A DNA stretch of 33,644 nt from Oscillospiraceae bacterium (GTDB lineage: Bacteria; Bacillota; Clostridia; Oscillospirales; Ruminococcaceae), in contig JBJEQM010000180.1 in the NCBI GenBank assembly GCA_051881755.1, positions 1 to 33,644 of the forward strand. The letters are read 5' to 3'. Position 1 is the stretch's first letter, and each line of letters starts with the position of its first letter. The position numbers were made by a program, and so were the translations under genes. Shown one piece after another: positions 1 to 33,644 of this stretch. The notes under the pieces were generated by a model. The model did no database searches. It had not been told where the DNA came from and was given only the letters and a program-made list of their open reading frames with translations.

Positions 1-60
1 TATTGGATTTCGGCGCAGATTTTTTCCCGTTTTTTATTGGTGTTTAGTATTAGAATAAAC

Positions 61-100
61 AAAAAATCTTGTATAGCACCCCGCCGTACAAGATTTTTTT
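61..100 (-). terminator. Rho-independent terminator ending the flagellar/chemotaxis operon (symmetrical, could act in both directions)
   Basis: Inverted repeat aaaaaatcttgta (61-73) / tacaagatttttt (87-99) around a GC-rich 13-nt loop. On the minus strand the stem is followed by a T-run (ttttttgttt). It lies 7 nt past the cheD stop. Confidence 0.75.
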
Positions 101-106
101 ATATTA

Positions 107-589
107 TTAAAGTCTTACCGTCTGCCTTGAAGCCGCGCGGATCTCCATAGTGCCGTCCTCGGGATAGAAGAACACCGTTCTGCCGAAGTTTTCGCCTGTC
201 TGCTCCGCGATTATCCTGATCCTGTATGCCGCCAGTATTTTTTTCACCGCGGCAACGTTTCTCTCGCCGATGTTGAATACGGACGAGGTGGTGCTGAACA
301 TCTGCGCGCCGCCAGCTATCTTCGCCACCAGACGGGAGGGCGAAGCTCCGCTCAGAGACATTGTCTGTATAAGCTCCGTAATGCCCGTGTCGGCGTAGCG
401 CCTGCGGTTGTCCACAGCGCTTCCTGCCGCCTCCTTGCTCAAGGGCAGCATAATATGCGCCAGACCCGCAATTTTCTTATCGGGATCGTAAAGACATATT
501 CCCACGCAGGAGCCGAGGGCGTAAGTCGCCAGCACATCAGGCTCCTTTGCAATATTCAGATCTGCGATTCCTACCGTTATAACTCCCAT
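107..589 (-). CDS. cheD: Chemoreceptor glutamine deamidase CheD
   Basis: 160-aa ORF with an ATG start. The segments YALGSCVGICLYD and GLAHIMLP match the CheD catalytic Cys/His regions. It starts 2 nt after the cheC stop, the pairing seen in Bacillus-type che loci. Confidence 0.9.
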   Translation of the reverse strand: MGVITVGIADLNIAKEPDVLATYALGSCVGICLYDPDKKIAGLAHIMLPLSKEAAGSAVDNRRRYADTGITELIQTMSLSGASPSRLVAKIAGGAQMFSTTSSVFNIGERNVAAVKKILAAYRIRIIAEQTGENFGRTVFFYPEDGTMEIRAASRQTVRL

Positions 590-591
590 GA

Positions 592-1215
592 TCAGATACC
601 TACTCCCAATCTGTTGAACAGCATTTCAAGGGAGGCCATTTCGGGAACAAGGATCATATTGCTCTTGACCTCACTGCCGCCTATAACGAAGCTGTCGTCA
701 ATGAAGAGCACCTTATTTCCTATCTGCGCAAACTGTACCGCCGGAACGCTGAGAATAGCGCCCACCATGTCAACACACATATGCGGCACGGATATGTCAA
801 TAGTCAGCCCCGTCAGAGAAGCAATAGCGTTTATGTACGAAGCGGACATAATATTGCCCACCTCGCCGATAAAGGAGCTCTCCATTTCATTCATGTTTCC
901 TATATCTTCTATATTGCTGCCGAACACCGCACTTGTCATCATGCTTGCGCAGGAATGCTGCAGCACATAGAGCATCATGCCGGAAATATCCCCCGTAAGA
1001 TTTACCAGCATACCTATAGCGATATTCTCGGGACCCCCAAGAAAATTCACCGCGTCTCCGAAATCCAGCAGCCTGACCGACGGCACGGATATATCCGTCA
1101 CACAGCCAAGCATGGTGGACAGAGCGCTTGCGGCGTTGCCCGAGCCTATATTTCCTATTTCCTTGAGGACGTCCATCTGCATCTCGCCAAGGTCCTCGAT
1201 ATTTGTAAGAGCCAT
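592..1215 (-). CDS. cheC: CheY-P phosphatase CheC
   Basis: 207 aa with two internal CheC repeats. Each carries a D/S-x3-E-x2-N-x22-P motif (DVLKEIGNIGSGNAASALSTMLGCVTDISVP and ESSFIGEVGNIMSASYINAIASLTGLTIDISVP). Confidence 0.9.
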   Translation of the reverse strand: MALTNIEDLGEMQMDVLKEIGNIGSGNAASALSTMLGCVTDISVPSVRLLDFGDAVNFLGGPENIAIGMLVNLTGDISGMMLYVLQHSCASMMTSAVFGSNIEDIGNMNEMESSFIGEVGNIMSASYINAIASLTGLTIDISVPHMCVDMVGAILSVPAVQFAQIGNKVLFIDDSFVIGGSEVKSNMILVPEMASLEMLFNRLGVGI

Positions 1216-1268
1216 TTAATTATATTCCTTTCCGAGAGCAATTACCCCCTCAATTATTCCGCACCCGA

Positions 1269-2000
1269 TCAGTTGCGCAGGTTGTTGACCAGCTCCTCCA
1301 GCTGATTATGGGTCTTTACCATGTTTATATTAAGCTGAAAAGCCCTCTGATATTCGATGACCTTCGACATTTCGTTGGCAACATTGGTAGAAGAAGCCTC
1401 AAGATAACGGGACTTTTTCTGTACGCTCCTGTCGGCGACAGCCTCTCCGCTGGAGAGATTTGCGCGGTAGTAGTTGCTGCTTGCCTCGTCCAGACCGTAG
1501 GGATTTTCAAATTTATATGTTCCTATCATCTCCGTGAGAGCCACCGAGTCTATCTCGGTAGTGCCTTCAACGAAAGGTACGGTTATCCTGTTGCCGTCAT
1601 AGTCCAGTATAAAGCCGCCTGCGGAATCGCACAGCAGATATGAGCCGTCCTCCATGTGACTGAGATAGAACGCGCCGTCCTTGGTGTAGCAGGTCTCGCC
1701 CGACGCCGTCTCCACCGCAAAGAAGCCCTCGTCCAGAGCGGCATAGTCAAGGATACGTCCCGTGTTCCTCAGCTGTGACTGCTCAAACATTAGGTCGGTC
1801 TTGTCGACCTTGGAGCCGTGACCGAACTGCACTTCCTCGTTGTCCGTGTTGCGCTTTGTGTATATAAGTTCGGCAAAGGAGGGTCGCGCCGCCTTAAAGC
1901 CGTTGGTATTGACGTTTGCAAGATTGTTCGCCGTAATATCCATGCCCAGCTGGTAGCTTATAACGCCCGAGCCTGCGGTATAATATCCTATGTTGCTCAT
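1269..2000 (-). CDS. flgG: Flagellar basal-body rod protein, FlgG-like
   Basis: 243 aa. The N-terminal rod/hook signature is ITANNLANVNTNGFKA. The C-terminal VIEYQRAFQLNINMVKTHNQLEELVNNL resembles the conserved FlgG/FlgE C-terminal heptad segment. Confidence 0.75.
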   Translation of the reverse strand: MSNIGYYTAGSGVISYQLGMDITANNLANVNTNGFKAARPSFAELIYTKRNTDNEEVQFGHGSKVDKTDLMFEQSQLRNTGRILDYAALDEGFFAVETASGETCYTKDGAFYLSHMEDGSYLLCDSAGGFILDYDGNRITVPFVEGTTEIDSVALTEMIGTYKFENPYGLDEASSNYYRANLSSGEAVADRSVQKKSRYLEASSTNVANEMSKVIEYQRAFQLNINMVKTHNQLEELVNNLRN

Positions 2001-2018
2001 ATTACCTTATCCTTTCCT

Positions 2019-2774
2019 TTACTGTATCTTAGCCAGATCGTTGGCGGCGATCTGATTTACCGAATTCATTATCTTCAGCGCCGTGGAGCAGGCTGTGAAA
2101 ACGTTCTGCGAATCCATGGCTTTAAGGGTCTCCTCGGCAATGTCCACATTGGAGCGCTCATAGCTGCCCTGACGGACTTCGTAAGCCTCGCCTGCGGGAA
2201 TATTGCCCGTTTCAAAGCCGTCGTAAGGACGGAACATATTGCTGTCAACACGCTCTATCTCCGTATCGGCAGGGAGATATGTAAGACCCAAGCGGTATGT
2301 CCTGCCGTCGTCGGTGGTGATAACGCCGTCGCGGGAGATGGTGAAATTCGCCGTGCCAAGAGGTATATCATCGCCGTTTTCGTCCAGTATCCTGCCCGAT
2401 GAGCCCAGCGCAAGACAGCCCTCCGCGTCAAGGGAGAACTGACCGTTCCTTGTGAGAAGAACGTCTCCCGTGGTGCGCTGACGAATGTTGAAGTACACGT
2501 TGCCGATAAGCGCCGCGTCCATGCGTGAGCCTGTGACCTCAAAGGAGCCCTGCTCAAGATTTGTATATGTATTGTCAAGGGTACGGTATCTTATAGTGCC
2601 CGTCTCGCTCTTTTTGCCGTTGATAAGAAGCAGCTCGTCGGCAAAGGTGGTGTGTATCGCCGTCTCGTTTTTATATCCCGCCGTCTTGACGTTTGCCATA
2701 TTGTTGGTGATAACGTTAAGTATACGCTGTTCGTTTATAATGCCGTTTGCCGCAGTATAATATCCTCTCAGCAT
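2019..2774 (-). CDS. Flagellar basal-body rod protein, FlgF/FlgG family paralog
   Basis: 251 aa with the N-terminal signature ILNVITNNMANVKTAGYK. It is paired with the downstream FlgG-like gene, as with flhO/flhP-type pairs in Firmicutes. The C-terminus is less canonical. Confidence 0.7.
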   Translation of the reverse strand: MLRGYYTAANGIINEQRILNVITNNMANVKTAGYKNETAIHTTFADELLLINGKKSETGTIRYRTLDNTYTNLEQGSFEVTGSRMDAALIGNVYFNIRQRTTGDVLLTRNGQFSLDAEGCLALGSSGRILDENGDDIPLGTANFTISRDGVITTDDGRTYRLGLTYLPADTEIERVDSNMFRPYDGFETGNIPAGEAYEVRQGSYERSNVDIAEETLKAMDSQNVFTACSTALKIMNSVNQIAANDLAKIQ

Positions 2775-2798
2775 AATAACTCCTTTCGGTATTCTGCC

Positions 2799-3569
2799 TT
2801 ATTCCTTAGTATTGATATAATCTGCCATAAATCTCTTCATTTTCGCCACCGCCTGAGAGTGTATCTGACATACTCTCGATTCGGAAACGTCCAAAACCTG
2901 ACCTATATCGGAAAATTTCAGCTTTTCATAGTAGTATAACGTGATAACAAGCCGCTCGCGCTCTTTGAGAGAAGCGATAGCCTGCGCAAGATATTTCAGC
3001 TTTTCCTCTCTGTAAAGCGAAGCCTCCGCCGACCAGACGCCGTCCTCCGAGACCTCGTCGGGGATATCGAAATTGTTGTTGACCACCAGCTCCTCAAAGG
3101 AGAGGGTCTGAGCGGTAGCAGCCTTGGCAACGCAGCTTTCAAACTTATTTTTGGGCAGCTGCATATGCTCCGCCATCTCGTCGTCGGTAGGCTCTCTGTC
3201 CAGCTTGGCGTAAAGCTCGGCGTAAGCCGCGTCGTAATCGTGAGCGAACCTGCGCACATTACGCGGCACAATATCCTGCCGCCTGATGTAATCTATGACC
3301 GCGCCTCTCACCTTAATGGAGGCGTATGTCTCAAACTTGACGTTCTTGCTGAGATCGAAGCTTTCCACCGCCGACATAAGAGCGATAGTCGCCTCGTTTA
3401 TGATATCCTCGCTGTCCGCATATTTTGCATACATATTACGGGTCGAAAGCGCCGCATAGCGCACGATGTTCATGTATTCCATTACGACCTTGTTGCGGAG
3501 CGTTTTGTCGCCTGTTTCCTTGTATAAACGCAGAAGCTCCGCCTTTTCCGCAGAACTCATTTCAGGCAT
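2799..3569 (-). CDS. fliA: Flagellar sigma-28 factor (FliA/SigD family)
   Basis: 256 aa. Region 2 reads EDIINEATIALMSAVESFDLSKNVKFETYASIKVRGAVIDYIRRQD. The region 4 HTH reads LKFSDIGQVLDVSESRVCQIHSQAV. It is embedded in the flagellar operant position expected for sigD, 26 nt after flhA within the flagellar operon. Confidence 0.88.
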   Translation of the reverse strand: MPEMSSAEKAELLRLYKETGDKTLRNKVVMEYMNIVRYAALSTRNMYAKYADSEDIINEATIALMSAVESFDLSKNVKFETYASIKVRGAVIDYIRRQDIVPRNVRRFAHDYDAAYAELYAKLDREPTDDEMAEHMQLPKNKFESCVAKAATAQTLSFEELVVNNNFDIPDEVSEDGVWSAEASLYREEKLKYLAQAIASLKERERLVITLYYYEKLKFSDIGQVLDVSESRVCQIHSQAVAKMKRFMADYINTKE

Positions 3570-3595
3570 TTTACCACTCCTTTACGATAATATTA

Positions 3596-5674
3596 TTACG
3601 CAATAGAGATATTGCCAACAGCCTGTATCTGCACGGAATTGTCTATCTCGCTGAAAGAAAGCACGGTAACATTGGGTATAAACTGGTCGACCAGCTTTTT
3701 GAAATAAATACGCACGATTGGTGACGTAAGCACGATAGGCGTGGGGATAACGTCCTTTACCCTGTCTATCTGCTCGTTGAGCGCCGCAATAAGCAGCTGG
3801 ATAGTCTGAGGCTCCATTGCAAGATAGGAGCCCTGCTCGGATTTTTTCACCGAAGCCACTATCTTGTTTTCCGTCTCCGTGTCCAAAGTGAGGACTCGTA
3901 TCTGACCGCCGTCGGCATAACGCCTCGTTATGGTACGTTTCAGCGCCTGACGGACGTATTCCGTAGTAATGTCAACGTCCTTCATGGCGTGCTGATTGTC
4001 TGCGATAGTTTCAAGTATAGTCTGCAAGTCCCTGATAGGCACGCCCTCTTTAAGCAGCATCGCCAGCACTTTCTGCAAATATGCGGGCGTAACAATGGAG
4101 GGCACAATGTCCTCCACCACCGAGGGATTGGTCTGCTTCAGCTTGTCAAGCATGGTCTTGACGTCCTGACGGGAGAGCAGCTCATGCGCGTGGGACTTGA
4201 TTATCTCGGAAAGATGTGTGATAATGACCGAGGTGGGGTCGATAAGGGTGTAGCCCGCCACTTCCGCACGGAGCTTATCCTGCTCGGGTATCCACTTTGC
4301 GGGGATATTGAAAGCAGGCTCAATGGTGTCAATACCGTCCACCTCATGGGTGACGCTGCCGCTGTCCAGCGCAAGGTAATGATCCATCAGTACCTCCGCC
4401 TGCGCAACGATCTCGCCCTTTATCTTTATAACATACTGGTTAGGGTTGATGTGCTGATTATCCCTCATTCTTACCGAGGGGAACACCATACCCATATCTA
4501 TTGCAAACTGCTTTCGGAAGATAACAACACGCTCGATAAGGGTGCCGCCTGCGGACTCGTCCGCCAGCGGTATAAGGCTGTAGCCGAACTCCATTTCGAT
4601 AGGCTCAACTTCAAGCAGCTTGTAAACATTGTCAATATCCTTGTAATACTCCATTTCGGAGAGCGCTTCCCTGTTCTCCTCCATCTCCTGAGCGGTGGTG
4701 TTTGCCGCCATAGCCAGCTGCGAGTTGTTCCGCGTCAGTATTAATCCCAGCACAATAAGCCCCGAGCCCAGTATGACCAGCTGTACCTTCGGGAAGCCCG
4801 GTATAAGCATCATTACTATCATGACGATACCGGCGATCATAAGTACCCTCGGCTGAGACGTGAACTGATTTTTGATATCCACATTAAGGCTGCTTTCGGA
4901 AGCGGAACGGGTAACTATCATACCCATCGCCGTGGAGATAAGCAGCGCAGGCACCTGCGAGCAGAGACCGTCGCCGACGGTGGCAAGAGTGTAGGTGGAA
5001 AGAACGGTGGAAAAATCCATTTCCTCAAACACCAGACCCATAACGATACCGCCCACAAGGTTTACAACGGCGGCGATAATGGAGAAAGTCGCGTCGCCCT
5101 TAACGAACTTGGAAGCACCGTCCATGGCTCCGAAGAAGTCGGACTCACGCTGTATCTTGGCACGGCGCAGCTTGGCTTCCTCGTCGGTGATAACGCCGGA
5201 GTTAAGGTCGGCGTCGATGGACATCTGCTTACCCGGCATAGCGTCCAGCGTAAATCTTGCCGTTACCTCGGCAACTCGCTCGGCGCCCTTTGTAACTACC
5301 AGCATCTGTACAACGGTTATCAGTATAAATACGATAAATCCGATGATCGCGTTGCCGCGCATTACAAATTGTCCGAACGCCGAGACTATGTGTCCCGCGT
5401 CGCCCTTGTTTGCAAGGATAAGCTTTGTGGAGGATATGTTCAGACCCAGTCTGAATAGGGTGGTAACGAGGAGCAGGGACGGGAAAATAGAAAATTCCAA
5501 CGGCTCCTTTATGTACATTGTCATCAGAAGTATGACAAGGGATAAAGCGATATTAATAACGAACATCATATCCAGCAGCCATGAGGGCAGCGGAATAATG
5601 ATAAGGAATATTGCAAGTATTACAAATAGCGTAACAACGTTATCAAGATATTTTTTCATACGCTTGTAATACAC
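3596..5674 (-). CDS. flhA: Flagellar export apparatus protein FlhA
   Basis: 692 aa with a multi-TM N-terminal half and the FHIPEP segment GAERVAEVTARFTLDAMPGKQMSIDADL, then a large cytoplasmic C-domain. The ORF-track start is GTG at 5674. An ATG five codons in (5659) is an alternative start. Confidence 0.92.
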   Translation of the reverse strand: MYYKRMKKYLDNVVTLFVILAIFLIIIPLPSWLLDMMFVINIALSLVILLMTMYIKEPLEFSIFPSLLLVTTLFRLGLNISSTKLILANKGDAGHIVSAFGQFVMRGNAIIGFIVFILITVVQMLVVTKGAERVAEVTARFTLDAMPGKQMSIDADLNSGVITDEEAKLRRAKIQRESDFFGAMDGASKFVKGDATFSIIAAVVNLVGGIVMGLVFEEMDFSTVLSTYTLATVGDGLCSQVPALLISTAMGMIVTRSASESSLNVDIKNQFTSQPRVLMIAGIVMIVMMLIPGFPKVQLVILGSGLIVLGLILTRNNSQLAMAANTTAQEMEENREALSEMEYYKDIDNVYKLLEVEPIEMEFGYSLIPLADESAGGTLIERVVIFRKQFAIDMGMVFPSVRMRDNQHINPNQYVIKIKGEIVAQAEVLMDHYLALDSGSVTHEVDGIDTIEPAFNIPAKWIPEQDKLRAEVAGYTLIDPTSVIITHLSEIIKSHAHELLSRQDVKTMLDKLKQTNPSVVEDIVPSIVTPAYLQKVLAMLLKEGVPIRDLQTILETIADNQHAMKDVDITTEYVRQALKRTITRRYADGGQIRVLTLDTETENKIVASVKKSEQGSYLAMEPQTIQLLIAALNEQIDRVKDVIPTPIVLTSPIVRIYFKKLVDQFIPNVTVLSFSEIDNSVQIQAVGNISIA

Positions 5675-5708
5675 TGCCTTTCATATATAATAAATGCGTT
5701 GACCGCCA

Positions 5709-6815
5709 TCAGTAATAATTTTTCTTTTCGCCGGGCTTTTTGCCCTGCAATCCGTACACGAAAGCAAGTACCTCCGCAACGGCATGGTAAAATTCGGGAG
5801 GTATCTCCCTGTCTATCTCTACTGCGTCGTAAAGACTTCTGGCAAGAGGCTTGTTTTCCACCATGGTAACATTGTTCTCCTCCGCCACCTTAATTATCTT
5901 CATCGCCATGTTGTCCGCGCCCTTGGCAACAACAACAGGAGCGTTATTTTTAAATTCATCGTATTTCACCGCCACCGCAATATGGGTAGGGTTTCTTATG
6001 ATAACGTCAGCCTCGGGAACGGCCTGCATCATTCTGCTCATTGCCATTTCGTACTGCTTCTGACGTCTGCGTCCCTTTATCTTCGGGTCGCCTTCCAGCA
6101 TTTTGAACTCTTCCTTGACCTCCTGCTTGGTCATTTTGATGTCCTTTTCATATTTAAAATACTGATAAAGATAATCCACCGCCGCAATTGCGACGAATAC
6201 CAGCGAGAGCTTCATCACAATGGAAAAGACCGCGTCCGCCATGTATACAACGCCTTGAAGTATCTCCATATCGAAAAGCTTGGCGAAATCGTGGATCCTC
6301 TTGACGATCTCCCCGTAAACCACCACCACCAGAAGGATAAGCTTAATGATGGATTTCACTATCTCGAACAGGGAGTTGAGGGAGAACATTCTTTTAAAGC
6401 CGTTTATGGGATTTAGCTTGCTCAGCTTGAATTTCAGCGATTCCTTGGAGAACAGGAATTTTGTCTGCGCTCCCGTTCCGATGACCGTCACAAGAATGGA
6501 TACCAAAAGAAGCGGCAGCACCGTTATCACCACAGTTTTTCCGCATTCCAGCACTATCCTGGCATAGGTCTGCATACCGTCGATAGTCTCGCCGTTGCCG
6601 CCCATACCTCCGCCGCATATGCCTATCCAGTAGGAGAGTATATCCTCGCCCTGAACAAGGATTATCTTCGCCCAGATGCGGAGCAGCCCGAAAACAATAA
6701 GGATAAATACAGTGGTAACAACGTCCTTGCTCTGCATGACGTGACCATGCTTACGCTCCTCTTTTCGTTTATGCGCGGTGGCTTTTTCGGTTTTCTCGCC
6801 TGCGCTTTCAGCCAT
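5709..6815 (-). CDS. flhB: Flagellar export apparatus protein FlhB
   Basis: 368 aa with 4 TM segments and the NPTH autocleavage motif (VIIRNPTHIAVAVKYD). Confidence 0.92.
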   Translation of the reverse strand: MAESAGEKTEKATAHKRKEERKHGHVMQSKDVVTTVFILIVFGLLRIWAKIILVQGEDILSYWIGICGGGMGGNGETIDGMQTYARIVLECGKTVVITVLPLLLVSILVTVIGTGAQTKFLFSKESLKFKLSKLNPINGFKRMFSLNSLFEIVKSIIKLILLVVVVYGEIVKRIHDFAKLFDMEILQGVVYMADAVFSIVMKLSLVFVAIAAVDYLYQYFKYEKDIKMTKQEVKEEFKMLEGDPKIKGRRRQKQYEMAMSRMMQAVPEADVIIRNPTHIAVAVKYDEFKNNAPVVVAKGADNMAMKIIKVAEENNVTMVENKPLARSLYDAVEIDREIPPEFYHAVAEVLAFVYGLQGKKPGEKKNYY

Positions 6816-6836
6816 TGAAAATCACTCCCCGTTGAG

Positions 6837-7619
6837 CTATGCAGGTATCAGGGGAATAACTCCCTCAACAGTTTCGAGCCATGTCGCCATAAATTTGTCG
6901 ATAAAATGCGCCATCGGAATAGCCACAAGATACAGTATCAGGAAGCCGAAGCCAACCTTCAGCTGGATATTGACTACCATTATCTGTATCTGGGGCACAG
7001 ATTTCATCAGCACGCCCACGCAGAACTGCAGTATCATTTCCGCTACCACAACAGGCATGGCGAGCTTCATAACCAAAGTCAGCACCACGGCAAAATATTC
7101 AACGATTATCATGCCCAGCTGACCGTTTATGCCTCCCTCCCCCAAAGGTATCGCCTCAAAGGAAAGGATAAAAAGCTTTATATATGTAAGGTGAGCGTTG
7201 GTAACAAAGAAGAACAGATACATCATAAAGCTGATAAAGGAGCCCATGACAGACATCTGCACCTTGGTTTCGGGGTCAAAGACCTTAGCCATGCCCAAGC
7301 CCGCCTGCATATCCATTATTTCGCCGCCCATCTGCACGCTGTAGAAGAACATATCCGTTATAAAGCCGATGACCGCGCCGATAAAGCCCTCGCGGAGTAT
7401 CATAAGCAGGTAAACGCCCGCCTGCACTCCGCTGTCCACAGGCTCAAAGGGCACCGTCATGACCACGATAGCCGTTATGCACAAGCAGCAGCCGATCTTT
7501 GCAATGGTGGGTATATTTCTTCGCGAAAGAACGGGATTAAACATGAATATACCCAGCACGCGGCTGAAAACAAGAAGATTTGTCTCAAAATTATCAAAAA
7601 GCAAGTTGAAGAAATCCAT
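6837..7619 (-). CDS. fliR: Flagellar export apparatus protein FliR
   Basis: 260-aa polytopic membrane protein in the conserved fliP-fliQ-fliR-flhB order. Confidence 0.85.
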   Translation of the reverse strand: MDFFNLLFDNFETNLLVFSRVLGIFMFNPVLSRRNIPTIAKIGCCLCITAIVVMTVPFEPVDSGVQAGVYLLMILREGFIGAVIGFITDMFFYSVQMGGEIMDMQAGLGMAKVFDPETKVQMSVMGSFISFMMYLFFFVTNAHLTYIKLFILSFEAIPLGEGGINGQLGMIIVEYFAVVLTLVMKLAMPVVVAEMILQFCVGVLMKSVPQIQIMVVNIQLKVGFGFLILYLVAIPMAHFIDKFMATWLETVEGVIPLIPA

Positions 7620-7631
7620 ATAAAATCTCCA

Positions 7632-7916
7632 TCAACCCGAAACAGTATGCTGACTGACCTGTCTGATCACATCAAAAATGTTAAGTACGAAGTCGTTCAT
7701 TGTAGACATCATCATAGGCGCCATAAGAAGCAGAAGCACCGCAATGGTCAGCGCCTTGGGGACAAAGGTGAGCGTCTGCTCGTGTATCTGAGTCGCCGCT
7801 TGAAGTATGGATATTACCAGACCCACCGCCATACTGATGAGCAGCAGCGGACCGCCCAGCTTTATGGCAAGCATCAGCGACTGACGGAAAATTTCAATAA
7901 CCTGATCCTGTGTCAT
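7632..7916 (-). CDS. fliQ: Flagellar export apparatus protein FliQ
   Basis: 94 aa with two TM helices. The N-terminus MTQDQVIEIFRQSLMLAIKLGGPLL is typical of FliQ/SctS. Confidence 0.88.
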   Translation of the reverse strand: MTQDQVIEIFRQSLMLAIKLGGPLLLISMAVGLVISILQAATQIHEQTLTFVPKALTIAVLLLLMAPMMMSTMNDFVLNIFDVIRQVSQHTVSG

Positions 7917-7934
7917 AATATCGCTCCCTTTTCA

Positions 7935-8876
7935 CTATACATAAAAGCCTTCGGCAAGAGAGCCGATAAGCAGCGTCCAGCCGTCAGCAAGGATAAACAG
8001 CAGTATCTTGAACGGGATCGATATCGTAGTCGGCGGCAGCATCATCATACCCATTGACATAAGCACCGTCGAAACGATAATATCCACGATAAGGAACGGT
8101 ATGTAAAGCAGGAAGCCTATCTCGAAGCCCGTCTTTATCTCGCTGAGGATAAAAGCGGGGACAACTGTGGTAAAGCTTACATTTTCGATAAATTCCTCCT
8201 CTGTCTCCGCCGATACCTCGGAATGGGAAAGCTCAAGGAAGAAGTCCATTTCGTCATTGCCTGTATTTTTAAGCATCCATTTTTTCAGCGGGACGGAAGC
8301 CGCCTGTATCGCCTCTACGGAGGTATATTCGCCCTCCTTGTAGGGCTTGTAAGCGACCTCGTTCATCTCGGAAATAACGGGTGACATTATAAAAAGCGTA
8401 AGGAACAGCGCCAGACCGATCATGACCTGATTAGGCGGCGTCTGCTGCACGCCCATAGCGTTTCTCAGCAGGGAGAATGAGATGATGATTCGCGTAAAGC
8501 AGGTCATCATCACCAGTATGGACGGCGCAAGGGATAATATAGTTATAAGTATGATAAGGTCGAGAGTATTGGTGCTGCCGTTGATATTCAGCGCGTCCAG
8601 CAGACCCTGCGTTTCGTCGTCATCGGTAACGGGCTCATCGTAGGGGAGGTCGCTCTCCAGCGACTGAGTCAGCTGTTCGTCGGGATCCTGAAGCGCCTGC
8701 GTGGTCTGGGGTACACTTGTCTCAACGTTGGGTATGGTCGTCACATCGGGAAAGCCGTCCTCGGCAAAAACGGTAAAGCCGCCTGCGCCCATAGCCGCAG
8801 TAACGCATAACGCGGCGGCAGCGCAGGAAAATCTGCGGAAAACGCCCTTGAAGCGTCTAAATATCTGATCCATCAT
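7935..8876 (-). CDS. fliP: Flagellar export apparatus protein FliP, with a roughly 100-aa N-terminal signal/acidic extension
   Basis: 313 aa. The conserved core is FTRIIISFSLLRNAMGVQQTPPNQVMIGLALFLTLFIMSPV. The N-terminal 100 aa form a signal-like hydrophobic stretch plus a D/E/T/Q-rich linker. The 5' end overlaps fliO by 20 nt. Confidence 0.88.
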   Translation of the reverse strand: MMDQIFRRFKGVFRRFSCAAAALCVTAAMGAGGFTVFAEDGFPDVTTIPNVETSVPQTTQALQDPDEQLTQSLESDLPYDEPVTDDDETQGLLDALNINGSTNTLDLIILITILSLAPSILVMMTCFTRIIISFSLLRNAMGVQQTPPNQVMIGLALFLTLFIMSPVISEMNEVAYKPYKEGEYTSVEAIQAASVPLKKWMLKNTGNDEMDFFLELSHSEVSAETEEEFIENVSFTTVVPAFILSEIKTGFEIGFLLYIPFLIVDIIVSTVLMSMGMMMLPPTTISIPFKILLFILADGWTLLIGSLAEGFYV

Positions 8877-9255
8877 CTTTACCGCAGCTTACCTCCTGTT
8901 TCGACGCCTTATTGCCCGAAAACGCCTTTTTCAGACTTTCCGCAAAGCTACCCTCGGACGTCTCATCCTGCTGCTCCATAAGTGCAACATCTTCCTCGTC
9001 CAGATCGCACAGCTTTGTGACGGAATTAGGCGCAACGCCCAGCAGCATAGCCTTTTTGCCCGCCTTGACGGCAAGCAGCTGCTTATCCTGAGCGATACCC
9101 ATACACTCGATTATCTGTATCTTGTTTTTTCCTCCGCCGAAGCCCACGCCGCGGTACTTTTTATTGAGCCACTTTACCGCATAATACGTCAGAAACAGCA
9201 GCCCGATAACGCCCAGCAGCGCACAGATGACGGTGAAAAAATCGGATATTCCCAT
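8857..9255 (-). CDS. fliO: Flagellar biosynthesis protein FliO/FliZ
   Basis: 132 aa with a single N-terminal TM (FFTVICALLGVIGLLFLTYYAV), followed by IQIIECMGIAQDKQLLAVKAGKKAMLLGV. It occupies the position just before fliP. Confidence 0.75.
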   Translation of the reverse strand: MGISDFFTVICALLGVIGLLFLTYYAVKWLNKKYRGVGFGGGKNKIQIIECMGIAQDKQLLAVKAGKKAMLLGVAPNSVTKLCDLDEEDVALMEQQDETSEGSFAESLKKAFSGNKASKQEVSCGKDDGSDI

Positions 9256-9618
9256 TTAGCCCAGAACCTTCTGTACTGTCTGGAGAATTCTGTCGGGCTT
9301 GAAAGGCTTAACGATAAAGTCCAGCGCGCCCAGCTTGATAGCCTCAACTACCATGGATTCCTGACCCATAGCGGAGCACATTACCACCTTGGCGCCTGGA
9401 TCGCTCTTCTTGATGTCACGCAGAGCCTCGATGCCTGTCTTGTTGGGCATAGTGATGTCCATGATAACAAGGTCGGGCTTCTCGGAAGCATAGGTGTTGC
9501 AGGCGATCTCGCCGTCGGCAGCCTCAATGATATTGGTGTAGCCATTCTTTGTGAGGGCGTCCTTGATCATCATTCTCATAAAAGCGGCGTCGTCAACAAG
9601 TAAAATCTTCTTATCCAT
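9256..9618 (-). CDS. cheY: Chemotaxis response regulator CheY
   Basis: 120-aa single receiver domain. It has the acidic pocket LLVDDAAFMR, the phospho-acceptor in LVIMDITMP, CSAMG (Ser at the conserved Thr/Ser position) and VKPF (Lys). Confidence 0.9.
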   Translation of the reverse strand: MDKKILLVDDAAFMRMMIKDALTKNGYTNIIEAADGEIACNTYASEKPDLVIMDITMPNKTGIEALRDIKKSDPGAKVVMCSAMGQESMVVEAIKLGALDFIVKPFKPDRILQTVQKVLG

Positions 9619-9624
9619 AACAAC

Positions 9625-11010
9625 TTACTCCTTACCTAAATTATCTAAAAATTTCGATTTTATTATTTCGGTTACTCTGACGGCAAAGTTGTCATCAATA
9701 ACAACAACGTCGCCCTTGGCGATCAGATTACCGTTTACGATAATGTCAACAGGCGCGCCTGCCTGTCTTTCCAGCTCTATAATGGTACCTTGTGTAAATT
9801 CCAGTATCTCCTTGACCTTTTTGGTAGTAGAGCCTATCTCGACGGAAACGTTCAGCGGAACGCCCATGAGCAGCTTAAGGTTATCATTCTGCTCCTGAGA
9901 GAGGGAGCTGTTCTGATATGAAGCGAAATTCTGCAGCTGAACAGGCTGTATATTCATAGCAGGCTGCTGCGGATAACCGCCGTAGGGCTGCTGATACATC
10001 TGCTGGGGCATACCCTGCTGCGGATACATTCCGTAGGGATTCTGCATCATGTTGGGGTCGTAGCCGTACTGCGGCATTGCCCCCGTCATACCCATGTTCG
10101 GCATACCCATGTTCTGATTTGGCATACCCGTATTCTGATTGGGGTATCCTGCGGTCTGCGGCTGCATACCCATGTTCGGCACCGCCGTGTTGGACTGCAT
10201 ATTCTGCGGCGCAGGACTTGGCGCGGGGCTCGGAGCAGGCTCGGGAGCAGCTCCGATATTTCCGCCGTTGAGCAGCGCTTCTATCTCCTCCTGAGTAAGT
10301 GTGCCGCCGCCCGATGAAGCGGTGCTTGGTGCAGGCTCGGGCTCAGGCTCGGGAGCCGGTGCGGACGCTGCTGCGGCTTCATCTGCCGCCGCGGAATATC
10401 CCGCCATCATTTTCTCCGCCATCTCCTTGGCAAGATTAATGGTGAGCACCGATATAAACTCGGAATTGATAACACCGTCAATGGTGAGGTTAAATTTTAC
10501 GCTTACAACATTTTCTTCCGCTTCCGCCTCGTAAAGGCTTGCGGCGTTCTGATACTGGTCGCCTTGTACGATAGCCTCGGGAGTGGAGATATCAACGGTG
10601 GTATCTATGATCTCCGAAAGCGCCGTAGCCGACGAGCCCATCATCTGGTTCATGACCTCGCATACCGCCGAGATATTCATTTCATCGAACTGGAAATCGT
10701 CCGTGACCTCCAAAGGAAGTCCCATCAGCTGGTCGAGAATAAGCTGAACGTCGTTCTGCTTGAGAACAAGCACATTCTGACCCTGAACGCCCTGTATGTA
10801 CTTGATCCTTACCATAATGGAAGGCTCAAGCTCGGGGAAGGAAAGATCCTTTGCCTTGACGATGGAGACCATAGGCGTCGTGATCCATACCTTGGCAGAA
10901 AGCATATTGGAAACGGCTGTGGCGGCGGAGCCCATGGTGATGTTCATTATCTCACCGATGGCGTCCATCTCGACTTCGCCGAAGCCGTCAATATATTTTT
11001 CATCGCTCAT
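9625..11010 (-). CDS. fliY: Flagellar motor switch phosphatase FliY (CheC-like domain, long low-complexity linker, FliN/SpoA domain)
   Basis: 461 aa. The N-terminal half has two CheC-type E-x2-N motifs (EMDAIGEIMNITMGSAATAVS...TTP and NISAVCEVMNQMMGSSATALS...STP). The C-terminus LLMGVPLNVSVEIGSTTKKVKEILEFTQGTIIELERQAGAPVDIIVNGNLIAKGDVVVIDDNFAVRVTEI is a FliN domain. Residues about 205-360 are low complexity. Confidence 0.88.
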   Translation of the reverse strand: MSDEKYIDGFGEVEMDAIGEIMNITMGSAATAVSNMLSAKVWITTPMVSIVKAKDLSFPELEPSIMVRIKYIQGVQGQNVLVLKQNDVQLILDQLMGLPLEVTDDFQFDEMNISAVCEVMNQMMGSSATALSEIIDTTVDISTPEAIVQGDQYQNAASLYEAEAEENVVSVKFNLTIDGVINSEFISVLTINLAKEMAEKMMAGYSAAADEAAAASAPAPEPEPEPAPSTASSGGGTLTQEEIEALLNGGNIGAAPEPAPSPAPSPAPQNMQSNTAVPNMGMQPQTAGYPNQNTGMPNQNMGMPNMGMTGAMPQYGYDPNMMQNPYGMYPQQGMPQQMYQQPYGGYPQQPAMNIQPVQLQNFASYQNSSLSQEQNDNLKLLMGVPLNVSVEIGSTTKKVKEILEFTQGTIIELERQAGAPVDIIVNGNLIAKGDVVVIDDNFAVRVTEIIKSKFLDNLGKE

Positions 11011-11018
11011 TAGTACTG

Positions 11019-12026
11019 CTACCTCAATTCTTTATATATATTATCAATTTTAACGGCTTTTTTGCTGTTGCTTATGCCGAGCTTTCCGTCGAACCAGACG
11101 TTATCGCCTATTTTAACGGTGACGTTGCTGTCAATAGGCATATTGAGCGGGATAACGTCGCCGGGCTGGAGGGTGAGCACATCGTACAGATCCAGCTCCG
11201 TTTCGCACAGCACGGTATCTATCCTCAGCTCGGATTCCTTGATAGCGTCCATAAGGGACAGCCTGCGCTCCTTTTCGCGCTTGGGGTCAAGCTTTTTGGT
11301 GCTTCTTGACCATCTGTCGCCGAACTTTGCCATCATAGATTCCAGATTAAGCGCCGGTATACAGAACGAGACCGTGTTTTTAACGTCCTTTATCTCCATT
11401 TCAAGCATGACCAGAATAACAACGTCGTCGGGTGAAATAGACTGCATAACGCGGGAGTTTGTCTCGATAGTGGTAAGCACGGGATTAGTCTCAATGTAGC
11501 TACCCCACGGCTCTTTCAGCAGACCCGCCATTTTGCTCAGCACATTTGACATAAGACCTACCTCTATCTCGGTAAAATCCCTGTTCATCTCTATGTAATT
11601 GCCCTCGCCGCCCATAAGGCGGTCCATCATAGCTCCCGTAATGGGGTTTGACAGCTGCATTATGCAGTTTGTTTCAAGCACATCGTCATCGGTAATGCCC
11701 ATGTTTATCATAGCCATCATAACATAATCGGGCAGCGCATTATTGAACTCGTAATAAAGCTGTTCTTCTATCTGAAGCACCTCAACCTTGCAGTAAACGC
11801 GCATAAGACCGGTAAGATAGGAAGAAAGCACACGCGAATAGTTTTCAAAAATACCGTCGATAACTTTAAGCTGTTCCTTGGTGAATTTTTTAGGCATCTT
11901 AAAGTCATAATTCTTGATCTTTTTTTCGCTGGCCTGCTCCTCGATCTCGTCCAATGCCTTAGCGCCCTCTGTGGAAAAGCTGTTCAGCAGCGCGTCGATC
12001 TGGCTTTGCGACAAAACGTCAGCCAT
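11019..12026 (-). CDS. fliM: Flagellar motor switch protein FliM
   Basis: 335 aa. The N-terminal CheY-P binding peptide is LSQSQIDALL. A CheC-like middle domain and a C-terminal SpoA-type domain (GDVIPLNMPIDSNVTVKIGDNVWFDGKLG) follow. Confidence 0.9.
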   Translation of the reverse strand: MADVLSQSQIDALLNSFSTEGAKALDEIEEQASEKKIKNYDFKMPKKFTKEQLKVIDGIFENYSRVLSSYLTGLMRVYCKVEVLQIEEQLYYEFNNALPDYVMMAMINMGITDDDVLETNCIMQLSNPITGAMMDRLMGGEGNYIEMNRDFTEIEVGLMSNVLSKMAGLLKEPWGSYIETNPVLTTIETNSRVMQSISPDDVVILVMLEMEIKDVKNTVSFCIPALNLESMMAKFGDRWSRSTKKLDPKREKERRLSLMDAIKESELRIDTVLCETELDLYDVLTLQPGDVIPLNMPIDSNVTVKIGDNVWFDGKLGISNSKKAVKIDNIYKELR

Positions 12027-12057
12027 ATATATAAACCATTCCTTTCAAACAGCGGTG

Positions 12058-13017
12058 CTATTCGGCGGCTCCGCTGTCTCTGTGCATATCCGCAATAGCG
12101 TCATCCTTGGAAACGTAGATCCTGTCGGGATCGTTTCTGTTATCGTCCGAAGCCGCCTCCGCGGCAGTCTCCACCGAAGCGCCGTCGGCAGAAATATCGC
12201 CGTGACCCTCCGCGTCGGTATATGTAACGAAATTCTTGCCAAATTCCAGCTCCATAAGCTCCCGGATAACATCCGAGTCGGTAAAGTCCACATCGTTTCG
12301 TATAAATACGATCTCAACACGCCTGTTCTGACGGCGTCCCTCCTCGGTATCGTTGCTTTCGATAGGTCTGTTTTTGCCGTAGCCTGCGGAGGAGAACTTA
12401 TCCGACTCACAGGCGTCCAGCCCTATCATATAGTTTATGACCGCGTTGGCGCGTCCCGACGAAAGATCCCATTCGTTCACTTCGGAGGAGGCGCTGGCGG
12501 CGGTAAAACCGCTTACCTTTATAGCGAGAACTCTCTCGTTGACGGCTCTGATGCCGTCGGAAATGATATCAAGTATGTATTTTCCCTCGTCCAGCAGCAC
12601 GTCGCTGTCGCCTGCGAAGAAAACATTATCGCGGAATTTCATATAAACGCCCGTATCGGAAAGCTCTACGCTGACGCTTTCCTCCAGGTTATTGGTGGCA
12701 ACGACCTCTTTAAGATACATGAAGAAGTCCTCAAAATCCACTATCTGAGCGGTTTCCTCGGGAACCTCGGGAACGCTGTCGTCATAAACTGCCGTGGGGT
12801 CGTTAGTCGGATCGGGCTCGCCCACTACCTGCACCTTAGTCTCGGATATCTTGCCCTTTGAAAATGCCTCAGCGATATACTGCCACTTTGAAGAGTCCAT
12901 GGACGACATTGAGTACAGCAATACGAAGAAGGTCAGTACCAGCGTTATCATATCGCCGTAAGTATCCATCCAGTTAGCGCCGCCCTCTTCGTCGGAGCCT
13001 CCGCGTTTTCTTGCCAC
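12058..13017 (-). CDS. motB: Flagellar stator protein MotB (OmpA-like C-terminal domain plus acidic tail)
   Basis: The TM segment with the conserved Asp is YGDMITLVLTFFVLL. The OmpA-like motif is GYGKNRPIESNDTEEGRRQNRRVEIVF. The ORF track starts at GTG 13026. I prefer the in-frame GTG at 13017, which sits 6 nt after GAGGTG. Confidence 0.85.
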   Translation of the reverse strand: MARKRGGSDEEGGANWMDTYGDMITLVLTFFVLLYSMSSMDSSKWQYIAEAFSKGKISETKVQVVGEPDPTNDPTAVYDDSVPEVPEETAQIVDFEDFFMYLKEVVATNNLEESVSVELSDTGVYMKFRDNVFFAGDSDVLLDEGKYILDIISDGIRAVNERVLAIKVSGFTAASASSEVNEWDLSSGRANAVINYMIGLDACESDKFSSAGYGKNRPIESNDTEEGRRQNRRVEIVFIRNDVDFTDSDVIRELMELEFGKNFVTYTDAEGHGDISADGASVETAAEAASDDNRNDPDRIYVSKDDAIADMHRDSGAAE

Positions 13018-13070
13018 AGTGATCACCTCACAAAGACCAAACTGATCTGTTCATAAAATCCTGTCTAAAC

Positions 13071-13099
13071 ATTATAACATATTTTTATCTTACTTTCCA
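13071..13099 (-). promoter_or_regulatory. Candidate internal sigma-A promoter with extended -10, inside the motA-motB spacer
   Basis: The minus strand reads TGGAAA - 17 nt - (TGT)TATAAT. The -10 is at 13071-13076, the TG extension at 13077-13079 and the -35 at 13094-13099. The region is AT-rich, so a chance match is possible. Confidence 0.3.
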
Positions 13100-13223
13100 T
13101 AGTTTTATAAAATTTCTGCCGAAAAGCAATAAAAATTGAAGAAAAATTATTGAATATTACCAAAGAAATAAGAATCATATTAACAATTATTGCAATATGC
13201 AACAAACATATTTTGAATATAAA

Positions 13224-14021
13224 CTATTCCTCGGCAGAGCCGCCGCCCTTTTTCTTGCTCTTGGCGGTAGCGGGGAGCATCATGCGGAGCTTTTCCTCGA
13301 CGTAACGGGGATTTGCGCCCGAAGCGATAGCCAGCGTGCCCTCCTCGATTATCTGGAGACAGAGCATTTCCTGATTATGGTTATATTTACAAAGGTTGCC
13401 GATAGGCGTAAAGATAAGGTGCGCCAGAATACAGCCGTAGAACGTCGTGATAAGGGCGGTGGACATACTCATGCCCAAGCTTGCCGCCGAGTCTGAGTTT
13501 GTAGGGTCCAGAGTCGCCAGCATATTTACCAGACCTACCAGCGTACCGACCATACCCATTGCAGGCGCGATGCCTGCGCCCTTTGACCACAGCGCAAAGT
13601 TGCTTTCATGTCTCTCGCACATAAAATCGATGGAATCGTCCAGCATGGACTTAACCTTTTCCGAGTCGTTTGCGTCAACGATAAGCATAAGCGCCGACTT
13701 CATGAACGGGTCGGTGCAGGCGTTGGCGCTCTCTTCCAGAGCGAGGATACCGTTCATACGGGCTGTCTTGCAGTGATCCACCATTTCCGTGATATATTTT
13801 TCGGGGTCGTACTTTTTAGGCATAAATGCTATCTTGAGCATCTTTGGCACCGTTTTCAGCACCGACAGCGGAAAGTTGAATATAACAGCGCCGATAGTAC
13901 CGCCCAAAACGATAAAAACGGACGCCGGATCAATAAAGTTTGATATCTGACCGCCGCTCATGATACCGTAAACAATAAGCGCAAAGGCAAGAATAAGACC
14001 GATCAATCCTGAAATGTTCAT
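13224..14021 (-). CDS. motA: Flagellar stator protein MotA
   Basis: 265 aa in the MotA/TolQ/ExbB channel family, with 4 TM segments. The conserved C-terminal TM pair contains GIAPAMGMVGTLVGLVNML. It follows flbD, as in clostridial and spirochaetal loci. Confidence 0.88.
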   Translation of the reverse strand: MNISGLIGLILAFALIVYGIMSGGQISNFIDPASVFIVLGGTIGAVIFNFPLSVLKTVPKMLKIAFMPKKYDPEKYITEMVDHCKTARMNGILALEESANACTDPFMKSALMLIVDANDSEKVKSMLDDSIDFMCERHESNFALWSKGAGIAPAMGMVGTLVGLVNMLATLDPTNSDSAASLGMSMSTALITTFYGCILAHLIFTPIGNLCKYNHNQEMLCLQIIEEGTLAIASGANPRYVEEKLRMMLPATAKSKKKGGGSAEE

Positions 14022-14154
14022 AAGAAAATTCCTCCGGTTGTAAAATCATTTACATCAACGAGTCAATCGGTGATGTTTTTATGCTATCCTCCCGCCCCAC
14101 CGTATGCCCATAGAGCCGGAGGACAGCATACTGTATAAAAAGCTGCTGTATATG

Positions 14155-14370
14155 TTACTCTGTAATATTTTCCGGTATATTGCCCGTCTCGGCTGCGCAC
14201 AGCCTGCGGAAAGCGGCGGACTTGCCGATTATTTCCTCCACGCTCTCCTTGACAAGATACCTGTGACCGTTCTGCATGGTTACCACGGTATCGGGAGTCT
14301 CCTCGGCTGTCTCAATGAAATTTTCGTTGAGCATAAGCTCTGTGCCGTTAAATCTTGTAAGAACGATCAT
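14155..14370 (-). CDS. flbD: Flagellar protein FlbD
   Basis: MIVLTRFNGTELMLNENFIETAEETPDTVVTMQNGHRYLVKESVEEII is typical of FlbD. The start is set at ATG 14370 (AAGGAG 7 nt upstream), not the longer ORF-track start at 14412. Confidence 0.85.
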   Translation of the reverse strand: MIVLTRFNGTELMLNENFIETAEETPDTVVTMQNGHRYLVKESVEEIIGKSAAFRRLCAAETGNIPENITE

Positions 14371-14443
14371 AATATACTCCTTTTGTATATGCCGCCGTCC
14401 GCGCCGCCCCATTTAAGAAGCGGCGCAATACAGCGGGATAAAA

Positions 14444-15628
14444 TTATCTCTTAAGGTTTACAAGCTCCTCCAGCATGGAATCGGAGGTGGTAATGATTCT
14501 TGCGTTTGCCTGGAAGCCTCTCTGTGTAACGATCATGTCGGAAAATTCATTGGCAAGGTTTACGTTGGACATTTCCAGTCTCTTGGAAATTGTAGTGGCA
14601 GCGCCCTGGTCTCCGGGCTTTCTTACCTTGCCTGCGCCGGAAGCCGCAGACTCGGAGAACGATGTTTCTCCCGCCTCAACAAGACCCTCGGGGTTGTCGA
14701 AAACGGTTACCTCGATACGTGCGATAGCCTTGAGCTGGTTGTTGTATGTAACGGTGATAACGCCGTCGGCACCGATATCGAAAGCGGCAAGGTCGGAATA
14801 TGTGAACTCGCCGATGACAGCTCCCTCGGGCACATCGGCAGGAGCGCCGGCGGCGCTGGGCTCGTATTCGATAGGCTCTCCGCTGTCATCGCGGATAGGC
14901 TCGCCCTTAAGGTTGCAGAGCACGGGATCCTCCGCTGTGAGATTGCCATCATCGTCTACCTCGTAGGTCTGATATGTGTAAAGCACGCCGTTTTCGGGGT
15001 CGCTGAAAATATTGTAAGCCCTCTGGATAAGCTCGTTTACATTGATGGTGTTGCCGTAGGTATAGTCTCCTGAAGTAACCTTTCCGTCGCCGTTGTTATC
15101 GCCCAGCTCGACCATCTGCAAAGCCTTTGCGCTGGCGTCGCCCACCTTGATCAGACCGTCAATGGAATTGCAGGAACCCAAAACAAAGCGGTTGGTAGTT
15201 GTAACCAGATTTCCGACGCTGTCCAGACCAAAGTTGCCCATTCTTGTGTATGTAATGGAGTCGGGGCTGGTGGTGTCGGCAGGGAGAGAGCCGTCGGGAT
15301 TGGTGGAGAAGTTAGCCGTAGCAAAGAAGCCGTCGCCGCTGAGAGCGATATCCAGCGTTCTGTTGGTGGACTGGAAAGAAGACTGAGACATATCTCTGTC
15401 GATGGAGGCTACCTGATTACCGTAACCTACCGCCGAAGCGTTATTTCCGGCGAAAGTAGCCGTACCGGCTGTCTCCGTCCTCATGGACTGATAATAAATA
15501 TCGCTGAAAGTAGTTCTTGATGATTTAAAGCCGTATGTGTTAACGTTGGCGATGTTGTTGCCTATAACGTCCATTCTGGTCTGGTGCGTTGTAAGACCCG
15601 CAACGCCCGAATAAAGTGATCTGATCAT
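14444..15628 (-). CDS. flgE: Flagellar hook protein FlgE
   Basis: 394 aa. The N-terminus is MIRSLYSGVAGLTTHQTRMDVIGNNIANVNTYGFK. The C-terminus is EFSDMIVTQRGFQANARIITTSDSMLEELVNLKR. AAGGAG lies upstream of the ATG. Confidence 0.92.
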   Translation of the reverse strand: MIRSLYSGVAGLTTHQTRMDVIGNNIANVNTYGFKSSRTTFSDIYYQSMRTETAGTATFAGNNASAVGYGNQVASIDRDMSQSSFQSTNRTLDIALSGDGFFATANFSTNPDGSLPADTTSPDSITYTRMGNFGLDSVGNLVTTTNRFVLGSCNSIDGLIKVGDASAKALQMVELGDNNGDGKVTSGDYTYGNTINVNELIQRAYNIFSDPENGVLYTYQTYEVDDDGNLTAEDPVLCNLKGEPIRDDSGEPIEYEPSAAGAPADVPEGAVIGEFTYSDLAAFDIGADGVITVTYNNQLKAIARIEVTVFDNPEGLVEAGETSFSESAASGAGKVRKPGDQGAATTISKRLEMSNVNLANEFSDMIVTQRGFQANARIITTSDSMLEELVNLKR

Positions 15629-15736
15629 AGTAAGTAAAACACTCCTTAATAATACTGTTAAGGAAGCGCGTTTCCGTCCGTCTGTCGTTCGGGACGGAGT
15701 GATCTCCGTAAAGGTCCGATCATGTTTTTATGCGCT

Positions 15737-16162
15737 TTACATTATAACAGTGGAATCAATATTTGTAAAAATGCTTCCCTGCATATCGTCCGCCGTAAGA
15801 GTGGTAATGACCTTATTGTTCTTTACGCTGACGATAAACGCCGTAGAATCGATCATAACAAGCGCGTCGCTGCAGCCCTTTTCGTCTGCAAGCTCAACAG
15901 CCTTGTTGAGTCTTTCGAGAGTATTATCGGAATCCAGGTCTATATTCCGTTCCGATATTCTTTCAAGTGCGTGCCGTGAAAAGCTGACGCCCGATCCTTC
16001 GGCGATCCTGTTTTCGGCAAGCTGAGAGCGGAGCTCCTTAGCAAAGCCGCTGTTTTCGGGACTCGGGGCTTTATCCGTATCCTGTTTGGGATAAACGGCT
16101 GTCGTTCCCGTTGTGACCGACAGATTACGCATTTGCAGGTATTCATTGATCAACATCTGCAT
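15737..16162 (-). CDS. Conserved 'flagellar operon protein' of the kind found between flgD and flgE (TIGR02530-like)
   Basis: About 141 aa. The segment VSFSRHALERISERNIDLDSD and the flgD-X-flgE position match the small Firmicute/spirochaete family. The start is set at ATG 16162 (AAGGA upstream). The ORF-track GTG at 16165 is one codon earlier. Confidence 0.65.
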   Translation of the reverse strand: MQMLINEYLQMRNLSVTTGTTAVYPKQDTDKAPSPENSGFAKELRSQLAENRIAEGSGVSFSRHALERISERNIDLDSDNTLERLNKAVELADEKGCSDALVMIDSTAFIVSVKNNKVITTLTADDMQGSIFTNIDSTVIM

Positions 16163-16180
16163 CACCTGTCCTTATAAATT

Positions 16181-17836
16181 TCATACCTCCACAACATTTA
16201 TACCGTATGAGACAAGCTGCCTCTTGAATGAAGCCATTGAAGCTACATCCGAAGCGCTGTGCTGCTGAGAATGATACCTGATGACCGTTTCAAACGGGGT
16301 AAGATCCTTCAGAGAGCCGGGAGCCGCATTGGGATTGCATATCTCGTCAAGGGTGTAATCTCCCGAAGTGCGGTACCAGCAGGAATTGCCGTTGTCAAGG
16401 ATTATCTCCACGCGCTGTGTGCCGTCCTCAAAGGTAACTACCTCGCCCAGACGTCCCACGCCGCTGTAGCCTATCTCGGTAACAGCCTCGCCGTTTATGG
16501 TCCTGCCAATGACCTCGGAGGTATCTATTCTTGAAGTAATGGCGGTATTGTTGATAAATCTTATGTCATACATTCTTGTGCCCAGCGAATCGGCAAGAGC
16601 CGCTTCTTCGGGATATTCGTCCGCATAAAGCCTGTGGGGCTCGCAGTCCGAAATGGAAATGCCGGGAAGTGTGTCCGACTGTACCTCAAGACCGTATCTT
16701 GAGCTGTATCTTGTCTTGTATGTATCGTCTGCCAGAATAGCCTTTACCTGATTGTTGGTCAGGATACCGGAGATATTGCCGTCCCTTGTTGTTGAAGCGA
16801 TGTAATCGGCATTTTCCAAGGTAAGCTTTACATCATAATTGCCCGCTCTGAGAGGGGTATTGTCCGAAACCGACGAACGTGAGGAACCGATGCTTCCGTC
16901 CGGCTCAATGCTGAGGGTTGAAAGCAGCTCGTCCTGCTCTGCGAAAACCGCAGCCGCATAATCGGGAACGTCAAGATACTTCACCGTGACCGTTTCATAG
17001 CCTGTGATGTCGGGAATGATATCGCTGACCGACTCAACAGTCGTTTCGGTCTTTCTGCCGCTGATGGAATCAATGGTGCTCATAAGCTCGTCGTAAAGAG
17101 CCGCCGACTGAGCCGCATAATTGGGAGTTGCGACCTGCTCGGTGTAATTCTCCACCGCAGTAATGCTTTCATCGGCAGTATCATTTTCGGTCTCATCGCC
17201 GTTTTCCTCGTTATCCTCGGAAGAGCCGTCATTAATTTTAATAGTGACCTCGCTGAGGGAGTGTATGCTGCTGTCCTCAAATATAACGAAGCCTTCGCCG
17301 TTAAGGATAAGTATGTTTGTTACCTTGCCCGTCTCGATGATATCGCTGCCGTCGGCACCTGTGGTCTTTGCCTCCATTGTTGCGCCGATAAGGGATTCCA
17401 TCTTTGAGAATATGTCGTCCGAAATAATATCGGATACCTTGGAGTATTCATATCTGTTGCCGTTTACGATAAGCATGGGCTTGTTGTCCTCTATAACTAC
17501 CGAGGATACAACTCCCGTATCGTATTCGTAGCCGTCGTTTACCGTAACAGCCTTGCCCACAAGGGAAGTTGCGTAGGTAATGTTGGCTTGGTTTGTCATG
17601 TTCTTGATGCCCTCCAACATGGAGTAGGAGGCCATCTGCTGAAGCATCTCACTGTCACTCATGGGGTTGTTGAAATCCTGATTTGACATCTGAGCGACCA
17701 AAAGCTGGAGGTAGCTGTCAAAATCAAGATAGCTCGAAGCAGCCTCGTCCCCGTTAAGATCGGTAGTGGAGTTGCTGTATTTTGAATACGCTCCCGTCAC
17801 CGTGTCAAGGGTAAGGTTGTTTATGCTGTCGCCCAT
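16181..17836 (-). CDS. flgD: Flagellar hook-cap/scaffold protein FlgD with a C-terminal extension of about 400 aa
   Basis: The N-terminal FlgD signature is LDFDSYLQLLVAQMSNQDFNNPMSDSEMLQQMASYSMLEGI. It is followed by a Tudor-like segment LVGKAVTVNDGYEYDTGVVSSVVIEDNKPMLIVNGNRYEY. The total of 551 aa is far beyond typical FlgD. AAGGAGG lies 7 nt upstream of the ATG. Confidence 0.85.
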   Translation of the reverse strand: MGDSINNLTLDTVTGAYSKYSNSTTDLNGDEAASSYLDFDSYLQLLVAQMSNQDFNNPMSDSEMLQQMASYSMLEGIKNMTNQANITYATSLVGKAVTVNDGYEYDTGVVSSVVIEDNKPMLIVNGNRYEYSKVSDIISDDIFSKMESLIGATMEAKTTGADGSDIIETGKVTNILILNGEGFVIFEDSSIHSLSEVTIKINDGSSEDNEENGDETENDTADESITAVENYTEQVATPNYAAQSAALYDELMSTIDSISGRKTETTVESVSDIIPDITGYETVTVKYLDVPDYAAAVFAEQDELLSTLSIEPDGSIGSSRSSVSDNTPLRAGNYDVKLTLENADYIASTTRDGNISGILTNNQVKAILADDTYKTRYSSRYGLEVQSDTLPGISISDCEPHRLYADEYPEEAALADSLGTRMYDIRFINNTAITSRIDTSEVIGRTINGEAVTEIGYSGVGRLGEVVTFEDGTQRVEIILDNGNSCWYRTSGDYTLDEICNPNAAPGSLKDLTPFETVIRYHSQQHSASDVASMASFKRQLVSYGINVVEV

Positions 17837-19239
17837 AATTTAGCCTCCTTTAATAATCTGTGCGCCCTGATATCGTCTGCCGCGCCGATCTCCTCAATAG
17901 CGGAAGAATTTCTTGCCGAGCCGCGGTTTCCGCCGCCCTGTTCACCGTTTCTGCGGTCAAAGCTGCGGTTTGTGAAATCCAGACCCATAAAATCAGCCGC
18001 CTCGCTGGGATTGATAACGTTAACGCTGTCCACCGTGACGTTCTGCTTGTTCAGGCTCTCCGTAAGAGCGTACGCGTTCTCGGTGATAGCCCTGCCTATC
18101 TCTGGATTTGAAGCCGCCATAATAACGGATATCCTGCCGTCGCTGTCCTGTGAAAGCTTAACTGCGATCTCGCCAAGACTTTCGGGCTTGAGCACCACCG
18201 TCCGCTCCTTAACGCCGTCCTGGATGGGTGAGCTTATTTCCTCAACAAGCTTTTCCGTCAGCTGCCTTGAAGCATATGTCCAAAGCTCGCTGTAAACATC
18301 GGTCTCTGTGCTTTCCGGAGCGATATCAGCCGCAATTCTCTCCGCGTTATGCTCTCCGCCGCGGATAACGTTAAGCTGTACAGCCGCGTCCATTATCTTC
18401 AGAACAGGTCTGCTGTCCGCCATGCTTCTGCCTGTCTCGGGACGGGATAAAAAGTCCGCGAATTTCACAACGTTTTTATCCTGCTGCTCGGGAGCCTTTA
18501 TTATATCCTCCACAGCCTTGGCAATATCCTCGGGTGTCTTGTCGGAAACCGTCTCCTTTAATATACCGCCCAGCTTTTCAACCGAAAATTCGGTGACTTC
18601 CGTCTCGGGAAATTCAAAGGTATCGCCGCGGTCAATGCCTGTGATGCTGCTTAAAATATCCAGCAGAGCGTTGGCAAACGCTTCAAGATCCTCGTCGTCG
18701 CTGTCCTCGGGAGATATGGTCTTGACCACCTTTTTCACAATTTCCAAAGGCGGCAGTTCTTCTTCCGTGCCCGCTTCGATGGCGTCGGCTATCTTATCAA
18801 TGATATCGGCAGCCTGCTCCTCTGCGGTGAGCTCCTCTCCCTTTTGCGGCATAATGCTTAACAGCATACCGAAAACGGAGGTCACATCGCCGTCGGTCTC
18901 GTCCTCGTCGGTATCGCCGCTTTTTGACGTACCCATGAGCAGCTCTACGACTTTTCCCACGGTCTTGAGCATTTCCACAGCCGCCCTGATAACGTCCTCG
19001 CCCGCCTCCGCGATCTCCTCTTTAAGCTCGCTTGTAAGCTGCGCAAAGGTGACCTTTTCGGCGTCCTCCGCCGTATCGGCAATATCCGTTTCGGCAGAAG
19101 CAGTCTCTACAGCCGCGTTCACCGTCTGAGATAAAACGTCGCCGAAGCTTATACCGCTGTCCGAAACAGCCATGCCGCCGCTGCTTATGCCTGCCGTACC
19201 AAGAGCGACATTCAGCATACTTAATGCGCTTGTGTCCAT
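17821..19239 (-). CDS. fliK: Flagellar hook-length control protein FliK
   Basis: 472 aa with an acidic, low-complexity N-terminal two-thirds. The C-terminal Flg_hook-type domain is VVLKPESLGEIAVKLSQDSDGRISVIMAASNPEIGRAITENAYAL. It lies between fliJ and flgD and its 3' end overlaps flgD by 16 nt. Confidence 0.85.
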   Translation of the reverse strand: MDTSALSMLNVALGTAGISSGGMAVSDSGISFGDVLSQTVNAAVETASAETDIADTAEDAEKVTFAQLTSELKEEIAEAGEDVIRAAVEMLKTVGKVVELLMGTSKSGDTDEDETDGDVTSVFGMLLSIMPQKGEELTAEEQAADIIDKIADAIEAGTEEELPPLEIVKKVVKTISPEDSDDEDLEAFANALLDILSSITGIDRGDTFEFPETEVTEFSVEKLGGILKETVSDKTPEDIAKAVEDIIKAPEQQDKNVVKFADFLSRPETGRSMADSRPVLKIMDAAVQLNVIRGGEHNAERIAADIAPESTETDVYSELWTYASRQLTEKLVEEISSPIQDGVKERTVVLKPESLGEIAVKLSQDSDGRISVIMAASNPEIGRAITENAYALTESLNKQNVTVDSVNVINPSEAADFMGLDFTNRSFDRRNGEQGGGNRGSARNSSAIEEIGAADDIRAHRLLKEAKLWATA

Positions 19240-19299
19240 TTTCTTTACCCTCCTTTCATTATATAGTATATATGGAAAACCTTTTTAAAGGGTATTCCC

Positions 19300-19737
19300 T
19301 TATTTATAGGTGCTGTTCATAACGTACTCCGAAATGAACCGCTCCTCCTCCTTGGCAGCCATGAATTTGTATTCCTCCAGCTGCTTTTCCTCCAGCTTTT
19401 CAAGAGAGGATACCTCCTGAGTTGCGGCGACCACAACATTAAGCTGCTTGCGGACCTTGACCTCCATCTGCTCGATAGACTTTTCAAGCTCCTCTATCTG
19501 CTGTGAAAGGGACTGATGATATCCCTTGAACATTGTTATCTGCAAAACCGTCATGCCCTTGCCCGACTTCTCACAGAACTCCTCGTTGGATCTTTTCAGC
19601 TTTTCCCGAAGCTCATTCTGCTCGTCCATCATCTGCTGCTGTCTGCTGCGAAGCTGCGCAAGGCTGTTTTTTTCTACCTCCAGCACCTGCTCTTTGTATC
19701 CCTTTAACTTGTTAAGGGAAAATTCAAAACGCTTCAC
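19300..19737 (-). CDS. fliJ: Flagellar export chaperone/stalk protein FliJ
   Basis: 145-aa coiled-coil protein rich in E/K/Q/L, directly after fliI. It has a GTG start with GGGAGG 7 nt upstream. Confidence 0.75.
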   Translation of the reverse strand: MKRFEFSLNKLKGYKEQVLEVEKNSLAQLRSRQQQMMDEQNELREKLKRSNEEFCEKSGKGMTVLQITMFKGYHQSLSQQIEELEKSIEQMEVKVRKQLNVVVAATQEVSSLEKLEEKQLEEYKFMAAKEEERFISEYVMNSTYK

Positions 19738-19752
19738 ACAAAGACCTCCCGA

Positions 19753-21057
19753 TTACTTCACTGCGTCTTTCAGCATCTGTACGGTCTCCTCAAAGGTGAA
19801 CGCCTCGTCGGTCTCCTGCTGCAGAAACGCGTTTATCTTGTCTATTTTCTTCAAAGCCTCGTCCAGCGCGGGGTTGGAGCCCTTTTTGTATGCGCCGATG
19901 GAAACAAGGTCGTAGTTTGCATTATATACCGAGAGAAGATTTCTCAGCTTAGCCGCCGCCGCTTTATGCTCCTTGTCGGCTATCTCCGCCATAAGTCGGG
20001 ATACGGATTCCTGTATCTCGATAGCGGGATAATGGTGCTTTGCGGCGACCTTTCGCGAAAGAATGATATGTCCGTCAATGATACCGCGGACGGTATCGGA
20101 AATAGGCTCGTTGGTGTCATCGCCCTCAACGAGCACGGTGTAAATGCCTGTGATAGAGCCCTGTTCGAAGTTTCCCGCACGCTCCAGCAGCTTCGGCATA
20201 GCCGTGTATATGGACGGCGTGTAGCCTCTCGCGATAGGCGCTTCACCTACCGCCAGACCTATCTCACGCTGCGCCATGGCGTATCGCGTAAGGGAGTCCA
20301 TCATCAGCAGTACGTTTTTGCCTTGGTCTTTGAAATACTCCGCAATTGCCGTTGCGGTCATGGGGCACTTGTTTCTCATCATGGCAGGCTGGTCGGACGT
20401 TGCGACTACCAGCACCGAACGCGCCATGCCCTTTTCACCAAGGTCGCGCTCGATAAACTCCAGTACCTCTCGTCCACGCTCACCCACAAGAGCGATCACG
20501 TTGATGTCCGCCTGTACCTCTCGGGCTATCATGCCAAGCAGGGTGGATTTACCAACGCCCGAGCCAGCGAAAATGCCCATACGCTGTCCCCTGCCGATGG
20601 TCAGCAGACCGTCTATCGCCTTTACGCCGAATGGTATGATGTCCTCGATACGGGGTCTGGTCAGCGGATTGACAGGCTCGCCCACAATGGAGTATTTGTC
20701 CGTGGTCTCCACAGGACCCTTGCCGTCCAGCGGCTGACCGATAGCGTTGATTATGCGCCCGATAAGTCCGCTGCCAACGTTTACTTCAAGCTGTCTGCCC
20801 GTGTTGTCAACAATGGAGCCGGGGCCTATGCCCTCGATGTCGGTGTAGGGCATGAGCATTATCTTGCCCTCGTTAAAGCCTACAACCTCGCCATAGATAA
20901 ACTCCTCGGAGCCTTTGCGGAAAATGCGGCATACATCGCCGATATTACATTCAGGGCCGGTCGCCTCAACGGTCATACCGATAATTTTTTCAATTTTTCC
21001 CTGCCGCCTGTAAAGGTCGGCGTCTGTGACCTTTCGGCGTATCTCTGCAAAATCCAT
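19753..21057 (-). CDS. fliI: Flagellum-specific ATPase FliI
   Basis: Walker A is FAGSGVGKSTLLGMI and Walker B is VLLMMDSLTRYA. The overall pattern resembles an F1-beta-type ATPase. I prefer the ATG at 21057 (GGAG upstream) over the TTG at 21090 used by the ORF track. Confidence 0.92.
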   Translation of the reverse strand: MDFAEIRRKVTDADLYRRQGKIEKIIGMTVEATGPECNIGDVCRIFRKGSEEFIYGEVVGFNEGKIMLMPYTDIEGIGPGSIVDNTGRQLEVNVGSGLIGRIINAIGQPLDGKGPVETTDKYSIVGEPVNPLTRPRIEDIIPFGVKAIDGLLTIGRGQRMGIFAGSGVGKSTLLGMIAREVQADINVIALVGERGREVLEFIERDLGEKGMARSVLVVATSDQPAMMRNKCPMTATAIAEYFKDQGKNVLLMMDSLTRYAMAQREIGLAVGEAPIARGYTPSIYTAMPKLLERAGNFEQGSITGIYTVLVEGDDTNEPISDTVRGIIDGHIILSRKVAAKHHYPAIEIQESVSRLMAEIADKEHKAAAAKLRNLLSVYNANYDLVSIGAYKKGSNPALDEALKKIDKINAFLQQETDEAFTFEETVQMLKDAVK

Positions 21058-21111
21058 AGGCTCTCCGTGTTTACTTTTTGTATATATCAAATATATTGTA
21101 CTATCTGTATA

Positions 21112-21957
21112 TTACTGCTCTCCCCGCGTATTTTTCAGTATCTCCTTGAGGAAATCCAGCTGGGTGGGGACGGAAGCGTCCACTATCTCGTCGTTGTCAT
21201 CCAGGATAATGGTGCCCTCCTCCGCGTCGGGGAGTATCTCAATGTCAATGTCCTTGATGTAGGGTATCAATTCCCTTATAAAGCGGTCGTCGGTCTTTAT
21301 CTTTCGGGAGACCTCGCCGTCCGCAAGGGATATCTTTATATAATCGGAATTGCGGAAGCCCTTTGCCGCGTCCGCGATTATCCTCTCGATGACCGCAGGG
21401 TCGGTTTTCAGCTCCGCCTTTGTTATCTTTTCCACCATAAGGAACAGGGTCTCCCGCAGCTCCTTTTCGTTGGATATATAGTATGCGTCTTTCCGCGAGT
21501 TAATGTCGGAGAGCAGACCTGCCGCGGCGTCGATGTACTTGGAGCATTTTTCAAGGGACTGCTTTTTGCCCTCGTCAAAGCCCTCCTTGAAGCCCTCCGC
21601 CTTGGCTTTTTCCTTTAATATAGCACATTCCCTGTTGGCGCGCTCGATCACGGAAGCGGTGGTGGCTTTGGCTTCGTCTGCCAATGCCGACGCCGCCTGC
21701 TTGGCGCCTTCGAGGATATTTACGCGCTCCTGCTCGGTCTCGGCGCGGCGCGCTTCGATTATCCTCGTGACCTCGGCGTTGACCGCCTGCGAGAAGCGCT
21801 GCTCCTCCGCCGCCTTTTCCTCCTGCCTTTTGCGGAGTATCTCATCGTCGGAGAGGGTGTCCTCAACCTCGTCGCAGGGAACGATTATGGTATTATCTAT
21901 CTTGACAGGCTCGCTGCCTCCGAAGCTGTAGCTCTGCGGCTTGTAAACCTTATGCAA
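21112..21957 (-). CDS. fliH: Flagellar assembly protein FliH
   Basis: 281 aa with an E/A/K/R-rich central coiled region (QEEKAAEEQRFSQAVNAEVTRIIEARRAETEQE) and a C-terminal globular part. It sits between fliG and fliI. The TTG start overlaps the fliG stop, so the start position is uncertain. Confidence 0.75.
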   Translation of the reverse strand: MHKVYKPQSYSFGGSEPVKIDNTIIVPCDEVEDTLSDDEILRKRQEEKAAEEQRFSQAVNAEVTRIIEARRAETEQERVNILEGAKQAASALADEAKATTASVIERANRECAILKEKAKAEGFKEGFDEGKKQSLEKCSKYIDAAAGLLSDINSRKDAYYISNEKELRETLFLMVEKITKAELKTDPAVIERIIADAAKGFRNSDYIKISLADGEVSRKIKTDDRFIRELIPYIKDIDIEILPDAEEGTIILDDNDEIVDASVPTQLDFLKEILKNTRGEQ

Positions 21958-22960
21958 TTATCTCGTCCTCTCCGCCCTTGCCGATAACGATATCTCCCTC
22001 TTCCTCAAGGTGTCTTATGATGCCGACGATTCTCTGCTGAGCCTCGTCGACGTCACGCATACGCACGTTGTGGAGATATTCGATCTCCTGCTGGATAGTC
22101 TCCTGCATTCTCTGAGGCATATTTGCATAGAGAACAGCGGCGACCTCGGCGTTGGAGCCTTTGATAGCAACTGCCAGATCCTTTGTCTCCACGTCTCTGA
22201 TAAAGCGCTGGATAGACATGGAATCCAGACCGAGGATATCCTCGAATACGAACATTTTCTTCTTGATCTCGTCCACCAGAGCGGGGTCTTTGGTAGACAG
22301 CTCGTCGAAGATGTACTTTTCCGTACCTCTGTCCACCTTGTTGAGGACGTCGGCAACGAAGTTGATGCCGCCCACCTCCGCAAGGTCCATGGAGACAACC
22401 GCCGCGAACTTTCTTTCCAGCGTGCTTTCGATAGCCTTGATAGTCTCAGGCGACGCGGACTCCATCTTCGCGATTCTCTCAACGACCTCCACGCGCTTTT
22501 CCTTAGGCAGCTCCTGCAAAACGGCGGAAGCCTGCTCCGACTTGACGTAGGACAGCACCAGCGCGATAGTCTGGGGATTTTCATTCTGTATAATGGCAAG
22601 CAGATTTTTGTAGTCCGACTTTCGTACAAACTCGAACGCCTTTGTCTGCATTGATTTCGATACGCGTTCCATAAGCTTTGCAGCCATTTCGGGACCGTAT
22701 GCCTTTTCCAGCACCGACCTTGCGTAGTCAACGCCGCCCTCGGTGATGACCTTCTGCGTCAGACAAAGCTCATAAAATTCGTTGAGCACCGCGTCAACGG
22801 TCTCAATATCAAGATAAGGGAGGCTGGAAATTTCGTAAGTCAGCCTTTCAACGTCGTCGTCGCTGAGCCGCTTATAAACGTATGCGGCATTCTCCGCGCC
22901 GACGGAAGTAATAATGATAGCCGCCTTCTGCATGGAAGTAAGCTCTGTAATATCGGGCAT
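21950..22960 (-). CDS. fliG: Flagellar motor switch protein FliG
   Basis: 336 aa, with the conserved MFVFEDI segment and the charged C-terminal torque helix region. The ATG overlaps the fliF stop by 1 nt (TAATG). Confidence 0.92.
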   Translation of the reverse strand: MPDITELTSMQKAAIIITSVGAENAAYVYKRLSDDDVERLTYEISSLPYLDIETVDAVLNEFYELCLTQKVITEGGVDYARSVLEKAYGPEMAAKLMERVSKSMQTKAFEFVRKSDYKNLLAIIQNENPQTIALVLSYVKSEQASAVLQELPKEKRVEVVERIAKMESASPETIKAIESTLERKFAAVVSMDLAEVGGINFVADVLNKVDRGTEKYIFDELSTKDPALVDEIKKKMFVFEDILGLDSMSIQRFIRDVETKDLAVAIKGSNAEVAAVLYANMPQRMQETIQQEIEYLHNVRMRDVDEAQQRIVGIIRHLEEEGDIVIGKGGEDEIIA

Positions 22961-24588
22961 TAGTCGTCTTCGTCCTCCTTCATCCAGTTTTTAAGCAGCT
23001 GAGCCACAATATCGGGGCTGTTCTTGGCAAACTCGCTGATCTCTCTTCTGATAACGACTTCCTTTGTCTCGTTGGAGTCGTCCGAAAGGCTGGGCACCTC
23101 CACGGGCTGACCGTCCAGATTGAGGGAGAACGTATCCACGATCTCGCCCGACGAGCCGTCCTCCGCCGCGCTGGCAAGAAGCACCTGCTCCTCGAATTTT
23201 CTCCTCTTGACCTTGGCGTTGTTGGAAGCGATAACAAGAGCCACAATGAGAATAATGATAAGTATGAGCAGTATCGCCGCCACGATAACAAGCTGATTAA
23301 AGGTAAGACCGAAAAGATATACGGGCTCTGCCGGTTCAAGACCGATAGACTCGTCAAATTTCGGAAAGTTCGTAACGGTCACGACGTCCTGCGCCAGCTC
23401 GGGGTTAACGCCGCCTGCATTGGCTACAAGATTTACAAGGTCAAGCTTCTGCGCCTCGGAAATGTAATCGGTGTATATTACTACCGCAACGGACAGACCC
23501 TCTATTTCGTAGCCCGCCTTTTCTATCTGCTCTTTATATGTATCAACAAGGTATGTGTTGGAAGCGGAGGTCTCCGACCATGCGCCGCTTCCGCTCGTGT
23601 CGCCTGTGGGATAGGTGTCGTCTGCGTTGGTCTCAACGCCGATAACGCCGCCCTCGGCTGTGGTGCCGCCGCTGGCGCTGGAAGCGTCTCCGTGCTGGAG
23701 CACGCCCGTGTTGCCGTTGCCGTCGGCGGAGTAGTTTGTGTTTTCCGATACCTTTTTGTCAAAGTCCAGCACCATATTTACCGCAACGGATACGCCGTCA
23801 TTGGAATAGATAGGCGTCAGCAGCTCCAGTATCTTATTCTTTATGGTGTTTTCAAGATTTGTCTTGAACGCCAGCTTTCTTGTAACGTCCGCGACAACGT
23901 CCACAGTGGTCTCACCCGCTATCTGGGGGATACCGTTCTGATCGGTAATGGAGATATTCTCCTCCGTAAGTCCGCCGTAGCTCATCTGTACGATATGGGT
24001 GATACCCTCTATCTGCTCGTTGGAAAGCGTAGCGTTCTTTGCAAGATATACCACGACCATCGCGGTAGGATACTTCTTCGACGTTGTTATGACCGTGTTG
24101 CTCTGCTCCGGGAGATAAAGGGTAACAGTCGCCCTTTCAACGCAATCCAGCGAGCTGACTATGGCGCTCAGACGATTTTCCAGCGCCATTCGGGCATATT
24201 CGCGCTTCTCCGATTCCGTGGAGAACATATCCACATTCTGCGTGTAAACGTCATATGTAAGATTGCTCTTCGGATAGCCCATCTGCGCCATCTGCATGGT
24301 CAGGGTATCCTCGGTGCCCTTGGGGACTGTGATAGTGCCGTCCGATTTAAGGTTTACCTCATAGCCCAAAGTCTGTATCTGCGAGACTATCTCCGAAGCC
24401 TCGGTGGTCTCCAGACCCTCGTAAAGCACAACATAATCTTTTCTGTTGAGCACTATAACGACAATGACCGCAATAAGCACTATCGCCGCAAGGATAACGA
24501 TATATAAAATTTTTCTTTTCTTTTCCTGGGCGTCCCAGAATTGCTTGAAAGAAGCAGTAAGCTTTTTAAGCTGTTCTTTCATATCCAT
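22960..24588 (-). CDS. fliF: Flagellar MS-ring protein FliF
   Basis: 542 aa. It has an N-terminal TM (ILYIVILAAIVLIAVIVVIVL), a periplasmic ring domain, a second TM (LVIVAAILLILIIILIVALVI) and a cytoplasmic tail. Confidence 0.9.
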   Translation of the reverse strand: MDMKEQLKKLTASFKQFWDAQEKKRKILYIVILAAIVLIAVIVVIVLNRKDYVVLYEGLETTEASEIVSQIQTLGYEVNLKSDGTITVPKGTEDTLTMQMAQMGYPKSNLTYDVYTQNVDMFSTESEKREYARMALENRLSAIVSSLDCVERATVTLYLPEQSNTVITTSKKYPTAMVVVYLAKNATLSNEQIEGITHIVQMSYGGLTEENISITDQNGIPQIAGETTVDVVADVTRKLAFKTNLENTIKNKILELLTPIYSNDGVSVAVNMVLDFDKKVSENTNYSADGNGNTGVLQHGDASSASGGTTAEGGVIGVETNADDTYPTGDTSGSGAWSETSASNTYLVDTYKEQIEKAGYEIEGLSVAVVIYTDYISEAQKLDLVNLVANAGGVNPELAQDVVTVTNFPKFDESIGLEPAEPVYLFGLTFNQLVIVAAILLILIIILIVALVIASNNAKVKRRKFEEQVLLASAAEDGSSGEIVDTFSLNLDGQPVEVPSLSDDSNETKEVVIRREISEFAKNSPDIVAQLLKNWMKEDEDD

Positions 24589-24622
24589 AGCTTATGATGT
24601 TTCCTTCCCGAAAATAGTATAG

Positions 24623-24934
24623 TTACATAGTGATCTGGAGCGTCTGGTTATAAGCGTCGACAGCCGCGTTTTTCACCGCCACGAATGTTTCCACGGCGAT
24701 GGAAGCCTTGGTCATGTTATTATATATTGTATGCAGGTCGTCGATATCGCCCTGGATTATCTTTATGGCGTCAGCCTGAGTCTGCGCCTGAGTCTCCTGC
24801 ACATCGGTGAAAATATCGCGGAAAACATCGGAAAATTTTGGGGTGTCCTCCGATATCTCGGAGACCTGTCCGTTATCCTTGTCGAACAGGGATTCAACGG
24901 GAGAAATGCTGTTTGAAATAGGTACTATAAACAT
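24623..24934 (-). CDS. fliE: Flagellar hook-basal body complex protein FliE
   Basis: 103 aa in the flgB-flgC-fliE order. The C-terminal segment ASIAVETFVAVKNAAVDAYNQTLQITM is typical of FliE. No SD sequence is found within normal spacing of the ATG. Confidence 0.85.
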   Translation of the reverse strand: MFIVPISNSISPVESLFDKDNGQVSEISEDTPKFSDVFRDIFTDVQETQAQTQADAIKIIQGDIDDLHTIYNNMTKASIAVETFVAVKNAAVDAYNQTLQITM

Positions 24935-25047
24935 ATTTTTATATCAAGTATGCCCGAGGGCATACACTCCTTTCATTTTCAATAAGGGACTTGCCCCGTC
25001 ATTTAACGTGAGCAAGGCACGGCAAAGCCGTGCTGCCCTAAGTTATA

Positions 25048-25536
25048 TTATCTGCCGTTCAGGGACATCGCCTTTGTCAGCATGGATTTTACCGCCGAGA
25101 GCGCCGAAGCGTTGGCTTCATAGTTGCGCTGCGCCGCAAGCAGGTCTATCTGCTCCTTGGTGTTGTCCACGTTGCTTCTGTAGACATAGCCCTCCTCGTC
25201 GGCAAGAGGGTTATCCGGCTCGTAGACGGGAACGAAAGGCGCGTCGTCGTTGATGACCGCCGCAACGGTAACGCCTGCGTACTTGTACTTTGTCCTGCTG
25301 CCGAGGTAATATGTGCCGCGGCTGTACTTGGGACCCTCCGCTTCCTCGTATGTGCTCAGCACATCGCTGAACTTTTTCTTTTCGGAGAACACCGTCAGCT
25401 GACGGCAGTATGGATCCTCGCCCACGGCGGTGTTGTAGTTGTTCTGGTTAGCGATATTCTGCGTGATGACGTCCATTCTGAGACGCTGAGCCGAAAGGCC
25501 CGAGCCGCATATATCAAGCGAGCTTAAGAAAGACAT
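25048..25536 (-). CDS. flgC: Flagellar basal-body rod protein FlgC
   Basis: 162 aa. The N-terminus is LDICGSGLSAQRLRMDVITQNIANQNN and the C-terminus is LLAAQRNYEANASALSAVKSMLTKAMSL. GGAGG lies upstream. Confidence 0.92.
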   Translation of the reverse strand: MSFLSSLDICGSGLSAQRLRMDVITQNIANQNNYNTAVGEDPYCRQLTVFSEKKKFSDVLSTYEEAEGPKYSRGTYYLGSRTKYKYAGVTVAAVINDDAPFVPVYEPDNPLADEEGYVYRSNVDNTKEQIDLLAAQRNYEANASALSAVKSMLTKAMSLNGR

Positions 25537-25550
25537 TCATATACCTCCCT

Positions 25551-25928
25551 TTACTTTGAGATAGCCGCGCGTATCATGCTGTAATTGGTGTTCATATGAT
25601 CCAGCAGCGCGCTGTACTGATACTGCACGTCGGCAAGGTCGAGGGCTTCCTTTTCCATATCGACGTTATTGCCGTTAAGGAGCAGGTCGGTGTTGGTCTC
25701 CACAGTGGTAGTGACGGTCACCTTTGGCTGTTTTGTCTCCTTATCATCGGGGGTATGATATTTGCAGCGGCATTTTTCCTCAAGGATAATGCCGAATTCA
25801 ACGGTTTTCGCCTTAAAATCGGGCGTAGAGGCGTTGGCTATATTATTGCTTATGACCTGCTGCTTGTACCATGCAGCGTCCAGTGCCTGTTCGGACAGGC
25901 TTTGTACTGTTCCGTCAAAAAGACCCAT
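25551..25928 (-). CDS. flgB: Flagellar basal-body rod protein FlgB
   Basis: AWYKQQVISNNIANASTPDFKAKTVEF is the rod N-terminal signature. The start is set at ATG 25928 (GGAGG 7 nt upstream), not the ORF-track start at 25988. Confidence 0.88.
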   Translation of the reverse strand: MGLFDGTVQSLSEQALDAAWYKQQVISNNIANASTPDFKAKTVEFGIILEEKCRCKYHTPDDKETKQPKVTVTTTVETNTDLLLNGNNVDMEKEALDLADVQYQYSALLDHMNTNYSMIRAAISK

Positions 25929-26016
25929 ATTAACTCCTCCCAAAAAATGTATATAAAGCCGGCGGCATTTGACAAAAAGGCATAGCAATGCCGCAGTAAT
26001 ATATTTACTCTATTTT

Positions 26017-26045
26017 ATTATACATCAATCACTTCCAAATTTCAA
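26017..26045 (-). promoter_or_regulatory. Candidate sigma-A promoter of the flagellar operon
   Basis: The minus strand reads TTGAAA (26040-26045) - 17 nt - TATAAT (26017-26022), about 90 nt upstream of the flgB ATG. A second, weaker candidate TTGAAA-17-TATATT lies at 26096-26124. Confidence 0.5.
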
Positions 26046-26183
26046 GCAACTATTACAAAATAATAAGAAAAACATACAACAAAAATTCACGAAAAAATAT
26101 ATTAAATTTCTCTAAATATTTCAACAGAAAGAACGACGCAACAAAAAAAGACCATATTTTGTATATATTTTTGTGCAAAAAGC

Positions 26184-26210
26184 AAAAAGACCTGCATCAA
26201 ATGCAGGTCT
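26184..26210 (-). terminator. Rho-independent terminator of the pilZ-parA-comFB operon
   Basis: A perfect 10-bp stem, agacctgcat (26188-26197) / atgcaggtct (26201-26210), with a 3-nt loop. On the minus strand it is followed by ttttgcttttt. It lies 9 nt past the ComFB-like stop. Confidence 0.85.
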
Positions 26211-26219
26211 GATTATGTT

Positions 26220-26750
26220 CTATTCATGAACAGGCAATTGTCGTCTGCCTATAGCAATTTTAACCAATGCGCTCATTACCGACGGACGGTTCTTGGTGCG
26301 TATCTCTTCGGCGCGCTGCAGGTCGCTGCTGTTTTCCACCTTTACGTTGACCTCTGGGACGGTCTCCAGCGCGTCCGTCATGGCTTCGGCAAAGCATTTG
26401 CCGCATTTGCAGCAGTGGAATCTGTCCAGTACCGACGGCAGAAGCTCGGCGATAAGCTCGGAGCTGATATGTATCTCCGTGACCTGCTCCTCCTTGGGCA
26501 GCTCGGGAACAGCCTGAGCTGGCTCGCTGTATACGGGCGCCGCCTGTGGGGTATCGTTCTGTACGGGAGCTGTCTGAGCAGGCTGCGGAGCGGCGCTTTC
26601 CTGCGTGCTCTCGCGGGCGGCACGCTTGTCCACAATGACCGACTGCTTGAACTCGTTGTCCAGCATGGGATTGACCGCAAGGTTGTTTCCCGTCAGCAGC
26701 CGCATTACAGCTTCCGTTTTATGTGTAGATTTTCTTGCAGTAGTAAACAT
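26220..26750 (-). CDS. ComFB-domain protein with a P/Q/A-rich N-terminal region
   Basis: The C-terminal roughly 85 aa (ELIAELLPSVLDRFHCCKCGKCFAEAMTDALETVPEVNV...) resemble the ComFB family helix-CxCxxC-helix pattern. The N-terminal part AAPQPAQTAPVQNDTPQAAPVYSEPAQAVPELP looks disordered. The start is set at ATG 26750 (GAAAGGAAA upstream). The ORF track uses TTG at 26768. Confidence 0.6.
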   Translation of the reverse strand: MFTTARKSTHKTEAVMRLLTGNNLAVNPMLDNEFKQSVIVDKRAARESTQESAAPQPAQTAPVQNDTPQAAPVYSEPAQAVPELPKEEQVTEIHISSELIAELLPSVLDRFHCCKCGKCFAEAMTDALETVPEVNVKVENSSDLQRAEEIRTKNRPSVMSALVKIAIGRRQLPVHE

Positions 26751-26775
26751 AGGAACGTTTCCTTTCAATGGGCGG

Positions 26776-27537
26776 TTAATCGTTTATCTCGGGATAAAGA
26801 TACTCGCATACCCTTGTATAATCCCGCGAAGCCTTGCAGCGCGGAGAATATGATGTAATGACCATCTGATGCGCGGGAGCCTCGGCGACTGCCACGGAGG
26901 AAGCGATCTTGTCCTCCAGCACCACCGTGCCCAGCTGCTTGGCGACGATCTCCACCATTTCCGCCACCTCCACCGCAAGGGTCTGCTTGGCGGAATACTT
27001 TGTCAGCAGTATGCCGCGTATATTAAGCTTTTTGTTGTAATATTTCTTCACCGCCAGAATGGTCTCGCGCAGCTGCGCAATACCCTGTAAGGACAGTATC
27101 TCGGGGGTCATGGGTATGATAAGGTCGTCGGCGGCGGTATATGCGTTTATGGTAAGTATGGACAGCGCGGGAGGCGTGTCGATAATGATATAGTCATACT
27201 CGTCGCGGACGGTTTTCAGTATCTCGCGGAGTATGAACTCGCGGCGCTCGCTGGTCAGCTCCAGCTCGCTGCCCGAAAGCAGGATATTGGAGGTGATAAC
27301 GTCGCATATGTTGGTGGTCTTTATGGCGTCGCGGATATCGCAGTCGCCCTTCATAACGTCGTGTATGGTATATCCCCTGTCCTCCGTGCCGAGGGAAAAG
27401 GAAAGGTTGCCCTGAGGGTCCATATCTATTGCAAGGACGGATTTGCCCCTGCTTCTGAAAATGCCCGTAAACGCCGCGCAGGTGGTAGTTTTTCCTACGC
27501 CGCCCTTCTGATTTGTAACAACAATAACTTTAGCCAT
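26776..27537 (-). CDS. Orphan ParA/Soj-type P-loop ATPase
   Basis: 253 aa. The deviant Walker A is NQKGGVGKTTT, followed by LAIDMDPQGN and Walker B YDYIIIDTPPAL. No parB-like gene is adjacent. Confidence 0.85.
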   Translation of the reverse strand: MAKVIVVTNQKGGVGKTTTCAAFTGIFRSRGKSVLAIDMDPQGNLSFSLGTEDRGYTIHDVMKGDCDIRDAIKTTNICDVITSNILLSGSELELTSERREFILREILKTVRDEYDYIIIDTPPALSILTINAYTAADDLIIPMTPEILSLQGIAQLRETILAVKKYYNKKLNIRGILLTKYSAKQTLAVEVAEMVEIVAKQLGTVVLEDKIASSVAVAEAPAHQMVITSYSPRCKASRDYTRVCEYLYPEIND

Positions 27538-27552
27538 ATTATTCCATTCCTA

Positions 27553-28218
27553 TCAATATGCTCTCTTGCTTTTTTCGTTTCTCATGCGCTCGCGCTCGAT
27601 AAGCTGACATTCCAGAATAAACCTCGCCAGACGCTCCTCCTGCTGTGAGGTGACGTTGAGGAAGCGGCAGCCGTAGCCGTCCACCTCGTCGGTATCCTGA
27701 ATTTTCTGCACTCTCAGCACCTCTGCCAGAAGCTCCATTTCCCCGTCGAGGAAGTTCAGCATGACCTGATCCTCGGGTCGGAACTCAAACTCCGAGCGCA
27801 GGTAAGCTCCGCCGATATTAAGGTTGACAAAGTCCACGCAGATAGGCGAATCAAAGGTGCACATCTCCCCGTCGCGGATATAGAACGGCGAAGTGCCCAC
27901 AAACTGCACATTTATCTTGAAGTACCGTCTGCGCTCCTGAAGCGCGATGCCGTCGCCGACGTGAAAATTTATCTGATATTCCGTGCAAAGGTCTACCGAT
28001 GTGGAATATTTCATTCTTGCGCCGTTGAGATACTCGAAAATGACGTCGATATACTCGTCCTTGGTTATAAGCGGAAAATCCGCGCCCTTGAGCATTACAA
28101 GATCCTTGCCCCTTATGCCGAAGAAGTCCTTGGGGAAATAGACTGATTTTGTCGTCAGCAGCAGTTTTCCGTTGCGGTCGTATATCATGACCTTGTTTAT
28201 TTTATCTTTGTTTATCAT
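27553..28218 (-). CDS. PilZ-domain protein, YcgR/MotI-like two-domain architecture
   Basis: 221 aa. The C-terminal half has the PilZ-like motifs QERRRYFK (RxxxR-type, last position Lys) and VNLNIGGA (D/NxSxxG-type, Ser replaced by Asn). The N-terminal roughly 90 aa form a beta-rich domain, as in YcgR-N/MotI. Confidence 0.7.
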   Translation of the reverse strand: MINKDKINKVMIYDRNGKLLLTTKSVYFPKDFFGIRGKDLVMLKGADFPLITKDEYIDVIFEYLNGARMKYSTSVDLCTEYQINFHVGDGIALQERRRYFKINVQFVGTSPFYIRDGEMCTFDSPICVDFVNLNIGGAYLRSEFEFRPEDQVMLNFLDGEMELLAEVLRVQKIQDTDEVDGYGCRFLNVTSQQEERLARFILECQLIERERMRNEKSKRAY

Positions 28219-28282
28219 TCAAAATATCCCCCGGGCAAAGCTTTTGATTAATCGTTTAAGGCGTATATTATCCTAATATATA

Positions 28283-28311
28283 ATTATAGCTAAAAAAATT
28301 ATATTTTGCAA
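28283..28311 (-). promoter_or_regulatory. Candidate sigma-A promoter of the pilZ-parA-comFB operon
   Basis: The minus strand reads TTGCAA (28306-28311) - 17 nt - TATAAT (28283-28288), about 65 nt upstream of the pilZ ATG. Confidence 0.5.
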
Positions 28312-28390
28312 CAGTTTTAAGCAATGTTGTACAATTTTATATAAACCGACAAATTTTTTTGTATATTTGCCATAAAACATTTTTCCGCTA

Positions 28391-28419
28391 TGTACATTTC
28401 CCTTTAAAAATAGTATAAT
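28391..28419 (+). promoter_or_regulatory. Candidate sigma-A promoter of the plus-strand unit (membrane protein-sbcC)
   Basis: TGTACA - 17 nt - TATAAT (28414-28419), 30 nt upstream of the ATG at 28450. The -35 is weak. Confidence 0.35.
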
Positions 28420-28449
28420 ATTATGCAGTAAACCAAAAGGAGGGAGATA

Positions 28450-29190
28450 ATGCGCAAGACCATTCATGCCAGCGAAAAGCGCATACTTGGCAGATATAAC
28501 CGCAGAATGATCATCGCCTGTCTCCCCGGAGCGGCGGCGCTTATATCAATACTTATCATTGTGCTGCTTTTTTACGTTATCTCTCCCGACGGAGTGTCCG
28601 TACCCTCCGTGCTGAATCGTATCATAATATACGGTACATATTTCTGCGTCGCCTACCTTTTCATTGTATGTCTCATCGGCTCTGTAGTTTCGGATATCCT
28701 GCTGAAAGCTCACCGCGAGCATACTTATATCGAGATAAACGACTCCTCGCTTATAGTCTCTCAGCACAGTCAGACCGTTTTCACCGACGGAAAACGGCAG
28801 AGCTACAAAAAGCTGTGGGTGGTGAACCTGAAAAACGTGGAGTATGTGGAATATGCAAAACACACCGTCATCATCGGCGCGCCTGCGCGGTTTTTCCATG
28901 AAAACGCCGACTGGCTCCGCTACGAAAGCACTCCCGACGGCATAGATTTCGACAACTGGTGGTATAATTCCAACGGCGGAAAGAACGTCTCCACCGTGGA
29001 GGTGGCGGATTTCTACGCCCACACCGAGCGTATCGCGGGGCGCATACAATTCTGCTCCGACAAAATAATCGCCCGCGAAGCCCGCCGCGAGCAGTTCCGC
29101 AGGCAGATGCTGGATATTGCAAAAAATACCAAGCACAAGCGCGGTATATCCGATAAGTACGTTCCGCCCAAGCGGCGAAAATTCAGATAA
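28450..29190 (+). CDS. Hypothetical membrane protein (2 TM plus a soluble domain, possibly bacterial PH-like, and a basic tail)
   Basis: 246 aa with AAGGAGGGAG upstream. Two hydrophobic helices (IIACLPGAAALISILIIVLLFYVI and IIIYGTYFCVAYLFIVCLIGSVV) precede a domain of about 130 aa and a K/R-rich C-terminus. I recognise no catalytic motif. The 2TM-plus-PH topology is only a guess. Confidence 0.5.
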   Translation: MRKTIHASEKRILGRYNRRMIIACLPGAAALISILIIVLLFYVISPDGVSVPSVLNRIIIYGTYFCVAYLFIVCLIGSVVSDILLKAHREHTYIEINDSSLIVSQHSQTVFTDGKRQSYKKLWVVNLKNVEYVEYAKHTVIIGAPARFFHENADWLRYESTPDGIDFDNWWYNSNGGKNVSTVEVADFYAHTERIAGRIQFCSDKIIAREARREQFRRQMLDIAKNTKHKRGISDKYVPPKRRKFR

Positions 29191-29201
29191 GGGAGGTTTA
29201 T

Positions 29202-31952
29202 ATGAGACCGATAGAAATTACCATCTCCGCATTCGGTCCCTACGCCGGAGTGGAGCATATCGACATGACCGCTCTCGGGAACGAGGGCATATACCTCATT
29301 TCGGGCAAGACAGGCTCAGGCAAGACCTCCATTTTCGACTCTGTTATATTCGCTCTCTACGGCACGGCAAGCGGCAGCGTAAGAAGCGCCTCCATGCTTC
29401 GGAGCAAGTATGCCGCTCCCGAAGCCAAGACCTTTGTAAGGCTGGTCTTCGATTACAAGGGAGTGCGCTACACCGTGACCCGCAATCCCGAGTACATACG
29501 GCCGTCCCTGCGGAAAAGCGAAAGCGGCTTTACCACGGAAAAGGCTGACGCCGAACTGGAATACAGCGGCGGCGCGGTGGGCGGATACACCAATGTCACC
29601 AAAAAGATAACCGAGATAATCGGTCTTGACCGCGACAGATTTATACAGGTAGCTATGCTGTCACAGGGCGAATTTCTGAAGCTGCTTTTCGCCTCCACGC
29701 AGGAGCGCTCGGCGGTGTTCCGCAGTATATTCCGCACCGAAAAATACGGCAGCCTGCACAAGAAGATAAAGGAAGACCTTGATACAGCCGCCAATATATG
29801 CAGAAACGCCGAGACAGCGGTCATGCAGAATATTGCCATGCTTGAAAATATACCCGAGGATATAAAAAACACTCCCCTGTCGTACACCTCGCAGGAGGTG
29901 CTTGCGGCGGTTGAGGACGCTCTGTCGGCAGACAGGACCTTGACGGCGGAGACGGAAAAGCAGCTGGCGGCGGCGGAAAAGTCCATGGAGGAAAACGCGG
30001 CGGCTCTGGGCAGAGCGGAGCTGCAAAAAAGCGCGTCGGACAAGCTGAAAGCCGCGGAAGAGGCGCTGTCACGGCTGACGGCGCAGAAGAGCCGTCTCGA
30101 AGCGGATTTCGCCGCGGCGGAGGAAAAATATCCGCAGGCAGAAGCGCTCACGGCGGAGATAAGCCGCGAAACGGAGCGCTTGGGAGATTATGCGGCTCTA
30201 AGCGGCAAGGAAAGACTTCTTGCGGACAAGACCGCCGAATCGGAGCGTACGGCAGTCCGTCTCGACAGCGCGCGGCGCTCTGCTTCGCAGCTGACGGAAA
30301 AGCTGGCGGCGCTAAAGGCAGAGCGCGAAAAATACAGGGACTGCGGCGCGGAGCGTGAACGTCTCGAAAGCCGCAGGGTACGTTTAGAGGAGACCCGCGT
30401 TCAACTGTGCGCCCTGTTGGACGAGATAAAGGTCATCACCGCCATGAAAGCGCAGCTTGACGAGGCGCAGAGGAAATATGCCGACGCCGCCCAAAAGTCG
30501 GAGCGGCTCCAAACGGAGGCAATGCAGCTTGAAAAGCTGTTTCTTGACGGGCAGGCGGGCATACTGGCGGCAGGGCTTCGGGATGGCGAGCGGTGTCCCG
30601 TATGCGGCTCGGAGACCCACCCTTTTCCTGCACATATATCCCAGGGCGCTCCCACGGAGGAGCAGCTGAAAAAGGCGCGTACATTATCTCAGGCGGCGCA
30701 GAAAACTGCGGCGGAATACAGCTCCTCCGCAGGAGAGCTTCGCGGCAGAGGTGAAGCCAAGAAAGCCGCCATAATGGAGACGGCGAAAAAGCTTCTCGGC
30801 ACGACGGAAAAGATACCTGCGGCGGCAAACGGCAGATTTTCCGAGGTCGCCTCGGAGCTTCGCGAGACGGAACGGCTCATCGCGGAAGCGGACGGCGGAC
30901 TTGCACGTCTTGCGGCGCTTGATAAGGATATACCCGCGGCGGAAAGCAGCATAAAGCAGGCGGAGACCGTCTCGGCGGAATGTGACAAGCTTCTGGCGGC
31001 GCTTGCAGCGGAGGTCTCCGCGCTGAAAGCCGATATACAAAATATGCACGGTACGCTGAAATTCCCGTCGGAACGGGAAGCGCGGTCGTACATCTCCTCT
31101 CTTGAGGAGAAAAAGAAGCGCATCAGGGACGAATACGACGGCGCAAAGGCGGCTCTGGACGGCTGTATAAAGAAGTCCGCCGAGCTGGAGTCGGCGTGTA
31201 CGGCGTACCGCTCGCAAATCGGTGACGGCGGCGAAGATATGGACATAATATACCAAAAGCGTAACGCTCTTGCCGCCGAGGAAAAGCGGCTGTCGGACAT
31301 GATATCATCGGCGGCGGCGCGCATAAAAGCGGGCACGGCGGCTTCGGCGGCGCTGAAAAGCGGATATGCCGCACTTGAAAAGGCGCAGGAGCGCTACGGC
31401 TGGCTGAAAGCCCTGTATGACACGGCAGGAGGCACCATTGTGGGCAAGGAGAAGATCACCCTTGAGACCTACGTTCAGACCGCATATTTCAGCCGCATTA
31501 CCGAGCGAGCAAACCTGCGGCTCATGTCCATGACGGACGGACGGTACGAGCTGACCCGAAGCGAGGAGGACGGCGGCAGGCAAAGCAAGACGGGTCTGGA
31601 ACTGGACGTTATCGACCACTACAACGGCTCTGTCCGCAGTGTAAAGACGTTATCGGGGGGCGAGGCGTTTCAGGCGGCGCTGTCGCTGGCGCTGGGTCTT
31701 TCCGACGAGATACAGTCGGGCGCGGGAGGAATACAGCTTGACACCATGTTCGTGGACGAGGGCTTCGGCTCGCTGGACGAGGAATCCCTCGATATGGCGA
31801 TGGATACCCTGCTGGCGCTGTCGCGGAGCGGACGTCTTGTGGGCATCATCTCCCATGTGGCGGAGCTGAAAGAGCGTATCCCGCGTCAGATAATCGTCCG
31901 CAAGGACAGCCGCACGGGTCAAAGCACAACGGAAATAATATGCAAAGATTAA
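29202..31952 (+). CDS. sbcC: SbcC/Rad50-family DNA repair ATPase
   Basis: 916 aa. The N-terminus is MRPIEITISAFGPYAG, with Walker A GKTGSGKTS. It has long A/E/K/L-rich coiled coils and a central zinc hook CPVCGS (30594-30611). Also present are the signature LSGGEAF, Walker B LDTMFVDEGFGSLD and the H-loop IISHV. Confidence 0.88.
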   Translation: MRPIEITISAFGPYAGVEHIDMTALGNEGIYLISGKTGSGKTSIFDSVIFALYGTASGSVRSASMLRSKYAAPEAKTFVRLVFDYKGVRYTVTRNPEYIRPSLRKSESGFTTEKADAELEYSGGAVGGYTNVTKKITEIIGLDRDRFIQVAMLSQGEFLKLLFASTQERSAVFRSIFRTEKYGSLHKKIKEDLDTAANICRNAETAVMQNIAMLENIPEDIKNTPLSYTSQEVLAAVEDALSADRTLTAETEKQLAAAEKSMEENAAALGRAELQKSASDKLKAAEEALSRLTAQKSRLEADFAAAEEKYPQAEALTAEISRETERLGDYAALSGKERLLADKTAESERTAVRLDSARRSASQLTEKLAALKAEREKYRDCGAERERLESRRVRLEETRVQLCALLDEIKVITAMKAQLDEAQRKYADAAQKSERLQTEAMQLEKLFLDGQAGILAAGLRDGERCPVCGSETHPFPAHISQGAPTEEQLKKARTLSQAAQKTAAEYSSSAGELRGRGEAKKAAIMETAKKLLGTTEKIPAAANGRFSEVASELRETERLIAEADGGLARLAALDKDIPAAESSIKQAETVSAECDKLLAALAAEVSALKADIQNMHGTLKFPSEREARSYISSLEEKKKRIRDEYDGAKAALDGCIKKSAELESACTAYRSQIGDGGEDMDIIYQKRNALAAEEKRLSDMISSAAARIKAGTAASAALKSGYAALEKAQERYGWLKALYDTAGGTIVGKEKITLETYVQTAYFSRITERANLRLMSMTDGRYELTRSEEDGGRQSKTGLELDVIDHYNGSVRSVKTLSGGEAFQAALSLALGLSDEIQSGAGGIQLDTMFVDEGFGSLDEESLDMAMDTLLALSRSGRLVGIISHVAELKERIPRQIIVRKDSRTGQSTTEIICKD

Positions 31953-31968
31953 TTGGAGGTATAAAGTA

Positions 31969-32220
31969 ATGATAGAATACAGATATGATACACAGCTTCT
32001 TATTGAGGGCGAAGATCTTGACGAGGACGTTATAAACGATTATTTTGTGGATAATTTCAAGGGCGACTGTCTGCTGGCGGTGGGCGACGAAAATCTCATC
32101 AAGATACACTATCACACCAACGAGCCGTGGAAGGTACTGGAATACTGCGCGTCTTTGGGCGAGATATTCGACATTGTTATTGAGGATATGGACCGTCAGT
32201 CGCGGGGTCTGAAAGGATAA
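31969..32220 (+). CDS. Small stand-alone protein resembling a segment of DAK2-fusion/FakA (YloV) kinases
   Basis: 83 aa with GGAGG upstream. The pattern GDCLLAVGDENLIKIHYHTNEPWKVLEYCASLGEIFDIVIEDMDRQ resembles the GDS-x-VV-x-D-x-VKVHVHT-x-PG-x-V...G-x-L-x-I-x-I-x-NM-x-Q segment of YloV/FakA. Confidence 0.5.
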   Translation: MIEYRYDTQLLIEGEDLDEDVINDYFVDNFKGDCLLAVGDENLIKIHYHTNEPWKVLEYCASLGEIFDIVIEDMDRQSRGLKG

Positions 32221-32225
32221 TAATA

Positions 32226-32328
32226 ATACTAATAACCAATAAAAGTGTAGACAAAAAATCTGCGCAAAATCCATACACGCAAGATTTTGCTTGATTTTTT
32301 TGTACACTTTTTAATTGGTTATTAGTAT
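32226..32328. repeat. Long AT-rich imperfect palindrome, probably a bidirectional terminator
   Basis: The outer arms are atactaataaccaat...aaaagtgta...caaaaaatc (32226-32260) and their near-complement (32293-32328), with small indels. The inner 8-bp hairpin gcaaaatc (32264-32271) / gattttgc (32283-32290) is followed by ttgattttttt. Confidence 0.6.
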
Positions 32329-32335
32329 AAAAATA

Positions 32336-32364
32336 TTGCATTTTAAAAATAACTGTGTTATAAT
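32336..32364 (+). promoter_or_regulatory. Sigma-A promoter with extended -10, driving the T-box leader and cysE
   Basis: TTGCAT (32336-32341) - 17 nt - TATAAT (32359-32364). TGT immediately precedes the -10, giving TGnTATAAT. Confidence 0.65.
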
Positions 32365-32389
32365 AGTGTAGCATGAATACTATATATTA

Positions 32390-32637
32390 AAGGCATATCG
32401 GTCAGAGTAGCTTTTGCTTGGGATACAGAGAGCGTCGGGGTGGTGGAACGGCGACGAAGAGCAGCTGTGAAGTGCGGCCGCCGGCTCGGTCGGGGAAAAC
32501 GCAATGCCTCAGCATTACGTTAGTATCCGCCTGCGTTTTCCGCGTTAAGGATAATGAGGGGCGCTCGGCGCTCAATTGAAGTGGGACCGTGGTTTTATAC
32601 TGCCTTCAAAGCTCTGTGGCTTTGGGGGCGTTTTTTT
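32390..32637 (+). promoter_or_regulatory. T-box riboswitch leader (probable Cys specifier UGC)
   Basis: An AGAGAG box lies at about 32427. GGUGGUGGAAC-type stem I distal elements are present. The candidate specifier is in gaaGUGCgg, read as UGC plus a purine. The T-box sequence is aattgaagtgggaccgtgg (32574-32592). Its ttgaag can pair with cttcaa (32604-32609) as an antiterminator, competing with the terminator stem. The downstream gene is cysE. Confidence 0.75.
32603..32637 (+). terminator. Intrinsic terminator of the T-box leader
   Basis: Stem ccttcaaagc (32603-32612) / gctttggggg (32619-32628), including G-U pairs, with loop tctgtg. A run of 7 T follows (32631-32637). Confidence 0.7.
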
Positions 32638-32662
32638 GATATTTTGAAAGGTGTGATATTTT

Positions 32663-33349
32663 TTGAAGCTGTTTGACAGTTTTGCAAAGCAGTTTAAAGA
32701 GGAAATAGAATCCGTAAAAAGGCGTGACCCCGCCGCACGCAGTACCTTGGAGATACTGCTGACATATTCGGGTCTGCACGCAATATTGATGTACCGTGTG
32801 GCGCATAAGCTGTACGAGAAAAAGCTGTTTCTCCCCGCGAGAATGATATCCCAGTTTGCGCGTTTCCTAACGGGCATCGAGATACATCCCGGCGCCAAGA
32901 TAGGCAAGGGCTTTTTCATCGACCACGGCTCGGGCGTGGTTATCGGCGAGACCACCGAGATAGGCGACAACTGTCTTGTATATCAGGGCGTTACCCTTGG
33001 CGGTACGGGCAAGGAAAAGGGCAAGCGCCACCCGACTTTGGGCAACAATGTTATGGTAGGCTCGGGCGCAAGAGTGCTGGGTCCGTTCAAGGTGGGCGAC
33101 AACGCAAAGATAGCCGCGAACGCCGTTGTACTGGAGGAAGTTCCGCCCGACTGCACTGCGGTAGGCGTTCCTGCGCGTATCGTGCGGCGCAACGGCAAGC
33201 GCGTCGATAACGATCTGGATCAGATACACATTCCCGACCCTGTTTCTCAGGAGCTCTGCAAGCAGCTCGTGCGCATTGAAAAGCTGGAAAAAAAGGTGAA
33301 TATGCTGGAAATATCGGAATTGGGAAGAAAATATAACAAAGAAAATTGA
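32663..33349 (+). CDS. cysE: Serine O-acetyltransferase CysE
   Basis: 228 aa with a TTG start and AAAGGTG upstream. It contains RDPAARSTLEILLTYSGLHAILMYRVAH. The hexapeptide-repeat core is GIEIHPGAKIGKGFFIDHGSGVVIGETTEIGDNCLVYQGVTLGG. Confidence 0.9.
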   Translation: MKLFDSFAKQFKEEIESVKRRDPAARSTLEILLTYSGLHAILMYRVAHKLYEKKLFLPARMISQFARFLTGIEIHPGAKIGKGFFIDHGSGVVIGETTEIGDNCLVYQGVTLGGTGKEKGKRHPTLGNNVMVGSGARVLGPFKVGDNAKIAANAVVLEEVPPDCTAVGVPARIVRRNGKRVDNDLDQIHIPDPVSQELCKQLVRIEKLEKKVNMLEISELGRKYNKEN

Positions 33350-33361
33350 GAGGGGTGTAAA

Positions 33362-33644
33362 ATGTTCAGGTCAATTGAATTGTTTGCAGGCGCAGGCGGA
33401 TTGGCTTTAGGACTTGAAAAAGCAGGATTTGAAAATATTGGCTTAATTGAAATAGATGTCGCTGCTGCAAATACTTTGAAAAAAAACCGTCCCGAATGGA
33501 ATGTTATAAACGACGATATTGAAAATATATCGAAATTAGATTTGGAAGAATATTTTAATATAAAGCAAGGCGAATTAGACCTGTTATCGGGCGGAGCACC
33601 CTGTCAGTCATTTTCATATGCAGGGAAACGGCTTGGACTTGAGG
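33362..33644 (+). CDS. DNA (cytosine-5)-methyltransferase, 5' fragment truncated by the window end
   Basis: My own translation from ATG 33362 (not in the ORF track) is MFRSIELFAGAGGLALGLEKAGFENIGLIEIDVAAANTLKKNRPEW...DLLSGGAPCQSFSYAGKRLGLE. Motif I is FAGAGG and motif IV is PCQSFS. GAGAGGGG lies upstream. Confidence 0.85.
   Translation, partial: MFRSIELFAGAGGLALGLEKAGFENIGLIEIDVAAANTLKKNRPEWNVINDDIENISKLDLEEYFNIKQGELDLLSGGAPCQSFSYAGKRLGLE

Follow-up and report, generated by a model that had tools for sequence, protein, structure and literature searches.

An EIDAL-type motif in the inter-domain linker of a clostridial FliY, a putative CheY-P docking site shared by many members of a large FliY clade

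The flagellar protein FliY serves as the textbook example of signal termination at the site of action, and two partners, CheY-P and FlhG, have been reported for its N-terminal peptide. In canonical FliY proteins a motif of the form LSQxEI[DN]ALL lies 23 to 67 aa ahead of the first CheC motif in both a class sample and a Lachnospiraceae sample, and the motif of B. subtilis FliY is also at the N-terminus (PMC8809382), as a preliminary description of the present locus had stated for characterised FliY proteins. The DNA analysed here, referred to as the window, is a 33,644-nt stretch from an Oscillospiraceae bacterium (contig JBJEQM010000180.1), and its fliY gene encodes a protein in which a peptide of this type lies between the phosphatase and FliN domains, where it had been placed by that description. 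The locus raises the question of what the peptide would do in that position and how it came to be there. The features that bear on this question are given in Table 1.

Table 1. Features of the window that bear on the FliY linker motif
Feature	Position	Strand	Description and basis
fliY	9625..11010	-	461 aa; CheC-like phosphatase domain, disordered linker and FliN (SpoA) domain; ORF, Pfam, NF005995
CheC-like domain	10396..10983	-	aa ~10-205; aa 14-201 align with 4HYN, the middle domain of T. maritima FliY
First phosphatase site	10873..10965	-	aa 16-46, D-x3-E-x2-N-x22-P (DAIGEIMN...P46); from translation
Second phosphatase site	10579..10671	-	aa 114-144, S-x3-E-x2-N-x22-P (SAVCEVMN...P144); from translation
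FliY linker	9898..10395	-	aa 206-371; first part Pro/Ala-rich, second part Q/N/M/G/P/Y-rich
Internal EIDAL-type motif TLTQEEIEALLNGG	10261..10302	-	FliY aa 237-250 of 461; reverse complement translated
FliN / SpoA domain	9661..9873	-	aa 380-450; PF01052, 80-84 bits
fliM	11019..12026	-	335 aa; TIGR01397, 226 bits; Pfam FliM and FliMN_C
FliM N-terminal CheY-binding motif LSQSQIDALL	11985..12014	-	aa 5-14; from translation
cheY	9256..9618	-	120 aa; directly downstream of fliY; Response_reg, 109 bits
flhA, then FliA/SigD-type sigma factor	2799..5674	-	flhA 3596-5674, sigma factor 2799-3569; Pfam FHIPEP, Sigma70 r2/r3/r4
Stand-alone cheC and cheD	107..1215	-	cheC 592-1215, cheD 107-589; Pfam CheC, CheD
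ParA-type ATPase	26776..27537	-	upstream of flgB, adjoins PilZ gene 27553-28218; Pfam AAA_31, CbiA, PilZ

The protein is assigned to FliY by the NCBIfam model NF005995 (311.1 bits against a cut-off of 218), by its C-terminal FliN/SpoA domain and by the position of its gene next to fliM. Its Pfam matches comprise two CheC repeats (best stretch aa 111-147), CheX at aa 15-69 and FliMN_C at aa 380-450, and its FliN domain matches the FliN structures 1O6A, 1YAB and 8UMD. The CheC-like domain was modelled by AlphaFold2 with a pLDDT of 90-95, and residues D16, E20, N23 and P46 and S114, E118, N121 and P144 are invariant across 68 diverse FliY homologues. Both phosphatase sites are intact, and phosphatase activity is predicted from these catalytic-site residues. 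No second FliY or FliN was found in the genome, in which PF01052 occurs only in FliM and FliY; one FliY plus a CheC is also the complement of Lacrimispora, Mediterraneibacter, Agathobaculum, Anaerotruncus and Intestinimonas. PF28396 appears among the precomputed domain annotations of close FliY homologues.

The N-terminal CheY-P-binding peptide is missing from this protein, which begins MSDEKYIDGFGEVEMDAIGEIMN, directly with the CheC-like domain, in line with the preliminary description. The match to NF005995 starts at profile position 33 of 376, which leaves the N-terminal peptide portion of the model unmatched. A hidden N-terminal extension or a wrongly assigned start was considered and rejected: the frame has only 468 codons, with 7 open codons before the ATG, and the end of fliM (11019) lies 9 nt upstream, so that no extension is possible. 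The N-terminal motif reported for FliM is present, and it is kept in 59 of the 60 fliM genes that adjoin an N-terminus-less fliY. The best structural match to the CheY of the window is T. maritima CheY (1TMY, 4IGA; E 1.5e-41), to which the peptide-binding alpha4-beta5-alpha5 stretch is well conserved.

The FliM-type motif occurs in the window FliY as a single copy within the Pro/Ala-rich disordered part of the linker, about 33 aa past the CheC-like domain and about 130 aa ahead of the FliN domain, and its flanks PEPEPEPAPS and APEPAPSPAPSPAP were both confirmed in the translation. The reverse complement of its coding positions reads ACA CTT ACT CAG GAG GAG ATA GAA GCG CTG CTC AAC GGC GGA. The core LTQEEIEALL agrees at 8 of 10 positions with the commonest canonical form, LSQEEI[N/D]ALL, and departs from it at position 2, where T replaces S, and at position 7, where E replaces D or N. 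The second departure is general among internal copies: 116 of 155 have E at position 7, against N or D at this position in 72 of 76 N-terminal FliY copies, and position 8 of internal copies is often K or R rather than A; the affinity or the partner of the internal motif could differ because this variant is consistent. Internal copies also have consistent Gly-rich flanks, SGG[T/V] before the motif and xGG after it. In the AlphaFold2 model the linker has no structure within the disordered stretch aa 216-371 other than one short helix at aa 240-247, whose pLDDT is modest (~65) against 38-56 for most of the linker. A short predicted helix in an otherwise disordered, accessible segment is what is expected of a docking motif; the extreme N-terminal location typical of FliM_N/EIDAL peptides is not shared. 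Among 120 close FliY homologues, nearly all have the motif at this position, and it persists in homologues down to ~40 % identity, where it stands out as the chief conserved feature of the Pro/Ala-rich region; the length and sequence of the linker are otherwise highly variable.

Orthologue comparison shows that the internal motif is the common layout of a large clostridial FliY clade and is not special to the organism of the window. The clade of N-terminus-less FliY proteins includes Oscillospiraceae, Oscillibacter, Intestinimonas, Agathobaculum and several Lachnospiraceae (Lacrimispora, Mediterraneibacter, Coprococcus and Hungatella), and its members have no N-terminal peptide and 0 to 4 tandem copies of the motif in the linker. 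Over 70 named loci, no copy was found in 16, one in 27, two in 17, three in 9 and four in 1; the first internal copy lies 207 to 243 aa past the first CheC motif, the median repeat period is 31 aa, and one locus (L092) has a tandem DNA repeat of 93 bp in 2.8 copies. An N-terminal and an internal motif together in one FliY were found in 0 of 150 cluster representatives and in none of the loci. In a tree built from the CheC-like and FliN columns, canonical and N-terminus-less FliY are split with 100 % SH-aLRT on both sides, and motif-less FliY of identical two-domain architecture sits at the base of the clade as well as inside it, Anaerotruncus and Marasmitruncus being an example of relatives without any linker motif. 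A few clade members have degenerate copies, such as LSQKEAEELM and LSQAEIESRL. In 32 of 33 loci with a motif-less fliY, cheY comes directly after it, which indicates that the motif is dispensable for a working chemotactic motor and removes the explanation that motif loss is coupled to loss of chemotaxis. Although widespread, the layout does not appear to have been described before, as no description of an internal FliY motif was found in the searchable literature, subscription-only papers being outside its coverage. NF005275, considered as a possible known family with an internal motif, was set aside because it models FliY with two CheC-like domains and does not mention the motif.

The clade also differs in its flagellar gene complement, above all in FlhF and FlhG, two proteins of flagellar placement. 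Canonical loci have the gene order flhA-flhF-flhG (e.g. L173), whereas flhF and flhG are absent between flhA and the sigma factor gene of the window, where the sigma factor gene directly follows flhA. FlhF was found in none of 301 genomes from the family to which the window belongs, though 125 of these have FliY, and in the Lachnospiraceae sample it is present in 66 of 66 genomes with canonical FliY but in 1 of 13 with N-terminus-less FliY. In a smaller comparison, FlhF passed the cut-off in all 5 genomes that have canonical FliY and in none of the 10 whose FliY is N-terminus-less. None was found above the cut-off in the window genome or in a congeneric genome that is 99 % complete (G305); taken alone, absence from the window genome is weak because that assembly (G000) is 86 % complete. 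Searches for FlhG returned only MinD-like matches of 70-84 bits, compared with 284 bits for the positive control. The N-terminus-less FliY clade is nearly confined to genomes that lack both FlhF and FlhG, an association that is new here and spans two deep flagellar-locus lineages, so that the genome counts are not independent events.

The linker motif is probably a relocated CheY-P docking motif that tethers CheY-P beside the intact phosphatase sites. FliY would act as a FliN-equivalent C-ring subunit with a CheC-type CheY-P phosphatase domain, in which the docking peptide would have moved from the canonical N-terminal LSQxEI(D/N)ALL helix to one near-identical helix-forming copy in the linker. 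The alpha4-beta5-alpha5 face of CheY-P would bind this copy as it does the FliM N-terminus, and bound CheY-P would be held at the base of the C-ring next to both phosphatase sites, from which it is proposed that the signal is hydrolysed where it acts, while FliM would retain its own N-terminal motif for switching. Both the binding to CheY-P and an effect on dephosphorylation are inferred in this account. The layout belongs to a distinct clostridial flagellar-system lineage without FlhF or FlhG. In Geobacillus, FlhG binding requires the first 36 residues of FliY, and these suffice for it (PMC12327844). In canonical systems the N-terminus doubles as the FlhG handle; this end would have been lost in the lineage without FlhF and FlhG, with CheY capture shifting to a linker module that expanded to 1-4 copies by tandem duplication.

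Three other explanations of the motif or of its origin were weighed against this docking role. The motif might be a handle for an assembly or placement factor, instead of or besides CheY-P. The candidate would be the ParA-type ATPase that is encoded, along with a PilZ protein, immediately ahead of the flagellar operon. FlhG, itself a MinD/ParA-type ATPase, binds FliY-N36 in Geobacillus (PMC12327844), and its binding to the N-terminal EIDAL peptide of Bacillus FliY would be the parallel. FlhG was not found in the window genome. A ParA-like ATPase is encoded there, and four genomes with N-terminus-less FliY have an orthologue of it (44-56 % identity) close to their flagellar loci, while a canonical-FliY genome has only a 39 % Soj-like match. 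The EIE[A/K/R]L flavour of the internal motif would also suit a partner of its own. The ParA-like protein is, however, only 28 % identical to a clostridial FlhG and begins MAKVIVVTNQKGGVGKTT, without the DQAxxLR activator motif of clostridial FlhG; Anaerotruncus combines the ParA-like gene with a motif-less FliY, the co-distribution of this gene with the FliY type covers five genomes only, and the nearest sequences to the internal motif are the CheY-binding peptides of FliM and FliY. A role as such a handle is accordingly considered unlikely.

The origin favoured in the preliminary description, a fusion of a stand-alone CheC phosphatase to a FliN bearing an N-terminal EIDAL peptide and linker, would yield the observed order of CheC-like domain, motif and FliN domain, and sporadic EIDAL-like motifs are known in FliN and FliY proteins (PMC6946799), but it is rather less likely still and did not hold up on comparison. 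The CheC-like domain is of the FliY type (111 bits for 4HYN against 47 for the CheC structure 1XKR), NF005995 gives 311 bits against 73 for the CheC model, a separate CheC is encoded in the window, and clade members of the same architecture that lack the motif occupy basal as well as internal branches of the clade. No stand-alone EIDAL-FliN gene was found, and two apparent cases of split CheC-like and EIDAL-FliN genes were rejected, one (L225) being a frameshift in an ADAT repeat and the other (L226) a result of masked bases. A recent fusion of CheC and FliN is thus without support; a FliY lineage that lost its N-terminal peptide and gained a linker motif is the better fit. That the motif is functionless, either a chance match or a decaying remnant in low-complexity sequence, is highly improbable. 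The many members without a motif, the few with degenerate copies and the variability of the rest of the linker would agree with decay, but the strict motif pattern arose in only 7 of 200,000 shuffled linkers (3.5e-5), which together with the conservation across homologues excludes a chance origin of the window motif. The motif is also retained at ~40 % identity where the surrounding Pro/Ala-rich part is not, tandem amplification has copied whole units without loss of the motif, and the Gly-rich flanks are consistent.

The reading of the linker motif as a CheY-P docking site can be extended, more speculatively, to a tie between the position of the FliY docking peptide and flagellar placement. 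The N-terminal EIDAL peptide might be kept mainly as a handle for FlhG, and in the lineage without FlhF and FlhG, where that end is lost, an array of 1-4 EIE-type linker motifs might set the CheY-P capture or sink capacity of the motor or recruit the ParA-like ATPase as a new C-ring assembly factor; this extension is tentative. The window is one single-copy member of a widespread natural subfamily in which the peptide lies past the phosphatase domain and is multiplied, almost only where FlhF and FlhG are missing, and the subfamily thus offers a direct way to separate the CheY-P and FlhG roles of the peptide and to test whether tether position and copy number tune the lifetime of CheY-P at the motor. 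The bacteria that carry it are abundant flagellated gut commensals of the Oscillospiraceae and Lachnospiraceae, and links between their motility loci and host immune responses are already being drawn (bioRxiv 10.1101/2025.07.18.665615).

Among known systems, the 'G2' motility-locus type of gut Clostridia (bioRxiv 10.1101/2025.07.18.665615; Neville et al. 2013 as cited there) resembles the window in having a single gene between flhA and flgF, the order in the window being flhA, sigma factor and a flgF-like gene, and the group is dominated by Oscillospiraceae with some Lachnospiraceae (bioRxiv 10.1101/2025.07.18.665615). That study differs in classing loci and flagellins, and a term search of its text gave no fliY, flhF or flhG. 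The binding of FlhG (YlxH/FleN) to FliY-N36 in Geobacillus and Bacillus uses the same class of peptide as a FliY docking site, whereas no FlhG or FlhF orthologue was found in the window genome or its sampled relatives, and the flagellar operon has only the gene of a distant ParA-like ATPase nearby. The N-terminal peptide of FliM (FliM_N, EIDAL) shares with the linker motif the ten-residue consensus, the predicted short amphipathic helix in a disordered region and its place on a C-ring protein; the FliY motif differs in being internal and on the phosphatase and FliN subunit instead of the switch subunit, and the FliM copy of the same genome has D at position 7. Canonical FliY (Bacillus subtilis, Geobacillus, Thermotoga maritima; NF005995, 4HYN) likewise has a CheC-like domain with two intact sites, a C-terminal FliN/SpoA domain, a gene directly after fliM that replaces FliN, and an LSQxEIxALL-type peptide, but the window protein has this peptide in the inter-domain linker instead of at the N-terminus and has EIE in place of EID or EIN, its relatives have 0-4 tandem copies, and window-type genomes are without FlhF and FlhG, the users of the canonical N-terminus.

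The FliY protein of the window carries an internal EIDAL-type motif, TLTQEEIEALLNGG, at aa 237-250, flanked by ...APAPEPEPEPAPSTASSGGG on one side and NIGAAPEPAPSPAPSPAP on the other, and here the observation of the preliminary description was confirmed exactly as worded. Pfam recognises a pair of CheC repeats, with FliMN_C at the C-terminus (aa 380-450), and the NCBIfam FliY model NF005995 (cut-off 218 bits) gives 311 bits. Its alignment starts at profile position 33, so the canonical N-terminal peptide part of the model is unmatched, and a longer N-terminus is impossible because the open frame has only 468 codons and fliM ends 9 nt upstream. The protein begins without an N-terminal peptide, as had been described, and the LSQSQIDALL reported for FliM lies at aa 5-14 of that protein. 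Score, domain content, catalytic residues and gene neighbourhood all place the window protein in the FliY family.

Coordinates of features in the window and of related loci in other genomes
Feature	Position	Strand	Remarks
FliA/SigD-type sigma factor gene	2799-3569	minus	between flhA and flgF/G-like genes
flhA	3596-5674	minus	directly followed by sigma factor gene
fliY	9625-11010	minus	461 aa
Second FliY linker element, PQYGYDPNMM...YGGYPQQPAMNIQPVQLQNF	9898-10140	minus	aa ~291-371
Internal FliY motif	10261-10302	minus	translated reverse complement
fliM	11019-12026		
ParA-type ATPase gene with adjoining PilZ gene	26776-28218	minus	upstream of flgB
ParA-type orthologue	G599:C1:2943544-2944290		
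ParA-type orthologue	G600:C1:2879550-2880281		
ParA-type orthologue	G603:C28:34463-35197		
ParA-type orthologue	G602:C1:2215713-2216465		
fliY locus L214	G742:C39:48000-50100		

The strict motif pattern occurred in 7 of 200,000 shuffled versions of the window linker. Of the 120 closest database homologues (69-96% identity), almost every one has the motif at aa 226-239, and across this set identity to the window FliY is 0.76 within the motif and 0.50 in the remaining linker. At about 40% identity, conservation in the Pro/Ala-rich part of the linker centres on the motif and its Gly-rich flank (SxGGxLSQEEIExLLxG). Of 155 internal copies, 116 have E at position 7, where 72 of 76 N-terminal FliY copies have N or D, and position 8 of the internal motif is frequently K or R; the internal motif differs from the N-terminal one in a consistent way, and the feature as a whole is a real, conserved variation on a known protein. 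A second conserved linker element (core INxQPxQxxxF) lies directly ahead of the FliN domain in homologues of about 40% identity. The domain PF28396.1 appears in the precomputed domain lists of the close homologues P0001-P0120, in most but not all motif-bearing ones.

Cluster representatives, 1.84 billion in all, were searched in full with HMMER; scored with the strict pattern, 32 of the best 150 matches had the N-terminal motif, 13 had one to three internal copies and none had both. Scanning one genome per species yielded 80 named fliY loci, with the internal motif in uncultured Ruminococcus and Oscillospiraceae MAGs, Huintestinicola, Oscillibacter, Intestinimonas, Lawsonibacter, Agathobaculum ammoniilyticum and Anaerotignum, and in the Lachnospiraceae-labelled Lacrimispora sinapis JR3, Lacrimispora sp. 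HJ-01, Mediterraneibacter glycyrrhizinilyticus, Coprococcus and Hungatella. No motif was found in FliY of Anaerotruncus colihominis, Marasmitruncus and several Oscillospiraceae genera; several FliY initially scored as motif-less hold variants (MSQAEMDAMF, LSDEEIAKLL, LSQADIDAML) or degenerate copies. Under a broader pattern, 70 parsed FliY had no copy (16), one (27), two (17), three (9) or four (1), the first 207-243 aa beyond the first CheC motif and with a median period of 31 aa. At one locus, L092, the copies correspond to a DNA unit of 93 bp repeated in tandem (2.8 copies, 79% matches), which indicates that copy number changes by tandem duplication. Most FliY examined in an evenly drawn class-level sample were canonical, with LSQxEI(D/N)ALL 23-67 aa ahead of the first CheC motif. 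Another FliY form, of about 550-860 aa, occurs in some Oscillospiraceae and other Clostridia; it has two to four CheC-like domains in tandem ahead of FliN and lacks an EIDAL motif (loci L227, G352:C22, a 644-aa ORF, and L228, G319:C10; proteins P0122, P0129, P0132, P0140, P0143 and P0174); NCBIfam NF005275 models the form with two such domains.

The interpretation given in the preliminary description is supported in part. It had read the layout as a fusion of a CheC-like phosphatase to an EIDAL-bearing FliN or as a permuted FliY. Candidate split genes of relatives proved to be artefacts, a separate cheC-cheD pair is encoded in the window, and the CheC-like domain is of the FliY type, being nearer to the middle domain of Thermotoga maritima FliY (111 bits with 4HYN) than to CheC (47 bits with 1XKR) and scoring far higher with the FliY model than with the CheC model (73 bits); a recent fusion was thus not borne out. 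Loss of the N-terminal peptide and gain of a linker motif inside the FliY lineage fits better. In a tree of 120 rows built on CheC-like and FliN columns, with linker and N-terminus removed (IQ-TREE quick mode, SH-aLRT), long branches, each side with 100% support, set 14 rows with the N-terminal motif apart from 106 N-terminus-less rows. Two large groups of the N-terminus-less clade commonly carry the internal motif, the Oscillospiraceae group to which the window belongs and a group of Oscillibacter, Intestinimonas and Lachnospiraceae. An Anaerotruncus group lacks it, as do the most basal rows. The state of the internal motif would have changed at least 11 times on this tree under the strict pattern, a count above the true number because variant motifs were taken as absent, and the tree, being unrooted, is compatible with a single gain and many losses or with several gains.

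Both phosphatase signatures are intact in the window FliY (D16-x3-E20-x2-N23-x22-P46 and S114-x3-E118-x2-N121-x22-P144), and their key residues are invariant across 68 diverse homologues. AlphaFold2, run with a 68-sequence alignment, predicted the CheC-like domain confidently (pLDDT 90-95) and aa 216-371 without structure except for one helix, 240-247, which is the motif (local pLDDT about 65 versus 50-56 on both sides). The gene immediately downstream is cheY, with T. maritima CheY (1TMY, 4IGA) as best structural matches (E about 1e-41) and a well conserved alpha4-beta5-alpha5 stretch. Docking of CheY-P is the most likely role of the putative linker docking motif, and we consider it fairly probable. 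The N-terminal motif is kept in 59 of 60 fliM genes adjoining N-terminus-less fliY. As cheY adjoins fliY in 32 of 33 loci of motif-less relatives, the motif would be an accessory and not a requirement.

The most useful new lead is the correlation of FliY type with a lack of FlhF and FlhG. The canonical clostridial order is flhA-flhF-flhG (locus L173), and that of the window is flhA, the sigma factor gene, two flgF/G-like genes, cheC and cheD. With TIGR03499 (cut-off 174 bits), FlhF was found a few kb from fliY in all five canonical-FliY genomes and in none of ten with N-terminus-less FliY, including a 99%-complete congener of the window's genome and complete genomes of L. sinapis, M. glycyrrhizinilyticus and A. 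colihominis. None of 301 genomes of the window's family had FlhF (125 have FliY), and the class sample held 105 FliY-positive genomes, ten without FlhF, among them all five sampled members of the N-terminus-less clade. FlhF was present in 66 of 66 Lachnospiraceae genomes with canonical FliY (profile match beginning at position 2-3) and absent from 12 of 13 with N-terminus-less FliY. The single exception in the Lachnospiraceae sample, L214, is a canonical-clade FliY minus its N-terminal motif in a genome that retains FlhF. All these counts set two old flagellar-locus lineages against each other, and the genomes are not independent events. A further exception to the association is L023 (genome G004; also G046 and G079 of the same family, f9), a long-branch, motif-less canonical-clade FliY; FlhF was not found in that family. 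Clostridial FlhG as query recovered a 284-bit orthologue in a canonical genome and only MinD-like matches (70-84 bits) in the window's genome, its congener, Lacrimispora and Mediterraneibacter.

In Geobacillus, the first 36 residues of FliY are reported to be both required and enough for binding FlhG (PMC12327844), so that the canonical N-terminus has two partners, one of which is missing in the N-terminus-less lineage. A ParA-type ATPase encoded in the window is a conceivable partner of the linker peptide and may replace FlhG in this lineage: four genomes with N-terminus-less FliY have orthologues (44-56% identity) near flagellar loci, no farther than about 10-30 kb from fliY or cheC, and the one canonical-FliY genome checked gave only a 39% Soj-like match. 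Against such a partnership, the protein is just 28% identical to FlhG and has no FlhG N-terminal activator motif.

EIDAL motifs have been noted as sporadic in FliN and FliY (PMC6946799), with nothing beyond that on point, and no description of an internal or repeated FliY motif was found in the literature searched. A preprint sorts gut Clostridia by motility-locus arrangement (bioRxiv 10.1101/2025.07.18.665615); the window layout (2799-5674, minus strand) corresponds to its 'G2' group, in which one gene lies between flhA and flgF, and a term search of the text gave no mention of fliY, flhF or flhG. The window FliY is a single-copy member of a widespread, apparently undescribed FliY subfamily, and it departs from characterised FliY in one feature, the N-terminal placement of the docking peptide.

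Follow-up and report, generated by a model that had tools for sequence, protein, structure and literature searches.

What do a PilZ protein, a ParA-type ATPase and a ComFB-like protein do together when their genes are packed in front of a flagellar operon? The question is raised by a stretch of 33,644 nucleotides from an Oscillospiraceae bacterium (the window). The host organisms are abundant gut commensals whose flagellins are immunologically relevant. ComFB was recognised only in 2023-2025 as a third widespread family of c-di-NMP receptors. Binding of c-di-GMP or c-di-AMP is documented for members of several phyla (PMC12448109, PMC12265714), and the c-di-GMP-bound ComFB of B. subtilis (BsComFB) inhibits flagellar function and motility (PMC12265714). 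The original prediction for this locus was a pair of second-messenger receptors bracketing an orphan ParA.

Organisation of the locus

The trio lies on the minus strand with intergenic gaps of 15 nt (genes 1 and 2) and 25 nt (genes 2 and 3), which reproduces the tight packing first described (Table 1). The start of gene 3 is placed at the ATG rather than at an alternative in-frame TTG at 26768, because the ATG carries the ribosome-binding site GAAAGGAAA. The promoter matches 10 of the 12 consensus positions, and the ATG of pilZ follows 64 nt downstream. A lone match of this kind is weak evidence, since promoter-like sites number 16 in the region and 5.0 ± 2.3 in shuffled sequence. The predicted TTGCAA-17-TATAAT element is also kept in relatives. 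The form TTGCAA-17-TA[T/A/C]AAT stands 50-117 nt ahead of pilZ in 19/19 clade loci scanned (L001, L002, L006-L008, L010-L018, L020, L022) and 40 nt upstream of pilZ in the distant locus L027; L021 carries a TTGATT variant. The predicted 10-bp terminator is present at 26210..26188, just beyond the range 26220-28311 assigned to the trio. It begins 10 nt past the stop of gene 3 and combines a perfect stem with a loop of 3 nt and a tail rich in T. A similar hairpin is found directly 3' of gene 3 in about seven relatives (L010-L013, L019-L021), not in all of them. By its spacing, conserved promoter and terminator, and with flgB following on the same strand, the trio is a genuine, separately promoted unit 5' of the flagellar operon, as had been proposed.

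Table 1. Features of the window (positions count from its first nucleotide).
Feature	Positions	Strand	Basis
Sigma-70-type promoter of the trio: TTGCAA (28311-28306), 17-nt spacer, TATAAT (28288-28283)	28283..28311	-	consensus scan
Gene 1, PilZ protein, 221 aa	27553..28218	-	Pfam, AF2, Foldseek
Gene 2, Soj-class ParA ATPase, 253 aa	26776..27537	-	Pfam, PDB sequence matches
Gene 3, ComFB-like protein, 176 aa from ATG	26220..26750	-	alignments, AF2, Foldseek, profile search
Intrinsic terminator: AGACCTGCAT-TTG-ATGCAGGTCT then TTTTGCTTTT	26188..26210	-	terminator scan
Flagellar/chemotaxis operon, flgB to cheD	107..25928	-	Pfam scans, promoter scan
Divergent membrane protein, 246 aa	28450..29190	+	hydrophobicity, conserved position

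According to the Pfam matches, the flagellar operon proceeds through flgB, flgC, fliE, fliF, fliG, fliI, fliJ, fliK, flgD, a 'putative flagellar' protein and flgE, then motA, motB, fliM, fliY, cheY, fliO, fliP, fliR, flhB, flhA and fliA, and ends with two flgF/G-type rod genes, cheC and cheD. Two further genes, fliH (21112-21957, no Pfam match) and fliQ (gap 7619-7935), are called by position alone. Candidate promoters of flgB, which starts at 25928, lie at 26045..26017 and 26124..26096. [Eubacterium] siraeum V10Sc8a has a published locus of the same gene order (PMC3720852), and there may thus be a cultured relative to work with. Pfam scans of the window confirm that flhF and flhG are missing from the operon (107..25928). 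The two genes are not at their usual site, because the gene after flhA is the sigma factor gene fliA; locus L039 likewise lacks them after flhA.

The three proteins

The assignment of gene 1 to the YcgR/MotI-like PilZ proteins is borne out by profile and by fold. The protein matches Pfam PilZ (PF07238) with 42.5 bits (cutoff 22.5) over residues 96-202, and the same domain is carried by all of the at least 120 homologues among the matches listed. Its layout consists of an N-terminal beta-barrel (1-93), a linker that contains RRRYFK (96-101), and a PilZ barrel plus helix at the C-terminus (102-220). The AF2 model (pLDDT 88) contains two beta-barrels and a C-terminal helix, and shows the two-domain xPilZ-PilZ architecture of YcgR/MotI-type brakes. 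Foldseek ranks MotI (5vx6) best, followed by MrkH, YcgR (5y6f) and VCA0042, with PP4397 also behind MotI; the full-length matches to 5vx6, 5y6f and VCA0042 have a probability of 1.00. MotI (DgrA/YpfA of B. subtilis) and YcgR of E. coli are the c-di-GMP flagellar clutch and brake among the PilZ proteins. Gene 1 shares with them the N-terminal PilZ-like barrel, the Arg-rich interdomain linker, the PilZ barrel plus helix and a place at a flagellar locus. Unlike them, it is cotranscribed with ParA and ComFB-like genes, carries variant motifs and has an N-terminal domain with no Pfam match to PilZN (PF07317) or PilZNR (PF12945), even at E <= 1.

The motifs of gene 1 are R96-R97-R-Y-F-K101 (RRxxxK) and N132-L-N134-I-G-G, which depart from the canonical RxxxR and [D/N]hSxxG by a Lys for the final Arg and an Asn for the Ser. 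The variant RRxxxK / [D/N]hNhGG does not change across 40 homologues or in distant orthologues, the sole exception being the copy in L033, which has DLSMGG. The protein is a putative c-di-GMP binder, and the binding could be weak or absent because the motifs deviate from the canonical ones.

Gene 2 encodes a ParA ATPase of the Soj class rather than of the FlhG/MinD class, as predicted. Residues 11-17 form a deviant Walker A motif, KGGVGKT, and the profile matches likewise point to a ParA/Soj protein: AAA_31/ParA scores 183 bits and CbiA 87 bits, and Walker B reads IIIDTPP. The Pfam BcsQ threshold is also exceeded (35.8 bits vs 21.3). The best PDB sequence match is M. xanthus ParA 8ray (143.6 bits), followed by 4pfs/5if9, the Soj proteins of H. 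pylori and T. thermophilus and then MinD proteins. ParA/Soj chains score 112-144 bits vs at most 85 bits for MinD, and the PDB matches listed include none deposited under the name FlhG.

FlhG (YlxH/FleN/MinD2) acts with FlhF or FleQ as a numerical and spatial regulator of flagella; in Pseudomonas, FleN acts with the c-di-GMP receptor FleQ. Gene 2 shares with FlhG its ATPase superfamily (ParA/MinD) and a place at a flagellar locus. Unlike FlhG, it is Soj-class by sequence, has no FlhF beside it and seems devoid of both terminal helices. It lacks the N-terminal extension that forms the FlhF-activating helix of FlhG, since the protein begins MAKVIVVTNQKGG, and its tail (...CEYLYPEIND) reads as free of a C-terminal amphipathic membrane-targeting helix. 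The nsDNA-binding arginine of Soj (R189 in BsSoj) is missing as well. The segment 'prnvrlse' of 8ray, with the 'NVRL' motif, pairs with 'assvavae' in the window, which places an Ala at this position, and the family consensus KIxxSVxxAEAPAH has no Arg there. Gene 2 thereby differs from known ParA/MinD systems in both the DNA-binding arginine and the membrane helix, and these two losses, read from sequence, leave no candidate surface for positioning and speak against such a role. The identity of gene 2 is 85-90% across the clade and 53-72% in distant lineages; the clade values are 61-74% for PilZ, 39-51% for gene 3 and 89-91% for FliG. Judged by these identities, ParA is under very strong constraint, on a par with FliG.

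The ComFB domain claimed for gene 3 holds at the level of fold and of transitive profile homology. The window protein itself scores 13.6 bits on Pfam ComFB (PF10719), below the cutoff of 25, and 32/39 close homologues from the clade give similarly weak, sub-threshold matches. The domain is matched by 99 of the 149 profile-search representatives (best E-value 3.5e-41) and is carried by the ParA-linked partners in L023, L027, L035 and L038. The C-terminal domain is modelled by AF2 with a pLDDT of about 95, and the five best Foldseek hits are ComFB 4wai and CdgR 8hja chains (TM 0.65 when normalised to the target, probability 0.95-1.00). By Foldseek and profile search, gene 3 is a divergent ComFB-fold protein.

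Gene 3 is composed of an N-terminal peptide (about residues 8-39, consensus xKTxxVMxLL...NPxxDxxFK), a variable linker rich in Pro, Ala and Gln (about 40-90), whose length varies freely among homologues, and the ComFB-fold domain (91-176), with CCxCxxC (113-119) and H175. Within the peptide, K11, T12, L18, N27 and P28 are near-invariant and are kept down to 22-35% overall identity. The C-terminal fold and CxCxxC are shared with the ComFB/CdgR receptors (BsComFB, 4WAI; Synechocystis Slr1970, 8HJA), and gene 3 lies at a flagellar locus, as does B. subtilis comFB, located upstream of flgM. On the other hand, the conserved peptide and disordered linker are additions relative to the 98-aa BsComFB. 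Gene 3 also departs from known ComFB/CdgR proteins in its sub-threshold Pfam score, its obligate pairing with a ParA gene and the replacement of most ligand and dimer residues.

The residues for c-di-GMP contact and dimerisation in BsComFB/SyComFB are D33, A36, L37, N40, K/R41, Y46, V47 and Y55 (PMC12448109). In an alignment anchored on CxCxxC, without indels up to V47 and approximate at Y55, the window protein has E122 for D33, T125 for A36, D126 for L37, E129 for N40, T130 for K/R41, N135 for Y46, V136 for V47 and L144 for Y55. Across the clade, D33 becomes E/Q, L37 D/E, N40 D/E (N in 2/38), K/R41 A/T/V/S, Y46 S and others, and Y55 L/M/K. Representatives with no N-terminal motif detected in their first 60 residues, some of them truncated gene calls, retain D33 in 59/99, N40 in 67/99 and Y46 in 76/99. 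With the known c-di-GMP contact residues lost, a role as adaptor is likelier for gene 3 of the window clade than one as a second receptor. The picture of two receptors around the ATPase thus fails on this side.

Partner genes and neighbourhoods in related loci

Every relative of gene 3 examined that has enough flanking sequence is encoded directly 3' of a ParA orthologue (the clade and L021, L023, L024, L025, L026, L027, L029, L030, L032 and L033; in L024 the contig includes no more of ParA than its C-terminus). In an independent metagenome scan seeded with ParA, a ComFB gene comes next in 8/9 orthologue loci with downstream sequence (47-56% identity, at least 310 bits) and in 0/70 other ParA/Soj loci. 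An exception is L034, with an ECF sigma factor after the ParA orthologue. The ParA-ComFB pairing is specific, and no mention of it was found in the ComFB literature searched.

A small deviant-Walker ATPase with an adjacent partner gene is also the arrangement of ParA-ParB, PomZ-PomX/Y, McdA-McdB, ParC-ParP, PpfA-TlpT and MinD-MinE. ParB, as a dimer, presents an N-terminal peptide that has an Arg or Lys at its centre and activates ParA through it, and the order of basic-residue peptide, flexible linker and folded C-terminal domain in gene 3 is that of ParA activators (PMC12462528). With such a Lys-bearing peptide, linker and folded domain, gene 3 has the architecture of a ParA partner, and its position directly 3' of this ParA clade is constant. 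No ParB-like product was found among the window ORFs scanned, and the gene downstream of gene 2 is the ComFB-like one; the ATPase is without ParB, as stated, and is probably not an orphan. The module differs from the known ParA/MinD partner systems in that the ComFB fold is no known ParA partner and in being co-encoded with PilZ and GGDEF proteins.

The expected co-occurrence of the trio with flgB is found in 20/21 clade loci reaching past gene 3 (L001-L020 and the window, with L021 as the exception and L022 on a short contig), and also in the distant lineages L023 and L027, where the trio lies directly upstream of flgB. The clade loci are not independent, because all come from a single clade of family level whose upstream sbcC region is syntenic too. 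In L029, the trio is divergent from flgB. The ParA-ComFB pair adjoins cheC-cheD in L026 and L033, the latter also with cheW-cheB. Its neighbours are fliW/flgK/flgL in L038, flagellin and flgM-flgN-flgK in L040, and fapA and flagellin in L041. The order in L040 (ParA, ComFB, a gene without assignment, flgM, flgN, flgK) resembles the setting of B. subtilis comFB. Flagellar or che genes adjoin the pair in most lineages.

The c-di-GMP link is strengthened by three lineages (L029, L030/31 and L032) in which a dCache/PAS-GGDEF cyclase with an intact RFGGDEF stands between pilZ and parA in a four-gene operon that ends with comFB. Furthermore, pilZ adjoins GGDEF in L035, and L039 has an EAL-HDOD neighbour. 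No flagellar gene lies within 7-10 kb of the trio in L021 or of the four-gene version in L030 and L032, and the neighbours in L042 encode lipid-related enzymes. No description of a PilZ-ParA-ComFB unit was found in the literature searched; its linkage with flagellar and c-di-GMP genes is conserved across Clostridia, and the unit appears to be undescribed.

Proposed working and alternative readings

With a probability of roughly 0.55, the locus is a motility-signalling module of Clostridia, in which a MotI/YcgR-like PilZ protein is combined with a dedicated Soj-class ParA and a cognate partner of the ComFB fold. Gene structure, folds, motif states and the linkage with flagellar, GGDEF and EAL genes are observed features, from which we infer ligand binding, ParA-partner contact and motility output. 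The PilZ protein would sense c-di-GMP, bound through the interdomain RRxxxK linker and the [D/N]hNhGG site, and would then act on the flagellar motor in the manner of MotI and YcgR. ParA would dimerise on ATP. The ComFB-like protein would display two copies of its N-terminal peptide, with the near-invariant Lys, on flexible linkers that extend from the folded C-terminal domain; these would bind ParA and stimulate its ATPase, as ParB, PomX, McdB and MinE do. The ATPase-partner pair could determine the system's site of action or the number of motors it reaches, and may substitute for FlhF/FlhG. The system may thus have a part in where flagella are placed, how many form or how they rotate.

A wider version is possible, though less likely than not. 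Peptide-bearing ComFB proteins (KTxxVMxLL...NP...FK) may be the dedicated activator and adaptor partners of an unrecognised ParA clade and may form, with the variant PilZ, often a sensor diguanylate cyclase and a two-transmembrane protein, a c-di-GMP-controlled system for flagellar assembly, placement or activity in Clostridia that replaces FlhF/FlhG. If true, it would indicate the kind of target on which ComFB proteins act in motility control. In the window and about twenty related loci, one subfamily of Clostridia ComFB proteins shows genetic linkage to a single, specific ParA-like ATPase and repeatedly also to PilZ, GGDEF/EAL and flagellar genes, which provides a concrete candidate for a ComFB partner and pathway. 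For the ParA/MinD positioning systems, ComFB would be a partner fold of a new kind. The module may also explain how flagella are controlled in Oscillospiraceae without flhF/flhG in the flagellar operon.

It is rather unlikely that PilZ and the ComFB-like protein both bind c-di-GMP and/or c-di-AMP and feed an orphan ParA in control of where flagella are placed or how many form. The idea draws on the nucleotide binding of ComFB relatives and the inhibition of motility by c-di-GMP-bound BsComFB (PMC12448109, PMC12265714), on the ParA-linked ComFB of L033 (P0313), which keeps the canonical residues in the segment NVLALALNTLPTKYV, and on the partners of L035 and L038, which exceed the Pfam ComFB threshold. 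In the window clade, however, the contact and dimer residues are replaced, whereas representatives without the detected N-terminal motif mostly keep D33, N40 and Y46, and the low Pfam score of the window protein points the same way. An action of the ParA-ComFB pair on chemoreceptor arrays or chemotaxis proteins, like that of ParC/ParP or PpfA/TlpT and without effect on the flagella themselves, is unlikely. ParA-like ATPases in che clusters are of a known kind, cheC-cheD follows the pair directly in L026 and L033 (with cheW-cheB in the latter) and the window operon ends with the same two genes. Proximity to cheC/cheD discriminates poorly, because Firmicutes generally intermix their fla and che genes. 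Moreover, no CheW-like or MCP domain was found in the partner, and most lineages adjoin structural or late flagellar genes (flgB, flagellin, fliW, flgM, flgK) or GGDEF/PilZ genes.

Quite improbable is a general c-di-GMP output apart from motility, such as exopolysaccharide secretion or cell-cycle control, with the adjacency to flgB as a historical accident. The model for it is BcsQ-BcsR-BcsE of cellulose secretion, where a ParA/MinD ATPase, a small partner and a c-di-GMP-binding protein regulate a PilZ-controlled machine. The BcsQ match of gene 2, the loci without flagellar neighbours (L021, L030/31, L032) and the lipid-related neighbours in L042 are in line with such an output. The partner folds differ from those of the Bcs system, the context is flagellar, and neither cellulose genes nor other polysaccharide-synthesis genes were seen beside the module. 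Flagellar or chemotaxis genes adjoin the module in at least nine loci that were retrieved separately and are divergent from one another, in varied arrangements (L023, L026, L027, L029, L033, L038, L039, L040, L041), which also speaks for the motility module. The view that the three genes are unrelated neighbours, with ParA as a second chromosome- or plasmid-partition ATPase, is already disfavoured and has very little probability. The best PDB sequence matches are indeed chromosomal ParA/Soj proteins, but neither ParB nor an origin-proximal gene context is seen and the Soj R189 equivalent is Ala. The ComFB/PilZ linkage persists down to 29-53% protein identity in varied contexts, against none of the other 70 ParA loci.

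The motility module probably has a fourth member in the divergently encoded membrane protein (Table 1). It contains two predicted N-terminal transmembrane segments (hydrophobic windows from residues 19 and 57) and a cytoplasmic domain with a DFDNWWYN motif, and has no Pfam or NCBIfam match. Homologues lie divergently upstream of pilZ in the clade and in the distant loci L023 (35% identity), L027 (33%), L029 (24%) and L032 (partial).

Gene organization and flagellar neighbourhood

The genes coding for the PilZ-like (gene 1), ParA-like (gene 2) and ComFB-like (gene 3) proteins form a self-contained and conserved unit, with intergenic gaps of 15 and 25 nt, placed 5' of the flagellar operon. The tight spacing, the position and strand, the unit's own promoter and its terminator are all as the original prediction described them. 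A lone promoter match carries little weight, since promoter-like strings are abundant in the AT-rich spacer (16 seen versus 5.0 expected). The element TTGCAA-17-TA[T/A/C]AAT is kept 50-117 nt 5' of pilZ in all those loci that were scanned from the close clade (to which the window and L001-L022 belong), as well as 40 nt 5' of pilZ in the distant locus L027, and it is a phylogenetic footprint of a putative promoter. A hairpin directly 3' of gene 3 is shared by some of the relatives, about seven of them. A SigD-type promoter 5' of pilZ (GCCGATAT) was not found on reading by eye. In C. difficile, a c-di-GMP riboswitch lies upstream of flgB. Such an element 5' of flgB or pilZ was rejected: Rfam gave zero matches across the entire window at its gathering thresholds, and a search of 25850-28500 at E <= 1 gave one match, at chance level only.

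Features of the window and of related loci
Locus	Feature	Coordinates	Strand	Remarks
Window	gene 1, pilZ-like	27553-28218	minus	221 aa
Window	gene 2, parA-like	26776-27537	minus	253 aa
Window	gene 3, comFB-like	26220-26750	minus	176 aa; ATG start with GAAAGGAAA before it
Window	promoter of the unit, TTGCAA-17-TATAAT	28311..28283	minus	consensus scan
Window	terminator of the unit, perfect 10-bp hairpin and T-tract	26210..26188	minus	scan
Window	flgB	starts 25928	minus	same strand as the unit; own candidate promoters
Window	gene at fliH position	21112-21957	minus	281 aa; no Pfam match
Window	FlgD homologue	16181-17836	minus	551 aa, unusually long; FlgD profiles match N-terminal part only
Window	fliA directly after flhA	2799-5674	minus	no flhF/flhG
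Window	two-TM protein gene	28450-29190	plus	246 aa; divergent from pilZ; two predicted TM segments; cytoplasmic domain; DFDNWWYN motif
Window	SbcC/Rad50-like ATPase	29202-31952	plus	916 aa; 3' of two-TM gene
L021	pilZ-parA-comFB unit	673-2631		downstream FMN reductase, bPH_2 protein and transporters instead of flagellar genes
L023, L027	pilZ-parA-comFB-flgB...			
L024	ParA C-terminus only on contig			
L025	parA-comFB			
L026	parA-comFB-cheC-cheD			ParA 55% identical
L029	pilZ-[dCache/PAS-GGDEF]-parA-comFB	4306-10067		
L030/31	pilZ-[dCache/PAS-GGDEF]-parA-comFB	3422-7486 (L030)		
L032	pilZ-[dCache/PAS-GGDEF]-parA-comFB	556-4637		
L033	flgG-fapA-pilZ-like-parA-comFB-cheC-cheD-cheW-cheB			Clostridiales Family XIII MAG
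L034	parA, then ECF-type sigma factor	2885-4373		ParA 56% identity
L035	tandem comFB genes right after parA	7732-8934		both above Pfam ComFB threshold
L037	tandem comFB genes right after parA	4077-5279		
L039	fliA directly after flhA	6775-7985		no flhF/flhG
L040	flagellin, parA, comFB, unassigned 96-aa gene, flgM, flgN, flgK	642-6297		

Pfam scans of the window operon gave the order flgB, flgC, fliE, fliF, fliG, fliH, fliI, fliJ, fliK, flgD, a 'putative flagellar' protein, flgE, motA, motB, fliM, fliY, cheY, fliO, fliP, fliQ, fliR, flhB, flhA, fliA, two flgF/G-type rod genes, cheC and cheD, in which fliH and fliQ are named from position only. This order agrees with the published locus of [Eubacterium] siraeum V10Sc8a (Oscillospiraceae), which begins at flgB, has fliA between flhA and flgF and cheD in the most distal position, and contains cheC and cheD as its only che genes (PMC3720852). 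As predicted, the scans found neither flhF nor flhG in the window operon, and fliA directly follows flhA. The same arrangement occurs in L039, which belongs to an unrelated lineage and has the ParA-ComFB pair in common with the window. From these two cases, each covering a local region, the pair may be a functional replacement of FlhF/FlhG.

The genes flgB-flgC-fliE-fliF lie directly 3' of the unit in the window and L001-L020, as well as in the distant L023 and L027. The unit thus co-occurs with flgB in the clade, L021 apart, and in these two distant loci. Every close homologue belongs to an uncultured Oscillospiraceae or 'Ruminococcus' MAG. The SbcC/Rad50-like gene is also syntenic in most clade loci, so that much of the synteny within the clade reflects close relatedness. 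L021 is the most divergent clade member (gene 3, ParA and PilZ 29%, 72% and 53% identical, respectively) and lacks the flgB neighbour; the unit is kept there away from flagellar genes and can therefore move as a unit. Among the more distant loci, the module is divergent from flgB-flgC-fliE-fliF in L029, cheC-cheD adjoin the parA-comFB pair in L026 and L033, flgK-flgL-DUF6470-fliW lie upstream of it in L038, fapA and flagellin adjoin it in L041, and in L039 it is convergent with the operon end flhA-fliA-flgG-flgG-cheC-cheD. No flagellar gene lies within 7-10 kb of the module in the counter-examples L021, L030/31, L032 and L042.

Throughout the clade, and also in L023, L027, L029 and L032 (24-35% identity), the two-TM protein gene is kept divergently 5' of pilZ. 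No Pfam or NCBIfam family matched its product, which probably belongs to the module as a fourth component, perhaps its membrane anchor.

The ComFB-fold protein and its pairing with ParA

The product of gene 3 scores 13.6 bits against Pfam ComFB (cutoff 25), and direct PDB sequence searches with the protein and with the profile of its close homologues (alignment A1) gave nothing useful. Only two approaches gave the link to ComFB: comparison of folds and a profile search run exhaustively. Divergent homology follows from four lines of evidence. The same sub-threshold Pfam match occurs in 32 of the 39 close homologues. The C-terminal domain (residues 91-176) of the AF2 model has a pLDDT of about 95, and its top five Foldseek matches are all chains of BsComFB (4wai) and Synechocystis CdgR (8hja). 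The profile search collected 267 cluster representatives (50% identity), and 99 of the best 149 match Pfam ComFB, the best at 3.5e-41. Finally, intermediates bridge CCKCGKCFAEAMTDALETVPEVNV to the canonical CxCxxCxxDvlAlALNxLPPKYV as a continuum. Another word-indexed homology search, with the diverse family alignment A5, brought almost no additions.

In BsComFB, residues D33, A36, L37, N40, K41, Y46, V47 and Y55 serve in c-di-GMP contact or dimerisation (PMC12448109). Anchored on the CxCxxC motif and in BsComFB numbering, they correspond in the window to E122, T125, D126, E129, T130, N135, V136 and approximately L144, respectively. Residue frequencies in the clade agree with this map, N40 being kept in 2 of 38 members, and the ligand site of the window protein is thus degenerate. 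The cysteine cluster and a C-terminal histidine (H175) are kept. Among 99 representatives with no N-terminal motif detected in the first 60 residues, a set that includes some truncated gene calls, D33 is kept in 59, N40 in 67 and Y46 in 76. As most of the contact and dimer residues are changed across the window clade, the protein has the ComFB fold but probably no ComFB-type ligand site. The predicted ComFB-type domain stands by fold and profile homology, whereas the Pfam threshold and the ligand residues speak against a canonical member.

A second conserved element of the gene 3 family is the N-terminal peptide xKTxxVMxLL...NPxxD..FK, in which K11, T12, L18, N27 and P28 hardly vary even where overall identity falls to 22-35%. 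After the peptide comes a low-complexity linker that differs greatly in length. The strict motif is present in 93/148 representatives, and another group carries the related form KxxMYxKIMPS. The extra N-terminal parts of long representatives are low-complexity Lys/Ser-rich tails, and no ParA-ComFB ('Rosetta stone') fusion was found among them.

In the contexts looked up, each ComFB-like relative with enough flanking sequence lies directly 3' of an orthologue of the window ParA. The protein P0204 had been picked as a control ComFB because the pattern search missed its N-terminal peptide; it was rejected, as it too follows a ParA and its NCBI gene model, P0313 (locus L033), carries the peptide. 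The control was instead an independent scan of metagenome contigs with the ParA alignment, with neighbours annotated by purpose-built HMMs. Ten loci form a distinct high-scoring group (at least 310 bits, 47-56% identity). A ComFB gene is next to ParA in 8 of the 9 with downstream sequence, the exception being L034, and in 0 of 70 other ParA/Soj-type loci (at most 43% identity). The partners in L035 and L038 exceed the Pfam ComFB threshold. The pairing is consequently specific to the window's ParA clade, which is tied to ComFB proteins with the N-terminal peptide and, repeatedly, to flagellar, PilZ, GGDEF and EAL genes.

Gene 2 encodes a deviant Walker A motif (KGGVGKT) and matches AAA_31 and CbiA strongly. 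Its best PDB sequence relative (143.6 bits) is 8ray, the chromosomal ParA of M. xanthus (identified via PMC12462528), followed by the mycobacterial 4pfs, the Soj proteins of H. pylori and T. thermophilus, and MinD at no more than 85 bits; no FlhG-named chain is among the matches better than E = 1e-10. The Soj/ParA class was thus correctly predicted; the ParA is probably no orphan, since a ComFB-like candidate partner is encoded next to it. The protein lacks an N-terminal extension, and its C-terminus (CEYLYPEIND) is unlike a membrane-targeting helix. Residue R189 of B. subtilis Soj is needed for non-specific DNA binding. In the alignment with 8ray, 'assvavae' stands opposite 'prnvrlse', which places an alanine at the equivalent position, and no arginine occurs there anywhere in the ParA clade. 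With both this arginine and a MinD-type helix absent, no positioning surface can be named. Some distant orthologues (L029, L032, L023) have Lys/Arg-rich C-terminal tails (e.g. GRKKPRKKLY and KKLGRGRPRKLMRPDES), which may be DNA- or membrane-binding appendages; the window ParA has none. Across species, identity is 85-90% for ParA, a conservation at the level of FliG, 61-74% for PilZ and 39-51% for gene 3.

The PilZ protein and diguanylate cyclase neighbours

The product of gene 1 matches Pfam PilZ clearly (42.5 bits), and neither the PilZN nor the PilZNR profile matches its N-terminal half. A direct PDB sequence search gave nothing useful. The AF2 model (pLDDT 88) consists of two beta-barrels, a low-confidence linker and a long C-terminal helix. 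Foldseek ranks MotI (5vx6) at the top, then MrkH, YcgR, VCA0042 and PP4397. As these are two-domain xPilZ-PilZ proteins, the predicted YcgR/MotI-like architecture is valid at the fold level. The c-di-GMP motifs are non-canonical, with RRRYFK (RRxxxK) in the linker and N-L-N-I-G-G at the second site in place of [D/N]hSxxG. These variant states are invariant among 40 homologues and are kept in orthologues of 29-40% identity, including those adjacent to diguanylate cyclases; the canonical DLSMGG is found in one distant copy (L033). That the variants are so strictly conserved speaks for a functional site, with c-di-GMP as the putative ligand.

In L029, L030 and L032, a sensor GGDEF gene lies inside the operon, giving a four-gene module. 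These cyclases have an intact RFGGDEF motif and membrane-sensor (dCache/PAS) architectures. L029 contains a second GGDEF gene, pilZ and GGDEF are side by side in L035, and an EAL-HDOD gene is a neighbour in L039.

Working model and relation to known systems

The original prediction described two second-messenger receptors bracketing an orphan ParA. The module itself and its links to motility and to c-di-GMP stand, but the dual-receptor picture gives way to one probable receptor, a ParA and its putative ComFB-fold partner. A working model built on these three parts is put at slightly better than even (about 0.55). The PilZ protein would be the c-di-GMP sensor and act on the motor like MotI or YcgR, and the ComFB-like protein would be the ParA partner. 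The N-terminal peptide of ParB, with a central Arg/Lys, activates ParA and is far more effective when presented by a dimer (PMC12462528); the layout of gene 3 matches this arrangement. Likewise, the gene 3 peptide, with its conserved lysine, would bind the ParA ATP-dimer and stimulate hydrolysis, and the C-terminal domain would supply bivalency if it dimerises like ComFB, which is uncertain given the changes at the known dimer residues. As output, the module could set the number or placement of flagella in place of FlhF/FlhG; other candidates are the recruitment of the PilZ protein or a cyclase to motors, or the positioning of chemotaxis components.

Each part is in or near a known family (PilZ/MotI-like, Soj-class ParA, ComFB) and their combination appears to be new; the module is a variant joining two known kinds of system, a ParA with its partner and a c-di-GMP flagellar regulator. 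In keeping with the original prediction, which knew of no such module, none was found in the full-text literature searched, the coverage of which is incomplete, and an earlier description elsewhere is possible. The ComFB study reports that B. subtilis and T. denticola have comFB close to flagellar genes, reports it also near type IV pilus genes, hfq and a GGDEF gene, and nowhere mentions ParA, MinD or Soj (PMC12448109). The gene order in L040 resembles the B. subtilis order comF-yvyF-flgM-yvyG-flgK (PMC12265714 and general background). Given this parallel, comFB may already have occupied a flagellar locus, ahead of late flagellar genes, in ancestral Firmicutes.
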